From NCBI GenBank assembly GCA_008632985.1, contig QPGO01000024.1, positions 511,848 through 575,847 on the forward strand: a stretch of DNA of 64,000 nt, written 5' to 3'. A model generated the notes under the pieces. It ran no database searches and was not told the DNA's origin. It worked only from the letters and a program-made list of their open reading frames with translations. Positions within the stretch are counted from its first letter, which is position 1. Every line of letters starts with the position of its first letter. Shown one piece after another: positions 1 through 64,000 of the stretch. Source of the DNA: Psammoneis japonica (Eukaryota). Both the position numbers and the translations under genes were made by a program.

Positions 1-2359
1 TTTCAATGAATGCTCTCACAACACTTGCCATGACACCCTTGTCAACTCAGAGGAATGCCATTCCATTGCACCTTTCTTCAACCCACTTCATCACAACCCC
101 ATCACCTGTTGGCATCAAGACCATCACCTGCAATGGTCTTCCTTTTCTCAACCCAAAGGATTTGCCCAAGGCTGTCCCCTGAGCCCCGCCTTTTCCTGCC
201 TTGTCCTCTCCCACACATTCAAGCCCATCAATGACGAGCTGCACCATCAGCTTCCTCCCCACTCCAAATCTGCCACCTCATCATGTGTTGACAACACCCA
301 CACACTCCCCCCCCCCCCCCCCCCTTTTTTCAACTCCCTTGGTTCCTCAAGCGCCTTTCTCCTCTTGGCCCTCAATTTGGAATCAAACTCAATGCATCCA
401 AAACCAAAATCCTTGTGTCTGCGTCCGGCACCTCTCCCATCAACTGCCTCCCACCTGCCAATGCTCAGGCCCTCTCCAAAGCCCTCTCCTTTCTCAATCC
501 CACCAATGACCCACAGGGCAAACCTGAACTCACATCCAGCATCCGCTTCCTCGGCCAACCCATCGGCTCCTTCACCTTCGCCATCAACTTCCTCCACAAC
601 AAAGCCATTTCCTTTGCCACAGACCTCCTGTGCCTCACCGACCGCCTCACCGACAAACAAACACAAAGCACCCTGTTCCGCACATGCTCCATCCCCTCTG
701 TCACCCACCTCCTTGCAGCTGATGCATGCTGCAATCTCAAGCGCTCCAATGACTTTTCAAACCCCCCCCCCNCCCCCCCCCCCCTCTCCAATGGGCATCT
801 CCTTTTGTTGACAAGGTCATCGGCCACTCCCTGCATTTCCTTGCTCATCTCATTGAACACACTGCTCCTTGCCCTCTGCAGCCAAACTCATTGCCAACCT
901 CCCTGTTTCATTGGGTGGCGTCGGATGCTGAGACATCTCTGCTGTTGCCATCCCTGCCCTCATCACCTCCCTTGCAAGATCAATGTGCCACACCAAACAC
1001 ACGGCATCCCACTCACCGGTGGTGATGTTTTTCATCTTCCTTTGAGCTGCTCTGCTGCTCTCAGCTCATGGTCTAACCCATGCTCCACCCTTGTTCCTTT
1101 TGTTGCATTTTCCACCACTGTGCTCCCATCCTCCTCCGATTTGACTCTTCCTCCTTCACCTTCCTGACACATGCTGTTGAACACCACAACCCACAAGGCC
1201 CACCGCAACGCCTTCACCTGTGTCGCCACCAAACCAACACTCTCCCTCAGATCCTTGCTGATCCTTCCATGCAACCTGCCCTTCTGTCCCTTCCATCTCC
1301 ACCAACAAGCTTGTGTCTTCACTCCTTCTCCCAAACTCCCGCCACCAACCGTCTCCCATCACATGTTTTCATGCTTCTTCTTCTCCGCAAACTGTGCCTT
1401 CCAACAATTTCTTCCACCTTTCTCCAACATGACTGCCCATGTGGCCACGCCCACCCAGACCCTCATAGAGACCATGCTTTTGAATGCTCCAAAATGCACA
1501 AAAGCCCACTGTCAAACCATGTCCGCGACACTGGGTGTCTGCACTGTCATCAAAACACTGGGCCCCCTTTGTGGCCTGTGTCTCTCCCGCCAACAAGTTC
1601 ATCTCAACCCAGCTGGTCTTTGGCTGATCACCCCCTCAAACGCCCCGCCAATGTTGGCATTCAACTCACCCCTGGCTCCACCACACCTGATGCTCCATCT
1701 GCCCACCACTTCGTGGCCATTGATGTCAATGTGGTGCCACCAGCACCCCGGCCTCCTGCATCTGGTTTGCCTGTCTCTGAAAACCCATTGAGCAAGGCTC
1801 ACCTCAGCAGCGCACAGGACAAGCTGCTTGGTTGCTCTGCACCATCTGCCCCAACTTCGATGTCATCGACGCCATCAACCAAGCCAGACTTTTCCTTCTC
1901 TCTTTTGCAGCATTCGACCATCTTGGTGGAATCAGGCGTCATTTTCACATTTTCTTCTTCGGCACCTCCACCTCAACATCCGCCTCCATCCCACCCCTTC
2001 CTCCCAAACCACCCTGGACAAGTCCAACCACCCTTTCCAACTCTCATGCATCCTTTTCCGCTTTTGCCAACTCACTGCTTGCCCCCTCCGACCTCCTCGC
2101 CCACTCCAACACGGCCTGGAAACAACTTTCTCCTGACCGTTTCGGCTCCTCTTACCACACCGCTACACCTCAACTTTGGGCCTCTCAAATCCTCAGCCTC
2201 AATTTCGGCTGCGCCCTCTCCCACCATCTCTCCTCATACCAGGATCAACTTGTTCACCATCCCACTCTTGCTGACGCGACATACAACTCTTCATCTCGAC
2301 CGTCTGTCTGTACTTTGGGCCCACCTTTTTTCGCTCCATCAGCTGTTGCCTTGGTTTAG
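1..2359 (+). mobile_element. Degenerate CRE-clade-like non-LTR retrotransposon (RT + zinc knuckle + restriction-like endonuclease), 5' part outside window
   Basis: RT motifs read across frameshifts: FNECS (pos 2), GFAQGCPLSP (~158-187), CVDN for YVDD (~284-295), IRFLGQPIGS (~541-570). Downstream are a CPCG..D..DHAFEC knuckle (~1430-1490), KRPAN..AIDVNV endonuclease-like motifs (~1640-1735) and AFDHLGGI. The final ORF ends at 2359. Confidence 0.85.
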
Positions 2360-2894
2360 TTTTTGCGAAGTCTGGGAGGCGTGGACTTTCCGAGTCAGCT
2401 TTTTGTATGATGCATTTCAACAAAGGCGTATAGTGTGTGATATCAAAATAACACTTAGATCTGTGCTAGTGTTAGAACAGCTTAGTGGCTTTTAGATGGC
2501 AGGCCCTCTAGCTAGCTAGAGTCGTACTCCGAGTAGATACCATCGCTCGACGACTAGCAGTAAAGTAGGGCCCCAAAGCGATCGCGATTATTGGATGGTG
2601 GGTTTTTGACTCCTTCGACCATTCATTTTCTACTTGATTTTCTACGGCGTTTTAGTACTGCCCCACGATTTTGACTTTCCCACGGTTCCATCACCAGCAA
2701 GCGCGCCTTGCTTCTTCCAACACACCATAGAACTAACTACGGTACTACTCTGTAATGCGTAAAACTCCGGCAACAAGCTACTGTAACCCAGGAGCGACAT
2801 TGACATTGGTTGCTTCAAATTGCATCGCTTCGTACGTCGTTTTATTGTAAATGGCTATCAGGGTATACTCTTATATCAAGCTTAAGGTTTCGTC

Positions 2895-3610
2895 ATGTCG
2901 GCACATTACTTACGCTCTCCGTTGACAGACTCGGTGTTGCCTGCGAAAGACATACCGCCCGTAAAGGTTTTGGTGTGTACCGAAGCTTTATGGTAAGAAG
3001 GCCCACTGCTCTTTTTTGTGGTTTCAAGCTGAAATGCCGCGTCTCGGGTTACTTACGGATGCATTTTAGCCCCGACTGCAGAGACTTTGACGTCAAGAAC
3101 CTGACGACGGCCTTCGAGAAGTTGGGAGATTCAGTTATTGATTTAAAATTGGTGCCATTCGGGAATGCAGTGATCAACAAGACTGCAAAGACGGTAGAAT
3201 GCCAGCATGGACTCGGAGAATGTGATGCCAACAGCTACGAACAGTGCCTTATAGCTGCGTATCCCGACCCCAACGATCATCTGCCGGTCATGTCGTGTCT
3301 GTTCCAAGAATTACCAATGGGCCATCACGACACAAAGATTTCCTCGTATATATTCGAAACATGCACTGTTACGAACAATCTTCAATTTGAAAACATTAAA
3401 TTCTGCCACGACAATTTCACCGCGTCTTGGGAACTGACAGAGGAAGCTGCCAGTGAGACACCATACCACGATCATGTACCTTGGATTGAAATTGAAGGCG
3501 CTTTTATGGATGACGAACAGATTGACTTCTTTACTGAAATTTGTAATGTGTACTCTGATCGTGGAGGCTACCATCCAGCCTGTTTTTCTACTCCAGGATT
3601 CACTGCATAG
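2895..3610 (+). CDS. Gamma-interferon-inducible lysosomal thiol reductase (GILT) family protein
   Basis: Splicing out intron 2993-3069 (GTAAG...TTTTAG) restores VKVLVCTEALC-PDC. The protein has LVPFGNA, the CQHGLGECDAN GILT signature and HVPWIEIEG. The start is uncertain: there is an in-frame ATG at 2895, but an upstream signal-peptide exon is possible. Confidence 0.85.
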
Positions 3611-3980
3611 AACTGCGAAGCTCTCTCACTCAGTTTCGAACAAACCATTATCTGAACGTAATAGGTGTTTGCTGGTTGCGGTGTCCATTTTTTTATTCGA
3701 TATCTACCTACTTTTGTGGCGATGAATTAACGACGGCATTCTTTTATGTAAGCAAGCTAAGCCGTACTTCCACAACTCCGAAAAATTGCGAGTCTGAGAT
3801 CGCTGGAGGCATGATTCCATCAGACTACACTGTATTTCAACTGTGTCGCTGACGTTGATAAAACTAGGTTCTTGTACTCGCCACGTGCTGGATAAGGTAC
3901 AACGCACTCCTTGATCTATCATCTCATGCAGCTCGACGCCCGAAACATGAATTGGTTTCTCGCGCTTTCAGACAAATCTA

Positions 3981-4489
3981 CTAGGCCGACTTGTCCTCGC
4001 CTTTCTGTTTCTTTACTTGCCCACCAACGGCTTTGGTTGTACTTTTGTGGCGAAACGGCGCATGTTCTGAAGCAATGCCTAATTCTTGCACCTTGTATTG
4101 AACCTCTTCTCCAACAGTGTTCGTCTGTTCCTTCACCGATGCCAAAATGAGTGTCTTGTGCAAGTCTGGCATAGATCGCACAAGAGACTGCATTGTCCGC
4201 CAATCCAATCGGTCGTCTAAAGTAAGATAGAGATCAAATAAGAAAAACATCAAAGGTCGAACGACGAATTATTGAAATACACCTGGGAGAGCGTCGGCAC
4301 CTTGATCGGCTTACCGGGTCGCACTACATGGACACAAAAGTCTGAATGAACACGGTCAGGGTCATCGGCGTACAAGACGAGCTCGCACCCAAACTGGAGA
4401 CCCGAATGTACTCGGTATCCTTTCCTCTCAAAGTGCCGACGGACAATACCAATTCTTTCTTCCCACGAGAGCGCGTCAAGCGACGACAT
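3981..4489 (-). CDS. tRNA-splicing endonuclease catalytic subunit (Sen2/Sen34-like), 2 exons
   Basis: GYRVHSGLQFGCELVLYADDPDRVHS matches the tRNA intron endonuclease catalytic motif. GTAAG donor at ~4314. Exon 2 encodes DWRTMQSLVRSMPDLHKTLIL. Confidence 0.8.
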
Positions 4490-5462
4490 AAATAAACAAA
4501 AATCAAGTTCTGAATTTTCTATCTACCGTAGTTTGAAGTTTGATTCTACAACATTGAGCTCTTGTTCGGCCGAGTATGATACAGATAGGGCCTAGGCCAT
4601 TGCAAATCGCAAATTCAAAATCGAAGCAAGCTCGTCGCTCGTCGCTGGGCCAGGACGTCGGACAGGCGGACAGGGCACATCCAAGATAGATAGATAGATA
4701 CTCTACTACTGTACTCTCTAGCTAGAGTAGAGTGTAGAGTAGATACTCCGGAGCACCGGTAGATAGCTAGCTCTTGCCAAGAGTAGATGGCCAAAATTCG
4801 AAATTTTGGCATTGGCTGGCACGTGGCACGTGGCACGTCTTTTTTTCTTTTTTCTACCGTACAAGTATTCGAAATCTTGCAACAAAAGGATTCTGGAAGT
4901 GCTAGGTGTCTAGTACGTTAAGAAAAACCAATACAAGCTGCATAGTGAGGAGCGGCTAACAGGGAAAAGGCGAGAGGGCGAGGGAAACTTGTGGACACTT
5001 TTAACGACTGCAGTAGAGCGGCGCCAGTCCTGAAGCGTCAAACCAGAAGAACAAGAGATATAACTTTGGCAACCGACAAGACGTCGTTTCTTCTTATGAT
5101 GCAGAGAATTAAGAGTTAACTTGATCCGATTCAGCCAAGACAATTGTTCGGGGACCTAACATCACTGCGTTCGAAGCCCGGCAGGCACGCGCAATCTCGG
5201 CATGCACTGCTAGGAACGTGCTGTCGTGTCGTCCACCTGGCTGGAATTTTCAAAGCACCAGGCACGAATTGAAATGGCCATCTAGTCTCAGCCCGTTGCA
5301 GCAACGAAACTGTTCATTGGTTTCGCTCACCCCGAATGACGAAAAATCGATTGCCTTTCTTAAACGTTCGTCTCCGCAATCCACGAAGTATGCCCGTGCT
5401 GGATGCGCCAGTACATAATATCCTTTTCGCTTTAGATGGAAGCCAAGCCTCCTCGACAACTA

Positions 5463-6131
5463 TCAGGTAGGACAAAGGGCTCGTACAAACTTTCTCTTCC
5501 TTTCTATTCGCTGGCTTGCAGTCTTCGGATAACTCGCGATGGAATTGCGATAGTCGAGCAACACAGCCTTATGGTCTGCATAGTATTCTTCGTCACGATA
5601 CTTATCAATGTCTGCAATGTTGATAAGCTGGACATCCCTGGCGTCGTCAGCAGCGGTTGGGTGGGCGCCTTTAGACACGTGCGCCACAAACACTGCTGAT
5701 GCCGTGTGCCGACGATCATCTCTGCGTGGGTCTGAGTAGATACCAAACAGTTTCAGAAAATCCTCCTTTACAGCAATGGCCATTTCCTCCTGTAGTTCCC
5801 GTACGACCGCTTGCTGTACGGTCTCTCCGACATTTACAAAACCTCCCATAATTGCGAGCTGACCTGTGTCCTTTCGTCGCACCAACCAAATCGAATCATC
5901 CTGAGATTCCGAAGTTGTCACGAGGATCAAATCAATAGAAAGACTAGGTGTACACATACAATAGCCATCAAAATCGCTGCACCAACACGAGCCGTGCTGT
6001 TCGCTCGACAAACTCCCGCCATGCCAAACCAAGTCTTCTCTCTTTATTTCTTTCGTATTGAGATTGGTGCGTAATAAAAGCACCACATTGAGAACTAAAG
6101 AGAGGAATGTAAGTGCCTTCTGCAGCGACAT
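5463..6131 (-). CDS. Nudix hydrolase with N-terminal hydrophobic anchor/signal
   Basis: Nudix box GGFVNVGETVQQAVVRELQEEM and YSDPRRD.R.H. The likely start is MSLQKALTFLSL at 6131. The longer ORF extension runs into TE-derived sequence. Confidence 0.88.
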   Translation of the reverse strand: MSLQKALTFLSLVLNVVLLLRTNLNTKEIKREDLVWHGGSLSSEQHGSCWCSDFDGYCMCTPSLSIDLILVTTSESQDDSIWLVRRKDTGQLAIMGGFVNVGETVQQAVVRELQEEMAIAVKEDFLKLFGIYSDPRRDDRRHTASAVFVAHVSKGAHPTAADDARDVQLINIADIDKYRDEEYYADHKAVLLDYRNSIASYPKTASQRIERKRKFVRALCPT

Positions 6132-6279
6132 CTTGTTTTGGAAAATGCCTTGTGCGTTTCGATGAAGAGTACGATGCCGCCGCATGGTTGCATTCGCAGT
6201 TTGCCGCAAAGTGCAATGCACATTATTTGTGATTGTGTGCCGAGGTGCGTTGAACCGAAAGGCTCGAAACCGCCGGCGC

Positions 6280-7479
6280 GCACGGCCGTTGAGATCAAAA
6301 AATGCCACACAGTCGGTCATGTCCTGTGTCGGATCACAAAGCTCATTGAGACATGCAACACATGGCCTCACCATCAACAAGGGTGTGCCTTCCACCTTCC
6401 AACCCTTTCACGCACACTCTCTACTGGTACAAACATGGGCACTTCCCGCCAGCTTCCGAACCTCTGTCTGGTGCTCAAACAATGCTGCAGCAGCACCGAC
6501 CCCTCCTTGCTCCCCATCATTTGCAGCACCGCCCCCCTCCTTGCTCCCCATCATTTTTTAACCCTGCGCCTCATGCCCTGCTTCTCCAGCCTCCTTTGCA
6601 AACAAGAGTGTGCCATCGGACAATCTCTCATGACCACTGCTGCAATTGCTTCCAACAAGAGCTTGAGAGGCTCTCCACCTCAGCTCCCACCACTTGTGCA
6701 TTCCCCCGCTGTCTCTGGGGTTGCAAGCCCTCCCCTCGCTCCCTTGCCCCCACTCACTTCCAAGCCAACCCCAATGTTGCAGAAGACAAGTGTTCACCTG
6801 CCAACTTCTTTGGACCAACCCAGTGCCATTTGTTGCCCTTGTTGCAAAGGAGGCACAGCCAACCTGTGCCAGCGAGACTGCCCTTTGTGTTGCCCAGATC
6901 TCCAAGGGCACAACACCACGCTGGTGGCAAGTGCCACCTGCAACAGCATCTTTGCCATTTTGCAAAACCATTGGCCCTCTGCCAGGCATCTGTTGCAGCT
7001 CTGCCACTGTTCAACATGAGCCAACTGACCTGATCCCTTGCTTCCCTTCAAAGCCACCTGCCTGCTTGCCCTTGGCTGCCTTCCGAGCAACATTGCCATT
7101 CCCAAGCTGCTGTCCACCAGCTCCTGGCTTGCCCACTCCTGCCCTTGGCCCTTTTGCTGAGGCACAGCACATGAGCATCAAATGAAAATCACAGAAAAGC
7201 CACAAAGTGCAGCATGGGCCAACCGTGATGGCCTCCTTCCTCAACCAAGCTGGAGCACACCTCACATCTTTCGCAGCTGTTGACCACCTCAGAGTTCCTG
7301 GCTGCTTTGCACATCACTTGGTCTCTGGATCAGATCATTAAAAACCCACCCCCCCTGCTCTGCCAGCTCTCCCTTGGATGACAGAGTCTTCCTTTCAACA
7401 CCACTCACTGCTTCTTGAGCTGCCTGCATGCCATCACACAGCTTTTTCCCACCCATGTGGAGCTCCACTGGCCATCACA
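6280..7479. mobile_element. Unclassified degenerate TE-derived block (TpA/CpG-depleted)
   Basis: Same TA-free, CA/TG-rich composition as the identifiable TEs. No confidently recognisable domain. Confidence 0.5.
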
Positions 7480-8393
7480 GACTTGTTCCAGACTTAGGTG
7501 GCGCGCACATGCCCCTTTTCGCAGAAAAAATAATTTTTTAATGCTTTATCGAACACCGTACATATTTAATAAAATTGATCATATCAATGGCTTATAAGTA
7601 AAATAAACAGAATAAACTCGAACAAACAAACAGCCAAACCGGCCATGGCTTTCAGTGACCATGACGGCCCACTTTTTTCAGCCTTATGGAAAATTGAATG
7701 TCATGACCACGATCTCCGTATTTGATATAGTCTGTGTCATCAACAACAATAGTGAAAATGCTTGTTGAAGGCTGCAGCGCGGCACAATAATGCTAAATCT
7801 GTCAGCAACAACAATTGAGCCTCTATTCACTCACAATTTGCCTCTAAGGACCATTTCTTTTCTATTACCATGTATATTTCCTCAATATATTCGACTGATT
7901 CAAGTGTATCAATCGTTTATGCCTTTTAAACCGTGAAAAATGGTCCGAAGTCGACGCCATTGCGTGGGCTGAGCTACACTTCTTCTCTCGTCGTCCTAAA
8001 CTTATTAATCAACGAATGCTTTATTCGATCCGTTGAGTGTAACTCATATTCGCGTATGAAAACAAAATATCAATTATGCTATGTTAAAGACTTAATTTAT
8101 ATATATTAATAATATGTTATATGTTTCTTGTTACATTTAGGCATATATAAATCGCTCATCGGAAAATTCGAGCTCTCAACTTACGGTACAATTTAGCGAC
8201 TAATAACTGAGTCCATCAACAGTTTCGAATACATGGGTACACGCACAAGACAATTCTGTATGTACCCATAACAACACATTTGTAAATTGTTATGTTTTTA
8301 CTATCGAAAATGGTACCGCAAGTGTGGACCGCGCGTTTCATGCAAAAAGGGTCATTTTTTCGCGCGTGAGTGCACCTGAGTCTGGAACAAGTC
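7480..8393. mobile_element. Non-autonomous TIR DNA transposon (MITE), 914 bp
   Basis: 21-bp TIRs GACTTGTTCCAGACTTAGGTG (7480-7500) and CACCTGAGTCTGGAACAAGTC (8373-8393), one mismatch. CACA flanks both sides (7476-7479, 8394-8397). The interior is AT-rich and non-coding. Confidence 0.85.
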
Positions 8394-10333
8394 CACAGAT
8401 GCCTGGAAAAACACATCATCATTGTTGCATTTTGGACTCACCTGTCATGCTGACCCACCCTCTTTGTGGGGCTTGCAAAGCCTCTGCCTCTTGGTTGCCA
8501 AATCCCTGACCCAGCACAGCTGCCCCACTGTTAATCCAGAATGTCAAACCCCCAGCTTGTTGTTCCCTCTGCAAAACCCCTGCAGTGTGCTGCCTGCTGC
8601 ATGGCCCATTTCCACTTGGCTCAACCATCTGTCATGCTCACAGTGCCACAGGAGGGGGGGGGGGGGTGCTGTGACATGCAAGCTTCTCACCTGGTGCATG
8701 CAGCCACTTCATGTGAAGATGTTGCACAGTGTGGAACATCGTCAATCTGATGCATGATTTTTTTTTTGAACAAAACTTGCTGAACCTTGCTCATGCCATG
8801 ACAAATTTGAATTCCCTCAGGTTGTTGCTGACACTGCCATTTTTCTCCCTGCAAGCATTGCTCATTTTTCCTTTGATGGACATGCTCCAGCCCCTGGTGG
8901 GAGACTGTGTGAGACATTGGCGCTGCAGCCAGAATTCTGTGTGCAAGCTCCACAGCATCATGGCACATTGGCCAATGGACACATTTGTCTTTTGACATCT
9001 TTGAACAAGCACAACAAATCACCCTGTGCAAAAATTGTCAAAACTTGTTCAGTGGGATGGCCCAACAACTGCCGCACTGCAAAATGACATGTGACACATC
9101 TCAAAAAGTGCAAGGTCCCACACCCAGAGCTAGAGCACATTGACAAAAGAGAAGGTGCCTCCAATGTTCATGGCTCACACCAGAGTGGCAGAGAGCATTG
9201 TGCTGAGTGGTTTCAAAAGGTTGTGAGAAATGCATGCTCAGAGCCCTGAAAACAAAAAAAGCTTTAGCAACCAGCAACAGCTGACCCCACTGTGGTGTTT
9301 TGCTGCACAGTTTGCAAAAAAAGATGATTGGACACCTCAAACAACTGGTGCTTTTTGCTTGGTGGTGTGGTTGGCTGGGTGCAAGCAGGGGTGCACAAAC
9401 AAAATGGAGACAGGGCTTTTGCACGGTCTGAACAAAAACTCAGCAGCAGCCAGTGAGGAGGGCCTTTCACACTGGCACAAGTGGTCCATGTGCCTTTTCC
9501 CCACCAGCAAGGAGCAGCTGCATCATTTGTGTGCAACAGCTTGGTTGGTGGCAAGAAAGCTCTGCAGCTTGCAGCTGCACTGAGAAACCAAACTTGAGAC
9601 AGAGGCAAGTCAATCACATCTTCCAAGCTTGCCACAGACTCAGCAAGAGCCAAATCTCTAACATGCACAGCTTTTTGATGTCAAGAAGCACTTCTTGCAA
9701 TTTGCCTTTAACAAAAAAGATTGGAAGTCAGCAAACCCAGCTGCCAACCACAATTGTGCTTGTTTGTTCAATGGGTTTTTGCTCCTTTTGTCAAACAGCA
9801 CAAGTTTTGCCTCTCCCACATTGCCAAGCACATGTCAGCCTGTCTGAGATGGCACAATTGCCGCCAGCCCAAAAGCCACCATCTGATGTGCAGCTGTGGC
9901 CCCTGCCCTGATGGCACACATCATGCTAGAGCACAATGGATGAGATGAATCTGTGACCAACAACATGATTGACTAGAAAGTGCACACCACCTTGGCACAA
10001 CATGTTTCAAAGAAGCACATGTCCTCATCAAGCTGATCCAAAATGTGCTCTCCACAAACAAGATTGTCAACCAACACAATCCAGCATGTGGCCTCATCAC
10101 ATTGTTGTGCTTGTGAGCATCCAATAGAAGACCAAGATCATGTGCTCAAATGCTGTCACGACAATGCCTGGTGACATGCCTTTCTGCAAAGCCTCTGCAA
10201 GCATTGTGACAAGATTGATGCCATGCCCCCTTGCTGTGTGACTTTCTTCTGTGGCCATGCAACCAGATGGTTTGCAAGCAAGGTGTGTGCCTCATGATCC
10301 TGACAGAATGCCGAAGGTCGACAGTGACAGAGG
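8394..10333. mobile_element. Unclassified degenerate TE-derived block
   Basis: TA- and CG-depleted with fragmented Cys/His-rich ORFs. Family not determinable. Confidence 0.5.
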
Positions 10334-13300
10334 TGTGAAAGACTCCCAAAGCACCAGGACTGTGACAACACGAGTGCTGGTAGATGAGAAAGTGAGAAGC
10401 AGATCTCAGAGAGATCTGTTCGTCTATCTAGATGGTCCGGTCATCATCCGTGTACAGTCTGTCCATCATGCAACATGCATGGGTGGGCTGACAACCTCCC
10501 CTGATCTGCAATGTCTCAACACAGAGAGCAGTGCAGATCAAAACAAAGAACAGGGATGATGCAAACAGACCGGACAACAAAACAAGGAGTCCAGGCTCAA
10601 CTCGCAATCATAAAGGAACCACACAGCATGGGGCAATGACATCTCCAAAAAGTCTCCAAAGGCAGCTGGGCGCATGTGCTGATCCAACGGAGTCTTCGAC
10701 AAAAACATCAAAGGTGGTTTCCAATGAATCTTGAAGATAAATCGAGTCTTGCACCAAAGAAATAAATTTGTCAATCAATGAGCAATCGATCACAGAAAGA
10801 CATTCTGGCGAGTCACACTGTCGCCAAATCTCATCGGAAGGGATGGGGCCAGAAAATGCAAACCCACCATGGTGGACAGTGCGGCAACAAAGAAGCAATG
10901 GCAATCCACCTGACAAAAAAATGCTTCCACCACCGGATGTGTCGCCCCTGAAGAACACATTGGACAAACAAAATGCATCGTGCAGTCGCTCAACGTCGGA
11001 AGAACAGTGACGCATCGCAGGTGAGCATCGCAAGGCCTTCAAATGATGGTCGTCAAGCAAGGTTTCTTGATTGAATGTGATGTTCTCAACAGCCTGACAT
11101 GCTTCCTCTGTGCCACAGGGTTCCCTCCCCTGATCTAAAAATGTGGGGTCATCGTCGGGGACAGTCGACAGGTCGGGACCACCAGGAAAAATGCCACTCG
11201 ACACCACAGTGGTCTTGACAGCGAAGGAAGAAGTCAACACACTGGAAGAGTTGGTGTGATTGTCAATCTTGCACAGTTCTTCTGCACAATGTTGCTCCCT
11301 CCTTTGACAAGAAAATGAAGGATCATCATCAGCGATGGTGGATGTGTCCGGAGTGCCATGAAAAGTGCAAACAGACGTGACAACGGTCCTGACAACGGAG
11401 GAAAGAGACGGCACAGCGGAAGGCAGCAAGACTCGGTGGCCCTCTTTCATAACAACCCCGCTTCCATTGGTGTCTTGTTCGGACAATGGAGGGAATGGTG
11501 GCGTCGCACATCCGAAATTGACGACGGCCGAGCCAAAAATCCGAGGACGAAGTAACCTGACAACCAACAGAGCTCTGGCTGCGTCCACGGGCATCATTCG
11601 CATCATGCGACGGTGCCACAGAGAGGCAGCAAACAGCTCATGGGTGACCTTGGCAACACAGTGTGATCCATCCAATGGATTAAAGTGAGCCCCATTGTGT
11701 GAAACAATGGGGTTGCCAGACACAAAAAACTTCGGGGTCTTGAGCAGGCAAGCGTGGAGGTCGGCGGGAAATGCCACCAATCCGGCAGACAATGGAAGTG
11801 AGCCGGTGCCAACAATTGCAGATGGCTCACTCGGAGGAACCACAACAGATGTGGGAGACTTGACATCCAGTGCAGTGGCATTCATGGGATCAATCCGAGT
11901 GCCCGTGAAGAGTGCACCTTCATCTTGAGTCACATCTGCATCATCTTGGCTAGAGGACTCGGTGGCGGCGTCCATCTTGGAATCTTCAAATGCATGATTA
12001 GTCGAAGACGAGGCCGGAGGTGAGGAAAAGAGCAAAGAGGCTTTCTCATGTCCGTCACGGTCACCGGAAGGTGAAAGGTCTGGATGGCGTTGATCCTTTG
12101 CATGAGGAGGTCCGTCCATGCCCTCGTCGAAGCGCACATTCGTGTCCATCTTGATCTGAGAGTTTTCAGGATCCTGCCACAGGACGCGCTTGTTGGCATC
12201 AGATGAACAACCAAGGAAAACACCCTTCTTGGGGACGGGGTGCAACTTGGAGCGACGGGAACCAGGTTCTCGAACCCAAACACGAGAACCAATTTCAATC
12301 TCCCCAGTGGCCTTGATGTCAGGAGTTGCACCCTGATCCACAGACACAACAGGCGCAGTGGATTCTCCAGAAGACAAACTGGTGGGCACAATGGATGATG
12401 TAGACCCCGATGAGGAGTCACATGACACATCAACAAGATCATGAATGCTTGTAGAGGGAAGAGGTGCATTCATCGTTGGAAGAGGCACAAGAGCTCCTTG
12501 TTTTGCATGTGGCACACAATTGGATGGAAGATGCATGTCAGCACCTCCAGGATGCATGGTTGCATTTGCATGGAGTGGCATGGTCGCTGATGAAGGACCA
12601 CGCCCGGTCATGACGGAATCGCAGACGCCAATCAATGAGGAATTCACACTCATCGCTGGATGAGGTAGATGTTCTTGTGGAGGTCGACACTGGGGTGCAT
12701 CATGCGCAGGAGCACCTCCATAACACTTTGCAGTTGTCGAATGTGGTTGTGTGTGACGTGACGCGACATCATGCGACGTCGTTGCGAAATGGTCCGTGCA
12801 CATCAACGAAGGATTCACACTCGATGACTGTGGAGCCATGTGAGCTTGTTTGGATGCACATGGGGAAAGAGAAAACTCTTTCCAATCTCTGTAATTCCAT
12901 GTCATGTCAGGATCAACACACACATGTTGGGTGGAGATGAGAACAAACAGGGATTGTTCATTGTTCAGGAGATTCGTCTTGATCAACTTTGACAAGATCG
13001 GAGTCGTCAAACGGACTGGACGAGGTCTTTGAGAGTCAACAAGTCGGAACGGGGCTTGATCCATAATTGTCTTGATCGATTGTACATCTGTGGGATCAGC
13101 TGTGTAGGGTGGAAACGCTTCGTGGATGAAGCAATCACGAAGTGTGTCCGCGAAATCTTTCTTGGGTTGCGCATGCTCTGGGTCATCAAAAAATGGGTCA
13201 AGATCAGTCATGGAGTCCGCATAAATTGCACTCAGGCAATTGTGCAGATGTGGCATCGCAAGCTCAAACAGACATTGGACAGCACCAAATCTTCAATGGT

Positions 13301-13370
13301 CAACCCTCGACCCTTTGGAGTGTGCTCAAGGAGTGGCATCTTCGGGAATCTAGACTTCCAGAACAGCATC
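10334..13370 (-). mobile_element. Ty1/Copia (CoDi-like) LTR retrotransposon remnant, internally deleted and 5'-truncated
   Basis: The 882-aa ORF 10608-13256 contains the Copia post-integrase segment GSRVWVREPGSRRSKLHPVPKKGVFLGC...NVRFDE. On the minus strand a polypurine tract AGGGGAGGT directly precedes TGTCAG (LTR start at 10493). The far LTR end (~10334) is tentative. No RT, RNase H or integrase core was seen. Confidence 0.75.
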
Positions 13371-14700
13371 AGAAAGACAACCCCCCCCCTCTCCTTGGTC
13401 TGGGCTGCTCAGATTGGATCACACATGCAGTGCTCATGGGAGGACATTTGGGAAAAGTGCAACAAGGTTGTTTGTGGGCATGATGCAGATGCAAGAAAAT
13501 CCTCACAATGATGACAAGAAGAGGCTGAACTCACTGCGCTGCACACAACAAATGCCAAAAACACCTCACAAAAGATCAAGAGGCTCTTGTGGATTTGTTG
13601 GAAGAGCATGTGACACATGGCACCTCAAGGATGCAAAATTGGGTTGCCATGATTAAACTGAGACCAAAAGCCAGCATCAGAAAGGTGAAGCGCTTCGCAG
13701 CACTCGCGCCATTGCCAGCTGCTTTGGCGGGGCATCACCTTCCAGTGATGCCCATCCCAGCCAGTCATTGTCTCTTTCTGCTGCATTGCCATTGTGCGCT
13801 GGAAGTGTGGGTCAGCCAGCACTGGCATCATTGGCAAAGGAGTGACAGCGCCAAAAATTAGATCAGTTTTTTGCCCCTTTCATCAAATGTTTGCAACACA
13901 TGAAGTGCACAAAAGGATGTGACACACTTCAAGTCACAGCACTTTGACACCCATTGTGATGCAAAGCTTTAAATTGTCATCACAGAATGAATTGGATGCC
14001 ATGCTTGCTCTTGGCTCTGAGCTGGCAACGTCACGGCCTTTGCATTGTTGGGCAGATTCGCTTGTTTGCGCCACTTTTTGGAAAGCTCAGAAGCAAGTGA
14101 AGTGGTCCCAAGACCATCCTTGTGAAAGTCCTTGCAGCTTTACACTCAGCCATTTGTGGCATCCATGTCAACTGCCTCTTGATTGTGGTCTTTGCTTTTG
14201 GCGAGTCAAGCACACTTCTTTCCTTGACCAGCGCTTTTCTTGACATTTTGTCTTCTTTTGGCAGAGTGAGGAGGAAAGTGTCTCCCATGCATGCAGCTCA
14301 CTTTCATCTTGTGTTGAGTTTTTTTGGCACTTTTTTGCCTCTCCTGCAAAGAAAAAAGCAATGGAGCATGAGCACAATGGCACAGACACACCACTGTGAT
14401 CCAAGTCTTTGTGCGATGTTGTGTGTTCTCCAAAACACAGCTTGCTGTGTGCAAACTTTTGATGTGTGTCAGAGCTTTGATGCATGAGAAGAGGAGCACA
14501 AAATTAAAAAATGAGAGTTGGCAGACGGATCGCCTCCATTGCACTCACCTGGGTCGGTTAAAGCTGCCAGTGTTGCCGTGTTGCAAGTGCGGCGAATTTT
14601 TTTCTCCGCAGAAAACGAACACGAGCCATGGCCAAATTCGAGGTTAAAAATTGAGAGGCGACCGGCCACCTTTAATCACGCACCCAAACATTTTTTATAT
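13371..14700. mobile_element. Unclassified degenerate TE-derived block
   Basis: TA/CG-depleted composition that reverts to normal around 14600-14700. Confidence 0.45.
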
Positions 14701-15091
14701 ACAGACAAACACGCTCTCACGTTCACACAAGCCAAAGGCGGATTTGCATCATCATCATCGATAAAACAACAAAAAAAACAAGGTGAAAGGTTCATGTTGC
14801 AATAGCACATAATAGCATCGAAGCTCCACGGGTACTAAATCGATGGCTCCATATGCTCACAAGGTAAATTGCAAGTGTTGTTAGTAACGTATGTATCATT
14901 TTTTTTTCATTTCGAACCAGAACGCTGAAGCTACTTGTTTTCGATGGAATTCTTCGTCCCGATCTTGTTGTGAAGCCAAGGTAAATGACACTCAGCATGA
15001 ATTATTAACACTGCTTTGTCTCTTCTCTCGCTAGATTGAGGTAGATCCCACTGAATGAAAGCCCTGCCATCACGCTCTTTAGGTAGCAACC

Positions 15092-18000
15092 ATGGATCGC
15101 GTATCTGCAATGCTCGTGCTCCTCGTTGTTCTTGTGACCGCACTTCTCGGTCTGCTTGCACTATTTACGGTGGCGCCAATCTTTTGCTCGTGTTTGGTGT
15201 CGTTGTTATATTCCCTCTATTTCTTTCTATCCAATGAGGAGAGCGGTATTCATCACGCACAAGAATTTGAGAATCGGTTTTGGACAGTCTTTGCCATTTT
15301 GCTAAGTACAGCTATATTCTTTGCAAGTGATTCCCCGGCTGCCTTTGTAAGCCGTTGGAGTCCTAGTCTCGGATTCTTTTCTGTGCTTTTGTCAGCCTTT
15401 GGAATGCACGCGTGGGACCGACATGTTCATCGAACGGAAATATCTCAGCAAGTCGCAACAAAATTACGAAGAGGCGCAACGGCAACATCTTCGTTGAATA
15501 GACTGCAGGCACTGGGTATTCCCGTAGAGGATCAGTTGGCCGAGATCAATTCGTGTCTGCGAGACATTGATCAAATGTTAATTCCGAGCACTATCAACAA
15601 TTTGATCAACTTGCGTTTTGTCATGAGGAAGGAACGAGAGATAATCAGCATATTTCAGGATTGTGATGCCCGCGCACTCAACTACCTTGTAATGCATGTC
15701 AGGCTGGGGCTTGTATTTTACAAAATCAAAGACCATCGAAATTTTTCGGGACAACACCGCACCGAGCTAATCCAGCTCTTAGCTGTCGATCGTCTGGTGG
15801 TTTTGACTGTCATGTCCCGCGTGATTGTTCTTCATGCTCTTCAGGGCTTGAAGCTGCGGGCTAATCCCCGTGCTGAACATTGGGTGCGAAACATCTTGCT
15901 TTCCACGAGACAAGACGATTTGTCCGAACTGAAGACGCTCACTGACGCCAAGGGGATGTATCTGGACATGAACAAGCTTTTGTATGATGACATCAAATCA
16001 GAGACTGTAAGACAAGATATTCTGGCGCATATTCGACGAGAAGCCGCGATCCAGCAGGCACACATGCAAATGGGAACTAGAAGAGGCAGGCTCAGGCGAA
16101 ACCAAGCTTGGCGCAAGGTGTTGTCTGACGTAGACGACACATTGTTTTGCAGTGGAGGCTCGTATCCTGCCGGAGTTGATAAGAGATACGGAAAGAAAGT
16201 GGTGTATCCAGGTGTTTTGGGATTTTATCGTGAATTAGACTTAGGTACTCAAGGACCATCAGAGTGGCCTGACAAAAGGGTGGGGAACCTCGTTTTTCTG
16301 TCTGCACGACCGCACTTTTATAAGGACGTGAGTGAAAAGCACAATTTTGCAAAATTTGAAAAACTTCAGGTGCTTGCTGAGGGACGGAAGGGAATGCATA
16401 CTGTTCCCTCGTTGCTCGCTGGAGATATCGCGTCGGGCCGTGACTACATTGTTACCAACGACATGGAGCCGCTGGCGCTTAAGAAATTTGACAACTTCAA
16501 GCGGTATGTATCGATTTATCCTGAGTATACACACGTGTTCGTCTGCGACAACGGTCAGGGAGATGTTCGTGCAGGCGAGCTTATGTTTGATTCTTTCCCT
16601 TACGAGTTCGAGGCAATGTATGTCCATGTCGTGAGAGAGATAACAGAAACCCATGGGTACGCACCCGAACGTTGGAAGCAGAAGGGACTCAGACCTTGTT
16701 TCTTTAGAACCTACCCAGAGGCAGCTTTGGATGCCGCCACCCGACAGCCGCCCCTCATACGAGTCTCTGGTTTGTATCGGGTTTGTCATGATGCTGTAAA
16801 GGATTTCCATCTGATCCAGCCCAAGCAGTGGCCTTCGCAAAGTCTGAAGTGCGAAAGGCGAAGCGAATTGAATCAGGCCATTTGGAGAGCCAACCGATTT
16901 TTGCTTTCCCAAGACTTTCAACCTGCTCCAATGATAGACTCGGAACAACTGTGGAAAGATGGAGAAAAAGTAAGAACGCCATACGGAATTGCAACCATTC
17001 AGTCGTTTGATCCAGTTTTCGACATGTATGAGGTAGCACTGGACTGGCGGCCTCTAGACGTACAGGTAAGCGAGCTCGCATCTCACCAGAAGATAGAGGT
17101 ACCCGCCAGTCCCGCTCGCGAAAACAAGAACAAAGCTCTGGAGACGGTCCCCGAAGCTGAAGAGACCGAGGATCCATCGACTCACAACAGTGAGTTTCTG
17201 GAGCCAGAGTTGATTGCAGAAAGTCCACAGTACGACATCATTGTTCCCACACCGTCCTTTGAAAGACTACAAGATGCAGAAATAGATAGTGATCCTGATG
17301 CGACCATCACGAATTCATCGCCCTTAAAGAGAGAAAGCAACGTCGTGCACGAAAGGGAGGATGGTGCCTTAAGTGACAGTAGAGACGTCGACGAAAAGGG
17401 AAAGGCAGAGAGCCATGCTGGCGACGACATGAACGGTGAAATTCGTAATTGGGAGCCGATTTATGCCCGAATTCACGGCAGGGATATTTCAAGGTATAAA
17501 CCCCCTACGCTTCCAAAGCTTCAGGAAGGCCGAGGCTCCCTGTTCTCTTTCTGGGGTGCGGAAAGTAACAAAAAAGTATCGTTTACCCCGGGTGATAGCT
17601 GCACGACACGATATGGTCCAGGTACAATTGTCGAATACAGAGAAGTTGATAGTTTCGTGGTTGTTGATATGATCGGATGGCATGCACGAGCTTGCCTGCA
17701 AGAGTCATATGTCACTTGTGCTTCTACTGGGGTATTGAGACGATTCATGCGCCAGTTCAGCAGTGGAGAATCTGGACGCAAACCAGCCGAGTTCCCGTTT
17801 GTAAGAGGCACAATGATAAAAACTCCCTTTGGAGAGTCCATTGTCGCTCGACCGTTGCCGATGAATTCTCAGACTGACATGTCGGGAGCTACGCACCAGA
17901 ATCGAACAATAGCTGCAAAGGATAGTTGTCAAACCCTTTGCTTAAGTCTTACTTCATGGACGCTTGCGGACGAATCACACCCCATGCTGTACTGTACTGT

Positions 18001-18845
18001 GGAAACGGCTCGCGCCTGGAAGGACGTGAAACCTTCTTCTCGTTTTCTCTCCAATTTTGGGTACCTTGTTTCAAGGGGATTTCGACGACTTCGTCCGGAG
18101 ACAATCAAGCGTGAAGAGCAGCAACTTTCGCCGCAATTCGAGCAATTCTATTCGGCAGGTGCTGCTGTCACAACACTCTATGGGGATGGCGTCGTTCGAA
18201 TATTCCGCGACGATGACGGCTTCTATGAGATAGATCTTACCAACTGGTATCTGGCAGATAACTCCAACGCTCTTGCAATTCTTCAGAAAGATGATATAAG
18301 CTACCGAATCGCAAAAGGATGCCATGAAGGCTATCCTGTTTTGACGAGCTTTGGTGTTTCTGGCGCACTTGCCTCCGTTGTACCAAATACAGGTGAGGCT
18401 GTTGTTTGTAGACATTCGGAGAAATTTGTGTACTATCCGCACTGTTGCTCAACTGACCTGCTTTCTGTAACCTAAAGGAATTCATATTGTCACTGTGCCT
18501 TCTGCTGGCATGGTCTGCTACCTTCAGCCACAAGATGTAATTCGTCCACTCAAGGCGGCCACAGGAGAAGACGTGTTGACGGCTTACGGTGAAGGACGCG
18601 TGCTTCGGTACCGATTGGAAGATGACATGTATGTGATACGGTTGAAGGGGGTGAAGGCCACCCTTTACACAAAAGGCGAAACTTTTGATCGTGTAAGCGA
18701 TGGGATGCAAGACAGAGATGGTGCTTTTGGAATGCGATGGCTATTTCAGTTCTTTTATCCAACCGACAATAAAAGTCAACGAAGTCGCAGCAACAGCATT
18801 ATCAGCCTTAGTGTTCGCAGCCAGAGTGGCCTCAGCGTAACATAG
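15092..18845 (+). CDS. Membrane protein with HAD-like APP1-type phosphatidate phosphatase domain and C-terminal T-x-[YF]-G-x-G repeats
   Basis: 1127-aa ORF plus a terminal exon (intron 18393-18477, GTGAG...AAAG). N-terminal TM helices. Motifs LSDVDDTL, FLSARP and DNGQGD. Repeats TPYGIA, TRYGPG, TPFGES, TLYGDG, TSFGVS, TAYGEG. Confidence 0.75.
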
Positions 18846-18920
18846 GACTGAACGATATAGAATCATTTTTAGAAATTTTGATTCTTAAAGGGGGCTGGAG
18901 TTAAGGGGATCACTATCGGC

Positions 18921-20389
18921 TTACGATCTTTTTTGCTTTGGTGTCGTTGGGGCGAAAGGAGGCGCCGGTGCGACTGACATTGGAAGCAGCACAAAATAGA
19001 TATTCGGACCAAGCGTCTGCTTTATATTGGCCCTCCAACCTTGATCAAAGGGGTTGACTAGTCGGGGCCTTTCCTCCCTGTCGACTGTTCGACCGCCGTT
19101 TCTAATTCGCGTGAGGAAGTCAGCCTCGATCTCGCAAAGTCGCACACGGTGCTCAAGAGTTGTTCGTCCCGTGAGCACGTAAAATACGTGCCAAGCCAGA
19201 AAAGCTGACATGATCACCCCAAGTCCAAAAAGTAAACAAAATGTCATCTTGAGAACAACCTTTGTGTCAATGGCCGTTTTTCCAACGGCATGCCGACAGA
19301 GTTCCCAAGGAGGAGGCAGCTGCAAAGCCTTTACCATGGATTGCCATGAGCGATCCATTATGTCAGGGAGAATCATCATTCTAAAAGGTTCAACCAGCAA
19401 GAAACCGCCATACCAACATGATGCCGTGATATGAAGGAGAAGTGAGAAGAAGGACCGGTAGTTGTTGTATCCAATGCAATTATTGACCCAAGGGCAATGA
19501 TGATCCATCTTTGCCGAGAAATTGAATAACATAAATTGTGAGCAACCACCGATCCTCGTGTAGTGCTATCATACTAGAGTGTAGGTTTTCTCACCTGCAA
19601 TATACATCGATTGCAAGTGGAACAGTGATGGCAGCGAGGCGGTCTCGTTATCTTGCATTTCTCACAATAGCTTGGATATGGAGATGGAAAGAATTCTACA
19701 GTCGCCGTTTCTTGCAGCCCGTTTTCAACCGGCGTATCGTCCAAAGCGGTACGATACAAAGCCACCCGCTTGAGTTCTTCTTTAACGCTCCAAACTGGTT
19801 CTACAAAGCAGCATCCACCCTGTCCATCAAGGCTAGACCATCTTTTGAGCGCCGAGTCACTAGACGGTGCATCTTTCTGTGAGGATGAGTCATGTTGTGT
19901 GTTCATGGAGGAAATTGCAACACCAGGCGAACTCCTGGTGGTTTGAATCAGATTGTACAAGATCATTATGACGAAATAGACGACCAGACTCGTATGAATG
20001 TGACTCCGTGTACAGCTGGGGCATGAAACTCCCTCAGCCTCCAGGACGTCGATTGTGTCGCAACACCATCTCCGCACCAACAGGCTTCTCAGAGAAACGA
20101 GATATGCCCAAAAACAGAACAAGACGATGATCACGGCGGAAAACGGAACCACGGGTCGCCAGGCCTTTGTCAAATTGAAGGCATCCACAAGTATGTTCAA
20201 ACGACTTTGGTTGTAGAAATAAATCGCCAAGGAGCGGACCAATCGATAAATCCAATGCAGCTGATGAAACTCATCTGGGCTCCGTATTGCGAGATTGAAT
20301 TCAGACCACGTTTCCCGCCATTGAGACACATGATAAGGAGGCCTTTTGTCCTCTTGTTCTTGCTTGTTTCTCGTTTGCCGTGCTGTCAT
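18921..20389 (-). CDS. DHHC-type palmitoyltransferase
   Basis: [24 protein letters not shown] joins [13 protein letters not shown] across intron 19509-19594. TTLE and NPFDQG motifs. Start MTARQ at 20389. Confidence 0.93.
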
Positions 20390-20519
20390 GATTGAATCAA
20401 ACTTGCATATGTTACAATATACAAGCGAAGCAACAAACACAGGGAGACGAACATAAGCAACGTGATACGATAGAGGTAAAATGGAAATACGAGTACGGTA
20501 GGTGACAGCACTCCGGAGG

Positions 20520-23050
20520 CGGACGCACGATGCCAGACGAATAAAAGAGCACAACCAGGCCAGCCCGCCCAGCCATGCCCGCCATGCCACACCAGCCACC
20601 CCGCCCCAACGCAATGACCAACAACCACTTCCAACTTCTTTTGTCATGTTTTGGCCATGGCATGTGGACTGCTTTGCTTCGGCAATTACAGCAATTGACC
20701 AGATGCCATTGTCAGAGAAACAAGCTTTCAGGATTGCAGACGATGGGAAAGTCCAGCAAGAAGAAGCGCCAACGACAGGAGGTCAAAAGGGATCTGGAAA
20801 AAGTGCCAACCCCACAACCCTTGACGAACTCCATCCAAAGCAAACAAGAGATGGCATGGGTCAGAAGACCTCATCTTTGGCATCAGATCTCAAATGCCAC
20901 CAAGCAAGGAACCACTGAGTCCACACCAGCTCCGCCACTGTGGAGTCTCCAAGAAGAAGCAAGAAGAGTGTGTCAAGAAGCGTCTCATTGAAAAGGAGAG
21001 AGAATGACAAGAATCATTGCTTGCACTTGATGCCAGAGTAAGATGGCAAACTGTTTGACTCATGCCAAAAGGAATGTCATCAAGCTTTGTCTGGGAGAAT
21101 TTGAGTTGCTTGGCACAGCCAATTTGTGCAAACTTTGATCTGGCGTTTGACGTTTGATGTGTTGCACAAAAACAGGCTGTTCCTCTGTGATGCCATTCAG
21201 GCAGGGGGCATGAAGGTGTCACAAACTCAGGTGTCACAAACTCTCATTAGAAATCCAGAATCTCAACCTGTTGCCATTGGAGTTGCAGCTCTTTTCACAT
21301 CTCCATGGAGCACTTGTCCTGTGTCCTCTTCCAAGCAAAAAGATGGTGGCGAAGACCAAGCCATGTCACATCTCATCAGTTTGGGGCATTCCCATGAGGT
21401 TGCAAAGGCCTTGTGGTTGATGAGGCAACTGAGTTGCAATCTCAAAGAAAGAACTCACCAAACCCTGGAAGAAAACATGAAGCCTCATGTCAAGGATGGA
21501 CTTGTCTGCTCTGTGAGCTGCTCATCAATGCTTGTGAATTGAGCCAAACCATCAAATGCCAAACAGCGCTTGAAACAAGACCCTCTTTGTGGAATGGGCA
21601 AAATGAGTGTCAGTTGGCATTGACATTTGGGCTTGCTGGATTTTTCTTTTGTTGCAGTCTGTCACTCATTGTGAGGTGGTGGAGAACAGCTGTCAAGGGA
21701 CACAATGCGGGCATGCCATGAAGAGTTGTGCTCTTTGAGGAGTGTCTGGCAAGGACTTCCCAACACTGCCTTTGGTGATGCCATTGCCCAGCAGCACTCT
21801 TTGCCCTTTGCTGAACAACTGAACTGCAAACATGAGTGCACAGTGACAGCTGGACAAGAACAAGTGTGGCACAGTTCCACACATCGCATTGTTGCAGCAC
21901 GCAAGGGACACGGTGCATGGCAGCACATTTGAGACAAATGCCAAAGCACACTGCATGAGGAGGAGAAAGAAACACAAAGAAGGAGCTGCAGGCACCCAGC
22001 AAAAGAAGCAAGAGACTCTCTTTGGCAAAAAAGGCAAGGGCGGAACAACAGCCACTGCATGAGCTCCAGTTTGAGTGGCTGCATCAGTGGCATGTTCAAG
22101 GCAAATTGCATGCATTGTTGCATCTGCACTGGCACAAACCAATGAAGCTGCTGTTAAAGTGGTGCCCAGAGCTCAAAAAATGTTCAATTGAAACTCTTGG
22201 TCTGCCACAAAGAGTTGCCAAGAAAACAAAACAAGGGACCATGTTGGATCAGGGAAGTGTGTTGATGCAGCTGCTTTGGTTTGCGAAGATTTGCATGATG
22301 TCATGATTGAGTCATTGGAAGGGCAGATCCAACTTAACATGCAGCCCTGCCCATGCCTTGTGTTCAGCCTGCATGCACAAGGATGGCTGCAATCTGAGTT
22401 GAGGGAGGGGGGATTTGAAGGCCACACTCATCAAGCTGAGAAAGTGGCACGCAACATTTGTTCGCAAGAAACAATCTGTGATGAGAAAAAAGGTGGGTGA
22501 CACAAGAGGATGCAGGTGGACTGGCAAAGAAGGAAAGGAGCAAAACTGTGCCAAATTGGGCATTGTTGAAAGGTGCAATGAAGTGACTGAGGATTCTTGT
22601 GTGCAACGGGATGGACTCTTTTAAATGCTGGCTCCACTTTCTTGTCATGACTCTGTGACAGAACATTGCTTGGCAAGAAGTTGACTTGGATGCATTGACT
22701 GCATTGGCTTCCACTGTTTGTGTTGACAAATCCCAAATTGGAGTTTTGCTTGCTCCACCCAAGCACATGTTTTGTGGTTTTGGCAAAGAACAATGTTCTC
22801 CACTTGCAAGAACATGAGACACAGAGAGAGCTGGTCCTTCTTCGAGAATTCATCTCTGGATGTCCCACGGCAAAGCTCAGAACACCACAACTCAGCAATG
22901 ACAAGGTGCCACCAACCAATGCAATGTTCAATGGGGTGCATCCCTTTCTGCAGCTCCATGTTCTGCTCCAACAAACAGCTGCAAGGTGCGCCTCAGCAGT
23001 GCAGAACGCCACTCTCTGTGGTCGGAACGTGTCCAGAGAAAGAGAGCACC
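20520..23050. mobile_element. Unclassified degenerate TE-derived block
   Basis: About 2.5 kb with very few TA dinucleotides between two normal genes. No recognisable domain. Confidence 0.5.
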
Positions 23051-23461
23051 TGCTACACGTTGACTTGACAGAAGCGAAAGGCGTCGACACGCGAATTCGT
23101 GCAGTCTTGCCGGTGGCACATTGTCAATCTCCGAGCTACATTGCAATCTCTTTCAAATTTTCATGCTGCTGTAACTCAAAACTCCCTGCAACGTCCGTGT
23201 GACGTCAGTCTTGACGATGGCGGCGTTCCAGCTTTCCGCGCGCAAGCTGAGCTTTGCGTTGATGTTGATCGTCGAAGCCCGGAACTAACAAGTTCGCGAT
23301 CAAAGCGACGATGCCTGAGATTCAAAATGCCAGAAGACTGAAGCTGACAGCTGATAGCGATATTAATAACGAGAACCGAGCATCGTCTTGAAAGCTTCCA
23401 TCTGCTCAGACACATCGCCATACTTTTTCTTCGCTCTGAAGTATTTGTCTGGACGCGACAT

Positions 23462-25367
23462 ATGTTTTGCAAGACAGCGTGGCACAGAATCTTTTTGCTG
23501 GTGACATTCTTGCTCGTATTCATCCTGATACTTCAGAAAGATTATGACAGAGCAGTCGCCCCTCTGACTTCGAGATATTTGCATTCTAACGAAGACAATA
23601 GCGATGGAAGCACGTCCCCGCTAGACGAACAACATTCGCTTTTCCCTTTAACGTCTCGTGACATATGGGGCTTCACTGCTGCAATATGTGGTTTGATGAT
23701 GGCAGCTGGAGGAGGAATCGGTGGAGGAGGGATCTTGGTTCCGATATATATTTTTGTATTGAAGTTTCCACCGAAGCACGCAATACCTTTGTCGAATGTG
23801 ACTGTGTTTGGCGGTGCTGTTGCCAATACTCTAGTAAATTGCCGAAAACGACATCCGCTCGCAGACAGGCCTTTGATTGATTGGGACCTGATCCTAATGA
23901 TGGAGCCCATGACAATAGCGGGCGCTCTTGCTGGAGCTAGTATCAATAAAGTGTTGCCACAGAGCGTGATTGTGATCATGTTAGCGTTGATGCTCTCAGC
24001 TACAGCTTACAAAACACTAGACAAGGCATGCAAACTGTATCGAACGGAAAGTGCTTCTCTCAGGTGGACTAAAGTTGAAACAGAACAGGAAGTGGATGGC
24101 GACGACGCCACGATTATTGAATTGACAAACCTGGACCAAGCTATAGCAATTGTAGAGCCTGAAGATTCTGATGGAGACAGAGTTGTCAGTTTCAACGCTG
24201 ATGAGAAGGAAGACGTGCCTGAACGATTTTTAGACGCAACCAAAAGGAGCTTAATACACACCCAGGATGATGGCTTGGATCACGCAGGGAAAACCGAAAA
24301 GTTGTCCCATTCACGCCCATCGAGTAATGGAGTTATCTCCATCTTGTTCGCAGTCGATGAGGACGATGTGAGTTCGGTTCCTTCGTGTCTGTCCTCAGAT
24401 GCAATCAGATCTCAACCGTACGACGAAGACGATTCCACGCCTGAAGCCCTAGACGGCGCCAAGTCATCGGCTCGATCGTCTTCCTATCTGGAACCTAGTA
24501 TAGAACGAGGCGATTCTCACTCAATTGGTACAAACCCTCTGCTTCAACACATTCTGGACGAGGAGCGGCATACCCCAATACGCAACGTCATCACTATCGT
24601 TGCATTATTCCTTGTGGTTCTCAACCTCAACATTATCAAAGGCGGTGGAGCATTTTCAAGTCCCGTTGGCATTGAGTGCGGATCACTCACATTCTGGCTC
24701 GCCGAGGCGTTCATGCTTACGTGCATTGTGATCGTCAGTGTTGCCGCGCGCACGATTTTGATTCACAGGACCAGGACAAAGTTGACTGTAAATTATCCTT
24801 ATGTCGAAGGCGACATTATTTGGACGTCAACCGCAACTATTATTTACCCAGCCATTTCAGGAGTCGCAGGCGTAGCCAGCGGCCTCTTTGGTATTGGTGG
24901 TGGGTGAGTGATCGTGTTTGACCAGACCCGCGTATCTTGTCTTTTTTAATCATTTCATGGAGTTGTCACCAACCTTTTTACCTTCCCTCTCCAGAATCGT
25001 CAAGGGACCACTTATGCTCGCCATGGGCGTCCATCCGGCCGTTTCTGCTGCCACATCCGCTTGCATGATTTTCTTTACAAGTTTCACAGCAACAACTTCT
25101 TATGTGGTGTACGGGCTGCTTGTAACGGACTATGCATTAGCGCTCTTGCTAACTGGTTTTCTTGCAACTTTAGTTGGACAAACCGTAATGTCGATGCTCC
25201 TTCGAGCATACAATCGGAATTCTTACATAGCTTTTTCCATTGGGATTGTGGTAACGTTGTCTGCTATATTATTGACAATAGAATCTCTTGTCAAAACAGA
25301 ACCAGATCACGATGATAGTGGTAGCAAGGAACGCTTTGGTGGGTTGTGCAGTAAGAGAATACCATAA
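23462..25367 (+). CDS. Sulfite exporter TauE/SafE family membrane protein (paralog 1)
   Basis: AAGGGIGGGGILVP, RHPLADRPLIDWDL, and GLFGIGGG joined to IVKGPLMLAMGVHP across intron 24904-24994. Confidence 0.9.
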
Positions 25368-25517
25368 GTGTGAATCTTTGACAAAATATCAGGCGTGTGA
25401 CTCTTTTCTCTACTATCTTTACGCAAGACGAAAATTGTTATTACTCGTATTTTCGATTTGGGGACTAAACATTGATCTGCATTGATCTCAGTACAGCGGT
25501 GTGTTCGCCGTACGCTT

Positions 25518-27287
25518 TCAATCTTCTTTGCCACAAATACCGCCAGAGGAGTGGTGTGTAGACTCCGCCATTGAAACAAGAGACTGGATGGTCATGAGAA
25601 AGGCCGACAAGAGGACGACTCCTCCGATAGAGAAAGCAATGTAGGAATTGCGGTTTGATTTCTTCATGAGAATGCCCAGCCCAATCTGACCTACAAGAGT
25701 TGCCACGAATCCAATGCAGAAGCAAACCGAAGCGTAATCGGGAATCAACAATCCAAATACAACAAAGGACGTTGTGGCTGTAAAAGAAGTGAAGAGAATC
25801 ATGCAAGCTGACGACGCGGAAGACACAGCTGGATGGACGCCCATGGCGAGCATGAGAGGCCCCTTGACAATTCTGAAAGGGATGGCAAAAAAGGTTGGTG
25901 ACGACCCTGTGAGATAAAACAGTCAGGATACGCGAGTCAGGTCGAACAAGATCACTCACCCACCACCAACTCCAAACATGCCGGCAAAGAAGCCAGCAAG
26001 GCAACAAACGAGAGGGTATACAATGGTTGCACGACCATCCCATTTGATATCGCCTTCGACATATTTGTATCCGCAAGCCTGTTTTCGCTCAAACTTGCGC
26101 ACCAAGTAGGCACGCGCCATGAAACTGATGAGAACAATCCAGGCAAACATGACAAAGTTGGCAACCCAAAATGATTTGGAGCCGCATCGGATTCCCAAGG
26201 GAGACTTGAAGGCACCACCGCCCTTCATGATGTTGATAAAAAGCACAACCACAAACATGGTGACCAACATCATGATATTTCCGGGCGGAGCGTCCTTTTC
26301 CTCCTCCAGTATTTGCTCCAACTCTTCATTTGCAGCCTTGTCAATATCAACATTCTCTAGATCCCCTTCGTTTTCGTCACTGCTCGAAGAGGCGTCCAAT
26401 AGTTTCTCGGACGCTTCCTGGTCATCATCGTCTTGCTCCTTGTGAATGATGCGGGTGAGCTCGCTCTCCTTTTCTAGCATGCGTCGCGTCTCAATACGAT
26501 GCATCTTGACGGCCTTTGTAAGCGACTTGTACGCCGTGAAACTCAAGAGCGCCACCAGCATGACAACCAAGAGCGTTTCCGGCAAGAGTTTGTTGAGAAA
26601 CGCTCCAATGAGGGCACCTGAAAACATGTTGAAATGGTATGATTGAGTATGCAAGAAACTGGCGGTCATTTTGGACGAAAGCACCAAAGACGTACCTGCA
26701 ATGGTGAGAGGCTCCATAACGAGAATTAAGTCCCAGTCTACCAGCGGTCGATTTGCTAGAGGATGTCGCTTCCTTGTATTGAGAATGGTATTAGCAAAAG
26801 CACCACCTAGGACAGTAATGTTCGACAGAGGAATCGCATGCTTGGGTGAGAATCCCATAACGAGGATATAGATTGGCACGAGAATGCCTCCTCCTCCGAT
26901 ACCTCCTCCTGCTGCAATCATTAAGCCAACAATGGCAAAGCCAAAGCCGAAGAAGTCCGACGTGCTCAAAGGAAACAGAGGGTCATGGTCCAGATGGAGC
27001 ACTTTAGCCCTCTCCTCGTCGTGCTGCTGCAACGTTCTGCTGAGGAGGAAGTCTTCTTCAGCGAGAAAGGACGACGAAGCATCGTTTACTAACTCATGGC
27101 TTGATGACGGCAATAACTCGTTATACAGAAGAGCAGCGAGCGCAGCGAACACAATTAGAACCCACGGTAGCACCAACGACTTGAGTGACCCATGTTGCTT
27201 TCTCTCAGCCTGTTCCTCCTGCCGAGGGACAGCCGCATCTCTTGTCTCCGCCGTCATGGTTGTTGGCTCCAGTACAATGATACCCAC
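25518..27287 (-). CDS. Sulfite exporter TauE/SafE family membrane protein (paralog 2)
   Basis: Same motifs as paralog 1. Introns at ~26618-26695 and 25873-25959. Confidence 0.9.
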
Positions 27288-27851
27288 TCGAACGTCGCAG
27301 TGTTCTTATTTGATATTATGCAATGTCAATACCCACCGCCCAGAGTGATGACTTGCGACAAAGAACATCAGTTGTCAAGTTCCTGTTCGGCTTCAGTCTT
27401 CTTGTTGCCTTCAGTGTCGGTGCGATGCCGTGCAAAAAGCACCGCGAGAAAGACTTTGGCGGTCATTCATTCGAGGTCAAGTTTACCTTCGATGGATGGA
27501 GCGACCGAGCGTCAGTGCGCGGTCCTTTTACTCTACTATTGTACCATACTTCTCTCTACTCTACTCTCAACTCTCTACAGTAGCTAGCTACAGTAGTAGC
27601 TAGAGAGTAGAGCTGTAAAAGCAAGTAGCAAGGACCAACCATGAGCCCACTACTCTATAGGTCTAGAGCATAGAAGTAGCTAAGAGAGTGAGATCGTAGG
27701 TTGTGATGTAACGTATCCATGCACTAGTAGGTTTTACTCATAAAGATTGAACCACGATTTCGGCTTACGTATCCCTTTCGGTTCCGCTACGTCTATCTGT
27801 ACACGTCGTCCGGAAGGTCTACACACAAATGGTGCATCCCGCGCCATAGGG

Positions 27852-29843
27852 TCAATCGATCAAAAACTCAGGTATCTGCTCTTTCGGCCTCAAAAACCGT
27901 AATTGTTGCTGTTTGCGTCGACTTCGTTTCGTCGTCTGAGCTCCGGATGATGAAAAGGGGTGCTTCTTCGTGCTTCGTTGGCATTCAACGTACATTTCTC
28001 TGCTATTGCGAATCACTTCCGCACGGATTCTGGTCGGTGTTGTTTGCAAGGTTGTGGCTACCGACACCGTGGCGCCAATGGATTTTGCTTGGCTAGACAC
28101 AATGGGGTGTATGTCAAATTTAAGCAAACTAAGTTCCCAAGAGCTTGTTGCAAAAGGATTGGCGTGTTCTGGATCCTGTACGGATGCATCATAAACACCG
28201 GAGGTCACGATATCCTGTTCATTTTCTAAGAGTGCACTTATCGATGGATACCGTTGAAAGAGCTGCCTAACAAATGCCAAGAGCGGAGCCGCTGTATGCT
28301 TGGGCGCCAGCAAGGCGATACTACAAAGCCGCTTGACGAAGGAAGCAATTCGTATCGTTGAATACTCACGACGGTTCATAAACGCCGCATTCAAACACTT
28401 CAGTGCAAGGTCTATGACATACTGTTGGTGCTGCTCCTCTTCATAACTCGATGCGTCCAAGTTCCGGTTCTCGAAACTCAACCTAAGACGAAGGACGTAA
28501 GTCGCTTAGGATACAGACACGACAAGAAAAAGGATACTCAACAACTCTGAGACTTACCTGGGAAGCTGACTATATAGAGGCGTCACGTATTCCTTTTGGT
28601 CGATTTTCATTTCACTGCCAGGCCCTTGAAGAGTCTGAAACGCAGTCAAGACACAGTTGAGCGCTCCATCCAAGGGCAAAGTATCAACATTCTGCAACAA
28701 TATCTTCAACACAGCCAACACATCCACAACCGTATCGATGTTTATGAGATGCGCAAATTTCGCCAACCCCTCCAAAGTGGGTGATAGCAAGTTGGACCGA
28801 ACTTGAGCATCTTCGCTTTTGAGGACGTAAAAGTAAACCAGCACAACCGCCTCCAGCATGGAAGCTTGGGACTGCGCCAACACAATCTTATCAACCGTAG
28901 CAGAGCCCTCTCGCATTTCATCTTGAATCTCTGCCAATTGTTTGTCCCGTTTTCTTTTTTTAGCCTTTGCTGACGCGGCGAGTTTGGCGGCCTGGGCCTC
29001 ATCAACGTGGACACGCAACGGTAAAGCTGCAAAGGTCCTCAGCACGTCGGGTCTAACACTAAAATGATTTTTGATGCCATCTCGTACCAACTTCGCCACA
29101 AGCCTTGTTACTTCAAGCGCGACTTCGCCTTGTGCATCATTGGCAAAGACGAAACGTACGGCATCACAACAATGAACGCGAACTTCTTCGATACCAGCGT
29201 GATTCATGTTTCGCACAACGAGGTTGGCAATGTTGGAATGAAAGTTGAAGTGAAAGGCGCATTTGAAAAGTTCGCACAAACACAGGAGAGATGTAACTGC
29301 AAGCGTTTCCGTCATGGCGTCTTGTCCAGAATTCTGGTTTTTGCTTCTGCGTTCCCACGTGCGTTCCAACAATTTGAGGTATTGCTGATAATGACTGAGT
29401 AATGCGCGTTCATAGTCCCACGTGGCCTTTGTTTCCTTGGTAACACGGACAGCCATTTCAGCGGCAGTCGGCAATCGAATACGGTAGGACGGCAAAATAT
29501 CTTGAAAGATCGCCAACAACGACAAGAGACCCAACCGAGCCACGTACGCGTCGTTTCCGTTTTTGAGAATGTTTGATATTTCTAGTAAGCGCCTCATCTT
29601 GGAAACCGTTTCCTCCGATTCATCCTCCTTGTTGACACGAAACGCTCCGATCGGATTCTCCAAAATTGATTCACTCAGTTCTGCAATGAGATTGCATTTT
29701 TGTTCAATTGATAGTTGCACAATTTCATCGACTGCAGCTGTCGCGGCTTCCTTTTCTTCCAGGCGGGCCCTTTTTCGAGATGATGAACTAGAGCCGCTGT
29801 GTTTCTTCTTGTTAGAACTGGACGGATCTTTTTTCTTGGACAT
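27852..29843 (-). CDS. NOC3: Nucleolar complex protein 3 homolog
   Basis: IFQDILPSYRIR, HFNF, LEGLAKFAHLINID, and a C-terminal DPEHANPFATSSWEL (CBF/Mak21 domain). Intron 28483-28557. Confidence 0.88.
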
Positions 29844-30202
29844 CTTGTTTATCTTGTCGCAGTCTCGTTTTCTCTGCGACGTCAACTAACTCAATTCAAC
29901 CTCTATCACTGCTAGTAGCTAAGTAGCTCGATCAACAAAATGAAAAAAAAATAGTGGCGAGGGGAAAAATGAGTGGATGAGCAAATCCATCGGTTCTTCG
30001 TCATGATGACATCATACAATAAACATCTATAAATACTGACGTCGACATGATGTTCTTTTCCCGTACTGCTTTCCACGCGCTGAACGTAAGATCTACGCAC
30101 ACTTTGTACTGAATTGCACGACCCAACTGCCTGCCAAGTTCGCGAGGGAGATTCTGTCACCTTGACCTGCGCATAAAAACGCGACAAAGCAATCGAAGCA
30201 TC

Positions 30203-31101
30203 ATGAGCAGCAACCGGGTGTGCCATTTCAAGCTTGTACTTCTTGGTGACACTGCCGTCGGGAAGTCATGTCTTGTCGTTCGATTTGTTCGTGATGAGTT
30301 CTTTGAATTTCAGGAACCAACCATTGGAGGTATGTCGACAATGTCACAGCTGGGCGTCACGAATGAATCTCGTAGAAACTCTACGTGGAAACATACGAGG
30401 AAGCTCGAGCGGTATTTTGTTGTCTTGGCGAGTCAGAACTCTGGCCTGTCGTAAGAATTTGATGGTTTCAACACGTCATGCGATGTACTGCAAAGAGACC
30501 ATGAGATTGTTGATGGCAACATGCGTATGGATTTCTTTCGTGGCTGCTGATTGAGAAACATGCCGTATGCCGTGTTGCGTTGCCCGCTTTATTCGATTGT
30601 TTCTAACCTTTCTTTTGTGATTGACCCATGTATACTCGCACAGCTGCTTTTTTGACTCAGACTGTTGCTTTGGATGACTCGACTGTCAAGTTTGAAATTT
30701 GGGATACCGCCGGTCAGGAGCGTTACAGGTCCTTAGCTCCAATGTATTACAGAGGCGCCGCCGCTGCGATTGTGGTGTACGATATTACCAATCAGGACTC
30801 CTTTACGGGTGCCAAGTCGTGGGTGAAGGAGCTGCAGAGGAGAGGAGACGAAAATGTCGTGATTGCCCTGGCCGGGAACAAGGCTGACTTGGAGGACCGT
30901 CGCAAGGTGGAGTTTGAAGAGGCCAACGCCTATGCAGAGGAGAATGGGATTTTGCACCTGGAGACTTCCGCAAAGAACGCCAACAATGTCAAGGCGCTTT
31001 TTGTCGAAATCGCCAAGAAGCTTCCCAAAAACCCGCCGCAGCCGGAACGAGAAGCCTTCCCCATTACGGCTCCTCAGCAAGAACAACGAAATTGCTGCTG
31101 A
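30203..31101 (+). CDS. RAB5: Rab5-family small GTPase
   Basis: [26 protein letters not shown] (intron 30330-30643), [30 protein letters not shown] and a C-terminal CC. Confidence 0.95.
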
Positions 31102-31584
31102 GCATCAGATTTCGCAAGTCGCGCGAACGTCGAACGTCCCAGGAGTTGTCGAGGTAAAGAATGGATGCCCAAGTTCTTTCTGGTGTCAAGCTGCTTATAC
31201 GAATGTAACATACTTAGCAGAATGAACACTGTAATTCACAACAGAAATTTTGAGGAAAAGTTTGATTTGAAATAGCTCAATTTATAAGAGTTGACAGTTC
31301 CGTCTAGAAGTAGTGCAGTATCTGCACCGAGAAGCATCGTCGAATTGAATTCCGCTACGACTACTGGGTAGGACGACAATGTTTTGTACGCAAAGCGTGC
31401 TAGAGCTAGCCTCACCTGGTGCCAAGGGCTACGGTATTGCTAAGCTCTGGTTCTTTACACGCTTCGTTATACGGCTTAGCCCTACAGTACGCTCAAACAG
31501 ATGAGCTCTGCGTCACCAAGATTAGACTAAGGTTTGGTGAGCTATGATCTCGTCTGCTTCAGGCACTAGGAGTACCCGGAATGC

Positions 31585-32961
31585 CTACTTCACTAGCCCC
31601 CCACGTGCGGCAAGCGCTTCCACTTCTGACTGCAACAAGGTGACACGTTTGTAGCGAGAGTAAGGAGAAATCTGGGGATCAACAATGTAGTCGTAAATCA
31701 CCTTGATCCACGAATGATAATGAGGAATGCCGTCATAAAACTCTGGAGCCATACTTCGGAGATTGGCCAAATTCCTGCAAGACACAAAGGGAAAGTCGTG
31801 GTGTTCATTATGATAGCCCACATTGTATGTGAGCCAATTGAGTGGTCCGTAGTACGAAAACGTCTCTTGTCCGTCGTTCATCACGTAATGCTCAGAGATA
31901 AAGTGGCCCGCCACGGGGTGCAAACCCATACCCAATAGCGTCCCAAAGATCAGGTACAAGAGACCTCGGATTCCATAAAAATACACAATGGTTGCATCAA
32001 AAACGGCGCTGCATCCGTAGTTAATGTACTCCCACTTGGACGGTTTCTTAGGATTAACCACCATGGGGCGAAGAGAGTAGAAGAGCGGCTGCAGTAGACA
32101 CCAAAGAATCTTCCTGGCGGTGGAGTGAAAGAACCACCCCTCAAAATCGGTAGGAACGTCGACGTCTACCTGGTCTTCACCCTGGAATTTATGATGCTCC
32201 ATATGGTATCTCTTGAATGATGCGGAAGCAGGAATTCCCATACTCAGGTTTGCTGTGATGGAAAGAATTCGGTTGATCAAAGGACGCTTGTGACCCATCT
32301 AATCATTGTTGAATATATGAAACGTTAGATACAAAAAAAGATTAAAATCAGAGGCCACTAGACAGCAAACTGACTTACATTGTGAGACAACTCGTGCATT
32401 GCCAGAGTCATCATGTGGTTGACGCTCCCGGACAGGGTGTAGCAACAAAACGCCCATAAATAAAACGGGGCTCCCTGTAAGAGGTGGATAGAGACGATCT
32501 GCAAAACGAGGCTAGCAATCATCTTGTATTTGGTCATGGGATCGTGTCCCATGAGCTTTGTGACCTGTGGGTACGCAGCCATGATTTGCTTCCGCCTGAT
32601 ATGGCATTGTTCGATGAGCAGCAAACATATAGGTGAGGTACGATGCTGTGAACAAGTCAGGTACAAGTTGAAAGAAAATTCCCTGTAACGTCCATATCCA
32701 ACTTTCACGGCGATTATCGTCAATGAGTACTTCACGAAACAAACGATCCCAGTGCGGCGGCAACGCGAACTCAATGACAATCGAATGGTTCGACTCAGAA
32801 AGGTCTCACCTTAGCACATGCGGCTCTTCACCATCATCCCACCGAAAGCCGGAGCCTGCCATCTTTTCCATCCTCTCCTTGGTGAGCTTCGATGGCTCCT
32901 CCATTTGCTGGGCGGAGATCGACTTCAGCGCCGCCTTTGTTCCGTCGCCGCCTTTTCCCAT
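31585..32961 (-). CDS. DES1: Sphingolipid delta(4)-desaturase / C4-hydroxylase
   Basis: MGKGG start, EEPH..RRKQI, and His boxes HELSH, YHMEHH, YHNEHHDFP. Two introns (~32597-32809 and ~32299-32378). Confidence 0.93.
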
Positions 32962-33259
32962 GGTTGGTTCGTGCGCGCCGATCGATTGGATGAGAAGTGT
33001 GTGTACCGGGCGGTAGGTACTGTACCGTACCGTATGCCCCTGGCGCTAGCTGCGCTCACAGCATTGATGAGCATGGAGCTTCGGCCTGCTCGCTTGCGTG
33101 GTTGTTGTTGGTGGCGGCATTCTGTGATCGTTAATCTTGCGTGCATGCCCGCGCGAATTACTATCGCAGCCATACATCATGCTGTACCATTCAGCGCGGT
33201 ACAATGTGACATTCCGATTTGAATACCATATTACCGCTACGGCATGTACATTCAGCAAC

Positions 33260-36200
33260 AACCTTGCTGCCTCTGCTCCTTCCCCTTTGCCCAACATTGA
33301 GCTCTTGCTTCAGGTCCTTCACCCTGTTGATCCTTCTGATGTGCCTGCTGTCTCCCTTGCTCCCGATGTCATTCGTGACATCATCCTCAAGATGCTGCAG
33401 CACCATGAGAAATGCACCCCTGCACTCCTCTCTTTGCCCTTGACTCTTTGACACTCTCTGAAACCAACAAGCACTCTCGCCCCCACCAGAGTCAGTGCAC
33501 TTCATCCAGTCATGCCTGCAAGCTCTGCTCCCGACCTCCTCCCCTTCTGCAGTCAAGTCCTTTCCTTTCTTCTCCAAAAGTGGCATCTGCATCCTTTGCC
33601 CCACTTTGCTGAGCTCCACTTTGCCAGCACTTTGTCTGATTTCCCACATCCTTCCCACTCGCTGACCCCTGTTGTGGACAATCCTTGTGCTCGACACACT
33701 GCACTTTCACAATCCCCACCTGCAACTCCTTTGATGAGAAGGCTCTCGGCATTCTTGCTGGTCCAACCCTGACCCTTTGTGGCTCTTCCCCCTTTCCTGT
33801 CTCCTCTCTCATTGCCACTCCTTGCTTGTTGGCAAGATCTCAAGCCCTGCTGCCAACCCCATCCTGTGATCTTTTTGTGGCTGCTCTGCCTTCCTCAACC
33901 TTGTTGTCATTTGGCCATCCCAGCATCCCAACAACCTTGCCCAGTGACATCACACTGTGTTTCTGCTCTGCAAGTCTTCTGCATCTCTGCATCCTCTGAT
34001 GCTGTCTTGAATGCCCTTCTTGTTTGTGTCGCCAACCCGCCCAATGCTCCGCCTGCTCTGTCTCCCATTCTGGGCACTTCCACCACTGTCATTCCCTCAA
34101 CTCTCTTCTTGGCAAAACAACATGGGTTGTGATCTTTGCTGATTGCCTCAGGCTTCCTTTTCTCAGCCTGGCGTCAATCGCCTCCTCTCCACTCTGATCC
34201 TCCACTCTCCAACTCCCATTTTCTCTGCCCACGATGCTCTCCTGATCAAGCACAAGCTCTTTTTCTTTCCATCCCCATTTGCCATTGCTCTTTCAGATGC
34301 CAACCTGCACAACTGTGCCAGTTTCCCTTCCAACCTCTTCAATCCCACTCCAGACTCTTCTCCCAATGATGGTGCAGCCTTTCCATCCTGTGCCTCTGCT
34401 GCTCTTCAGCTGCCTGTGCCCTCCCGTGACTCCTTCTCTTGCCATGCTCTTGAGCTGCTTGCCCAAGACTGGCCACTCCCCAAGACCCAAGACCCACTCC
34501 TGACATTGGCCCTCCTCCCTTGTTTTGTCCTTCTGCCTGCCTGCTGTTGATCTGCTGAGCCTCCTCCCTCCAAGTGCCCTCATCCTTCTCCCAGTGCATC
34601 CACTCTTCCCATTGAGGTCCCTCCTGATCAAGTGATGCAGTCTGAGTCTAACGACTCTGCTGCTCCTCAGCAGCCTCAATGTGATGTGGAGCTCCTGGAC
34701 ACTCTCAACATCTTTGTTGCTGCTCATTGTCCTGCTCATCTCTCCAACTGGATGCCCCTCTGTGATGCTGCTGTCCTGGCCCTTGCCCCCAACTTTGACT
34801 CTCTCTGCCACATCATTGCCTTGTGGAACCCATCGGCACCCACACCCCACTGACCTGCCCCTTTTGTTCCTGGTCTCCTTTGTCCACAGATTCATCTTCT
34901 CTCCCTGCTGCTGTGCAAAGTCACCTTTGCCAGGAGCATTCCCATTTCTCCCTTTTACAAGCACCTGCTGATTTTTTAATGCTGCTGGTTTGCATGTCTG
35001 CAGACATTGCAATCACAGCCAACACACCCACCTTTCTCCTGCACACCTCAACAATCACCTGCAAAATGAGCACTTTGCTCCCCACAGAACCCTCAATGTC
35101 AACATTGTTGCCTCTTCCCTTTGCAATGTTGGTGACTGGCACTCCTCTCTTTAATGGCTCTGCTCTCTTGTGCCTGCACCCCCTCCCTTCTGAGCCTCCT
35201 CCCACTGCAAACTCTCCTCTTCTGTCCACAAGGAACTCTGTGCCGCCCTTCATCATGTGCTTTGATGGGTCCTTGCCACTTGTCAGCCCTTTTCTGAACC
35301 TGCTCATCTCACACCTCAATGGCAATGCAATTCTGTGCCCTTTTGCAAGCTGCTTCTGCTCTTCAAGGCTCTCATCCTTGCCCCCGTTCCCCAGTGCTCC
35401 AAATTTGGCCCTGCCACAGCCTCTTGTCTGGCTCTCTTTTGCCGTGGATGCATCTGTCAGCTCTGCAAAGATGCCTGCTCCTTCCCATCATGCTCCTCTT
35501 CTTCTGGCTCCTCTCCCAACTTCTCTGCTTCCACCTGCTGTCACTGCACCAAAGTCTGTGCTGACAAGGATGACTTTCACTCAGCCTGTTCCAAACTCAC
35601 CTGCACACTCCCTGTTGCCACCGTTGCTCCTCAGCGCCTCCCTGAGATCCTCAAGCTCTGCCCTCCTTGCCTTCATCCCTCCCAACATGCCTGATGCTCC
35701 CTCTGCTTGCTCAGCCTCTTCTCTTAAAAATGAGCCCATTGAGCTTTCTGCCGATGCTCTTCTTTCTGCTCTTTTCAAGTGCAAACCCAGCACTGCTGCT
35801 GGCGTGTTTGGTGACTCCACCAATCTTCTCAAGTCCTGTGTTCTCTGCTCCACCAAAACTCCCACTGGCAACTCCCACTGCCCCTGTTTGCCTCCCTTTT
35901 GAGAACTCCTCCTCCTTCTCCTTCATGGCTCTGTCCCTCCTTCTGTCCTCCCCTTGCTTGCCTCCAATCACTTTGTTGCCACTCACAAGGACCCTGATGA
36001 CCTTGACAAGCTTTGCCCCGCAGGCATTGGCATGGCCCTTTGCCACACAACTGCTGGCTCTGTCATTGTGACTCTTTTTGTTTCTGACTTTACCAAATGC
36101 TTTTTCCCTGATGGTCAATTTGGAGTTGGTGTCAAAGGTGGTCTTGGCTGCATTGTTCACTCCACTCATGCCAAACATTGAATGACATCTTTCCACTGCT

Positions 36201-38340
36201 GACCCTGCCAAAGCTCTTCTGCTCCTCAATCTTGTCAACATGTTCAACAAAGTCTCCCGTGATGCTTGCTGTCACCTTCTTGCCTCCATCAAGGCCTTTC
36301 ATCTGCTTTTCCCATTCTTTGATCTCGTGTGTCAGTGCTCCAATGACTGCTGGTGCCATCACTCCAACTCTGCTTGGCCCCCTTTGTTCAAGAAGAAGGC
36401 TTCGCCCAAGGCTGCCCCCTTCTTGGCCTGTCTTTGCTGAACTGGTCCTTTCCCTTGTTCTCTGCCCACTTGACAAAGAACTCCTTGAGTGCATTCCTGG
36501 TTGCTCTTCCACCTCTGTTTGCTCTCACATCAATGATGCACACACCTTTCTCTCTCATTGTGCTCTTCCATGGTCCCTCAACGCTTCTCTGTGCTGGGTG
36601 CTCCCTGCTGTGGCATCACCCTTGGCCTCCACAAAACCAAGATCCTCACCTCCATCACTGGCATCAGTTCATCCCCACTCTCCCTCCCTCTCAAGCAGGC
36701 CCTCTTTTTGTGCCGCTCTCTCATGTCTCAACCCTGTGCATGACCCTTGTTCCTGCAACTCGGAGCTCACTTCAGGAGTCCACTTCCTTGGCCAGCCCCT
36801 CAACTCCCAAGACTTTGCCAACTGCTTCCTCTCTGCTGCCTCCTCTGTGCTCTCAGACAAAGTTGGCAAGCTCCTCACCGCCTTCACAACAAACAAACCC
36901 AAGCCCAACTCTTCAAGCACTGCTTCACTCCCTCCTCCACTCACCTGCTTGGCACCAGTTTCCACCACAACTTTGACCCTGGCGACCCTCCTGATCCCTT
37001 CCTTTGGACCTCTTCCTTTCAAGACTCTCTTCTCACTGCCACTCATTGACTCCTTTGCTGCGCTGTCTCCAGTGCTGATCCTCTCCCAAATCATTCCCTT
37101 GCCACTGCTTTCCTCCCTGCTTTGCTTGGCGGGCTTTGGCCTCCGAGACCCAGCAGCTGCTTCCATCCCTTTCTTCCTGGTTGCTCTCCTCTGCTCACTC
37201 CACTTTGCATTTCATGGAGTCCAACTGCCATCTGGCAACACCATTGCTCTCCCTCACTGTTTCAGGCTGTTTTGGTCCTCCTGGAACAACCCCCACTTGA
37301 CCTTGCACCTCCACAAGATCTTCTGCTCCTGTGCCCCCACTCTTGCCTCCACTTCCACCCTTGCTGCTTCTTCCCTGGCTGCTCTTGTCAAATCTGCTGC
37401 TCTTCCTGGCCTGGCACACCATCTCCATCACAAGCACCAGCAGCAAATTGCTGCCTCTGCCCTTGCCAATGCTCCCCCTGATGTGCAAGTCTCCCTGTCT
37501 TCCCTGCTGTCTCCACTCACCAGCCTTCCTCTGCGCTCCCTTTCCATCACTTCCAGAGCTCCCACCATGCCTCTGATGCTTGCACCATTGCCACCCAACA
37601 CAAAAACTCCACCTCCCTGTCCTTCCTCCCTCTCTTGTTGGCACACCCTGTGGTGGTCTCTCAACCCTCAACACTTGTGACAATCATGCCTTCTCTTGCC
37701 ATGGTGCTCCTCCTGGTTTGCCTGCTCTCTCTTCTCCCTTTTTTGCCAAGGCACACCATGTGAGTGCAAGATTGAAATTCCATGGACCCTCTGCTTCCTC
37801 TTCTGACAGATCCCTTGTTGTTGCTTTGCTCAAAATGACAGCATCTGCCTCCTCCCTGTTGCAATTGATCATTTTGGTGGTCTTGGTTTTTCATGGATTC
37901 CTCTTTGGCTCTTTGCTCTCCTCCACCTGCTCTCAGCCCAAGCCCCCTTGGTCCTCCTCTTCTGACCTGCAACACTCCAATGCCTTCTGCTCAGCCTTCC
38001 TCTGTGCCTTGGCATCTCTCTCTGCCCTTTTTCTTTTGTCTGCCAATTTTGCTTGGGACCAAATTTCCAGTGACTGCTTTGGCAGCACCCCTCATGCTGC
38101 CTCTCCCTCCAGTGGGCCATTCAAACACTTGGCCACAACCTCATTCATCACCCATCTCTGCATGCCCTCCACTTCACCTCCTTTCTTCCCTGCTCCTGCA
38201 TCCCCCACTCCCTCCGCCAAATGCCCTGCATCCTGCATTCTGTGCCCTTTCTACAGCCACTGTCACAACTGCAACTGCTTCTGTGCCTCCTTCTGCTGTC
38301 ACCATCCACTCTCCAAGGGCTCTTTAACTCTGCATTTAGT
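33260..38340 (+). mobile_element. Degenerate, near full-length CRE-clade-like non-LTR retrotransposon
   Basis: RT motifs AAGVFGDSTNLL (~35795), HKDPDDLDKLCP.GIG (~35985), QFGVGVKGG, LLNLVNMFNKVSRD, QEEGFAQGCPL (~36390), HIND for YIDD (~36526) and GVHFLGQPL. GFGLRDP follows. The C-terminal WDQISSDCFGSTPHAASP is homologous to the end of the element at 1-2359. Confidence 0.85.
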
Positions 38341-39920
38341 TTAAAAGGAAATGTTGACTGCTGTCACCAAAACAGTGAAACCAGTGGAAAACAATGTGAA
38401 CCCACAGCAGCTCAAATTGAAAACAAGAAATCAGTGAAGTGCCACCACACCTCATCATTCCCCATCAAACTGCCAGGCCAAAATGATGTGAGAGACATCA
38501 AAGAGATGATGTGGTGCCCCACTTTATTTCATCTTGCAAGACAAAGACAGGGGACATCATGAACTTTTCAGCAACAAGCAGCAGTGGCAGAGTGATTTGT
38601 GCTGTGCTGAGAAAAGAGCACAAGAGCAGCAAAAGGGAACAAGAGGTGCACACCCCCAGCCCCCCTCAGAGCAACAACTGCACCACTTTGAAGAGAGAAG
38701 AGGTTTCAGCCTGCAGCAGCTGCAACCACATGTGCACAAACAGCAATGACTCATTTGCAAAAGAGAAGAGAATTGTGACCCTGGTCAAAAAGCTCAGTCA
38801 CTGTGGGAAGTGCCAGCAGGCCATCTCTGGCCCAAGCTGCTGTCATGTTAGGCAGCATGAAAATGCTCCTCTGCAGAGACTGCAAAGAGCCACCCAAGGA
38901 AAGCTTGGCTGAAATGAGCCCAATGATGTTCAAGCCACATTCAGCCAAAAAGTCCAACCCTCATTTTTGATGTGAACTCTTCCTTTCTTCACAAAAAAAA
39001 AACATTGCACTGCAACATTTGCACTCTTTGTGCCACATTGTGCTGCAGTCTCTGACCGGCACTCTGGTTGACATGCAGATTGTGATGACAATGAGGCAGA
39101 AGGACAAAAAGAGTGACAGGTGGTTGTCTCCCCCCCAGGGATTTTTGAGGTCAAGCTGCACATGGCATGGAGCAGCATCAAAAGTGCCAAGGAGCAGCTC
39201 AACATGTTGTCAGAAGCCACTGTGTTCTCAGAAGTCATGGGGCTTTGCTTGCAGCCATCAAATGACATGGCAGAGCCACAGGCACTTGTTGAGAGGCTAG
39301 AGAACAATGGCAAGGTGTGAGCCCCCCTGCAATGTGGGTGTGCTCCAGAGCCCTGGGTGGAGTGCCATGTGCTGACATTGGGCCCACAAAATTTTGCATT
39401 TGTTGACAAGCTCCACAGCACAATTGCGCAAGGCAGCACAATCTTCTGAGCACTCAAAGCAAACTCTTTCTGGCATGCTCAGCCACACTCTTCTTCAGAC
39501 ATTTAAAGATGCAACCAACTCACTTTTGTTCTTGAAAATGTCCAAAACAAACTGTTGCTGACTTCACAAAAAGCAGGTTGTTTGAAACAGCATTGAATGA
39601 GAGCACACCCAGAGATGAGCATGTGATTTTTGCATGGCTGGCAAACAATCAAAGATGGTTTCTGTCTCAGCCCAGCAATGCAAGGCCCAACCTCTGGAGC
39701 TGGAGTGCCCCACCTGTGTGCAAAAGCCAGGACAGGGAGGGTGGAGGTTCAGCCAAGTGGGGCAAAGCACCAAGCCAGGAGAGAATTTTGAAACACAAAA
39801 AAATTGTCAGGATTTGAGGGAGAGCAAGGCAGGGTTTAGGATGAGAGTGCAGCAAATCAACATGCAAGAGAGAGGACAAGAAGGACAGCATGCAGTTTTG
39901 TCCTGTGAGATCACATGTTT
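38341..39920. mobile_element. Unclassified degenerate TE-derived block
   Basis: Purine-rich and TA/CG-depleted. No assignable domain. Confidence 0.45.
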
Positions 39921-42444
39921 GTTGCTTGAGTCAACCCACCTGTCCCCCCCAGTGACCATGCCTCTGAGGATCTCATTGACACAACAGCAGCACCCATGAT
40001 GTCAATGACAGCAGGCAGCAGTCTTGTGCCTGGCTTTGGCCAGCGCTGTTGTGGCTGCCTGCAGCATCTGTGAAGAGCTTGAACAAACATGTGGCTGGCA
40101 GCTGCTGCCTCAGCCACTTCCTTGTTGTGCTTTGCACCAGCCACATGTTGCACTTGATGGATGATCAGCTGTGCTGGTTGACTTGTTCAAAAAAGTGGAG
40201 AGAGAAAGAGGAGAGAGGCTTCTCTCCCAGCTCCAAAGCCAAACAAACATCAACTTGAACGGCACCAAGTCTGTCCACCCCACAGCACATCAGATCTTCT
40301 AACAGCAAAAACAGCCTCAACCAAACACACACACACACACACACCTTCGCATCTTTTCAAAGAGGGAAGGGGGGGGGGGGGGGGCACAAAAAGTGAGAGA
40401 GAGAGAGAGCAAGATGAGTTGTTCAAATCAACCCACCTGTGTCCTCCCTGCAGCGGCCATGCCTCAGATCTTTTTGGCACAGCAGCACCTGCCATGTCAA
40501 CAACAGCAGCCAGCTGCTGAAGCCACCACAAAAGTGTTGCTCCTGTCTTTGGCTGGTGCTGCTGTGCCTGCTGCTGTCTGCGTCTTGCAGCTGGACAGGC
40601 ACTTTGTTGCTGTCTGGTTGCAAGCAGGGTTGCCAACACAGCCACTCTTGAAGACAACAGTGATCACAGTTGAAGAATGTGCATCCAATCCACATTGACC
40701 CACACACATTGGAAACCATCCAAGAGCACCCAGTGCCAGCCTGCCACCTCAAAAGACAAACTTGCCAAGCTTTTCATGAAGTGCAAACAAAGAGTCAACC
40801 TCCTTCCACACCAACGTGAAACTCTTGCTCATCTGCAAAAATGAGATGACTTGTTGTTGCACAGAAAAGCAAGAATGGCTTTCCACAATCAACTTGAGAA
40901 CATTGCTCTGTGTGTTTTTGACACCCATCTGAGCAATCTGAGCAAATGTCAAAGCCATGCTGCACCAAGCATGGATTCAAAATCTTGCCCGCAAAACTGG
41001 ATTGCCACGCATGAAGGCAACCTCTCCCCAGTGGAGTGCAAGTGCTTGAAATGTCAACTTGAGAGATCAGGGAAACCCCATTTCCCATCTTCTGCTTGCC
41101 CTGAACATTCGCAACCCCCCCACTGCTGTGGCCCCAATCACATTTGCCAGTGGCAGCCTCTTCTGTGGCCTGGGCATGTGGTGGGCAGATGACAAGCTCC
41201 AACGAGCCACACGGAAACAATGGCTGCAGCTTGAGAGCTCTTTTGACCTGACCTCAAGCAAGAACCAACCCAAATGCTTGCACCACCAAACTGCCTCATC
41301 ATCACATTCTCCAATGCCAAGGCCTGCTGTCCCAATGTGCTTGCCACCAAGGCACTTTGAAAATCTCTGCCCACCTCCAAAGCAATGAAGCTCTCTGTCA
41401 AAACATGCCAATGAATGCTCTCATTGAGGCCCTCTAAATTGTCATGTGCAACAACATCTTTGGGGCCCTGCCTTTGGCAACACTGTCTGGCATCATTGCA
41501 ATGGAAGAACCACCATGGGCACACCACCCACCCACCCCAATGCAATGTTGTGCTGTGCCATGCGCAAAAACGTGCTTCTGGAGGAGTCAGCTCCAACCTT
41601 GTTGCTCACCACAAGCAATTCATTGACAACATCTTTGGCACTCAAAACACCACCAACCCTTCCACCAACCCTCCTCTTGGAAGCCTTTGTCTCAAGACTG
41701 AATGACTTTGAGAGATGAGCTGGGTCGCCAGCCCCAGACCCCACTTCATGGACTTCATGGACCTCATGGACCTCACCATGTCCCTGCAAATGTCCCTGCA
41801 AAGCTCAAGAATTCACACAACACCCTCTGCAAACAGAGCCATGAACCTGCACCTCTGCATCCTGTCACACTCTGCATCTCAACAGCCCTCCAAAGTTTCA
41901 TCCTGCTGGGATGCAAACAGTGAGCACCTGCACATCCCATCACATTCAGCACATCCACCTGGAGTGCTCACTGGCCCAATTGTGGGCATGCCTTTTTGCT
42001 TCAAAAATCTTTGCTCCAACCCAGCCAACTCAAAAGCAAAAACAAAACTGCTCTGCCTCTGACCGCAAGCTCAAGAACTCAAGCCCAGCAAGCCACAACC
42101 ACTCTCTTCCAAAAAGCACACAACCGGCAATGTGACAAGAGTGGAAAAGCTCCAGTCAAACCTTGTCTTCCTGTGCATCCTGTGCCACCACTTGAATGAC
42201 CTGTGCCATTGGAGCAAACTTCAGAAGCTGTGGAAAGGAACAACGGCCAACCCTCCCTGTTCACAACCCCTTTTAAACCTCTGCAACCACACATGACAAT
42301 GCACTGGACTCAACTGCATGATTGTCTGTTGCAGCCACACTTGCCACTTGTGTGACCTTGGAAACCTTCACTCATGCCACAAACTCCACACCTCCCACAT
42401 GCCCCCCCAGCTGTGTTCTGTTAGATTGCAAACAGGGAGGCCAC

Positions 42445-42485
42445 TGAGAGAGAGAGAGTTGTTTGAGAGAGAGAGAGAGTTGTTG

Positions 42486-42537
<52 letters not shown>
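42445..42537. repeat. (GA)n microsatellite at the 3' end of a PLE copy (similar tracts at ~42638-42659, 42922-43009, 45358-45409)
   Basis: Directly visible GA dinucleotide runs. Confidence 0.95.
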
Positions 42538-42540
<3 letters not shown>

Positions 42541-42977
42541 GGACTGTCCAAACAAGCAGCTCCGCCTCAGCCACTTGCACTGTTTGTTGGTCACATTTGA
42601 TGGAAAATTGGCTTTGCCAATTTTGTTTGTTTGTTGGAGAGAGAGAGAGAGAGAGAGAGCACAGCATGGCACAAACCAACCTGAAAAATCAACTTTTTAA
42701 CAACACAACAACCTCAACTGTGAAGCAACAACAACAGCCAGAGCCACCATTGACAAAGCCACCACAAAAGCCTCACTCCTGACTTTGGCCAATGTTGTTG
42801 TTGCTGCTGCTGTTTGCTGAACAGTTGGGCGAAGATCCAACCAAGAAGCTCTGGCTGCCCTGGCCACTTTCTGTCCACTTCTTTGTCTCATGTTTGACAG
42901 AATGTTGTGTTTGTTCATTCAAGAGAGAGAGAGAAAGAGAGATTTGGAGAGAAAACAAATTTGATGATCATTCATTT

Positions 42978-43010
<33 letters not shown>

Positions 43011-43885
43011 TCAACTGGAAACTTTGCATCTGTCCTCTGCCCATCTGGCATCTTTTTGACACAACAGCTTTTGGCTCACATCAACAACATCAGCCACTGG
43101 CTGCTGATGAAGCCACTGTGAAAATCTCCTCCTGACTTCAGCCAACCCTGTTGTGCCTTGCTGCATCTGCAGTTTGGAAAAGATCTGAGCAGCAGCGGCT
43201 CTGCTTTGGCTGCTCAATTCTGCATTGGTCACATTTGGTGGTCACTTGTTTCTTCAAGAGAGAGATGGACAGACACTCAAATCAAGTGTCTGTTGGTCCT
43301 CCCCTCAACCACAAAACCACCTTAAATTTTTTTAATCTTTCCATTGTGATTGACCAAGCTTCGTGTGCTTCATGTGATGCTCTGCAAAAAGGAAATGAAT
43401 CTGTGTTTGTGTGCGCCACCTCACTCAGCTGACCCGCCTGAAGTGCTCGCTGGCATTGTTGCAGGCGTGCCAGTTCAACTCAAAAATCTTTGCTCTGATC
43501 CTCACAATGTGCAAGGAGCCAAGATGAAGCTGCTGCACAAAACTGCTTGCAAGCTTGCGGACATCAATCCAACACACTGAAACCAATTTTCCACAATCAG
43601 CATGGCCAGAGCAGCGCCCCACTCCAACCCAATCTTTCTCCACATGCCCTTCCATCCAAATGACCCACACCTTCAAGCAAACTTCAGAAAATTTGGAAAG
43701 GCACTGTGTCCCACCCCCTTCCACTCACAACCACGCTCTCACCTTGCAACTGTGCAGGACAACACATTGGCCTGGACTGCATCTGAAGTTGCTCACGCAA
43801 CCTCAGGAACCTGCTGTTGCACTGCAAGCTTTGCGTCTCTGCTTCGTCCTGCCAGATTGCAGACAGAGAGGCCGCTGCATCAGCT

Positions 43886-43953
43886 CGTTTGTTCGTTCGT
43901 TCGTTCGTTCGTTTGTTTGCTTGTTTGTTTGTTTGTTTGTTTGTCTGTCTGTT
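43886..43953. repeat. (TTCG)n/(TTTG)n/(TCTG)n tetranucleotide microsatellite
   Basis: Directly visible. Confidence 0.95.
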
Positions 43954-43957
43954 TGAG

Positions 43958-43992
43958 AGCTGATGAAGCCACCGCGAAAGTCCCACTCCTGA
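43958..43992 (+). ncRNA. Putative minimal type I hammerhead ribozyme motif (PLE-associated)
   Basis: CTGATGA-A-GC(CACC)GC-GAA-AGT(CCC)ACT-C gives the core boxes, a 2-bp stem II, a 3-bp stem III and a CUC cleavage triplet. Degenerate copies at ~40514, ~42750, 43104 and 45568. Confidence 0.55.
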
Positions 43993-46601
43993 ATTTGGCC
44001 AACACGTTGTTGTGCCTGCCACTCATCAAACAGTTGGACAAATGTCCAAACTGGTCTGCCTCAGTCACTTGCGTTGTTTGTTTGTCACATTTGACGGAAA
44101 ATTGGCTCACCCAATTCTGGTTGTTTGTTCGTTTGAGAGAGTGACCAACCCATGACCGACTGGAACTCATTGCCGGCACACCGGCAAGGTTGTTTTCTTT
44201 CACATTGATCTTTGAATCCACCTGTCTGTCCCAAGCTCCAGAAGGTTGCTTGCCACTGATGACCACACTTCAAGAGCTCCCTGGACCTGAAACAAAAACT
44301 TGTCAAAATGAAGATGCCACCAAATTGCCTCGCCCTGCTCACATCTGATGCCGAGGCCCACTGCTCAACACACCTGCCAACAAAGCATTTTGATTTTGAT
44401 TGCATCCCATCTTTGATGTCATGAAACAACTGCAACAATGCACCGACAGATGCTCTCATCAAAGCCCTCCAAATTGTGATGGAAAATGAGGTGTTGACAT
44501 TTGGAGACACCGCCTGGCACCAGCACAATGGAGCCACCATGGGCACACCACCCGTCCCTCCACACACTGCATTGTGCTGCACACTCCACAAAGACATGCT
44601 CTTGGAGGAGTTTGGCTCCCAGTTGTTTTGCTGCAAACATTTGTTGACAACATCTTTGGCACCTGGCACATCACAGACACCGCCACAGACACCACCACCT
44701 GGAAAGCATTCACCTCCAGGCTTGACAACTTTAACATTGCCTGGATCATGAGTGCCCGAAGCTGCCAAGTTAACTTTGTGGACCTCACAATCTCGCTCCA
44801 AGGCTCCCACCATTGTGCCACCCTCCATGAAGAAGAGGTGGACTTGTGTTTGCATGCTCCACCCAGCTCAGCTCATTTGCCTGGAGCACTCACTGGCCCA
44901 ATCATGGGTGTGCTCTTTCGCTGTAAAAATCTTTGCTCTGACACTGCCGACACAAAAGCAAAAATGAGACAGCTCTGCCTCCAACCCCAAGCTTGAGGTT
45001 GCAAGCCCAGCAAACTGCAGCCACTCTTCTGAAAGGTGTGTGATCTCATCTTTGGAAATGCAGCCAGAGCAGCTCAAGAAACCCAGTCGAATCCCATCTT
45101 CCTGTGCATCCCTTGTCACCCAAATGATCTGCCATTGAGTGAACCACAGCAACTGTGGAAAGGCACAATGGCCACCCCTCCCTGCTCACAGCCCCTCTCA
45201 AACCTTCAAAATCATGCTTGACAATGCACCAGCCTTGACCGCATGACTGTCTGTTGCAGCCACTTGCACAACCTTGGAAACCTTCTTTCCTGCTGCAAAC
45301 TTGCATCGTCCATGCCCCCCAGTTTCATCTTGTCAGATTGCAAATGGGGTGGCTCCTGAGAGAGAGAGAGAGCTCACTCACTCAAGAGAGAGAGAGAGAG
45401 AGAGAGAGATGATGATGGCAACTTTGAACTGAGTCACTCAAATCAACTCATCTGTCCTCCTTTGGAACTTTTTAATGCAGCAACTCCCACCATGTGCTCT
45501 GCCTCAGCTGCTTGCATTGTTCCATGTTGTTTGCAGCTCCTGCCATGTGAGCAACAGCAGCTGACCCCTGATGAAGCCACCATGAAAGTCTTGTTCTCCT
45601 GACTTCAACCAATGTTGTTGTGCCTGCTGTTCACTGAAACAGCTGGACAATTGTCTGATTGAGCAGCTCCACCTCAGCTGCTGGCATCATTTGTTTGTCA
45701 CATTTGATGGAGAGAGCGACCAACCCACGACCAAAACTCACTGCTGGCACCTCATTGCCGGCACACCGGCAATGAGTTTTTGTGACCATTTCGTTTCACA
45801 TTGATCCTCAAATCCACCTGTCTGTTCTCCCTGCTGCAATGTCCACACCTTGGATCTTTTCAACACAAGAGTTTCTCAGCCACCTCGCCACATCAACAAC
45901 AGCATCAGCTTCGGCCAACAATGTTGTTGTGCCTGCCATCAGCTTGACAGCCAGACAAATGTCCAAAAAAGCAGCTTCTGCCTTGGCTGCTCCTTGTTTT
46001 TTGTCAGTCATGTCAGAGTTTGACAGAAAATTGGCTGTGAAGAGTTTTTCATTCGTTCATTCGAGAGAGGAGTGGCCAACCTGCGACCGAAAACCATTGC
46101 CGGCGCACTGGCGACACATGGCTTGTTGCTCCACAGTGTGTTTGGAAGCATGTGTTTCAGAACTGCAGAAAGGACAATGCCTGCTTTTTTTCATCAATCT
46201 CATGGTTTGCTGTCAACTTCGGCTGACTCAACAAGTTCATCTTCTCTGTCGCTGTTGGTTAGGCAGGTGGAAACTACCTCGTTGTGCGTGTACGTTTGTC
46301 CGCACCAGCCGTTTCTGTTTCCCCAGCATCTCCAAAATTTCTCATCTCCAGTGTGCTAGCTATGTGAGTGCCGAAAACACCCCTTCGCTTTCCCGCCCGA
46401 CCGTGTCACAGTACATATTCCACGTGAGTTCTACGCCGACTTCAAGAGCAGTTGTAGCATCACGTCTTTCGTCTTTCGAATTGATTTGTCGACTAATCAC
46501 ATCTCACATACACCAGGACGGTGACAAAGAAGAGTATTTTCGGCATTGTCGACGCAAGCAATCCTACCCTTGTGCTTCAATACTGCCTTCCGACAACCAA
46601 A

Positions 46602-47784
46602 ATGTGTCCTCCTGGTACCGCCCGAAGCAGAGTCTGTGGAAAGAGACCAACAGACCCACCAGTCGGGATGGTTCTTGTTTTCATGGTGTGTATCCTGCTA
46701 TCGTATGAACTGGTCGCTGTCGAAGGCTATGCCATGACCACAAAAGCGAAGTCCTTCTTTTCACCTGCTCCTGCCGAGTCGAAAACTGCCTCAGACGAAC
46801 AAGGCGTTCCAATTGAAATGCCGAACTTTGAAGAATTGTTCAGGCGAATTCAAGAAGTTTCGCCACTGGCGAGGCAAGTTGTGCAGCACGGCAGCGACAA
46901 AGGCGAGTGCGGCTTTCAGTTCATTGACGATTCTCTTGAAAGTGAGTAGCATGCAATGTAATATATATTCAGTTGACGATAAGGCTGTCAAACGGATGTT
47001 AATGTATTGGTACAATTATACTGACGCTTTGTTCTTTCTGCCAATCCCGATCAAACTTGTAGCTTCACCAGATGTGCATTGGAAGAGAGTGGAGGCCAAC
47101 AGTAAACGAACCATTTTCCGCATTGATAAAACAGACCACTACATGAATCTTGCACCTCCCTTGCTTCGGTTTCGTGCATCTCTCGAGGGACCATGTGTTG
47201 GCGATGCCTTTGCCAGTTTTTTGACAGACATGACCTACCGAAAGAAGTGGGACTCGCAGATTTCAGAATGCCGCGAAATGTACTTGGTGAATGATTTAGA
47301 CACGGTCAATACTGCCATGGGCTCTGGGAAGTACGGGGACTGCGTTAAGTTTGGTGTGGGCTATTGCAAGACACGAAAGAATCTCGGTATTTCGCCCCGT
47401 GAACAGCTCACCCTTTGTGGCGTCCAAAATTTTAAGGACGGCTCATGTATCATTTGGGGTACTGAAATGGAGGAGTGGCACAACCATTTGTTGCCAGAAG
47501 GCAAGCGTGTACCGAGAGGTAAAGGACATTTGTTCTCATCCACCCTGGTACCAACATCCGGGAACACCTTTGACGTGGAGTACATTCTTCAGATGGATCT
47601 TGGCGGCATTCCATGTTGGATTGGTACACCTATATTGGTTGACACTATTAAACATCTTTTCAAGTATGCGGAAGAGTACTATGGAGGAGGTGAAGATGGA
47701 GAAGTATATAAATTGGCGCTGGAAAAGGCCGAACGAGACGCGTTGTTAGATGGGGAGTCTTGCGGGTTTTTGATGCCACAATAG
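46602..47784 (+). CDS. START/SRPBCC (lipid-binding) domain protein
   Basis: N-terminal hydrophobic segment and an intron at ~46942-47061. R.KWD, ISPREQ and YILQMDLGGIPCW are typical of START domains. Confidence 0.78.
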
Positions 47785-47858
47785 GATGAGCGAAATGTGT
47801 TTTCTCATGCAAACTAAACCTGTTCATAAGTTTCATTACCACATACTACAAATTGCAA

Positions 47859-48150
47859 AACAATTGCGCGATACACGTGCCCGAAGGTCGAATATCGTTG
47901 CCCGAAGCAACATTCTTCCTTCGCGCAGATGTCCATTCTACATAGTATATGGCATTGAAAATCTCATTGTAGTCGCATGAGTCGTTGCAGTAATTTCATC
48001 AATGACCTCTGTGGTACTGTGCTACGTGATCTACACAAATCGGACATTCTCGAATGCTGGTATATTTTCTACGGTCGCTACGTGCGCGAAGCTCGAATTT
48101 CGTGCCCGAAGCAACAATCACCCTTCGGGCACGTGTATCGCGCAATTGTT
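47859..48150. mobile_element. MITE-like element with perfect 29-bp inverted repeats
   Basis: AACAATTGCGCGATACACGTGCCCGAAGG (47859-47887) and its reverse complement (48122-48150), extending imperfectly ~15 bp further out. Internal direct repeat TCGAAT..CGT.GCCCGAAGCAACA. Confidence 0.75.
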
Positions 48151-49123
48151 CAGCAATTCGCAGCAATGTCAATTTGGATTTCTGAGGCTTTGTGCTGGTG
48201 CAAATGTTGGCTAGATAGGCAAGATCATGCTAGTTGGAAAGGGGGTGCGTACTCCACCTGCACGAGTGTGCTCTGAAACTCAATCGAATCTAGCTCGCAT
48301 GTTGTTGTGTGAAAAGTGACACCCCAGATGGCGCCATGAACGTGCTCTGCATTCGTTGCCAATGCATTTTGCCTTTCAAGAGGTGGCAATCCCATTGTGC
48401 TGCACCCACCTGGCTGCTCTGCTAGAGAGTGCATCCACCATGCTGCACCCACCCTGCTCCAGCCAGAGGGCCTGTGGTGACTCTCTCAGGTGTGACAGCC
48501 ACCTGGAGAAGCAGCTGGCCCTGCAGCAATGGCTCCCCACTCTCTCTGCTCCGGGCGAGCCATAGCCAGGCATCAGGCATCAGTGCCTGCCGGTGATCTC
48601 TACTTTCTAGAGACTCTAGCAGAGTGTGCTGTGCGCACACGACTCCAGGGCCTCAGCGCGACTCCCGCCCTCTGCTGTCCAGAGCAGACAGTGGAGCCCA
48701 CCTGCTCAGGAGTGGCCACTGCTGCTAGCTCTCTAGCCAGCTAGAGAGCAGCTACAGTGTATGCTCTCTACTCTCTCTCTACTCTACTGCCGGTGGTAGA
48801 GAGAGAGAGAAGTGCAGTAGAGAGTAGAGAGAGCCCATCCAGCCATCCTCCAGACTCAGTCGACTGCATGTCGAACGACCGGAAAGTTCGGACAAACTCG
48901 CATGCACAAAAGAGCCTGGCGGTGCGCGCGACGCGACGACAACAACAACCAGTCAGGCTCTGCTCGTCGGTATGGTAGGTAGGTACTGACTGTAGTTGCG
49001 TTGAACGCGTCAGCGTCAGCATTTTTCGAACGAAACAGAAGCTAGACCTACTCTAGAGTGTACGATAACTGGCCTCTTGGTTGCTATCCTCTCCTACTCG
49101 TTGAAAAGTTAAGAAGAACAGAC

Positions 49124-49423
49124 ATGAGTAGATTGCAGAAAGCTGCCGATGTTGTACACAAAACTGCAGTTGTCGGCCTCGTTGCCTATGCAGTTTACGG
49201 GGGTTTCGCTGTGTCATCGCAAATGGCGGAGGGAATATCAAAAAAGGAGCAAGCCCATCCCCAGGCGGGATACATTGAAACGCTCAAGAAAAAAGTTGAG
49301 GAGGAGTACTCGAAATACTACAAGATTGATCACCGAGACTGGTATGATAAAGATGACAATTCTTTTTTGAAAGACGTCCCACGTCCAAATCGACCGGCGA
49401 GAAGAGAGGACCAAAAGAACTAG
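49124..49423 (+). CDS. Small single-TM protein, COX14-like (cytochrome c oxidase assembly)
   Basis: 99 aa. ADVVHKTAVVGLVAYAVYGG resembles the Cox14 N-terminus. Normal gene-like composition. Confidence 0.55.
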   Translation: MSRLQKAADVVHKTAVVGLVAYAVYGGFAVSSQMAEGISKKEQAHPQAGYIETLKKKVEEEYSKYYKIDHRDWYDKDDNSFLKDVPRPNRPARREDQKN

Positions 49424-49783
49424 GTAGATTGTCCGATGGCCTACGTTGCACCAAGGGACGGATGAATTGTGAGGATTGCAACGCTTTGCCAGGATTCTAA
49501 GTGGAAAGAAAAGTGTAGATCTACGTCTATCGAATAAAAGTAGAAGTAGTCTTGCCGTCATTCATTTCTCGTTTACACGGTACAAGTACACAACCAGTCG
49601 TTGTCACGTTATCACCCAGTTTCTCGACTCTCAATGATGAACTACTCTTTTGTATGTCATTTCTTGATTTTGACACTTTATTTTAAGATGCTAGTGTTTT
49701 GAAGCTGTGGAACAACAGGGCGTTGGCCATTATGGTCCAACGCAGCATAAGCTGGACGTTGGTTGTTCTGAAACTCTATATTC

Positions 49784-51250
49784 TTACCCTTGACTCTTGT
49801 AGTTGAATACGTTAGCAACAATGACCGTAGTGTCATCAATTACTTGTTCTTCACGCATCCACCTCGTACCCGCATCCTTTATGAGATATGAAACTGCTTC
49901 GTCAGGTGCTCGCTCTGCTACGACCATATCCACGGTTTCCTTGTTGTTCACAAACTCCCAGAGCCCGTCTGTGGCGACCACTAGGAACTTATCCGTGTCG
50001 GCGTTGAGTTCGCATTCCGTGAATTCTGGGTCGGAAATCACGCCCGCCGTGTGAGCAACCGCATCGCCAAGCGATCTGATATCAGGCATGGAGAAAAATA
50101 AGCATTAGCTGGAGAAGCTGCCACCAAGGCAGCCGCAGCTTTTCACAAATCACACTCACCGAGACATTGCAAGACCCGGAACATCCATGTGTCCCAGCCA
50201 TACACGAGGAGGCCCGTCAATTCCATCATCATACTCCACGGAGAACACCCGGCCTCCTGCAGCGATAATCCGCTCCTTCTCTTGAGGTGAATCCGGTTTG
50301 TGATCAAATGTGATCTCTTCTGCAACCATCTCTCCGTTCTCCTCCTTTCCGAGAATCACTCTAGAGTCCCCAATGTTCACCGCAGTCAAATGGTTTCCTC
50401 GGACTATGGCCATCGACAGCGTCGTTCCGCTAAACTCCGTGTCGATTCGATAGTTGCGTATCACAGCTTCCTCCACCTTGTTAATCGCCTCTTTGGACGC
50501 TTTTTTGATATCTGTCTCCCAAGAAGGGTGATTGAACAGTTCTCCGGGTAACTGGTCCCGAAACACACCAGACACACCATCGCCGTGTTCTCCGTGCCCG
50601 TCCAAGACGCAAAGTATCAGTGTGTTTGTTTTTGGATCGTTCTCCATGATGAGTGCATCCTGGTTTTTCTTCCGAGGGTTGTACGGTGCGTGCCCCTTCT
50701 TCGACATGCCGGAATAATCAGTCACGGCACACTGTACTTCGGCGTGAATATTGTGTGCGCTGGCTCCTGCATCAGACACAGAAAGCTTTGAAACCCCATC
50801 GATCGTCTCGGTTGCCCCTGTCACGGTGAGACGACGACGCATTTTCTGGAAAGGAGCCGCCAACCCTGAAGCCTGATGCAATAGCATAGATTTTCAACAG
50901 CAGAAAAACTGTAGGTGAGTGACAATGCCTAATGACAACGACTACCAAACTAGCATGTTGGACTCTCGTGTGGTACGCTGAAATCACACAAGATACCGTC
51001 GAGTAAATCATCGACTGGCAATAAGTTATTATTGTTGCTTGAACATTGAACATCGCCATCCATGCGGTCACAGCGCGAAAACACACCGCCTCCGGTAGAA
51101 GACCAGACGGGCTTATACGTGAGGCGTCCTTACCATCTGTTTCATCGCTGATTCAGCGCCATTGACAACTTTGTTGTTTGATTCGACATCTTTAGCATCG
51201 TCTCCGGCAACAAAGTTGGAAGAATGAACAACGGAATGAGGAACGCTCAT
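49784..51250 (-). CDS. Protein phosphatase 2C (PPM family)
   Basis: KKNQD, VLDGHG, SGTT, NIGDSR, DHKP, GLAMSR-SLGD (intron ~50076-50159), ATDGLWE and DDTTVIV. The first exon MSVPHS... has a GTAAG donor at ~51134. Confidence 0.92.
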
Positions 51251-51479
51251 CGTGAGGAGCGCTGCAAGCAGAGAAGGTCTGGATTTTTTGTGTGCTTTTG
51301 TTTTGTGTGTGGTGTGCATGTGCCGCCGCCTTGCTGCAGTTTGGATATTTTCGTTTATTGCATATATTTATTGCTCCGTAATACATTTCAATATATTTTA
51401 AAATATAAATTAAAGACTATATTACTCTATTACGTATCCAGAATGAACAATCATCATTTCTAATCGTAATGACCCGTCT

Positions 51480-52820
51480 GCTTTCGCACGGTGTCCAGCG
51501 CATGCTTGCGCACAAAACTCTGTGAGTGTTTCTCTGTGAATGCTTCCCATTGTTGACGAACACAACAAGCAAAAGACAGGGTGTGTGTGTGTTCTCATCA
51601 TCATTTTGGAGTGACTGTGGCCAATTTGCTGTTGATGGCTCCTCATCACTGCAGCAGGAGAGTCTCAGTGGCGGCGGATCACTTTGCTGCTGGCTCGCTC
51701 TGCTGGCTGGTGTGCCGTGACCAGCCAGTGCCAGGGCCGCTCAAGCAAACAACCAACGATGCTGGTGACAGCCCACACAAAACTTCCAACAGAGAAGCAA
51801 CTTTTTAAAAGGGGCTCTCAGAGTTGCTTGGTCAATGGCGCTCTCAGAGGGAGCAGTCAGACGCACAAAAAGCACGGCTGCAAGCACAGCATGGCACAAT
51901 GTGACGGTGCTGCACAGAGTGTGGTGCACCACTGTGCTGAAAAGATGCAGCGCACCAAGAGTTGATCTGTTAACAAGGAGCAGAAAAAGAAACCACTTTT
52001 GCTCATCCCTCTTGTGGCACAGAAGTGACAGCATGGTGGCTGCACTTGCGGGGAACTGAACTTTGTCAAACCTTGCAATGGAAAAGAAGAAAGCTCTGTT
52101 GTGTCAAATCCCAGGGATGCAGCAGTTCAAAATGTTGATTGAAATGGAGACATTTTCATGGCACAGCAGAGGAGCAAGTTTTGACAATGGGTTGCACAAG
52201 CAAGTGCCAGTCTTTGTTTGCCGTGCAGAAAACTGCAGAGGAGGTGGCAACACAGATCAGTTCACTCCCAACATGAACAATGAAATGTCTTGTTTTGTCG
52301 CCCCCCCCCGTGCTTCTTCTTTGCTGCAACATTGGTTTCCCACATGCACTGTCTTGAAAGGTTCCATGCTGCAGCTTCTGCTCTCCAGGCAGCATCTTGA
52401 GGTTGAAAGGTTCTGCATCAACATTTGCATGCCACTGAATCTCAATGTGTGGCTTTCAAACCTTTAGAAACTTGCAACTGTGGATGAGGGGCACTGTCAA
52501 AGGGAGGGACGTGAACGTTCATGCTCCCAGACAGATTTTGTTGACAATTGTCAAGGATGACTTGATGATGCCCGTGCAGTGTTTGACCGATGGTGGGGAG
52601 GAGATGCACTCCACATTCCACCTGTCCCGTTCCCGAGTTTTTCATTCTCCAGTGACAGGTGCACTTCGAGAGAGCATTGGCCTGAACACACATGCATGCA
52701 GACGAATGAGACCACAACCATTTTGTTTCAGGTTGAAATCAAGCATGAGCAAGCACCTTTCGACGGGAATCGGAACATTTCATTTTAGACTCTCCAACCT
52801 TGTGCCAGGCTCAATACAAT
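51480..52820. mobile_element. TpA-depleted block (TE- or gene-fragment-derived)
   Basis: Composition matches the other eroded blocks. No assignable domain. Confidence 0.45.
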
Positions 52821-53288
52821 GACGAGCGTGGTAGACAAAAGAACATAGTGGCATCTCAGGCCTGATAGAGGGAAACCTTGGATTGTGGATGATCAGGAGT
52901 TGTGTTTAGCGACACTCTCTATCCTTAACGATCAGTGTAACTCATCTCAATTTGTCGGGCTCATTTTCTCAGGCAAAGACAGACAACGGCGAAGTGTAAG
53001 TTCTACGAATCGACACAAGTAAAGCGTCAGCCGGGATATCGTTATTTGTGTGCCGCGATATTAATAGCCAAGCTCGGAGCCACCGGGCTAACTGCACACT
53101 AGTGTGAATCGTGAAATGTGCGAAAGCGAACGTGGAGCGGTAAACTATGGTGCTGACTAAAACGTAAAGATTTGAATTGAACTATAATGTAGGGGGGCAT
53201 AGAGCCTTAATGCCTGTAAATGCCCACCGGGCAAAGTATGAAACTACATCTGCTAGAGGCAGACCAGTTAATGGTCAATATTCTTCTC

Positions 53289-54990
53289 CTAAATGTTCTT
53301 CCGGTGTCCCTTGCGTTTTTCAATTCGCTTCTGTCGCGATTTCTCTTCTTTGAGCATCGCTAACACAGTAGCTTCAGCCGCTACATCGTTCTTCTCCTTC
53401 CCGCAAATGGCTTCGGCTGCTTCATCTTTCTTCTTCTCTTGCTCATTCTCGCTAGACTGGGCCTCCTCTTTCCTTGACATCCGGTACCAACAAATGATTT
53501 CATTCTCAACGGCGTTGAAAATACAAGAAAAGAGATTTGTGGCGGATTCGTTGGCTACGGGGCTATTCAAAATGGCGCGGCGGTCTTGGTCGACTTCGAG
53601 AACTGGAGACCTCAGGCTCCTTGTCCAATAGCCAACCTCTGCACCCCAAAAGACCACCGCATGTACTGGTTGTTCCCTGGTCTCCTTCTTCTCCACTGTG
53701 TGTAGTCTCGACACGAAGAAGACGATACCTTCTTCCATTCGAAGCACGCTTGCCTCGCCGCAATGTTCATCGCTGATACTTGGTCTGCGCAGAGTCCTTC
53801 CCTTTTCAGACAAAGCAGAAGTTCCTCAGTCTTTACCCACCCTCCACTCTGCGTGTTAGATCGTCACGAAACGACTACTCTATGGATAAACGCCATTTCT
53901 TTCTCTCGTCTATGCTGTAGATTGAACTCGCAATTGTCGCAGCCGCGAACATGTATTTCGTTTTGCAGCAGCAACTAGAATGCCACGTTGACGTGTCGTT
54001 CCTTGGGAGTCAAAGTTTGAACCGACTGGTAAGGAAGGTCGGCTGGCCGGTTTTCACGTGTTGCCTAATGTGACACCGCCTGATCTGGTTTTTCTTGTGC
54101 CCTTAACTCTTGTCGCGAAAAAGCGCATTGCCAAAGTGGGCTTCGTGGAACATCTGTCGTCCTTGTTGTCACTATCGGCGGTTGTAATCGACGGTTCCAT
54201 CAAGGATGTCCCATGAGGTTCGCCAGGTGCTAGCCCAGCCATTCTTAATCCCCTCTGCAAAGAGTGGCTCGACAAAGGAATCCACGCCTGCATGCTGGCC
54301 ATTATTGTCTTGTTGAGAGACAACGCTTTCTTTCTTCTTTTCTTCCTTTCTTCTTCGAGATCGTTTCGTCGTCGACACCTTGGGTTGCGCGTTGGACAAA
54401 GTAGCATTAGTGGAACGTCCGTTGTGCTCGCTCCATCGTCTGCACACATCCCAGTTTGCAGTAGAAGGTGTTACTATGGAAGCTCCGCGTTGTTTATCAG
54501 GTCCTTGCTTTGCGGAAAGGTGGTTCTGCCATGGGTTCGAGCGTTCAACTGGCGTCAAACTCCTCTCCATCGGTGGCTGCACGTTCGACAACTCCTTCGG
54601 CGCTTGCAAATGGATGTGTATCAAAGTTGGCTTCCCGGGTTCACGCTCAGTAGCTGGTTCATGCTCTCCATCAGTAGCTAGTGCGTCCCGTTCCTTTTGC
54701 GTGGCCTCTCGGGCGGAGCGTTACTTTGCGGCAGGCATCGAGGACAACGAGGCAGCGTCATCGACATGCCGGTTTGCGGCCTTACTCGCCTGCAGTGTAG
54801 TATCAAGGACAAGGAGGTATCTCGCCGATTGCTTACAAGCAGAAACGAGTCCACGGAAGTTGAGTTATAGCTGGAGTTGGATCTGGTCTAGACCGGCACT
54901 TGCCACATTGTTCACAGCATTTCGAGTGCGGCGTCGCCTTTTCTTCAGAAGGTGGTCTATGCGCTCGTTTTTCACGCCGCTTCTCACGGC
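53289..54990 (-). pseudogene. Fragmented coding-like region of unknown function
   Basis: Several minus-strand ORF pieces with K/E/R-rich ends, broken by stops and frame changes. There is no room for a start before the pfkB stop. Confidence 0.3.
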
Positions 54991-54993
54991 AGT

Positions 54994-56197
54994 TCAAGCC
55001 CACAGTTTTGCTCCTTGAATCAAGAATGATTCAACCTGTGCAATTGTGGGCTGCGCTGCAATGGCGCCTTCTGTAGTACAGGTCAATGCTCCAACAGCAG
55101 AAGCAAAAGTGACCAGGTCGTCAATCAAGTCGTCATCTCCTGTCTCGTCTAGGCGGATTCGTTGTTGTACGAGGCCGTGAAGGATGCCGGCTAGAAACCC
55201 ATCTCCAGCCCCCGTTGTTTCGATTGCGTCAACGCGAAACACAGGCATGTGTCCAACATGATTGATGCGGTGGAATAGGACGCTCCGAACTCCCCCGCCG
55301 TGACAAAGACAGCAAGCGCGTGCGGCAGGTGCTTGTGAATCGTTTCTGGATGCTTCAATGCCTGCTCCGCAGTCACATCTTCAAACAGCCATTCAGCTTC
55401 TTCCTTGGTGAGTTTTATAACGTGAGCTTGCTGAATGAAATCCAGTATCGTCCTTCTGGCCTCGTTTTCATCGCATTGCCAAAAGATCGGCCTCCAATTG
55501 ATATCAACGCAAAGTTTGGCTCCGTGGTTGCATGCGTGGTTCAAAATGTCATGAATTGCTCGCGAGGTTTGCGGGTATGCTAGACCTAATGTTCCGGTTA
55601 CAATCCATTCCAAGCTAGACATCAACATATCAAGTGTGTCGTTGCTTCCGACCGTCCAGTCGGATACATCCAAGTAGCAATCAGCGAATAGGTTTGTCGG
55701 TCGATTTTCATAAAAGCCGGCAAAGGACCGATCCCCATTCTCGTCTCTGGTCACCATCACTCGTCGAGTTGGGAAGTCGTTTGTACGTCTCAGTAGTGAT
55801 ACATCAACAAAGCATTTCTCCAATTCACGTTGTATGAAATCCCCGTCCTCGTCTTGTCCAACACAGCCGCAGAATCCAGCATGAGTTCCCAATTTGCAGC
55901 ACGCGGTAGCAACTTTGCAGACGCTCCACCGGGAAAGGCTGTCCATGCTTCACGGTCAATCATATCCTTTGCGGATAATCCGTTTTTGTTCGATATGCAA
56001 TCCAATAAAGCTTCTCCCACACACAGGATCTTTGAAGATGCAGCCAACGTCATCGACGAGAGACTGTGTGTTGAGAAGAAAGACGTCTCATGCCGCGGAG
56101 TATAAGCCCGGTGTGAAACGAAACCAGTGACTGGTGTTATGCGAAGGGCGGTACCGGTACACAAAATCAGGGACAAGAGAACAGATTGCATTGTCAT
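54994..56197 (-). pseudogene. pfkB/ribokinase-family carbohydrate kinase (fructokinase-like) with two frameshifts
   Basis: Signal peptide, CVGEALLD, PGGA, DINWRP..W, IKL..EE and ETTGAGDGF. The frame breaks at ~55914 (GCA AA GTT where A-N-V is expected) and at ~55262, with no intron signals. These could be assembly indels. Confidence 0.75.
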
Positions 56198-56471
56198 GCT
56201 TGTGATACTTGTACAGTATAATACACAATGTAGACTAATCTCTACTATCATACTCTATACTCTCTACACTGGCGAAATTTATTTACTGTATTTGCGATTT
56301 GCGAGCTTTGCCTGTCATTCAACCCGCTCCTCTCCACAACAACTCCACAACCCACAGCCCATAACCGCAGCCCACAGCTCACCCATCACCATCACAAATA
56401 ATAGGACCTACCATAGCCAGCTCTATCATAGCAACGGAAGAAAACTCCACAGTTATTACTCTTGACCTATC

Positions 56472-58106
56472 ATGTACAATGGAATTGGTCTATCGTCAGT
56501 GCGTGGGACAGCGACGTCGGGTCACGTCCAAGCCAATCGCGGTCGGGTCCGTGGGCAACGACTCCGACGCCAGCAAGAGCGAAATGTCCGGGGCTCGGGC
56601 GGTGGCAGAAAGTACAATCCAGTGTCTGCTTCTGCGAGGGAACGGGGAAACGCAGACTTACAGCGGCATCAGCAGCGACGACAGTTGGAGAATGCCTTAT
56701 TGGAACTAAGAGAAGAGTTGGAAGGAAAGAACTATACCGACGAAGAAATTGACGAGCGGGTCGAACGCGAACGTAGCCGACAGGAAGCGGAATGGAAACG
56801 ACAAGAAGAGGCAGCACAGGCGGCTGAAGCTGCGAGACAGAAGCGACTGGAAGAAGCGAAACAGAAAACAGAGGCAGAAGCTGAGACTGGAAATGCAGAG
56901 GAAATGCACAGAACTGATGTGGTGCACAGAGGTCAGTTCCGCTCGAGACAGGGGCATCCTCGGTTCCATCCTAAACAGAAGACGACGAATACGCATGTTA
57001 CTGCTGCGCAAAAAGAGAACGAAAACAGCCGACTTGCTAGAGCTTTTGGTATACGTGCAGAACAGCATGTAGAGGGTGCGGCTTTTGATCGAGAACTACA
57101 GGAACAGAAGAAGAAGGAACGCCAAGCACGCTTGGATGCCGAGCAGAAGGCACAAGAAAAGCTTGATCGAAAGCGACTTAAAGAAGAGCGAAAGGCAAAG
57201 AAACTTGCTTTGAAGCAGGAAAAGAAGGAGAAAAAGAAAGAACGGGGTAGATCTCGTACAAAACGATACAGGAGTCACTCGTCCTCTCGATCTCGAAGCA
57301 GCAGCTATTCTTCGTACAGCAGCGACTCCTCCTCTTCGAGTCGCTCTTCGTATTCCAGCTACTCCAGTTCTGATAGTCATCGACGTCGTCGTCGCAGGCG
57401 TAGATCTGTTAGTAGCAGTAGTCGTGGCAGCCGATCTTCGTACTCGAGTTTCAGCAGCCGATCAAGTCGAAGTGGATCGTATTCTCCTGACGATGATGCT
57501 AGGAGGAAGAAGAGCAAGAAGAACAACCAGAGACGTCGTGACGGCCGCTCCATATCTCGGTCGTCGAGTGCACCGCCGTCACCCGCGCGCTCGAAAGAAA
57601 GGGACCCCGAAAAACAACGGCTAGAAGAACAACAGCTAGTCTCGTCCTCGCGCAAATCTTCAAGGAGCCGTTCCTTATCTAGGAGCCTGAGCCGATCTTC
57701 AAGTCGTGGGGGGAGCAAGCGCAGACCGCGGGCTCCAAGCAAAGACCGTTCCTCGTCAAGAAGTCGCTCGTTTAGCCGGTCGTCTAAAAGCCGTTCGCTA
57801 TCTAGCAGCAGAAGCAGACACTCGCCGAGGCATGACAAGGAGGAGCGTGTTCATAAGAGACGAAGATCAACCTCACGCAGTAGGTCGCGGTCGTCGTTAA
57901 GCTCGCGATCTTCCTCACGATCCCAAAGTCCAAAAGTTAGAGATAGCAAAAGGCGCCGTCGATCCCGTTCGATGTCTCGGGAACGGAATAAAAGGAAGAG
58001 AAACAGGAAGAGTCCATCCTCTTCTTTCTCACAAAGTCGATCTCGATCGTCCAATAGTGGCAGAAGGCGGCATTCTCGGTCTCGTAGCTCTTCATACTCT
58101 CGTTGA
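56472..58106 (+). CDS. CWC21: Pre-mRNA splicing factor Cwc21/SRRM2-like, with RS-rich C-terminus
   Basis: MYNGIGLSSVRGTATSGHVQAN N-terminal signature, cwf21 domain and a long RS tail. Confidence 0.92.
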   Translation: MYNGIGLSSVRGTATSGHVQANRGRVRGQRLRRQQERNVRGSGGGRKYNPVSASARERGNADLQRHQQRRQLENALLELREELEGKNYTDEEIDERVERERSRQEAEWKRQEEAAQAAEAARQKRLEEAKQKTEAEAETGNAEEMHRTDVVHRGQFRSRQGHPRFHPKQKTTNTHVTAAQKENENSRLARAFGIRAEQHVEGAAFDRELQEQKKKERQARLDAEQKAQEKLDRKRLKEERKAKKLALKQEKKEKKKERGRSRTKRYRSHSSSRSRSSSYSSYSSDSSSSSRSSYSSYSSSDSHRRRRRRRRSVSSSSRGSRSSYSSFSSRSSRSGSYSPDDDARRKKSKKNNQRRRDGRSISRSSSAPPSPARSKERDPEKQRLEEQQLVSSSRKSSRSRSLSRSLSRSSSRGGSKRRPRAPSKDRSSSRSRSFSRSSKSRSLSSSRSRHSPRHDKEERVHKRRRSTSRSRSRSSLSSRSSSRSQSPKVRDSKRRRRSRSMSRERNKRKRNRKSPSSSFSQSRSRSSNSGRRRHSRSRSSSYSR

Positions 58107-58565
58107 TGATTTAGTGTGATGATGTGATAGGTACTCGTACTATCAGTGATAAACCCCACTACAATTTGTTAGCAGTCCTAGCTAATCAATGTCGCTCTAG
58201 AGCTAATAGAGTTTCAAGTCCTAAGTGTATCATTCTGAAGGCGGACCTCGTGGGATCTGGATGTGCCGCAAACACTGTCCTTATCGTAGGCAGCTCGCGG
58301 TCAAGGCCAAGGAATGAAATTTCCATGAGCCTCTACCTGTAAGAAGTTAAGGATGGGTCAACGAGTTATTCCTTCATGTTATGGTATCTATACTTGCATA
58401 TCACCAGTGTGAATAACGGTTGGATGTGCAGTCGCCCTTTTGTGTACATATGACAGGTCATTAATTAGATGTATGAATTATCTCACTGCTGTAGTCCGAA
58501 ATCAATATAAGCCTCGCATTAACAAGCAATTCACGAACCAAGGCATTCGCAGCACAACAATCCAA

Positions 58566-60308
58566 TTAGATTCGAATCTGATACGCCCCAGCCTTCGTAA
58601 TGTACCGGACCCATCTGTTCGTGTGGTATCCCGACTTGTCGTAGACCCTTAAGAAACGAACATGAACACCACTAGCCGTAAACATGGGAACTTGGAATTC
58701 AACGCTTATGGGTTGTCGGCTCCAGGCCTTGGGTCTCACTGTAGGTAACAAGTCCACATCTGCCTGAATGTGACATTCAGACTTGCCTGGAAACCTCTTC
58801 ACACGCCACACAATCGACTGCTGTTCAGGCTCATACTTGGCCCGTCCAAACGAATGTTTGATCTTTGCTTTCGCAGTATTCTTCGGAACGGGGATTTTGA
58901 TCACCACATGAGTCGCAAAGAGCTGATCCGCAAAGGTAGCCAGGACCTTTAAATTTATAGATACCCTGGAGTGCAACAAAGAAATGATTAAAAGCAGCTC
59001 TCAACATGGATTTCAATACCACAGGAAAGTTACTCACTTTGAGGATCCGTGCAGCTCTTGGACTGCGGGAATGATTCGGAAGGGAAGATTAATATTATCT
59101 GTGACCCTGTATCGCATGAGCTCAAACTCCCCGTCGGGTGGAATAAAGGTAATGGTTCTGTCCGCGTCGAACTTGCCAAGTCGAACACTACGATGAAACG
59201 TGCAATCATCAATCTCTACGCCCGGCTTGCGCTGCGACCCGGTTTCCTTCTCAATGACAAGCTTGTCATTCAATCCGAACTTGCATTCCGGCATACCTGT
59301 CAGTTTAGTATTCATATGCACCTGTCCAGTCACTTCGTTGCGCAGGACGCTGCCGGTGCTGGACAGCAACAGGTTGACGCTCTCCAACACGTCGATGTAT
59401 ACTTCGTTCTTCTTGTGACGGATTCCCTCCCGCCTCCAATCAATCGCCCCCGTGATTTGGCTAGTCAGCTGCGACGGCTCCGGCTCGTCCTGGGGTTTGA
59501 CGTTGCCGAGGTTAATGTAGAGACGTAGCACATCAACCGCGCAGTTCTGAGGGTATCCGAAATCCATCGTCTCGTCCATAAGTTCGTAAATAAGAGTCAT
59601 GTTATTGCGCATGGAGTTTTCGTCGAAATCTTCACCGAGATAAGCCTTAAGGATACGAATCTTCTGAAACAGATACTCAAAAACAAGGGCCGGGTTGACA
59701 TTGGATCTAGTCAAGGCAACAAAGTACATGTTCAAGTGACGAGTGTAGAGGAAGGAACAGTTTTCGATACGCTTTACCGGAGCCTGAGTGCCTGTTTCTT
59801 TAGCCGCAATAACCTGAGAAATGTCGTAGGCAGGAGGAAACAAGGGTCAGCATTCTTTCTGCATGGTCGTCAAACATGAAAAATTATTCGATGATTTTTT
59901 TCCTCATCAGTCGGTGATTTCGCGCGATCAATATATAAATATTCAAGCAACAGATTTAGTATATATGTCGGCCGTTAAGATAGATCCTAAAGCTTGAATA
60001 TGTCGAGATTAAATCATCCCAACATCGATGAATACAGCAATAAAAAATGCCAACACCTCCCAATGGTATTTTTCGGGAGTGGCCATGAAAGATCGTGAGC
60101 AATTTACTCACCTGCAAACGAAATGAATCCGCTGCAGCACGGCTAACATCATCTCTGTTGAAAATAGGAAAGCAGGGGAACCGTTAAGTCGAAGCCCTTC
60201 GTGTTAAAGGCGCACAACATCGAGACGTAGGCACGAACTCACTCACCGATACTGACGCGAGATCATAATGTCGCCCTTCTGGTTAAGAACCATTATCATC
60301 GAGATCAT
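58566..60308 (-). CDS. AP2M1: AP-2 complex subunit mu, multi-exon
   Basis: MISMIMVLNQKGDIMISRQYR, IYELMDETMDFGYPQ, TGAIDWRREG, GMPECKFGLND, FIPPDGEFELM, FQVPMFTASG and WVRYIT. Confidence 0.93.
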
Positions 60309-60619
60309 GGTCGCTCAGTATTCGTGATACAACAATACACCTAGTAGAGGAGAGACCAGAGCGAGAGGGAAACGAAAGAAGCGTGGTACGGATAAGTACG
60401 GAGGAGCTGTCACGGTGTTCTTGTTGATCTCGTGTCTCGTGGTTGTTGGGTTGTTGACATTTTTTTTATCGACGACCTCGCGGCCGGCAGCCGAGGGTGC
60501 TATCCACGGCAACAGTACAGGATGTACAAGAAGCTAACGTATGTAGAAGCACGTACCGAACATACTACGCCATAAAAGGTTGTATTCATCATCCGGGTTC
60601 CAACGCATTTCGTCACGAA

Positions 60620-61430
60620 AAGTTGTCAACAATGAGGTGCACACAGGCACACAGGCGCACCGAGCTGCTGGTCCTCCCCCGCCTTCTCTCTCTTCCTCTT
60701 CTTGTGCACTCTTGTTTTTGTTGTCTGTTTTTTTCTCCTCTTCTTGCTGCTCTTTTGCTCTTCCTGCTTCTTCTGTTGTGCACAGCACCTCTTCTTGAGC
60801 CTTTTCTCCAGTGTGCCAGCCTGGCCAGGCTTTTTGTTGCTTGCAGCGACGCCCAGCGCACCAGTTTCTCACTCTCATCTGCTGGCTGGCCAACCCCCCC
60901 CTCTGCTGGCAGCCAAGAAAAAAGGCATTGCACATTGCTGCACACTGCAATGTCTTTGAAAGAGGAGTGAGGTGGACCTCTTCCCTTGCTCTCCATGGCT
61001 TGGCACCTGCTGCACGAGCACGCGGTGTTGAACAACAAAGCATTCAGAACACAGATGCAGTGCTGTGTGCTCAATGAAGAACACACCAGTGTTCTGATTT
61101 TGCTTTGAGCCCCAGCAACAGGAGCAGCCACCAGCAGGGCCCTCTTGCTCTGTGCTGACTCCACAAAAGGCTTCTTCTCCTGCCTGGCTCTTGCAGTTTC
61201 TTGTGCCCCTCCATTTTGCGGCCCTTTTGCAAGAAGAGGAGAGCATCAAACAAGAAAAGAAAGCAAACAAAAAGTGGGGCAGGCAGAGAGAAGGGTGTGT
61301 GTGCTCTGTGTGGAGGCGGGGCTTGGCATCATGCCTGGCACCACCAGACCCAGAGGAAGAGCCATGACATGCTGGGTTGGTGGGCCAGATCTTGTGCTGA
61401 CAGAATGGGGCTGATCTGTGAATTTTTGTC
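60620..61430. mobile_element. TpA-free degenerate block, unclassified
   Basis: Composition only. Confidence 0.4.
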
Positions 61431-61630
61431 ATCTTTCAGGTGCTCCAGGTGATGAGGACAAACAATTCTCTGGGTTCAGTTGAAACGTGTGTGGTGACAA
61501 GTTCTGGCTCCAGCAGTGGGATCACCAGCTGGGCTTTTGTGTGTTTGTCGTTGTGTTCATGGCGGAGGTTGCTTCACCGCGCAAGAGACAAACGCACATC
61601 CAGCAGGGCCCTGCCTGCTTGCTTGCAATG

Positions 61631-62842
61631 GACCATGGAGATTCGGAAAAATTGGTTGCACTGTCCATCTGTCGCCATGCATCCCAGATGAAAATCAGAC
61701 GTGGTGCAAGCAGCCAGTGTGGTGAATCATCGGCCGCGATGCCAAAAAGAAGACACTGTTGCACCACATCATCAAAAGAACATGGAGACAAGAGATCACC
61801 ATCATTGAGAGCTGCATCAATGATCTAAAGCACTGGTTTTTAAACACACAATTGCATTGAAACCCCCAGCAATCCCTCCATGAGTGGTCACCGGTCATCT
61901 CAAGATCCCGCCGCCGACGGTTGGTGTGTTGCATGGGCTCCAACCACTGCCAGTGCTGGCAGCACACAGGCTCCCACTGCCACCAGCACCTGCAGCAAAA
62001 GGCTCCAACTGCCTCCAGTGCTGCTGGCACACAGGTGCCCACCGTCACCACTGCTGGCAGTTGTGCACAGGCTCCCACCACCACCACTGCCAGCAGCACA
62101 CAGGCTCCCACTGCCACCACTGCTGGCAGCAAAACACCTCCAATCACCACCACTGCCAGCAGCATGCAGGGGCACCATCAACACCAGACAAAAAGAATCC
62201 AACCACCTTGAATGCCAGCGGCACCCACCACCACCAGATGGAAAGGACAGTGGTGCACAGGCTCCAACCACCGCAAGTGCTGGCAGCTGTGCAGGGTGCA
62301 GCCTCCCACTGCCACCAGTGCCAGCATCACACAGGGGCACCCACCACTGCCAGATAGAAAGGACAGCAGTGCACAGGCTCCAACCGCTGCCAGTGCTGGT
62401 GGCCACACAGGATGCAGCCTCCCACTGCCACCAGTGCCAGCATCATGCGGGGGCACCAGCAAAAGGCTCCTGCCGCCGCCAGTGCTGCCACATTCAGCCC
62501 TGCCACAATGTGCAGTCCAGCCCATAAATTTATGTTGAAAACAACACCGTCAGAGACGCCACCAATGTGACAGATCTCTTTCAAACTTTCCAACACATTG
62601 TCACATCTAGAAGCATGCACTGTGGCATGGCCACGGGAACGCACTGAAGATGCCGCCACCGCATCATCATCGTGAAAGTGCCATTTGCGCTGGCCTCACG
62701 CAAATTTGAATGAGGCCTGATTGGCGCAACTGCCATTTCAGTGTAGCCCCACGCAATGTCATGCACGTAGAATCCCACACAAGTTTTGTGAACGCATGGA
62801 AGGACAGGCCAAGTGCAACCATTTTTTCAAATCTCCACAGTC
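61631..62842. mobile_element. Non-autonomous TIR element (1.2 kb) inserted in repeat copy A
   Basis: Left end GACCATGGAGATTCGGAAAAATTGGTTGCACT matches the reverse complement of the right end, GACTGTGGAGATTTGAAAAAATGGTTGCACT. The host repeat resumes after it. Confidence 0.8.
61935..62500. repeat. ~33-bp degenerate minisatellite (GGCTCCCACTGCCACCACTGCTGGCAGCACACA) inside the TIR element
   Basis: Visible repeated GGCTCC.AC..C.AC.A.TGC units. Confidence 0.85.
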
Positions 62843-63742
62843 CATGCTTGCTGCTGCTGGCCAGAGCCAGCCAGCAGTGAGCAGCTGGCCAGAGTGGGTG
62901 CATGAAGTGTGAGCAGCCAGCTGGAGTGGGTGCAGTGTGGGCCTCTGCTGGCACTCTCTGGAGTGGAAGTGACAGATCACTCTTCTTCATCTTTCAGGTG
63001 CTCCAGGTGATGAGGACAAACACTTGTCTGGGTTTGGTTGAAAAGTGTGTGATGACAAGTTCTGGCTCTCTTGCAGTGGGATCACCAGCTGTGCTTTTGT
63101 GTGTTTGTCATTGTGCTCACATGGTGGAGGCCACTTCACCATGCAAGGGACAAGTGCACAGCCAGCAGGGCCCTGCCTGCTTGCTTGCAATGCTTGCTGC
63201 TGCTGGCCAGAGCCAGCCAGCAGTGAGCAGCTGGCCAGAGTGGTGGGTGCATTGGCGTGAGCAGCCAGCTGGAGTGGGTGCAGTGTGGGCCTCTGCTGGC
63301 ACTCTCTAGAGTGGGAGTGACAGATCATTCTTCTTCATCTTTCAGGTGCTCCAGGTGATGAGGACAAACAATTCTCTGGGTTTAGTTAAAACGTGTGTGG
63401 TGACAAGTTTTGGCTCCAGCAGTGGGATCAACAGTTGGGCTTTTGTGTGTTTGTCATTGTGTTCATGGCGGAGGCCGCTTCACAGAGCAAGAGACAGACG
63501 TACAGCCAGCAGGGCCTAGCCTGCTTACTTACGATACTTGCTGCTGCTAGCCAGCCAGAGCTAGCTAGCTAGCTAGCCAGCAGTGAGCAGCAAGCTAGAG
63601 TGGGTGCACTGCGGGCCTCTACGGGCACTCTCTAGAGTGATAGATCGTTCTTCTTCATTCGGTCTACTAAGTCAACTACATGTTCCATAGACCTGGGAAA
63701 AAATAGACTGAGCAAATGAAAGAGTCTTAGAGTTGTCTCATT

Positions 63743-64000
63743 TTAGTCTACATGACGACGTTTCGCAGTGCCGCCACGCTGTAGTCGTCTTTCTTCTGCC
63801 TTCCGTTTACGCCTTTTCCGTTCACTTTGGTGCTTCTTCATTTTGCGAGCTGTGGCCACTTGTGGATCCTGAACGGCTTCCACTGCCAATTTCTGCTTGC
63901 GCGCTTCCTTCTTCTCTCGAGCTCGGACCTTCACAGATGCGTACGCCTCTAGGAATCCCTCCGTACCACAGTGCTCTTCCAGCACATGGAGTACGTTTTT
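63743..64000 (-). CDS. 3' end of small-subunit processome component UTP20-like gene (partial)
   Basis: G.E.FLEAYASV...R..RKQKLAVEAVQDP..A..RKMKKH..KRRKRK resembles UTP20 C-termini. The gene runs off the window. Confidence 0.65.
   Translation of the reverse strand, partial: KNVLHVLEEHCGTEGFLEAYASVKVRAREKKEARKQKLAVEAVQDPQVATARKMKKHQSERKRRKRKAEERRLQRGGTAKRRHVD

Follow-up and report, generated by a model that had tools for sequence, protein, structure and literature searches.

What has removed nearly every TpA dinucleotide from discrete tracts of this diatom DNA and left the DNA between them ordinary in composition? In the window, which is the whole 64,000-nt stretch analyzed, seven sharply bounded TpA-poor tracts occupy 28,552 nt when their edges are set by gaps of at least 200 nt between TpA:

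1..2153, TpA-free tract cut by the window start (2 TpA, 48 CpG)
6559..7339, short TpA-free tract (1 TpA, 9 CpG)
8314..14505, TpA-poor tract (36 TpA, 156 CpG)
20687..23054, TpA-free tract (6 TpA, 25 CpG)
33247..46260, main TpA-free tract (27 TpA, 115 CpG, 1,328 TG and 1,388 CA in 13,014 nt)
51467..52786, TpA-free tract (4 TpA, 32 CpG)
60583..63307, TpA-free tract (9 TpA, 53 CpG)

TpA makes up 0.30% of the dinucleotides in these tracts (85, where the frequency in the intervening genes predicts ~1,230; observed/expected ratio, o/e, 0.05) and 4.31% in the remaining 35,447 nt of the window (1,528; o/e 0.64), a 14-fold difference in frequency. A preliminary description of this DNA had reported blocks almost free of TA and rich in CA and TG beside genes of ordinary composition, a pattern that these values bear out, and its block coordinates match the measured edges to within ~300 nt. 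CpG is also reduced, with 438 in the tracts (1.53%, o/e 0.24) compared with 2,005 in the rest of the window (5.66%, o/e 0.99), such that about three-quarters of CpG is gone. TG and CA together reach 21.2% in the tracts versus 14.4% outside, and the 8.1-point fall in TA plus CG roughly equals this 6.8-point rise. Neither AA (o/e 1.26 in tracts, 1.11 outside) nor TT (1.15 and 1.12) is depleted, AT is only mildly lower (0.79 versus 0.93), and G+C is slightly higher (0.478-0.552 per tract versus ~0.48 in the remaining window). Computed for each tract from counts against genic frequencies, the loss is 87-98% for TpA and 55-84% for CpG, with the weakest CpG depletion among the long tracts at 8314-14505; TG and CA counts are similar in six of the seven tracts, the exception being 1-2153 (156 versus 256).

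At genic frequency the main tract would hold 561 TpA; it has 27 (binomial log10 P = -202) and contains the longest TpA-free run, 2,161 nt at 36091-38252. The corresponding maximum outside the tracts is 219 nt, and it is 346 nt in 40 metagenome loci of relatives of at least 3 kb (from 80 fetched, 391,190 nt in all), in which no 1-kb window has a TpA o/e below 0.15. At the edges at 33247, 8314, 51467 and 60583, TpA changes from ~1 per 10 nt to none within ~10-20 nt, and the shift in CpG coincides with the TpA shift or lies within ~200 nt of it. The loss of TpA is thus limited to discrete tracts, with the remaining window ordinary in composition, and we regard the observed loss of TpA in favor of TpG and CpA as confirmed.

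The direction of the change is evident from repeat copies on either side of an edge. The tract at 60583-63307 starts ~275 nt upstream of an AP-2 mu gene and ends within a 348-nt tandem array, and ~450 nt of the same family (83-92% identical), adjoining the mutated copy, retain TpA:

63307..63760, plus strand, unmutated rest of the 348-nt tandem family, used as the internal reference for direction

Across 63307-64000 the TpA o/e is 0.73. Where the aligned outer copy reads TA, the tract copies read TG or CA, and repeat-copy comparisons over four pairs gave 22 such TA-to-TG/CA events. The main tract offers a second comparison:

41400..45830, plus strand, three tandem units of ~1.46 kb each (spacings 1431-1494 nt)

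Pairs of these units, with 46, 31 and 18 TG/CA sites, differ mainly by TG-versus-CA double differences; alignment of 41946-42458 with 44868-45370 yields 121 mismatches, 23 of them CA/TG double differences, compared with one of 43 for a control pair of genic paralogues. Because copies inside the tract differ by many such doubles, the change postdates duplication. Runs tests on the TG/CA sites gave 22 versus 23.9 expected runs, 15 versus 16.1, and 11 versus 9.8, which points to single, independent events on either strand. Tract paralogues also differ by indels and CGA-to-TGA stops.

Action on both strands is also recorded within a single decayed gene:

20928..22571, plus strand, hypermutated FTO-family (2OG-Fe(II) dioxygenase) pseudogene within tract 20687-23054

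This pseudogene matches FTO_CTD (E 9e-10, 39.1 bits, cut-off 27) and FTO_NTD (E 4.4e-6, 26.6 bits, cut-off 27) and was aligned by tblastn with nine homologues. Its reading frame changes near 21965 and is interrupted by seven in-frame TGA stops; TGA stands at 21540 and 21930 where six and eight of the nine homologues, respectively, have Arg. At the 105 positions with Tyr in homologues the pseudogene has no Tyr, 38 His and 28 Cys, whereas the AP-2 mu control gene retains Tyr at 103 of 132 positions. Where at least three homologues share Tyr, 11 of 15 columns are CAY or TGY in the pseudogene, comprising six His (an antisense hit) and five Cys (a sense hit). Since both strands were struck within one gene, RNA or cDNA editing is not the source, and the claim in the preliminary description that TA is converted at the DNA level, whichever strand is hit, is upheld by the repeat copies and the pseudogene alike, the change to TG or CA having been made in place.

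The same description had assigned all blocks to transposable elements, namely LINE, Copia, Penelope and TIR types. Pfam supports this for one integrase fragment, most of the named classes being unconfirmed:

12120..12293, minus strand, Copia-type integrase C-terminal (SH3-like) fragment (PF25597), inside tract 8314-14505

The match (32.5 bits, cut-off 27) covers residues 334-391 of the ORF at 10608-13292 on the minus strand, and the fragment reads FLGCS in translation in place of FLGYS, which we take to be the usual form in Copia elements. The assignment is not supported for tract 20687-23054, which is the FTO-family pseudogene, or for the main tract, where a Pfam scan of 71 + 138 = 209 ORFs returned no credible family. 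At 1-2153 the only match was to RVT_1, below threshold (E 0.029, at 2-808 on the plus strand), and the ORFs of 6559-7339 matched no family. Further ORFs scanned outside the main tract gave no credible viral or transposon family beyond the Copia-type fragment, and the Pfam scans detected no recognizable viral genes in the tracts. The tracts are probably inactive diatom nuclear DNA, made up of decayed repeats together with a single Copia-type remnant and the FTO-family pseudogene.

Loss of TpA and decay of CpG are separable. The extents of the two losses differ between tracts, and at 48300-48850 CpG is depleted (o/e 0.26) yet TpA is normal (o/e 0.66), which supports the conclusion that TpA loss is a process apart from CpG decay and agrees with the earlier statement that the loss of TA goes beyond what deamination of 5-methylcytosine explains. 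The CpG decay at 48300-48850, together with the unmutated copy that neighbors a mutated one, further implies that methylation of the DNA, provided that it is what CpG loss records, is insufficient for targeting.

The letters that flank TpA appear to influence its fate. A pyrimidine precedes 79% of surviving TpA (both strands counted) compared with 44% in genes; survival is 0.42 for TTAA, 0.17 for CTAA/TTAG and 0.10 for CTAG, and is zero for ATAT and ATAC/GTAT. The surviving TpA could in part be new mutations. In a hand count of the repeat pairs, Y-TA-Y changed to TG in four of four events and R-TA-R to CA in three of three, and Tyr codons after Y became Cys in four of five cases, so that with the repeat-pair events the rule fits 11 of 12. 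The rule predicts no preference at R-TA-Y, and the seven CA and two TG counted at such sites speak against it. Based on these 12 informative events, some of which share one reference copy, and on 79 surviving TpA, change seems to be faster where a pyrimidine follows the A (T-A-Y), with Y-TA-R, above all TTAA, lasting longest.

The observed direction, restriction to TpA, action on both strands, timing after duplication, sharp edges and independence from CpG loss are probably best explained by targeted TpA hypermutation, accompanied by slower CpG decay, acting in place in inactive DNA. A locally targeted process would turn the A:T pair of TpA into G:C, where a hit on the A of the read strand would give TG and a hit on the A of the opposite strand would give CA, and would have run near saturation; ordinary CpG decay would proceed more slowly in the same tracts, both processes ending in TpG/CpA. 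We infer that this process is of one kind with the TpA hypermutation of Bigelowiella natans, for which per-generation measurements exist. As its chemistry we favor an enzyme like TadA or ADAT2 that would deaminate adenine within DNA, giving hypoxanthine, and would be steered by a chromatin or silencing mark and not by sequence repetition. The natural tRNA target of the TadA/ADAT2 family, A34, is known always to follow U33.

Sequence repetition could instead be the trigger, as in RIP, with duplicates recognized by pairing and altered by the opposite chemistry. Most of the main tract is indeed multi-copy (summed depth in read run X1 of 150-860 versus ~60), the tandem units are affected and the sharp edges look like those of a duplicated segment. 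Against such a trigger stand the ~450 nt of same-family sequence that keep TpA beside a mutated copy, and two further features:

38401..41400, part of the main tract at approximately single-copy depth (6 TpA, o/e 0.03; CpG o/e 0.07)
47846..48163, TIR element, MITE-like, with 42-nt arms, used as a comparator (~40-fold summed depth)

The former is TpA-free at an X1 summed depth of 59-104, compared with ~60 for the flanking genes, and the latter, 318 nt long, is unmutated (TpA o/e 0.71, CpG o/e 1.59). The earlier view that the process is targeted to repeats therefore holds insofar as the main tract is largely multi-copy and fails for the adjoining copy, the TIR element and the near-single-copy part, and we consider a homology trigger quite unlikely. 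Still less probable, to the point of being remote, is editing before integration, in which element RNA (by ADAR/ADAT-like A-to-I activity) or cDNA would be deaminated and the edited copies then inserted. Sharp edges could be insertion boundaries, a Copia-type fragment is present in one tract and the FTO-family pseudogene could be a retrocopy; a single-stranded intermediate, however, would mark one strand, in conflict with the mixed His and Cys columns (six and five) and with the near-equality of TG and CA in six of seven tracts, and the near-saturated change, the tract edge inside a tandem array and the independent divergence of tandem copies speak against it as well.

An origin in sequencing or assembly, with modified bases in silent DNA miscalled so that a long-read consensus shows TG or CA in place of TA, is very improbable. 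Modified bases do give systematic miscalls in some long-read data, and the platform of both the assembly and run X1 is without record. De Bruijn contigs from X1 (word depth ~60, longest 315 kb, 0.91 of sampled words contained) nevertheless show the same letters over 30001-47871, with 1-6 differing letters each, a result unexpected from error-prone reads. This agreement at ~60-fold depth makes a consensus artefact unlikely and bears on the polishing-artefact concern raised by the preliminary description, with the proviso that X1 may be the data set behind the window assembly and is then not an independent sample. Tract paralogues, moreover, show independent TG/CA states, indels and CGA-to-TGA stops, and a same-family repeat copy a few hundred nucleotides away is read with TA intact. 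Pol eta-type patch repair (WA to WG) and GC-biased gene conversion in repeats would both yield A:T to G:C, in keeping with the slightly raised G+C of the tracts, and yet the loss is specific to TpA, with AA and TT undepleted and AT only mildly lower; we give this pair of explanations hardly any credence. Pol eta-type WA hypermutation in particular, which had been put forward as a candidate and should deplete AA as well as TA through A-to-G change, does not fit the AA values (o/e 1.26 versus 1.11). An unlikely but more serious contender begins at thymine, where a TET/JBP-type enzyme would oxidize or hypermodify T in R-T-A (to 5hmU or a base J-like product) and mispairing with G, or error-prone repair, would then fix T to C. 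TpA is self-complementary, so all the observations fit T to C in R-T-A as well as A to G in T-A-Y; the A side and the T side are indistinguishable by sequence alone. Thymine-modifying enzymes of kinetoplastids work on TpA-containing repeats, and in dinoflagellates 5hmU is enriched at TA/TC. On the other side, A is the normal pairing partner of 5hmU, and T returns when base-excision repair takes place opposite A, such that near-exclusive T-to-C change is not expected, and a literature search for 5hmU or 6mA in diatoms found nothing relevant among the matches listed.

Returning to adenine deamination, we tentatively suggest that diatoms may possess a chromatin-directed T-A-Y DNA adenine deaminase shared with chlorarachniophytes, perhaps an old defense pathway of the SAR supergroup and a counterpart of RIP with opposite chemistry. 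If true, this would be a natural A-to-G base editor that progressively erases TpA from silenced DNA; its possible age would follow from the same system also operating in chlorarachniophytes. The interpretation offered by the preliminary description is, overall, partly supported. Its remark that no description of such a system was known to it no longer stands, since a 2026 preprint gives the same signature: two integrated viral regions of B. natans acquired 231 new mutations, of which 230 were A-to-G or T-to-C changes, each at TpA (Mettrop et al., bioRxiv 10.64898/2026.01.13.699255). The targets there are integrated giant-virus and virophage DNA, TpA-poor and CpA/TpG-rich clusters show an enrichment of reverse transcriptase and DDE domains, the per-generation rate is raised ~1000-fold and on only in some lines, and an ADAT2-like deaminase is proposed as the enzyme (bioRxiv 10.64898/2026.01.13.699255). 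Our literature searches returned no report of the TpA signature in diatoms, and the signature was previously reported only in this unrelated alga.

Restriction to TpA, an outcome of TpG or CpA according to strand, and discrete tracts in an ordinary remainder are common to the preprint's account of B. natans and the present locus. The host here is a diatom (a stramenopile) and not a chlorarachniophyte, the substrate is decayed repeats and a cellular-type pseudogene instead of viral regions, and the evidence is a historical footprint alone in place of a measured rate. The viral-region TpA o/e given for B. natans, 0.45, is far from saturation compared with 0.05 here, and the process as presented there is without CpG change, whereas CpG decay coincides with TpA loss in the diatom; on these two grounds, the systems may not be the same. 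The T-A-Y flanking preference is a feature of the present tracts, and the words 'context', 'trinucleotide' and 'flanking' do not occur in the main text of the preprint. Decay of CpG through 5-methylcytosine would account for the missing CpG, for some of the added TG/CA and for the stops that arose from CGA to TGA, but cannot remove TpA. APOBEC3 likewise defends by deaminating unwanted nucleic acid, although its target is cytosine, not adenine, and because it works on single-stranded cDNA it marks one strand, in contrast to the two strands marked here in one gene. The A-to-I deaminases (TadA/ADAT2-ADAT3 on tRNA A34, Tad2-Tad3 and ADARs) prefer U or T 5' of the edited A, and A is read as G after deamination, as here. 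Amphioxus ADAT2 is described as deaminating DNA (PMC10354150) and fungal Tad2-Tad3 as editing mRNA (PMC11087585). These activities concern RNA, with DNA as a substrate confined to in vitro work and reporter assays, whereas the changes in the diatom are heritable, chromosomal, on both strands and limited to domains. RIP, known from Neurospora and other Ascomycota, inactivates unwanted DNA through transitions at particular dinucleotides of either strand and leaves sharp tracts of skewed composition; it depends on a RID/Dim-2-type cytosine methyltransferase, acts in the sexual phase, converts CpA to TpA with a fall in G+C, and strikes all sufficiently long duplicates. The diatom tracts share with RIP mutational inactivation by both-strand dinucleotide transitions and sharply bounded, compositionally skewed tracts, and differ from it in that TpA is destroyed, CA/TG is higher, G+C is up, and neither the adjoining copy of the same family nor a multi-copy TIR element is mutated.

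The window is eukaryotic DNA with compact genes (GILT, NUDIX, DHHC, two TauE, NOC3, fatty-acid desaturase, PP2C, PfkB, cwf21 and AP-2 mu). Identity of the AP-2 mu fragment is 92-95% with diatom transcripts and 93% with Seminavis robusta, which makes the host a diatom. In seven tracts, whose limits we set by the gaps between successive TpA dinucleotides, the observed/expected ratio (o/e) of TpA per 1-kb window is 0.00-0.16, versus 0.42-0.85 elsewhere.

TpA-poor tracts of the window, delimited by gaps between TpA, with summed composition
1-2153, TpA-poor tract
6559-7339, TpA-poor tract
8314-14505, TpA-poor tract
20687-23054, TpA-poor tract
33247-46260, main TpA-poor tract
51467-52786, TpA-poor tract
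60583-63307, TpA-poor tract
Seven tracts summed, 28,552 nt: TpA 85 (0.30% of dinucleotides, o/e 0.05), CpG 1.53%, TG+CA 21.2%
Rest of the window, 35,447 nt: TpA 1,528 (4.31%, o/e 0.64), CpG 5.66%, TG+CA 14.4%

The preliminary description had reported blocks nearly free of TpA, and both the 1-kb o/e profile and the count of 85 TpA in 28,552 nt, about 45% of the 64-kb window, confirm that observation; we regard the footprint as near certain. In the main tract we count 27 TpA against an expectation of 561 (log10 P = -202), and the longest TpA-free run measures 2,161 nt in the tracts versus 219 nt outside them. AA, TT and AT show no depletion. Measured against genic rates, individual tracts have lost 87-98% of their TpA and 55-84% of their CpG, with TpA edges sharp to ~10-20 nt and the CpG shift falling at the same point or at most ~200 nt away. 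No TpA-free tract was found in 80 metagenome loci of relatives fetched around AP-2 mu, the longest TpA-free run being 346 nt among the 40 loci of at least 3 kb; because these contigs are gene-rich and repeat-poor, they serve as a composition control and say little on other diatoms. A single N lies at position 772, within the first TpA-free tract. Strong strand asymmetry marks 34001-38000 of the main tract (GC skew ~-0.39, AT skew ~-0.32), in which no protein domain was found, and a like asymmetry marks 1-2000 (GC skew -0.47), the match suggesting one oriented repeat family.

Contigs built from the own reads of one sequencing run, X1 (word depth ~60, longest contig 315 kb), span 30001-47871, each departing from the window by 1-6 letters, and this run holds 0.91 of the words sampled from 31001-41000. 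The tract letters are present in accurate reads, beyond a mere polished consensus. X1 may be the source data of the assembly, in which case it is no independent sample. Evidence against an artefact also comes from within the window, where the same repeat has TA in its sequence a few hundred nucleotides outside a tract and where paralogues inside tracts differ in independent states, indels and stop codons. A second run, X2, carries no RNA label on record and yields contigs with spliced joints; these skip 32298-32379, 32594-32809 and 46941-47063, whose ends are CT..AC (minus-strand gene) or GT..AG, so that the skipped stretches are introns and X2 behaves as cDNA. Its contigs cover the genes on either side and next to none of 33601-46200, a blank that is not evidence of silence.

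The direction and timing of the change can be read from repeat copies, above all from one array that crosses a tract edge:

62847-63569, 348-nt tandem array straddling the tract edge at 63307

TpA is absent from copy 1 and from the first third of copy 2, but present in the remainder of copy 2 and in copy 3, the switch to unmutated sequence at 63307 falling inside copy 2. Matched columns exchange TA for TG or CA (CTAGAG / CTGGAG / ACAGAA, or TTTAGTT / TTTGGTT / TTCAGTT), and the 47 mismatches between 62844-63338 and 63190-63658 include 10 of TA/TG and two of TA/CA. Copy 1 has the same TG/CA states as the first third of copy 2, and these parts were therefore duplicated or converted after mutation. 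Pairs of copies that both lie inside a tract are set apart mostly by adjacent double changes, TG in one against CA in the other: such doubles account for 23 of the 121 mismatches between 41946-42458 and 44868-45370, versus one of 43 in a genic paralogue pair, and three pairs of 1.46-kb tandem units show 46, 31 and 18 TG/CA sites. Resolution of TA (or CG) thus took place separately in each copy once it had been duplicated, and a TpA-free founder is ruled out. Along the copies, TG and CA states follow each other at random (22 runs versus 23.9 expected, 15 versus 16.1, 11 versus 9.8), and the runs test on these sites found no strand-coordinated event clusters. The genic control pair consists of convergent TauE/SafE-family genes, 23348-24907 (+) and 25956-27305 (-), with a 230-nt inverted match of 79% identity (24880-25108 versus 25759-25983). 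Microsatellites, (GA)n at 42446-42537 and (GTTT)n at 43887-43955, lie inside the 1.46-kb units of the main tract.

An outgroup comparison was afforded by tract 20687-23054, whose content, judged by its matches to FTO_CTD (E 9e-10, 39.1 bits) and FTO_NTD (E 4.4e-6, 26.6 bits, just below the cut-off of 27), is a cellular-type FTO-family pseudogene and no transposon. Nine homologues found by HMMER were aligned to the window by tblastn, spanning 20928-22571 (+) with a frame change near 21965. Opposite the 105 aligned homologue tyrosines the window has 38 His, 28 Cys and no Tyr, and at the 15 columns with Tyr in at least three homologues it has CAY six times, TGY five times and other codons four times; AP-2 mu, the control gene beside tract 60583-63307, keeps Tyr at 103 of 132 positions. 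All seven in-frame stops of the pseudogene are TGA, and the Arg of six of the nine homologues at 21540 and of eight of nine at 21930 points to change from CGA to TGA. Enzymes of the FTO family remove methyl groups from N6-methyladenine and 3-methylthymine; here, then, A:T-directed hypermutation has struck a relative of an adenine- or thymine-repair enzyme.

Within this pseudogene the His and Cys outcomes are approximately equal, indicating both strands, and TG and CA are nearly equal in six of the seven tracts, the exception being 1-2153 (156 versus 256). Marks on both strands within one gene, together with this parity, exclude editing of single-stranded RNA or cDNA before integration. Mutation of the Pol eta type, a candidate in the preliminary description, does not fit, as AA is not depleted. 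TpA loss is separate from CpG decay: a G+C-rich, CTAG-rich stretch at 48300-48850 has a CpG o/e of 0.26 with a normal TpA o/e of 0.66, so that its CpG has decayed while TpA has not been lost. From the sequence it had been proposed that TA in silent DNA changes to TG or CA in place and on both strands, separately from CpG decay, and the copy comparisons, the pseudogene and 48300-48850 support this.

A pyrimidine stands 5' of 79% of the 79 surviving TpA (both strands counted), versus 44% of TpA in genes, and survival by context ranges from 0.42 in TTAA through 0.17 in CTAA/TTAG and 0.10 in CTAG to 0 in ATAT and in ATAC/GTAT. A tetranucleotide mass balance, tried as a way of parting TA-derived from CG-derived TG, was confounded by tract composition (e.g. 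GTGG/CCAC repeats), and tetranucleotide counts were therefore used solely for TpA survival by context. Among events with a known ancestor, counted by hand, Y-TA-Y went to TG in four of four and R-TA-R to CA in three of three; among Tyr codons, a 5' Y gave Cys in four of five and a 5' R gave His in five of six. These outcomes, a small sample in which some events have a common reference copy, fit an A struck fastest in T-A-Y or, equivalently, a T struck in R-T-A.

Mutation neither requires repetition nor follows from it alone. Approximately 450 nt of the 348-nt tandem family adjoining a mutated copy are untouched, and a MITE-like TIR element of 318 nt at 47846-48163, with 42-nt arms (90% complementary), is unmutated (TpA o/e 0.71, CpG o/e 1.59) in a bin whose summed X1 depth is 2,644 versus ~60 (~40-fold). 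That element lies within a stretch covered by the cDNA-like X2 contigs. By X1 depth the main tract is mostly multi-copy; 38401-41400 has approximately single-copy depth, yet is TpA-free, and the cellular-type pseudogene is mutated also. The earlier notion of repeat targeting is not supported, in view of the untouched neighbouring copy, the unmutated multi-copy TIR element and the mutated single-copy-depth stretch. Sharp edges, and a tract edge inside a tandem array, would agree with positional signalling, for instance by a chromatin domain.

Nor is the view that all blocks are transposons supported, given the FTO-family pseudogene in one tract and a sole transposon match above Pfam threshold, a Copia-type integrase SH3 fragment (SH3_retrovirus) at 12120-12293 (-). 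A scan of 209 ORFs (71 + 138) of the main tract gave nothing credible, and scanning was extended to 92 ORFs from the remaining tracts and to 100 shorter ones from 1-2200 and 8300-14600. All these scans yielded SH3_retrovirus, the two FTO domains, a sub-threshold RVT_1 match at 2-808 (E 0.029) and a few short matches (e.g. FOLN over 10 residues), which we take as chance. Homologue searches with the Copia-like ORF at 10608-13292 (-) returned no match, and no convincing TIRs or target-site duplications were found at the ends of tract 51467-52786. The tandem repeats assigned to the blocks by the preliminary description stand, while its LINE, Penelope and TIR assignments there found no confirmation in the Pfam scans. 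With TAA and TAG gone and TGA as the only stop, long ORFs overlap one another throughout the tracts in each of the six frames (one, of 522 aa, lies at 36112-37680), and a gene caller would mistake them for genes.

The best mechanism, which as a whole statement we consider somewhat probable and whose chemistry we infer, would be a chromatin-directed deamination of DNA adenine at TpA. The main text of a recent preprint (bioRxiv 10.64898/2026.01.13.699255) reports that in mutation-accumulation lines of Bigelowiella natans two integrated viral regions acquired 231 new mutations, of which 230 were A-to-G or T-to-C changes, all at TpA, at rates ~1000-fold over background, that the genome holds TpA-poor, CpA/TpG-rich clusters enriched in reverse transcriptase and DDE domains, and that an ADAT2-like DNA adenine deaminase is proposed. 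The kind of process, which had been thought undescribed, has on that account already been described, very recently and once. Neither 'diatom' nor 'context', 'trinucleotide' or 'flanking' occurs in this main text; the supplements may hold flanking-context data. Our literature search found no diatom case of TpA hypermutation, and a candidate diatom report, PMC9258296, was unrelated by term search.

That one 2026 preprint, on one alga, is the sole prior source for a targeted hypermutation that turns A:T into G:C in chromosomal DNA. New here are the same footprint in a diatom, a member of a different and ecologically dominant lineage, its saturation, and a possible flanking-base rule that could help to identify the enzyme. 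The case is extreme and clean; should an enzyme be deaminating adenine here, it would constitute a natural DNA adenine editor. Loss of TAA, TAG and every Tyr codon fills the tracts with long spurious ORFs and makes it hard for homology searches to find transposons and pseudogenes in them. Some diatoms are transformable, and the question could therefore become experimentally testable.

Among classical systems, RIP comes closest in its logic. Its chemistry differs, as the tract composition shows, and so does its targeting, since here a neighbouring copy of the same family and a multi-copy TIR element are unmutated. In B. natans the mutated regions described in the preprint's main text are integrated viral ones, whereas those of the diatom window comprise decayed repeats and a cellular-type pseudogene, with no recognisable viral genes.

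Follow-up and report, generated by a model that had tools for sequence, protein, structure and literature searches.

Flank-dependent TpA depletion in transposon relics of the diatom Psammoneis japonica is consistent with adenine deamination in DNA

TA-poor blocks and the relics within them

The window analyzed here, a stretch of 64,000 nucleotides from Psammoneis japonica (GenBank assembly GCA_008632985.1, contig QPGO01000024.1, positions 511,848 to 575,847 of the forward strand), contains genes whose TA observed/expected ratio (o/e) is still 0.5–0.85 and seven sharply bounded blocks to which the TA depletion is confined. A stretch counted as a TA-poor block if it held no more than 2 TA per 300 bp, and 150 bp was trimmed off each edge. 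The trimmed set of seven blocks comprised 28.0 kb and 84 TAs, a small sample, and was compared with the other 32.1 kb (1399 TAs). TA o/e was 0.00–0.12 inside the TA-poor blocks vs ~0.5–0.85 elsewhere in the window, and the block borders were abrupt, within ~30 bp. Retroelement remnants were seen in 1–2236 (weak), 8303–14644, and 33233–46290. The features are as follows:

1..2236: TA-poor block with 4 TAs and a C-rich + strand
2–808, + strand: weak RVT_1 match, E 0.029, under the Pfam cut-off
6111..7530: TA-poor block, 7 TAs
8303..14644: TA-poor blocks with milder erosion, 35 TAs in a 6.0 kb core, including 5 TTAA and 2 RTAY
12093..12380, − strand: retroviral/Copia-type integrase SH3-like domain (Pfam PF25597, E 8e-8)
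20500..23171: TA-poor block, 9 TAs
33233..46290: cluster of transposon relics forming the largest TA-poor block, 13.06 kb with 29 TAs and CG o/e 0.02–0.36; last dense TAs at 33232/33238/33247, dense TAs again from 46260
34950..45480: flagged interval, 25 residual TAs, 13 TTAA and 0 RTAY
34976..34979: surviving TTAA (TTTAAT)
35151..35154: surviving TTAA (TTTAAT)
35724..35727: surviving TTAA (CTTAAA)
38324..38344: three clustered TAs (TTTAAC, TTTAGT, TTTAAA) where two relics of unlike composition meet
39503..39506: surviving TTAA (TTTAAA)
41350..42750, + strand: eroded paralogous copy of the reverse-transcriptase (RT)-like element at 44380..45350, ~71% identical
42273..42276: surviving TTAA (TTTAAA)
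42697..42700: surviving TTAA (TTTAAC)
43322..43335: two surviving TTAA (CTTAAA, TTTAAT)
44380..45350, + strand: eroded, frame-shifted RT-like frame whose translation contains RT-type motifs, among them GATMGTPP and FVDNIFGTW
44731..44773: two surviving TTAA (TTTAAC, GTTAAC)
45472..45475: surviving TTAA (TTTAAT)
51436..52831: TA-poor block, 7 TAs
60567..63386: TA-poor blocks, right border inside a 348-bp tandem array

A Pfam search of the RT-like frame at 44380..45350 gave no match; its closest atlas clusters contained HTH_animal/RVT_1 in 11–26% of members, which serves as a lead only. The integrase-type domain is the sole recognizable protein piece of a long ORF, 10611–13292 (−), for which phmmer returned 57 matches, mostly to residues 305–400. 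Relics of this kind are stripped of TAA/TAG stops and of every tyrosine codon; they consequently acquire long false ORFs and are missed by Pfam and word-based searches, as here, and annotators should beware of such ORFs in TA-eroded relics. Among the 81 ORFs of at least 150 aa in the window, no match to a deaminase family was found.

Compared with the rest of the window, the blocks changed by −40.6 TA, −42.1 CG, and +70.3 CA/TG per kb, so that the gain in TG/CA roughly offsets the loss of TA and CG. By this compositional estimate, ~93–95% of TA dinucleotides in the transposon relics are gone, to TG/CA. AA/TT was not depleted (150.5 per kb in the blocks vs 144.8 in the rest), and the other A-containing steps also showed no loss comparable to that of TA. 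Since AA/TT is unchanged while TA falls, the base at −1 of the target must be T. CG o/e was 0.02–0.4 in the TA-poor blocks, although at 11–13 kb it was 0.66–0.69 with a TA o/e of ~0.1. CpG decay (CG to TG/CA, as in 5-methylcytosine deamination of methylated repeats) is a second, separate process, because it is unable to remove TA and the two extents vary independently.

Comparison contigs were taken from run X1, possibly made from the same sample as the window. They differed from the TA-poor sequence at 1–5 positions per 0.7–2.2 kb piece. Contig depth was 2–20x single-copy at 33.3–38.3 and 41.8–45.7 kb; at 38.4–41.7 kb it was about single-copy (at ≥80% likeness), and erosion was equal. In this single-copy eroded stretch, the listed positions at which the window and X1 disagree were CpG transitions, with no TA changes, and thus gave no sign of a TA process still running.

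Sequence context of the residual TAs

The original prediction was that TAs left in 34950–45480 are mostly TTAA, with some TTAG/CTAA/CTAG and rare TTAC, and that GTAC, ATAT, ATAC, and GTAT are almost absent. All 11 TTAA sites it listed were recovered within 1 base, along with two more at 38341 and 43332. The 25 TAs comprised 13 TTAA, 6 CTAA/TTAG, 3 GTAA/TTAC, 1 CTAG, 1 CTAC, and 1 ATAA; none was GTAC, ATAT, or ATAC/GTAT. TTAA thus made up 13/25 vs 6% expected by composition (binomial p = 3e-10).

The same pattern was observed across the seven blocks, where the 84 TAs were distributed as TTAA 26, CTAA 16, ATAA 10, CTAC 9, CTAG 8, GTAA 8, ATAG 4, GTAC 3, ATAC 0, and ATAT 0. TTAA accounted for 26/84 TAs in the blocks vs 61/1399 in the other 32.1 kb (p = 1e-15), and RTAY for 3/84 vs 451/1399. 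Six of the seven blocks were TTAA-enriched, and the remaining one has just 2 TAs. The comparison that had been proposed, NTAN in transposon-derived vs other DNA, gave clearly different distributions (chi2 134, df 9, p = 2e-24). Local base composition, which was to refute the idea if it accounted for the residual NTAN frequencies, did not do so, as the blocks departed strongly from the expectation from their own composition (chi2 113, p = 4e-20). When normalized to the blocks' own NTGN+NCAN pool, the classes kept the same order (TTAA 0.065, CTAG/CTAA 0.025, ATAC/ATAT 0). The flank effect at surviving CGs was far weaker, with ratios of 0.56–1.81.

These counts were described by an additive model with one hazard per strand and the base 3′ of the A as its sole variable. 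The model fit all ten NTAN classes (deviance 8.9, df 6, p = 0.18), with hazards by 3′ base of T 2.58, C 2.06, G 1.19, and A 0.40, while a context-free model was rejected (LRT 106.5, p = 6e-23). The fitted hazards support the proposal of an A-to-G change that is strongest at TAY, less so at TAG, and least at TAA, and the fit of the additive form agrees with its corollary that a site survives only when both strands offer a poor context. Genic DNA is an imperfect ancestral proxy, as it avoids TAA/TAG; base composition and the blocks' YR pool gave the identical order.

As a context rule, the 3′-neighbor order is supported, but it is incomplete, because A at +2 is protective too. Surviving TTAA was embedded in TTTAA/TTAAA at 22/26 sites in the blocks vs 21/61 in other DNA. 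Within the same blocks, T at −3 or A at +2 was found at 22/26 surviving TTAA vs 190/398 TCAA sites (p = 2e-4), and TTTAAA itself accounted for 7/26 surviving TTAA vs 30/398 among TCAA sources. TTTAAA is therefore the refuge.

Strandedness, mechanism, and competing explanations

Survivor counts alone cannot separate a 3′-neighbor rule from a −2 rule, and the products were therefore compared. At half-protected TT-TA-B sites, TTTGB:TTCAB was 451:187 in the blocks vs 298:229 elsewhere (OR 1.85, p = 6e-7), with a ratio above 1 in 7/7 blocks. This asymmetry favors the 3′-neighbor reading over the 5′ reading. The excess was present when top-strand products (221:96, OR 1.97, p = 1e-4) and bottom-strand products (229:91, OR 1.74, p = 0.002) were each taken alone. 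Both ratios exceeded 1 in 7/9 sub-blocks, the exceptions being 1–2086 (top 10:10) and 51586–52681 (bottom 3:6). That both strands show the excess inside single blocks points to a change in duplex DNA rather than to RNA editing of one strand. The two RT-like copies, aligned at 41900–42500 and 44822–45412, differed by 130 transitions and 45 transversions and had 31 CA/TG double-difference columns. At two aligned positions of a repeat, TA, CA, and TG were each present in a different copy. Seven asymmetric events at aligned sites were informative, of which 5 agreed with the 3′ rule and 2 disagreed. The polarity of change was inferred from composition, models, and ~16 aligned sites rather than from an ancestral sequence.

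With moderate confidence, we interpret the relics as products of near-saturating TpA to TpG/CpA hypermutation on both strands by adenine deamination, with T at −1 and a 3′ flank rule. The transposon relics of diatom nuclear DNA, and not the genes, would be hypermutated by a mutator that may work on both strands of integrated DNA. The target A would require T immediately 5′, and its rate would follow the 3′ base as T ≥ C > G >> A, slower still if +2 is A. Because TA is self-complementary, one strike on either strand suffices to lose the site, so the TAs that remain are poor on both strands: TTAA, above all TTTAAA. The chemical step would be conversion of adenine to hypoxanthine by deamination within DNA, and a candidate agent is a TadA/ADAT-type polynucleotide deaminase directed at silenced foreign DNA, as proposed for Bigelowiella natans. 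Context-dependent repair of I:T could yield the same flank pattern. A reading as thymine modification in R-T-A is equivalent and inseparable on present data: the data are symmetric, with A-to-G on one strand being T-to-C on the other and "A then Y" being "T after R". A thymine lesion under the same flank rule and DNA targeting, e.g., oxidized T in R-T-A pairing with G, nevertheless seems unlikely to us, as no window feature speaks for it and adenine deamination is the sole published proposal for this signature (10.64898/2026.01.13.699255, as far as that preprint was available). Pol eta makes A-to-G changes at WA motifs, including TA. An error of this translesion polymerase during repair synthesis in heterochromatin is highly improbable: a TA-erasing WA mutator should erode AA too, but TA is down 93% and AA/TT is not (the 150.5 vs 144.8 per kb above).

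Two further explanations concern when the TAs were lost or gained. The residual TAs could be newborn, made once erosion had ceased by ordinary C-to-T transitions at CA/TG, preferentially in pyrimidine-C steps (UV- or APOBEC-like), which would produce YTAR and never RTAY. The blocks hold ~5900 CA/TG, of which 1–2% back-mutation would give tens of TAs, and in 4/4 cases a TA alignable between the RT copies stands opposite CA in the other copy, three of them in a Y-CA context. A birth-only Poisson model with four 5′-neighbor rates (T 4.2%, C 1.8%, G 0.3%, A 0) had a deviance of 13.05 (6 df, p = 0.04), a slightly poorer fit than that of the survival model under the same ancestral proxy (9.54). However, C/T differences between paralogs outside YR steps showed the reverse bias (22/263 after Y, 42/216 after R; p = 4e-4), and birth from TCAA leaves unexplained the T at −3 or A at +2 of the surviving TTAA, the TTTAAA excess, and the TTTGB > TTCAB product bias. 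We therefore regard a newborn origin as improbable.

Editing before integration, by an ADAR- or ADAT-like deaminase on retroelement RNA or single-stranded cDNA such that copies arrive TA-poor, would also fit borders sharp to ~30 bp. The relics that can be recognized are retroelements, and fungal ADAT2/3 acts on mRNA at UA, according to the portions seen of PMC11087585, PMC11156358, and PMC4817773. Single-strand editing would give one product, whereas products of both strands exceed within single blocks and TG and CA both occur at one aligned site. An element that no longer has an intact frame would have to pass through many cycles for ~95% of its TAs to be removed. Moreover, 38.4–41.7 kb is single-copy at ≥80% likeness yet just as eroded, and one erosion border falls within a tandem array. 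AA is untouched, unlike with ADARs, and the +1 preference is opposite to those of ADARs and fungal editing. In B. natans, the changes appear in integrated DNA, as the accessible part of the preprint describes (10.64898/2026.01.13.699255). Taken together, these points make editing before integration rather unlikely, and hypermutation of duplex DNA by adenine deamination is the reading followed below.

Relation to known mutators and editors

TpA-to-TpG/CpA hypermutation has appeared in print only for B. natans (2026 preprint). The consulted part of that work reports that in mutation-accumulation lines, de novo A:T-to-G:C changes in integrated viral DNA are confined to TpA (Mettrop et al., bioRxiv 10.64898/2026.01.13.699255, 2026), and that RT and DDE genes are TpA-poor and CpA/TpG-rich in the long term. 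Both systems share TpA-only changes to TpG/CpA, with compositional evidence here and de novo events there, and both spare the remaining nuclear genome, affecting foreign or mobile DNA only. Unlike B. natans, a chlorarachniophyte and rhizarian, our organism is a diatom and stramenopile. Its erosion is near saturation (TA o/e 0.02–0.1), unlike that of the B. natans NCLDV region (Rho 0.45, in the part of the preprint seen), and its targets are transposon relics with co-extensive CpG decay. The main text of the preprint, as available to us, contains no flank analysis, and our flank rule yields a prediction for its published de novo mutations.

The diatom end-state would extend the TpA mutator to a second, ecologically dominant lineage, and it suggests a general algal defense against transposons and integrated viruses. 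It is a tentative possibility that diatoms have a dedicated defense, shared with Bigelowiella, that deaminates adenine in silenced mobile-element DNA with a TadA-like T-A-Y (not A) preference. If so, it would be an adenine counterpart of RIP/APOBEC editing with an ancient origin and a wide distribution across the SAR supergroup, and TAY > TAG >> TAA with a protective A at +2 would be its enzymatic fingerprint.

Fungal RIP is similarly an in situ, repeat-ruining defense with dinucleotide-specific transitions on both strands and sharply bounded blocks of odd composition. RIP itself runs in the opposite direction: its C-to-T change mainly at CpA makes TpA, whereas here TpA is lost and CpA/TpG are made. 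Erosion here also extends to a stretch without a second copy at 80% likeness. ADAR hyper-editing of repeat dsRNA likewise produces A-to-G clusters in repeats and favors U at −1. The portion of PMC4817773 consulted gives ADAR a graded −1 preference of U>A>C>G and a preferred G at +1. The blocks do not match such dsRNA hyper-editing, with AA untouched, G at +1 intermediate, and products on both strands.

The tRNA site of TadA is UACG. The blocks resemble the TadA/ADAT family in their near-obligate T/U at −1, as only TA is lost, although the substrate here would be chromosomal DNA. In the part of PMC4817773 seen, F. graminearum mRNA editing has U at −1 in 85.7% of cases, and fungal sexual-stage editing shows A and G enriched at +1 with C lowest. 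In the blocks, by contrast, A at +1 is most protected and T/C are most hit. The rule is thus a quantitative fingerprint with which candidate deaminases can be tested and separated from ADARs and fungal ADAT2/3 editing, and a natural DNA adenine deaminase would be of interest to base-editing work. The +1 pyrimidine preference resembles both the UAC(G) of TadA and the YAC within which a TadA-8e variant edits A as a base editor (PMC13109818, from the part available). TACG could not be assessed because CG itself decays. In the hazard fit, TAC was strongly hit, and TAT was hit at least equally.

Composition and Edges of the TA-Poor Blocks

Segmentation of the window at no more than two TA per 300 bp yielded seven TA-poor blocks, about 30 kb in total, which correspond to transposon relics. 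For TA counts, block edges were trimmed by 150 bp.

TA-poor blocks in the window, from TA segmentation
1-2236, TA-poor block
6111-7530, TA-poor block
8303-14644, TA-poor block
20500-23171, TA-poor block
33233-46290, TA-poor block
51436-52831, TA-poor block
60567-63386, TA-poor block

In 1-kb windows, TA o/e was about 0.5-0.85 outside the blocks but 0.00-0.12 within them, where CG o/e also fell, to 0.02-0.4. Per kb, the blocks held 40.6 fewer TA, 42.1 fewer CG, and 70.3 more CA/TG than the other DNA of the window. This exchange indicates that both self-complementary YR steps were converted to CA/TG. AA/TT was not depleted (150.5 vs 144.8 per kb), suggesting that the A-to-G change requires a T directly 5'. 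The edges were abrupt: TAs spaced 5-30 bp apart ran as far as 33247, 60583, 8314, and 51467 and gave way to hundreds of bases without one. TA and CG decay were uncoupled: 10430-13082 combined a CG o/e of 0.66-0.69 with a TA o/e of about 0.1, 38001-40000 had values of 0.02-0.03 and 0.05-0.09, respectively, and at 7001-8300 CG was halved (o/e 0.47) at normal TA.

A basecalling artifact at modified bases is unlikely, as k-mer contigs from sequencing run X1 (depth about 60) reproduced the TA-poor sequence, although X1 may be the source sample. Seven listed differences between the window and single-copy X1 contigs (38371-41772 and 43356-43467) were CpG transitions, at 38747, 39057, 40045, 40582, 40678, 40852, and 43467, which suggests that CpG decay in the relics is ongoing. 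At 46154, near a block edge, window and contig differed as TG/TA, the context being GTAT. No residual TA was among the 40 listed of 749 differing places, and we treated this comparison as uninformative. In the relics at 1-2236 and 33233-38336, the + strand had a strong excess of pyrimidines (C 37-41%, G 13-16%, A 15-21%), and both relics have an RT-like reading on that strand. Such a purine/pyrimidine skew cannot arise by transitions alone.

Sequence Context of the Surviving TA Sites

The 28.0 kb of trimmed blocks held 84 TAs, 26 of them TTAA (31%). In the remaining 32.1 kb, TTAA made up 61 of 1399 TAs (4.4%; p = 1e-15). NTAN classes differed overall between blocks and other DNA (chi2 134, p = 2e-24). 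For 34950-45480, the original prediction held that survivors are mostly TTAA, with some TTAG, CTAA, and CTAG, rare TTAC, and RTAY nearly absent. All 11 TTAA sites it named were present, along with two more, giving 13 of the interval's 25 TAs against 6% expected (p = 3e-10). The others were six CTAA/TTAG, three GTAA/TTAC, and one CTAG, as anticipated, and finally one CTAC and one ATAA. RTAY was absent from the interval (0/25) and accounted for 3 of the 84 TAs in the blocks, all GTAC, against 451 of 1399 elsewhere (p = 1e-10).

Because TAA and TAG are stop codons and hence avoided in genic DNA, extra controls were applied to the NTAN test. Residual frequencies did not match the expectation from the blocks' own base composition (chi2 113, p = 4e-20). 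Ratios to the blocks' own NTGN+NCAN pool were 0.065 for TTAA, 0.025 for CTAG and for CTAA, 0.006-0.012 for mixed classes, and 0 for ATAC and ATAT. The class order was identical against genic DNA, base composition, and this pool. TTAA was enriched in six of seven blocks, the seventh holding just two TAs. Surviving CGs showed a mild flank effect (ratios 0.56-1.81). The residual TAs are a small sample (84 sites); their flank pattern is real and far beyond chance.

A TA site presents one A per strand, and a hit on either strand would remove it. We modeled one A per strand, with its rate set by the 3' neighbor alone and both hazards summed. This additive two-strand model fit the ten NTAN classes (deviance 8.9, df 6, p = 0.18), with hazards of 2.58, 2.06, 1.19, and 0.40 for a 3' T, C, G, and A, respectively. 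A context-free hazard was rejected (LRT 106.5, df 3, p = 6e-23). T occurred at -3 in 57% of residual TAs (28% elsewhere) and at -2 in 51% (20% elsewhere), and the 3' side mirrored these values. Among surviving TTAA sites, 22/26 were TTTAA/TTAAA and 7/26 were TTTAAA, compared with 21/61 and 3/61 elsewhere. This excess suggests that an A at +2 is also protective. Our analysis thus supports the proposed two-strand ranking of TAY over TAG over TAA, which was incomplete in omitting the +2 A, and extends the rule to that position.

Survivor counts cannot separate this 3' rule from a 5' rule set by the -2 base, the two being mirror images across the strands. We turned to products in TT-TA-B (B, not A), where the 3' rule would give TTTGB and the 5' rule TTCAB. 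The TTTGB:TTCAB counts were 451:187 in blocks and 298:229 in other DNA (OR 1.85, p = 6e-7), and the ratio exceeded 1 in all seven blocks. Split by strand, top-strand products gave 221:96 (OR 1.97, p = 1e-4) and bottom-strand products 229:91 (OR 1.74, p = 0.002). Both strand ratios exceeded 1 in seven of nine sub-blocks (in 33.4-38.3 kb, for example, they were 49:20 and 25:3), but not in 1-2086 (top, 10:10) or 51586-52681 (bottom, 3:6). This asymmetry makes the 3' neighbor a better reading than the 5' one. Therefore, both strands of one element were hit, each by its local context.

Direct comparisons were fewer. In a 348-bp repeat family, TTAG and CTAG of the un-eroded copy appeared as CA in one eroded copy and TG in the other, and alignments of these repeats showed TTAC changed to TTGC at two sites. 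Five of seven informative asymmetric events fit the 3' rule, and two were contrary. In-window paralogs provided 16 comparisons of TA with TG/CA, too small a set to use, in which two-copy pairs give no polarity. Tetranucleotide gains and losses relative to genic DNA mostly had the expected sign where the context was asymmetric, a comparison confounded by ancestral composition.

Origin of the Pattern and Relation to Known Processes

The residual TAs might be newborn rather than survivors, through C-to-T back-mutation favored after a pyrimidine, which would generate YTAR and never RTAY. The blocks contain about 5900 CA/TG, from which modest back-mutation could yield tens of TAs. A birth-only model gave a deviance of 13.05 (p = 0.04), compared with 9.54 for survival with the same ancestral proxy. 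A steady-state model (births over summed hazards) gave 11.6 and hazards relative to A of 11.8, 3.5, and 15.2 for C, G, and T, respectively, altering the values and keeping their order. The fit of the three models is by itself not decisive. Eroded paralogs, however, showed fewer C/T differences outside YR steps after a pyrimidine (22/263) than after a purine (42/216, p = 4e-4). T at -3 or A at +2 flanked 190/398 TCAA sources but 22/26 TTAA sites (p = 2e-4), and TTCAAA made up 30/398 where TTTAAA made up 7/26 (p = 0.003). We consider new birth improbable and favor survival. The C/T differences outside YR steps peaked at G-[C/T]-Y, with 28/132 columns compared with 8/138 after C (41350-45720 and other paralog pairs); the post-purine excess may represent a second context-dependent transition.

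Editing before integration finds its best point in the sharp block edges. Several observations argue for a change in resident duplex DNA instead: single blocks carry products of both strands, erosion extends to DNA found as a single copy at >=80% likeness, about 95% of TAs were removed from elements without a frame, AA is untouched, and the erosion edge at about 63.3 kb falls within a tandem array. In this array (62858-63900, 348-bp period), erosion reaches about 63,300 and TA density is normal from there on, so that homologous neighboring segments differ in erosion. Its two eroded 5' segments have identical products, which hints at possible duplication or gene conversion after erosion.

Fungal RIP acts in the direction opposite to the process in the window. 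The Pol eta WA signature is disfavored, as AA is intact in the blocks. Bacterial TadA targets UACG. The pyrimidine preference at +1 in the window is closest to this site and to the YAC context described for a TadA-8e variant (PMC13109818). Fungal ADAT2/3 mRNA editing has U at -1 in 85.7% of cases, with A and G enriched and C lowest at +1, and ADARs favor G at +1 and also accept A at -1 (both in PMC4817773). T/U at -1 is thus common to the window and fungal ADAT2/3, whereas the +1 preference differs, being a pyrimidine in the window.

The sole literature description of a TpA process that we found is that of Mettrop et al. (bioRxiv 10.64898/2026.01.13.699255). In the text available from that preprint, two integrated viral regions accounted for 231 of the 302 nuclear mutations of Bigelowiella natans mutation-accumulation lines; 230 of these 231 were A-to-G or T-to-C, all 230 on TpA. 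TpA-poor genes were enriched for RT and DDE domains, and the authors proposed an ADAT2-like DNA deaminase. The available portion of the main text contains no flank analysis. In the accessible part of a diatom mutation-accumulation study (PMC6604790), no such process is reported for Phaeodactylum. Judged from sequence, the process in the window is probably a diatom case of the kind first reported in 2026, and the flank rule seems to add something new about it.

Transposon Relics and Neighboring Genes

The 894-aa ORF at 10611-13292(-) retained a retroviral/Copia-type integrase SH3 domain (Pfam E 8e-8). Its 57 weak phmmer matches mostly covered about 95 residues (305-400) of this domain, and word-based protein search gave no match. 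With Pfam at E up to 1, 18 of 21 TE ORFs tried had no match, and the other three matched weakly (E at least 0.029), the SH3 domain aside. An eroded unit at 44.4-45.3 kb and its 71%-identical paralog at 41.4-42.5 kb translated into recognizable but ruined reverse-transcriptase motifs. Their nearest protein-atlas clusters had HTH_animal/RVT_1 in 11-26% of members, a lead only. Six metagenome loci (L001-L006) containing a 20-base stretch common to both copies showed ordinary TA and CG levels, did not resemble the window, and were set aside as chance matches. X1 contig depth was 2-20x single-copy over 33.3-38.3 and 41.8-45.7 kb; the equally TA-poor 38.4-41.7 kb was single-copy at >=80% likeness. 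The 13 kb of dead transposon at 33000-46500 contained 34 stop-to-stop ORFs of at least 120 aa on both strands. Long chance ORFs are many in the relics because TAA and TAG are gone, making dead transposons a trap for gene callers.

Elsewhere, ORFs of at least 150 aa matched the Pfam families GILT, NUDIX, DHHC, TauE, NOC3p/CBF, Ras-family GTPase, sphingolipid desaturase, PP2C, PfkB, cwf21, and AP medium subunit. The AP-2 mu exon at 59037-59846(-) was 93-95% identical to many diatom proteins, including those of Attheya, Trieres, Coscinodiscus, Gedaniella, Chaetoceros, and Seminavis; identity to proteins of other stramenopiles was about 70%. These ordinary eukaryotic families and the AP-2 mu identity indicate gene-dense diatom nuclear DNA.

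Contigs from the second run, X2, skipped 32299-32378, 32595-32808, and 46942-47062. The first two lie in the sphingolipid desaturase gene and have CT..AC ends, equivalent to GT..AG on the - strand, while 46942-47062 is bounded by GT..AG. Despite its 'DNA?' label, X2 thus resembles spliced RNA in its behavior. It covered genes but none of the bins between 33268 and 46308, except for 2.43 in bin 37804-38370, and we gave this coverage no weight as evidence. A single N lies at position 772. At 42630-42650 and 45360-45410, the repeated RT-like units end in (GA)n microsatellites.

Follow-up and report, generated by a model that had tools for sequence, protein, structure and literature searches.

Introduction

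RIP, which operates in Neurospora and other fungi, converts CpA into TpA and thereby creates TpA dinucleotides and stop codons, while in animals the ADAR and APOBEC deaminases hypermutate retroelements by acting on one nucleic-acid strand during the life cycle of the element, which leaves a signature on that strand only. The system closest to the one considered here has been described in Bigelowiella natans, where integrated giant-virus and virophage DNA undergoes a hypermutation restricted to TpA (Mettrop et al., bioRxiv 10.64898/2026.01.13.699255). In the parts of that preprint on which we draw, the de novo mutations in integrated viral DNA are confined to TpA and yield TpG and CpA, the de novo rate in the affected blocks is raised about 1000-fold with an activity that is episodic between lines, and RT and DDE domains are over-represented in TpA-poor coding sequences (10.64898/2026.01.13.699255).

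Here we analyze a comparable footprint in a 64-kb window, the whole stretch of Psammoneis japonica DNA under study. As in B. natans, so far as those parts of the preprint describe it, A:T-to-G:C changes at TpA gave TpG and CpA, read here from historical footprints rather than from observed mutations, and they are limited to blocks with low TpA and high TpG plus CpA that consist of foreign or mobile DNA, next to genes that are untouched. Unlike in the B. natans case as described there, the targets are retrotransposon remnants close to saturation (TpA at 0.06 of expectation, compared with 0.45 in the B. natans NCLDV region), erosion within these blocks extends to CpG, YTAR sites are spared and the organism is a different one. 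The main text of the preprint (10.64898/2026.01.13.699255) makes no mention of CpG, context, flanking, tyrosine or diatom, and when we searched the literature for a description of TpA erosion in stramenopiles, diatoms included, only this preprint was returned.

The locus resembles RIP in that dinucleotide-specific transitions appear to have ruined repeated or foreign DNA at the DNA level, on both strands and in sharply bounded tracts, but the direction is opposite, with TpA, TAA and TAG depleted here. It also resembles the deamination of 5-methylcytosine in methylated transposons, which turns CpG into TpG or CpA, Arg into Cys, His, Gln or stop, and Asp into Asn only after a C; this process, however, covers only the CpG half of the pattern, and CpG is lost more slowly than TpA and to a more variable extent. 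With ADAR the locus shares a preference for a 5′ U/T neighbour, and it differs from ADAR action in that both strands were hit, after copies had diverged.

Results

TpA and CpG are depleted in seven sharply bounded blocks

Seven sharp-edged blocks of the window contained 95 TpA dinucleotides where 1709 were expected (about 0.06) and 436 CpG where 1763 were expected, while TG and CA stood at about 1.5 to 2 times expectation. The observed-to-expected ratio of individual blocks ranged from 0.02 to 0.13 for TpA and from 0.15 to 0.41 for CpG. By contrast, the DNA between blocks had 1383 TpA versus 2200 expected (about 0.63) and 1880 CpG versus 1879, and its ORFs encoded normal Pfam domains with normal TpA and CpG. 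In a search limited to longer relatives, one conserved gene, coding for AP-2 mu, had its best named match in an oomycete (66%), which makes the taxon stramenopile-like. The largest block (33248–46259; TpA 26 versus 786 expected, CpG 115 versus 791) comprises the decayed element LINE2, two PLE-like copies and unassigned DNA, eroded without a break. A second block (1–2152; TpA 2 versus 111, CpG 48 versus 121) covers the element LINE1, and a third, in which CpG decay was weaker, covers a Copia-like remnant (8480–14480; TpA 35 versus 383, CpG 149 versus 365). A remnant of an FTO-like gene was likewise eroded. The borders were sharp to tens of bases: from position 2153, inside the LINE1 ORF, TpA reappears, beginning with a conserved TAC Tyr codon at 2153 itself.

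Survival of TpA within the blocks depended strongly on the flanking bases, RTAY being lost first and TTAA last, and the TpA sites that remain are mostly YTAR, TTAA above all. When a per-strand flank preference for R-T-A or for T-A-Y was examined, the inferred YTAY sites had become CA in seven cases and TG in seven. The stop trinucleotides TAA and TAG occurred at 1.7 and 0.9 per kb per strand in the blocks, compared with 8.5 and 9.7 in normal DNA, and as a result of this loss extended open frames run through the blocks in each of the six phases. Since destruction of TpA also makes TAA and TAG fall, the damage done by the TpA process is missense only. Over the largest block, the single-contig differences listed between the window and contigs of one DNA sample (at least 18), the only sample, from a single study, in which the locus was found and with no RNA among the holders listed, included nine of CpG type, one of TpA type and eight others; these listed differences, from that one sample, give no evidence of ongoing TpA mutation at the locus. 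The contigs of run X2 skip intron-like gaps on the genic flanks and are without cover on 33004–46343, which says nothing on expression.

LINE1 and LINE2 belong to one family of reverse-transcriptase elements

LINE2 is a decayed non-LTR retrotransposon ORF on the forward strand (35266–37893), in which the frame shifts no fewer than five times and TGA codons occur in frame; LINE1, also on the forward strand (2–2260, in four frames), is the 3′ part of a LINE2-related element that is cut by the start of the window. A whole-database HMMER search returned 86 relatives at E≤1e-3 (best 3e-16), 13 of which resemble eroded copies themselves, and a family profile built from 17 of the 86 matched both LINEs collinearly with E-values down to 5e-46, covering profile positions 410–1135 in LINE1 and 75–1039 in LINE2. 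Pfam RVT_1 was present in all eight long relatives tested. The family consensus has, in order, LLLLD..NMFN.VSR, EGFAQGCPLSP and SY.DDT, corresponding to RT motifs A, B and C, and it also shows C.Cg..LDPyGDHFFSC, then kRPADVG, then AIDVT. This second pattern may be that of the R2/CRE group of non-LTR elements with a restriction-like endonuclease, in which a C-terminal CCHC is followed by a PD-(D/E)xK-type nuclease motif. Judged from these sequence matches, LINE1 and LINE2 are genuine and mutually related reverse-transcriptase elements.

Their erosion makes them hard to recognize directly. A Pfam scan of all 169 ORFs of at least 90 aa overlapping the blocks did not find an RT; when 19 ORFs were rescanned at E≤10, LINE2 and the PLE-like copies remained unmatched and LINE1 reached only RVT_1 at E=0.029; and neither the LINE1 core nor the PLE-like ORF matched an RT in phmmer searches of solved structures. 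LINE1 and LINE2 shared no DNA-level HSP, being too diverged to align as DNA, and for this reason the direct demonstration of change after insertion is limited to the PLE-like pair and other repeats. Collinear HSPs were used to compare the two LINEs, all-frame tblastn being too noisy, and a MAFFT alignment of LINE1 with the LINE2 fragments was misaligned and left out.

RT and integrase motifs carry the expected replacements

An earlier, sequence-only reading had singled out four strings as rewritten RT catalytic motifs, and the exact codons were found in LINE2, LINE1, PLE-like copy B and the Copia-like element. In LINE2, the stretch from motif A to motif C (36226–36540, forward strand) lies inside a 2161-bp gap free of TpA (36091–38252) and is matched by the family profile in two different frames, at 36192–36407 and 36430–36888. 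The catalytic Asp of motif A, present in 33 of 34 relatives, reads Asn at 36228–36230, where AAT follows CTC (CpG to CpA). In the palm (36330–36356), two conserved Tyr codons read Cys, namely TGT at 36330 (Tyr in 37 of 44 relatives) and TGC at 36354 (Tyr in 28 of 38). Motif C, for which the family consensus is S-Y-x-D-D-T, reads CAC ATC AAT GAT (HIND) at 36526–36537 in LINE2 and TGT GTT GAC AAC (CVDN), with AAC following GAC, at 284–295 on the forward strand of LINE1.

An ancestral YxDD had been assumed for both LINEs. When 70 database relatives were aligned by tblastn, the columns of LINE2 motif C held Tyr in 9 of 20 (next, Ile in 5), Asp in 14 of 20 (the codon after a C) and Asp in 18 of 20, and those of LINE1 held Tyr in 10 of 31 (next, Ile in 4, Leu in 4 and Phe in 3), Asp in 26 of 30 and Asp in 21 of 30. 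At the first position Tyr is thus, among these relatives, the plurality residue and not the majority one. The assignment to RT motif C stands for both LINE strings.

The two PLE-like copies, both on the forward strand (copy A, 41300–42460; copy B, 44330–45400), are 66–72% identical and read TTC ATT GAC AAC at 41619–41630 and TTT GTT GAC AAC (FVDN) at 44640–44651, respectively; the GAC AAC common to both may have been inherited rather than acquired independently. We tentatively assign these copies to Penelope-like elements by motif resemblance, and a protein atlas lead for copy B gave clusters at 0.93–0.95 with HTH_animal (26% and 14%) and RVT_1 (11%). The fourth string, FLGC (TTC CTT GGT TGT, 12218–12207), lies in an open frame on the reverse strand over the Copia-like integrase remnant (10611–13292). 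It falls inside an integrase SH3-like domain (Pfam SH3_retrovirus, 8e-8) and not in an RT, so that here the original assignment to a catalytic RT motif fails. Pfam found neither rve nor RVT_2 in this frame, even at E≤10, and word-index searches with it gave no match. The ancestral states FVDD and FLGY are presumed from family motifs.

Conserved Tyr and Arg codons are lost selectively

Codons were called conserved when at least half of at least eight relatives agreed, which gave 536 consensus codons, 375 of them identical in the LINEs; the ancestral states are those of relatives 27–53% identical (most 33–45%) and not of the elements' own ancestors. None of the eight conserved Tyr was kept, five having become Cys and three His. 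The relatives hold Tyr in 226 of 308 cells at the matching columns, and His or Cys in 15 of 282 cells at those Tyr sites (Fisher p = 4e-10, although the cells are not mutually independent), so that the excess of Tyr-to-His/Cys replacement over intact relatives is large. The true reading frames contain no Tyr at all in 488 codons of LINE1 and 822 codons of LINE2. Conserved Arg was kept at 9 of 35 sites and lost at 26, of which 20 became Cys, His, Gln or stop; judged against the relatives, Arg is the main casualty of CpG loss. Asp became Asn at 6 of 26 conserved sites, each time after a C, and Glu became Lys at three of seven. The control residues were retained (Cys 9/9, His 11/13, Trp 6/7, Phe 24/30). 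These replacements are the ones that TA and CG erosion had been said to predict, and Asp-to-Asn change is bound to its context.

Among the 161 LINE mismatches, a single TG/CA-to-TA/CG step restored the consensus residue in 56 of 355 opportunities (15.8%), compared with 29 of 695 (4.2%) for other transitions and 44 of 2544 (1.7%) for transversions. The 22 rescues of TA type comprised 14 at TG and eight at CA. This comparison of rescue rates takes the place of reverting CA/TG and rescoring, since indiscriminate reversion of every CAY and TGY codon would remove genuine His and Cys as well, and reversion guided by the consensus improves the score by construction.

Both strands were hit after copies diverged

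Of the 160 dinucleotides at which repeat copies within the blocks differed in both bases, 73 were CA-versus-TG and nine belonged to the next most frequent class, and the 35 TG-versus-CA discordances between the two PLE-like copies were split 18:17. These changes arose after the two copies diverged, and both strands were hit. A relaxed list of Tyr sites gave three His and two Cys in LINE1, to which the motif-C codon at 284, below the cut-off of the list, adds a third Cys, and six His and five Cys in LINE2. In total, nine His (T-to-C) and seven Cys (A-to-G) were listed, mixed within each LINE. Because both outcomes occur within elements of the same orientation, and A-to-G change is not confined to the coding strand, editing of sense RNA alone is argued against; on this point, as on the involvement of both strands, the sequence-only reading was right.

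Discussion

We consider it likely that the changed motifs of RT and integrase reflect, at the protein level, two transition processes, each bound to a sequence context, that acted on both strands of integrated DNA in repeat blocks, and that no special event lies behind them. One would have converted TpA into TpG or CpA almost completely, and the other CpG into TpG or CpA only in part. Because TAT and TAC both contain TA, loss of Tyr is forced once TpA is erased, and gives Cys or His. CpG loss would turn Arg CGN codons into Cys, Trp, stop, His or Gln, and Asp or Glu codons after a C-ending codon into Asn or Lys, so that a DD motif written GAC-GAY or NNC-GAY loses one Asp. By analogy with the proposal for B. 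natans, the TpA step may be an enzymatic deamination of adenine in DNA to inosine, which would then be read as G, and may be targeted to repeat chromatin that is silenced and CpG-methylated, and CpG loss would presumably be ordinary 5-methylcytosine deamination. Inactivation had been attributed to the destruction of Tyr and Asp codons; both were indeed lost, but the description was too narrow, as Arg losses, frameshifts and TGA stops occur too. The process may have put the elements out of action, or it may have hit copies that were no longer active.

The same DNA-level process at TpA might instead involve thymine chemistry, in which oxidation to 5-hydroxymethyluracil or a base-J-like modification is followed by mispairing or faulty repair and leads to T-to-C change. 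As T-to-C on one strand is A-to-G on the other, the two chemistries leave an identical footprint in sequence, and thymine hydroxylation in dinoflagellates does prefer TpA. Nothing in the window favours thymine chemistry specifically, however, and adenine deamination is the sole published proposal that we found, so that we hold the thymine route to be unlikely. Dispensing with a dedicated TpA process altogether is far less credible still. CpG decay in methylated repeats is commonplace and TpA is mildly low everywhere, normal parts included (about 0.63 of expectation), yet neither neutral decay of old methylated repeats nor a family natively poor in TA fits the data: block TpA lies at 0.06 of expectation with sharp edges, relatives from the family retain Tyr at the same columns, TG/CA-to-TA/CG steps rescue residues four times as often as other transitions do, and TpA survival is strongly governed by flanking bases.

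A different possibility is that an ADAR- or ADAT-like enzyme edits element RNA, and perhaps first-strand cDNA, and that already-mutated copies are then inserted. The four elements are indeed all retroelements, ADAR prefers a 5′ U according to the B. natans preprint (10.64898/2026.01.13.699255), and editing of RNA together with cDNA could in principle yield both TG and CA. The strand argument alone is therefore insufficient here, even though TG and CA outcomes are interleaved within single elements. It is the unbroken erosion of one 13-kb block across three different elements and unassigned DNA that argues for excluding this route. Erosion of the FTO-like gene remnant and the block edge at 2153 within the LINE1 ORF point the same way, as does the appearance of the same signature de novo in integrated DNA-virus sequence of B. 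natans, in the parts of the preprint on which we draw (10.64898/2026.01.13.699255). Taken together, these observations make editing during retrotransposition quite improbable, and we retain action on integrated DNA as the preferred explanation.

If so, a TpA-erasing signature that has been published to date for a single chlorarachniophyte would also shape transposons in a distant algal lineage, with a protein-level read-out in which conserved Tyr becomes His or Cys and Arg becomes Cys, His or Gln. The flank dependence provides a concrete motif for candidate deaminases. Since the blocks combine long open frames with domains that are invisible to Pfam, gene callers are likely to emit false proteins from them, of which the 13 eroded-looking database relatives may be examples, and profile-based transposon annotation will undercount eroded elements. 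More tentatively, and with the balance of probability still against it, a dedicated, chromatin-directed DNA editor may be common to stramenopile algae and the rhizarian Bigelowiella. It would rewrite TpA in silenced mobile DNA, whichever the strand, recognize a target that extends beyond the dinucleotide (with RTAY changed most rapidly and YTAR, TTAA in particular, almost untouched) and represent an ancient defence of the SAR group. Were this true, such an editor, together with CpG decay, would disable transposons purely by missense, removing every Tyr and most Arg while erasing TAA and TAG stops, and would leave the genome full of long false ORFs, as a chemical mirror image of RIP.

LINE1 and LINE2 are related reverse transcriptase elements

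Four codon strings had been read from the sequence alone as altered catalytic or conserved motifs, and all four were present exactly where that reading placed them: CAC ATC AAT GAT (HIND) in motif C of the non-LTR element LINE2 at 36526–36537 (+), TGT GTT GAC AAC (CVDN) in motif C of the related, truncated LINE1 at 284–295 (+), TTT GTT GAC AAC in copy B of a Penelope-like (PLE-like) element at 44640–44651 (+), and TTC CTT GGT TGT in a Copia-like remnant at 12218–12207 (−). PLE-like copy A carries TTC ATT GAC AAC at 41619 (+). At the end of each PLE-like copy there is a (GA)n microsatellite (42440–42500 and 45360–45410).

A Pfam scan at E≤0.01 revealed no reverse transcriptase (RT) match in any of the 169 ORFs of at least 90 aa that overlap the eroded blocks; in a rescan of 19 ORFs at E≤10, LINE1 alone reached RVT_1 (E=0.029), and a solved-structure search with the LINE1 core and the PLE-like ORF gave no RT match. 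A whole-database HMMER search using the LINE1 core (window:2–340) as the query matched 86 proteins at E≤1e-3 (best 3e-16, 45% identity), 70 of which had a normal Tyr content (at least 1.5%), and RVT_1 was found in all eight long relatives tested. The 266 tblastn HSPs of these relatives on the window were all on the plus strand and fell on LINE1, LINE2 and a small fragment near 6500. A family profile built from 17 long relatives matched LINE1 over profile positions 410–1135 and LINE2 over profile positions 75–1039, collinearly and with E values down to 5e-46, LINE1 being read in four frames and LINE2 with at least five frame changes. The family consensus contains, in order, LLLLD..NMFN.VSR (motif A), EGFAQGCPLSP (motif B) and SY.DDT (motif C). 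Combined, these results confirm that LINE1 and LINE2 are real, related RT elements and that HIND and CVDN lie in motif C. Toward the C-terminus, the consensus has a CCHC-like motif, then RPADVG, then AIDVT, an arrangement resembling the restriction-like endonuclease found in R2/CRE-group elements. Further fragments of the family were observed at 8386–8526 (+), matching the C-terminal end of the profile (E=0.0057), and at about 6500–7000 (+), with three tblastn HSPs; both sit at the edges of other eroded blocks.

TpA and CpG are lost from sharply bounded blocks

The window is a mosaic in which seven blocks with sharp edges (1–2152, 6480–7560, 8480–14480, 20480–23060, 33248–46259, 51480–52620 and 60900–63480; 28,549 bp in total) have lost TpA and CpG. 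Pooled, they contain 95 TpA against 1709 predicted from base composition and 436 CpG against 1763, while TpG and CpA reach about 1.5–2 times expectation. In the 32,575 bp of inter-block DNA analyzed, TpA was 1383 against 2200 expected and CpG 1880 against 1879. The genes in this DNA are ordinary, and their Pfam domains are clear (among them GILT, NUDIX, DHHC, TauE, NOC3p, desaturase, PP2C, PfkB and AP mu); in a length-restricted search, the closest named match of the AP-2 mu fragment was from an oomycete (66%). Run X2 contigs leave out 80 and 214 bases at 32298–32379 and 32594–32809, with ends CT..AC (GT..AG on the minus strand), and these stretches look like two introns of the minus-strand gene to which the desaturase ORF at 31588–32298 belongs.

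Loss of TpA was near-complete everywhere, 0.02–0.13 of expectation remaining per block, and a TpA-free gap of 2161 bp (36091–38252) encloses the LINE2 stretch from motif A to motif C (36226–36540). The remaining CpG ranged from 0.15 in 33248–46259 to 0.40–0.41 over the LINE1 and Copia-like blocks. TpA loss and CpG loss are thus two processes with different speeds. When 33248–46259 was compared with contigs of run X1, the sole DNA sample with this locus and probably the assembly's own, the 18 single-contig differences listed comprised 9 of CpG type, 1 of TpA type and 8 others. These differences may fit, if weakly, CpG decay going on after TpA was exhausted, and the nine changes of the CpG-to-TpG/CpA type may reflect allelic CpG decay that is still active.

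The consequences for coding are asymmetric. TAA and TAG occurred at 1.66 and 0.88 per kb per strand in the blocks versus 8.5 and 9.7 in normal DNA, and TGA at 22.3 versus 18.3. Because the TpA process removes TAA and TAG and cannot create them, its damage is missense only; new stops arise solely via CGA-to-TGA, which covers both Arg-to-stop cases described below. Long open frames abound in the blocks, which overlap 169 of the 268 window ORFs of at least 90 aa.

Conserved residues change as erosion predicts

To follow individual residues, we used codons covered by at least 8 relatives in the best-supported frame with at least half of the relatives agreeing. Of 536 qualifying window codons, 375 were identical to the consensus. 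None of 8 Tyr was kept (5 Cys, 3 His). Arg was kept at 9 of 35 sites (10 Cys, 6 His, 2 Gln, 2 stop, 3 Lys, 3 other), Asp at 15 of 26 (6 Asn, 5 other) and Glu at 3 of 7 (3 Lys, 1 Gln). Among the controls, Cys was kept at 9/9 sites, His at 11/13, Trp at 6/7, Phe at 24/30 and Pro at 68/80. Relative to the relatives' cells at the same sites, which are not independent of one another, there was an excess of Tyr to His/Cys (8/8 versus 15/282; Fisher p 4e-10), Arg to Cys/His/Gln/Trp/stop (20/35 versus 86/720; p 9e-10), Asp to Asn (6/26 versus 41/572; p 0.012) and Glu to Lys (3/7 versus 5/190; p 0.0014). All six Asp-to-Asn codons were preceded by C, against a baseline of 582/1310. A single TG/CA-to-TA/CG step restored 56 of the 161 mismatches, or 15.8% of 355 opportunities, versus 29/695 (4.2%) for other transitions and 44/2544 (1.7%) for transversions; 32 of the 161 require at least two changes. 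The proposal that erosion predicts the replacements, with Tyr giving way to His or Cys more often than in intact relatives, is therefore supported.

Read in the true frames, LINE1 has no Tyr in 488 codons and LINE2 none in 822. In LINE2, the motif A Asp has become Asn (AAT after CTC; D in 33/34 relatives) and two palm Tyr have become Cys (Y in 37/44 and 28/38). In motif C, LINE2 has His at a column with Y in 9/20 relatives and Asn at a column with D in 14/20; LINE1 has Cys where Y occurs in 10/31 and Asn where D occurs in 21/30. At the first position of motif C, Tyr is thus the most frequent residue without reaching a majority. Thirteen of the 86 relatives are themselves Tyr-poor, with 12 His, 11 Cys and 3 Tyr in 35 cells at conserved Tyr columns, whereas the remaining relatives have Tyr in 226 of 308 cells, indicating that the Tyr-poor proteins are eroded copies of the LINE family called as proteins in public assemblies.

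Both DNA strands are hit

When the list was relaxed to sites with Y in at least 40% of at least 5 relatives, 20 sites fell within blocks; His stood at 9 of them, Cys at 7 and another residue at 4 (one an overlapping-frame artefact), and Tyr at none. Both outcomes were mixed in each element: LINE1 had 3 His and 2 Cys, plus the Cys at 284, and LINE2 had 6 His and 5 Cys. Between repeat copies in the blocks, CA-versus-TG made up 73 of 160 double differences in a tally that counts some overlapping tandem-repeat alignments twice; the next class had 9 and other double transitions 2–7. A TG facing a CA would be expected if the two strands of an ancestral TA or CG had been hit independently, and a global alignment of the PLE-like copies contained 35 such discordances, interleaved and split 18 to 17 by direction. 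Direct repeats of 200–500 bp (83–92% identical) at 61429–63658 and shorter tandem-like units at 61930–62488, all in an eroded block, likewise show CA/TG discordances between copies.

Both strands were therefore hit, as had been argued from the sequence alone, and the argument against editing of sense RNA holds. Editing of both the element RNA and its cDNA could also produce both outcomes, so that the strand argument alone is insufficient against it. However, a single 13-kb block is eroded unbroken over LINE2, both PLE-like copies and unassigned DNA. The block at 20480–23060 includes FTO-like dioxygenase remnants at 21105–21539 (+) and 21959–22303 (+) (Pfam FTO_NTD 4e-6, FTO_CTD 9e-10), so a host-type gene copy was hit too, unless it was carried by a mobile element. 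In addition, the last ~100 bases of the LINE1 ORF (2153–2260) retain TpA, so that the block edge does not match the element end; this hint comes from three TpA only, one of which lies in the TAC kept at 2153, the 21st relaxed-list site (Y in 5/5 relatives), just beyond the TpA-free part. These observations argue against editing of RNA plus cDNA.

Surviving TpA sites have a distinct context

The 95 TpA that survive show no clustering but lie scattered, with strongly non-random flanks. Taking normal DNA as a proxy for the original composition of the blocks, we compared survivors with normal-DNA counts as a ratio per kb. TTAA was spared most (28 in blocks, 61 in normal DNA; ratio 0.52; for example at 34977, 35152, 35725, 38325, 42274, 43323, 44732 and 45473), followed by CTAA/TTAG (18 and 106; 0.19) and CTAG (9 and 89; 0.115). 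Mixed contexts gave 0.03–0.08, GTAC 0.038 (4 and 120), ATAC/GTAT 0.005 (1 and 232) and ATAT 0 (0 and 98). Survivors are thus mostly YTAR, which accounts for 21 of 26 in the most eroded block, and the contrast is too large for the proxy composition to explain. This suggests that the proposed editor recognizes more than the TpA dinucleotide. A strand-symmetric process with R-T-A or T-A-Y as its per-strand target would begin with sites that are vulnerable on both strands, go on to those exposed on a single strand and reach those exposed on neither strand last. As Tyr codons are TAY, they never fall in the resistant class. A tally bearing on which flank counts per strand gave 7 CA and 7 TG at putative YTAY sites.

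A precedent in a distant lineage

In a preprint on Bigelowiella natans mutation-accumulation lines, Mettrop et al. report that, of the 231 single-nucleotide mutations seen across two integrated viral regions, 230 were A-to-G or T-to-C, all on TpA, at rates about 1000 times background, and that RT and DDE domains are over-represented among TpA-poor CDS; they propose an ADAT2-like deaminase. Its main text makes no mention of CpG, flanking context, tyrosine or diatoms, and our literature searches returned nothing on TpA erosion in diatoms or other stramenopiles. The organism studied here has long uninterrupted ORFs, unlike the gene structure of B. natans.

We consider it likely that a DNA-level TpA editor directed at repeat domains, together with CpG decay, produced the blocks, with adenine deamination as the putative chemistry of the TpA step. 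The suggestion that elements are inactivated through destruction of their Tyr and Asp codons is too narrow, since Arg losses, frameshifts and TGA stops contribute too. On the window sequence alone, erosion may either have killed the elements or have come after their death. The altered motifs follow predictably, as a side effect, from a remarkable process whose one published precedent comes from a distant lineage.

Follow-up and report, generated by a model that had tools for sequence, protein, structure and literature searches.

Probable position-confined loss of TpA in a diatom intergenic tract whose edge is crossed by a tandem array

Comparison with described hypermutation systems

Hypermutation restricted to TpA has been described for giant-virus and virophage DNA integrated in the genome of Bigelowiella natans (Mettrop et al., bioRxiv 10.64898/2026.01.13.699255). 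For mutation-accumulation lines of B. natans, the accessible text of that preprint counts 231 mutations within two viral regions, of which 230 were A>G or T>C, all of them at TpA (bioRxiv 10.64898/2026.01.13.699255). In the literature searched, which lay largely outside the subscription journals, the signature is known, as far as the accessible sources go, from this one 2026 preprint, and TpA erasure in diatoms was not described; the terms 'CpG', 'diatom', 'tandem', 'context' and 'flanking' are absent from the main text of the preprint (bioRxiv 10.64898/2026.01.13.699255).

We analysed a diatom DNA window of 64,000 nucleotides, which was split into TA-erased tracts (28,487 bp) and the DNA outside them (35,513 bp), the limits being drawn after the data had been seen. 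The tracts contained 2.9 TA, 15.3 CG and 212 TG+CA per kb, compared with 43.3, 56.5 and 144 per kb, respectively, outside. Over the whole window, the gain of TG+CA (+67.9 per kb) covered most of the deficit of TA+CG (-81.6 per kb), and these counts establish the substitution pattern. The flanking bases also mattered, as the numbers of TA inside and outside the tracts were 3 and 500 in the context RTAY, 30 and 744 in mixed contexts, and 50 and 293 in YTAR.

In the accessible text of the preprint, the changes in B. natans are likewise nearly all from TpA to TpG or CpA, lie in regions of kilobase scale and hit foreign or mobile DNA; the diatom tract studied here too holds a multicopy element, yet more than half of it is spacer and array. 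Clusters poor in TpA and rich in CpA and TpG are described elsewhere in the B. natans genome as well. The two organisms differ in lineage, one being a diatom (stramenopile), to judge from the named proteins that match the window best, and the other a chlorarachniophyte (rhizarian), and in degree, since the diatom tracts are near saturation, whereas the giant-virus region of B. natans is described as keeping 3.3% TpA. Compared with what the accessible preprint text reports, the diatom adds a strong loss of CpG, the inclusion of single-copy spacer and a tandem array, and a flank rule that spares YTAR. Furthermore, the direction was observed directly in the B. natans lines described there, whereas for the diatom a single difference between assembly and reads is known. 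The same signature near saturation in a diatom would mean either that the mechanism is old and widespread in SAR lineages or that it had multiple origins.

Repeat-induced point mutation (RIP), known from Neurospora and other ascomycetes, changes C:G to T:A mostly at CpA, producing TpA from CpA; it targets duplicated sequence as such and can, to a limited extent, spread into neighbouring unique DNA, which the present process also reaches. In both cases mobile DNA is inactivated where it lies by closely spaced, context-specific transitions, which leave a strong dinucleotide signature. However, the chemistry in the diatom is opposite, with TpA lowered and CpA+TpG raised in the tracts and with loss of TA at the polarised sites, and TG and CA alternate as outcomes from one site to the next, within a few bases, in contrast to the strand-coordinated stretches of RIP. 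A mutator that changes A:T to G:C and is targeted to silent or mobile DNA would be the mirror image of fungal RIP. Diatom transposons are methylated according to the accessible part of PMC9998398, which also mentions RIP, and decay of 5-methylcytosine at CpG resembles the changes from CG to TG or CA in the tract, including 13 element positions at which CG is the majority state of other copies (among the rows listed). Nevertheless, CpG decay covers just the CG half of the signature, and the loss of TA is more complete than that of CG and locally uncoupled from it: copy A of the array has no TA and yet holds six CG.

The erased tract and the array crossing its edge

The tract whose right edge the array crosses (Table 1) was delimited, again after the data had been seen, with reference to the nearest TA outside it, which lie at 60583 on the left and at 63307 on the right. 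Its 2667 bp contained 8 TA, 49 CG, 287 TG and 329 CA, and there was no TA in the 1452 bp outside the inserted element. Over the region, the TA-free runs measured 1243, 514 and 539 bp, in DNA of about 53% G+C, and the observed/expected ratio of TA was 0.04 at 61001-62000 and 0.14 at 62001-63000, compared with 0.5-0.85 in gene-bearing kilobases. The DNA to the left of the tract had 33 TA and 40 CG in 584 bp, and that to the right (63659-64000) had 14 TA in 342 bp. With normal DNA on both sides, the process is shown to be limited to a bounded stretch of the chromosome. On the left, the AP-2 mu exon showed 85-95% identity to diatom-named proteins; a search of 59800-64000 against Rfam gave nothing at gathering thresholds.

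Table 1 Positions in the window of the array copies, the erased tract and neighbouring features. The numerals 1 and 2 after a copy's letter in the text denote its blocks I and II
Feature	Position	Strand	Remarks
AP-2 mu subunit gene exon	59034..59843	-	Pfam Adap_comp_sub 8.5e-49; 5' side faces left tract edge
TA-erased, CG-poor tract	60640..63306		Most of the spacer between two genes; ~2.7 kb
Copy A (partial)	61431..61630	+	Block II alone; TA 0, CG 6
Multicopy terminal-inverted-repeat element	61631..62843		Inserted between A and B; 3-bp duplication ATG at 61628-61630 and 62844-62846
Copy B	62847..63194	+	Block I 62847-62990, block II 62991-63194; TA 0, CG 0 in 348 bp
Copy C	63195..63537	+	Block I 63195-63338 (TA 1), block II 63339-63537 (TA 7, CG 5); TA 8 in all
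Graded right edge	63307..63500		Surviving TA just 63307, 63383 and 63387, all pyrimidine-TA-purine
TA in window, TG in 5129-base read contig	63535..63536	+	Sole difference in ~1,180 unique bases (one sample)
Copy D (partial)	63538..63658	+	Block I alone; TA 9, CG 3
Gene 3' end	63743..64000	-	85 codons and stop (63743-45), runs off window; 3' flank is the array

Within the erased tract, 61300-61572 and copy B had single-copy read depth (about 55-70), and an unbranched read contig of 3046 bases extended from the left to 61464. More than half of the tract was single-copy spacer and array, and these flanks were more fully erased than the element, whereas the repeat copies C2 and D, outside the edge, were spared. 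Because single-copy flanks were erased and repeat copies beyond the edge were not, the process would be aimed by position and not by sequence likeness, unlike RIP. Aim by chromosomal position is one of the points that this locus adds to the systems described above.

A sequencing or assembly artefact, such as a modified base miscalled in some domains, has next to no probability in our judgement. The reads all derive from a single sample, possibly the very one that was assembled; but independent read contigs showed no difference from the window over copy A, the contig of B2 and the left flank, and one difference over 648 bases of C and D. Moreover, a miscall would have to yield two kinds of outcome, TG and CA, in alternation at close range, and other copies of the inserted element differ from one another site by site. 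The one difference, at 63535-36, may possibly reflect ongoing change, or else heterozygosity or an assembly error.

The array has a period of 348 bp and crosses the right tract edge, copy D ending 85 bp past the stop codon of the adjoining gene. Tandem Repeats Finder reported 62847-63569 with period 348, 2.1 copies and 87% matches, and BLAST of 63195-63700 against the window gave two matches only, to B (83.2% over 495) and to A (91.8% over 196); read depth, in the reads of one sample, likewise pointed to no additional copy, the word depth of copy A (about 56-71) being that of a single copy. Copy A was identical to C2 at 179 of 199 positions and to B2 at 177 of 199. The most mutated of the copies was B. 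A self-comparison of the window gave no other paralogous pair crossing a tract edge. Paralogous copies on either side of an edge serve as an internal control and support a direction without a second genome.

Direction of change in the array and the transposon

All TA of C2 (seven) and D (nine) were altered in the distal copies, at an overall divergence of merely 10-15%, and the replacement was TG or CA for six of the seven in both A2 and B2 and for eight of the nine in B1. Sites with TA in the proximal and TG or CA in the distal copy outnumbered the reverse by 6:0 in C2 against A2, 6:0 in C2 against B2, 7:0 in D against C1, 1:0 in C1 against B1 and 8:0 in D against B1, three of the last eight lying in a GCTA microsatellite where the alignment is uncertain. 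The zero reverse counts are partly due to A and B having no TA at all. For CG against TG or CA, the corresponding ratios were 5:0 for A2 over B2, 4:0 for C2 over B2 and 2:0 for D over B1/C1. The preliminary description of this DNA had held that copy C keeps more CG, which is correct relative to B (5 vs 0 in block II) and incorrect relative to A (5 vs 6).

A 2:1 site among three copies cannot be polarised, and from the array by itself a direction can be read for just two TA sites and three CG dinucleotides. At 63383, A has CA, B has TG and C has TA; any two-step history of this site holds at least one TA loss, and an all-loss history needs no gain, so the site is polarised. At 62959/63307/63633, B has TG and both C and D have TA, D being the outgroup to B1/C1. 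The polarised CG are the three-state sites at 63476-77 and at 61578-81, where the copies read CGCG, CATG and AGAG. At 13-15 other sites, the gene-proximal copy had TA and the distal one TG or CA, and none was reversed. 'Gene-proximal' is mere description here; the side of the tract edge is what counts for a copy. Most array sites are unpolarised because no outgroup locus and no further unit copy were found: a degenerate 34-base pattern of the unit had no match in metagenome contigs, and 591 pattern matches to the 85-residue gene end in metagenome contigs included no confirmed relative.

The preliminary description had taken TA to be the ancestral state, with loss on either strand giving TG or CA. 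The strings on which it relied are all where it placed them: copy C has TA at 63383-84 and 63387-88, copy A has CA at 61477-78 and copy B has TG at 63035-36; the 20-mer of C at 63521-63540 has its TG/CA form at 63177-63196 in B; and the remaining strings are the pairs GCTAGCTAG (D) against GCCAGCCAG (B, C) and GATAGATCGTT (D, 63639-49) against GACAGATCATT (C, 63319-29). The proposed direction is supported, with a smaller share of the evidence coming from the array than had been assumed.

The converse history, in which the array was free of TA beforehand and C and D gained TA, through RIP-like C-to-T change at CpA/TpG or GC-to-AT drift outside the domain, is in our view very unlikely. If block II is rooted at the midpoint, its root falls on the long branch of B and the TA private to C become formal gains, and two of the changes private to C are C>T outside CpA (63410 and 63435). 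These two, a C>A at 63431 and the replacement of CGCG by AGAG at 63484-87 show that copy C is not purely ancestral. Nevertheless, the same copies have CG where the others have TG/CA, and CG could be gained there only through the reverse transition, T>C or A>G, in identical contexts, while at 62959/63307/63633, with D as outgroup, a single loss would have to be replaced by two parallel gains. Moreover, the transposon lying in this tract has lost TA relative to its family majority (among the rows listed), and a kilobase of TA-free DNA is not a primary state, given 43 TA per kb outside. Loss of TA is the direction supported at a few array sites and in the transposon.

GC-biased gene conversion, or a general AT-to-GC bias in a recombining array, would also turn TA into TG or CA, a weak-to-strong change, and the array bears signs of conversion. 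We regard this alternative as extremely improbable, since all seven TA of C2 were altered in A and B, whereas among the other A/T positions, some 86 in number, approximately 6-8 had changed (counted by eye), and the frequencies of AA, TT and AC/GT hardly differed between the tracts and the remainder of the window. Strong-to-weak losses of CpG occurred in the same DNA, and the non-repeated flanks were equally affected.

The element inserted between A and B has inverted arms at 61628-61662 and 62812-62845, interior tandem repeats of 33, 69 and 116 bp, no coding capacity, and a 3-bp duplication that is not diagnostic of a superfamily. Its word depth was 530-2490, compared with about 55-70 in the flanks. 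A family-majority test, based on contigs from one sample aligned at 85% likeness, covered 35 element rows with depth in run X1 (40 of 94 rows being listed). Among the rows listed, the majority of other-copy depth differed from the window in 30, and in 24 of these the window had TG or CA where the majority had TA (11) or CG (13); in one the window had CG against a majority TG, and the other five were other changes. These rows establish the polarity in the transposon.

The element held 8 TA and 31 CG in 1215 bp. All 8 TA of the tract fall within it, for which (1215/2666)^8 is approximately 0.002, with the tract limits placed after inspection of the data. Excision of 61631-62846 in silico left a sequence matching the B/C junction at 49 of 49 positions, of the erased type. 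Considering both the confinement of TA to the element and the erased-type empty site, the erased tract probably predates the insertion.

ADAR-type hyperediting, A-to-I in transposon RNA followed by reverse transcription and integration, resembles the present changes in yielding A>G, whichever strand is concerned, and in preferring a 5' U/T, the liking of ADAR for a 5' U being stated in the accessible text of the B. natans preprint (bioRxiv 10.64898/2026.01.13.699255). A Copia-like remnant is present in another tract of the window. We give such editing an almost negligible probability, as it would be limited to RNA-copied sequence, whereas erasure here extends over single-copy spacer and a tandem array and also hits an element of DNA type, with inverted repeats, and the copies of one array differ by position. 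In addition, ADAR favours a 3' G, whereas TA followed by G is among the contexts spared here.

Proposed course of events and agent

We consider it highly probable that the locus records an in-situ, position-confined process turning TpA into TpG or CpA, with parallel decay of CpG. A non-coding array with a 348-bp unit, downstream of a diatom gene, would straddle the edge of a chromosomal domain. Inside this domain, TpA would become TpG or CpA, through a change of A:T to G:C on either of the two strands, and CpG would alongside become TpG or CpA; copies A and B, with the initial part of C, would have lost all their TA as part of the domain. The gene-side part of C and copy D keep TA and CG and may thus preserve the earlier state. 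As to the order, the array would have formed first; its distal part would then have been erased, with erased pieces duplicated or converted; the transposon would next have inserted at a junction already erased; and it would have been erased in turn, about seven-eighths so far. This order suggests that the domain preceded the transposon, which the locus adds to what is described for other systems.

With the direction as proposed, the gradient may still be a mosaic of duplicated or converted pieces that were already erased (B1 onto C1, and the end of A onto the end of B) and involve no spreading front; we regard this as a real possibility, of somewhat less than even probability. The array would in that case record few independent events and say little on how the domain edge is set. 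B1 and C1 were identical at 140 of 146 positions (95.9%), and B2 and C2 at just 170 of 199; the outcome in B1 and C1 was the same at all six clean sites with TA in D; and A and B end in the same 25 bases, in erased form. A2 and B2 also agreed at five of six sites. These concordant outcomes and identical ends indicate that much of the distal pattern goes back to a single history, inherited in common or spread by conversion, with fewer independent events than sites. On the other hand, TA at 63307 is kept in C1 and is TG in B1, indicating that erasure went on after B1 and C1 had split. Furthermore, each of the three TA that lie closest to the edge belongs to the slowly mutating YTAR class (0.19^3, approximately 0.007), which a kinetic edge fits better than a pure mosaic of copies. 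Mosaic copying and the in-situ process are compatible, and both may hold.

Our best guess at the agent is enzyme-driven deamination of adenine, or modification of thymine, at TpA in silenced chromatin, together with deamination of 5-methylcytosine at CpG. More tentatively, and with a probability that we put rather low, the TpA mutator may still be active and directed by chromatin domain and not by repeats, with an edge that pushes forward, or stays in place, against the gene's transcribed 3' end, with RTAY lost first and YTAR last, and with the transposon having landed in a domain under erasure. If the transposon did land in a domain already under erasure, silent chromatin and not the element would attract the process. 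Tandem arrays at tract edges would, if such an active, domain-directed mutator exists, be natural reporters of its rate and reach.

A candidate rule for the outcome, in which a strand-specific T-A-pyrimidine motif turns YTAY into TG and RTAR into CA, fitted four of four mixed-class sites in the array and one of four in the element (by eye), and was rejected.

Erasure of TA hides transposons from similarity searches, and TA-free DNA, having lost two of the three stop codons, yields long reading frames that are spurious. The Copia-like frame at 10608-13256 (-), in which SH3_retrovirus was the sole domain detected, may largely be accidental in this sense, and loss of Tyr from it is therefore suggestive only as a test of direction. 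This frame had 5 Tyr in 883 residues, with His and Cys raised, compared with 9-38 Tyr in three host frames of 444-1128 residues.

Array copies and the direction of TA loss

The 348-bp tandem array beside the gene's 3' end (copies A to D; suffixes 1 and 2 denote block I, the first ~145 bases of the unit, and block II, the remainder) exhibited an A:T to G:C change that is specific to TpA and affects either strand, its TG and CA products being intermingled from one site to the next. The change was confined to a domain and followed a flank rule. The preliminary description had stated that copy C keeps more CG, which held against B (C2 5, B2 0) and not against A; CpG decay was separate from TA loss and locally uncoupled from it, as copy A is without TA yet has 6 CG.

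Tandem Repeats Finder gave a 348-bp period over 62847-63569 (2.1 copies, 87% matches). BLAST of 63195-63700 against the window returned the adjoining unit (83.2% over 495 bases) and a partial unit at 61429-61624 (196 bases, 91.8%), with no further copies in the 64-kb window beyond those two matches. Judged by read-contig depth, there was no extra genomic copy of the unit at 85% likeness, so the proposed alignment of all copies has nothing more to include. Every string quoted in the preliminary description was present in its place in a column-by-column check of the window. The minus-strand gene has its stop codon at 63743-45, with the end of copy D lying 85 bp beyond it, and the spared copies may lie in the 3' untranslated region of this gene.

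Coordinates and TA and CG counts of the features discussed
Feature	Position	TA	CG	Remarks
Left flank	60584-61430	0	15	
Copy A	61431-61630	A2 0	A2 6	second half of unit only
Transposon (1215 bp)	61631-62843	8	31	inverted arms 61628-61662 and 62812-62845; 3-bp target duplication at flanks
Copy B	62847-63194	B1 0; B2 0	B1 0; B2 0	
Copy C	63195-63537	C1 1; C2 7	C1 1; C2 5	
Copy D	63538-63658	9	3	first third of unit only
TauE-family genes	24880-25108 and 25759-25983			inverted duplicate pair
Open frame	10608-13256 (-)			in TA-poor block

Differences between paired copies, counted as TA in the proximal copy (nearer the gene) against TG/CA in the distal copy, then the reverse, and as CG against TG/CA
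Pair	TA	CG
C2 vs A2	6:0	2, with 1 in the reverse sense
C2 vs B2	6:0	4:0
A2 vs B2		5:0
D vs B1	8:0 (3 within a GCTA microsatellite, alignment uncertain)	
D vs C1	7:0	
D vs B1 and C1		2:0
C1 vs B1	1:0	

In a three-copy comparison, a 2:1 split is a private difference whose direction depends on an unknown root, and only a few array sites are therefore polarised. At 63383, where A has CA, B has TG and C has TA, any two-step history involves at least one TA loss, and no gain is needed if TA is ancestral. Because B1 and C1 are more alike (140/146) than either is to D (104/119 and 105/118, respectively), D can be used as an outgroup in block I; on that basis, 62959/63307/63633, which reads TG in B and TA in both C and D, records a TA to TG change in B. 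The CG site 63476-77 also has three states (TG, CA and CG), and at 61578-81 (CGCG in A, CATG in B, AGAG in C) single changes reach the other two states from CGCG only. For the inserted transposon, the majority state across its other copies in the genome, weighted by depth, served as the family state. Among the 40 of 94 differences listed, of which 35 lie in the transposon with run X1 depth (4 X2-only rows were dropped), the majority differed from the window in 30 of the 35, and the window has TG/CA against a majority TA (11) or CG (13) in 24 of these 30, the exceptions being one window CG against a majority TG and five other changes. No site demanding a TA gain was found in the array copies and transposon compared. 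The few polarised array sites and the transposon family majority thus bear out the earlier proposal that TA is ancestral and lost on either strand, and the available text of a B. natans mutation-accumulation experiment reports the same direction observed directly (bioRxiv 10.64898/2026.01.13.699255).

Position of the target and age of the tract

The array tract runs from ~60640 to 63306; the nearest flanking TA lie at 60583 on its left side and at 63307 on its right. At the left edge (60584-60640), normal CG density persists ~100 bases past the last TA, indicating that the TA and CG boundaries are not exactly coincident. Single-copy flanks within the tract are fully erased, their TA replaced by TG or CA, and C2 and D, repeat copies beyond its edge, are spared; the aim is thus set by position, not repetition.

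Read-derived contigs from one sample had a depth of ~55-70, corresponding to single-copy DNA, over 61300-61572 and from 63029 on, and of 530-2490 over 61573-62846. The high-depth stretch is the transposon, which is 1.2 kb and non-coding, with terminal inverted repeats of ~35 bases, an interior of tandem repeats of 33, 69 and 116 bp, and roughly 10-30 copies according to contig depth; its two arms differ CA vs TG and CG vs TG, as elsewhere in the tract. Removal of 61631-62846 yields a 49/49 match to the intact B/C junction, indicating that A and B were formerly adjacent units between which this multi-copy element inserted. The 2667-bp tract has 8 TA remaining, all of them within the 1215-bp element and none in the surrounding 1452 bp (~0.002 under random placement, by our arithmetic). 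The target triplet that was duplicated already has the erased character, as does the junction once restored; the tract is thus probably older than the insertion.

Outcomes are concordant between A2 and B2 at five of six sites and between B1 and C1 at all six clean sites, and A and B share an identical final 25 bases. This concordance of the distal copies is greater than independent mutation would give, suggesting that erased pieces were duplicated or converted and that independent events were fewer than the site count suggests.

TA-poor tracts and flanking context

Kilobases with ordinary TA hold ordinary genes (TauE twice, NOC3p, cwf21, DHHC, NUDIX, AP-2 mu, PP2C and PfkB), and the blocks between genes are nearly TA-free and CG-poor, the longest TA-free run in the window being 2161 bp. 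Proteins named as Seminavis, Odontella, Eucampia, Nitzschia and Leptocylindrus share 85-95% identity with the AP-2 mu exon, and those of Ectocarpus and Nannochloropsis ~70%, which identifies the source of this eukaryotic window as a diatom and not Bigelowiella. The TauE duplicates (78.7% over 230 bases) sit in TA-normal DNA, so duplication by itself does not draw the mutator. With tract limits set after inspecting the data, for these and the flank counts alike, the tracts (28,487 bp) contained 2.9 TA, 15.3 CG and 212 TG+CA per kb, compared with 43.3, 56.5 and 144, respectively, in the rest of the window (35,513 bp); the rise in TG+CA (+67.9 per kb) makes up most of the drop in TA+CG (-81.6 per kb).

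TA survivors in the tracts and TA outside numbered 3 and 500 for RTAY, 30 and 744 for the mixed class, and 50 and 293 for YTAR. TTAA alone accounted for 25 of the 83 survivors compared with 73 of the 1537 TA outside, and ATAT, ATAC and GTAT had no survivors compared with 366 outside. When a two-rate, strand-independent model was fitted to RTAY and YTAR, it predicted a mixed-class survival of 3.8%, with ~5% observed, these figures being our arithmetic and assuming that the tracts began at the outside TA density.

At the right edge, the TA nearest the tract (63307, 63383 and 63387) are all YTAR (~0.007 by chance), and fast-class TA survive from 63501 onward, which places the functional edge between 63307 and 63500. 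Position 63536 is A in the window (TA, fastest context class) and G (TG) in a 5129-base read contig, the sole difference between the window and the read contigs in about 1,180 unique bases. It possibly reflects ongoing change, and possibly heterozygosity, culture drift or consensus error, the sequencing runs representing one sample, perhaps the assembly's own source.

Candidate mechanism and known systems

We propose the following scenario. The tracts may have arisen over many generations through single-site events recurring in silent chromatin, the candidate agent being a DNA adenine deaminase or a thymine modification mispairing with G, with 5-methylcytosine deamination perhaps working alongside. 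RNA editing ahead of integration cannot by itself account for the pattern, as the effect follows position in spacer, array and inverted-repeat-element DNA alike. GC-biased conversion misfits the TpA specificity and concurrent CpG loss, and an artefact is unlikely, as the window agrees with contigs built from reads.

The effect resembles that of RIP, but neither the TpA rise from CpA nor the targeting of duplicated DNA, the two defining features tested, was found here. No description of TpA erasure in diatoms was found in the literature searched. The nearest known case is B. natans hypermutation (bioRxiv 10.64898/2026.01.13.699255); as far as its available text goes, which contains none of the words "CpG", "diatom", "tandem", "context" and "flanking", the signature and regional nature are common to both, whereas the diatom lineage, degree, CpG component, unique DNA covered and flank rule differ here.

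The TA-free blocks at 1-2000 and 34000-38000 showed strong strand asymmetry (GC skew about -0.4 to -0.47; AT skew -0.32 at 34-38 kb), which could come from the composition of the elements themselves or from a strand bias in mutation, and the block holding the array was balanced. The open frame contains a retroviral-polymerase SH3-like domain, indicating a Copia-type remnant, and its 883 residues include 5 tyrosines, with His and Cys raised, as expected if TAY became CAY or TGY.
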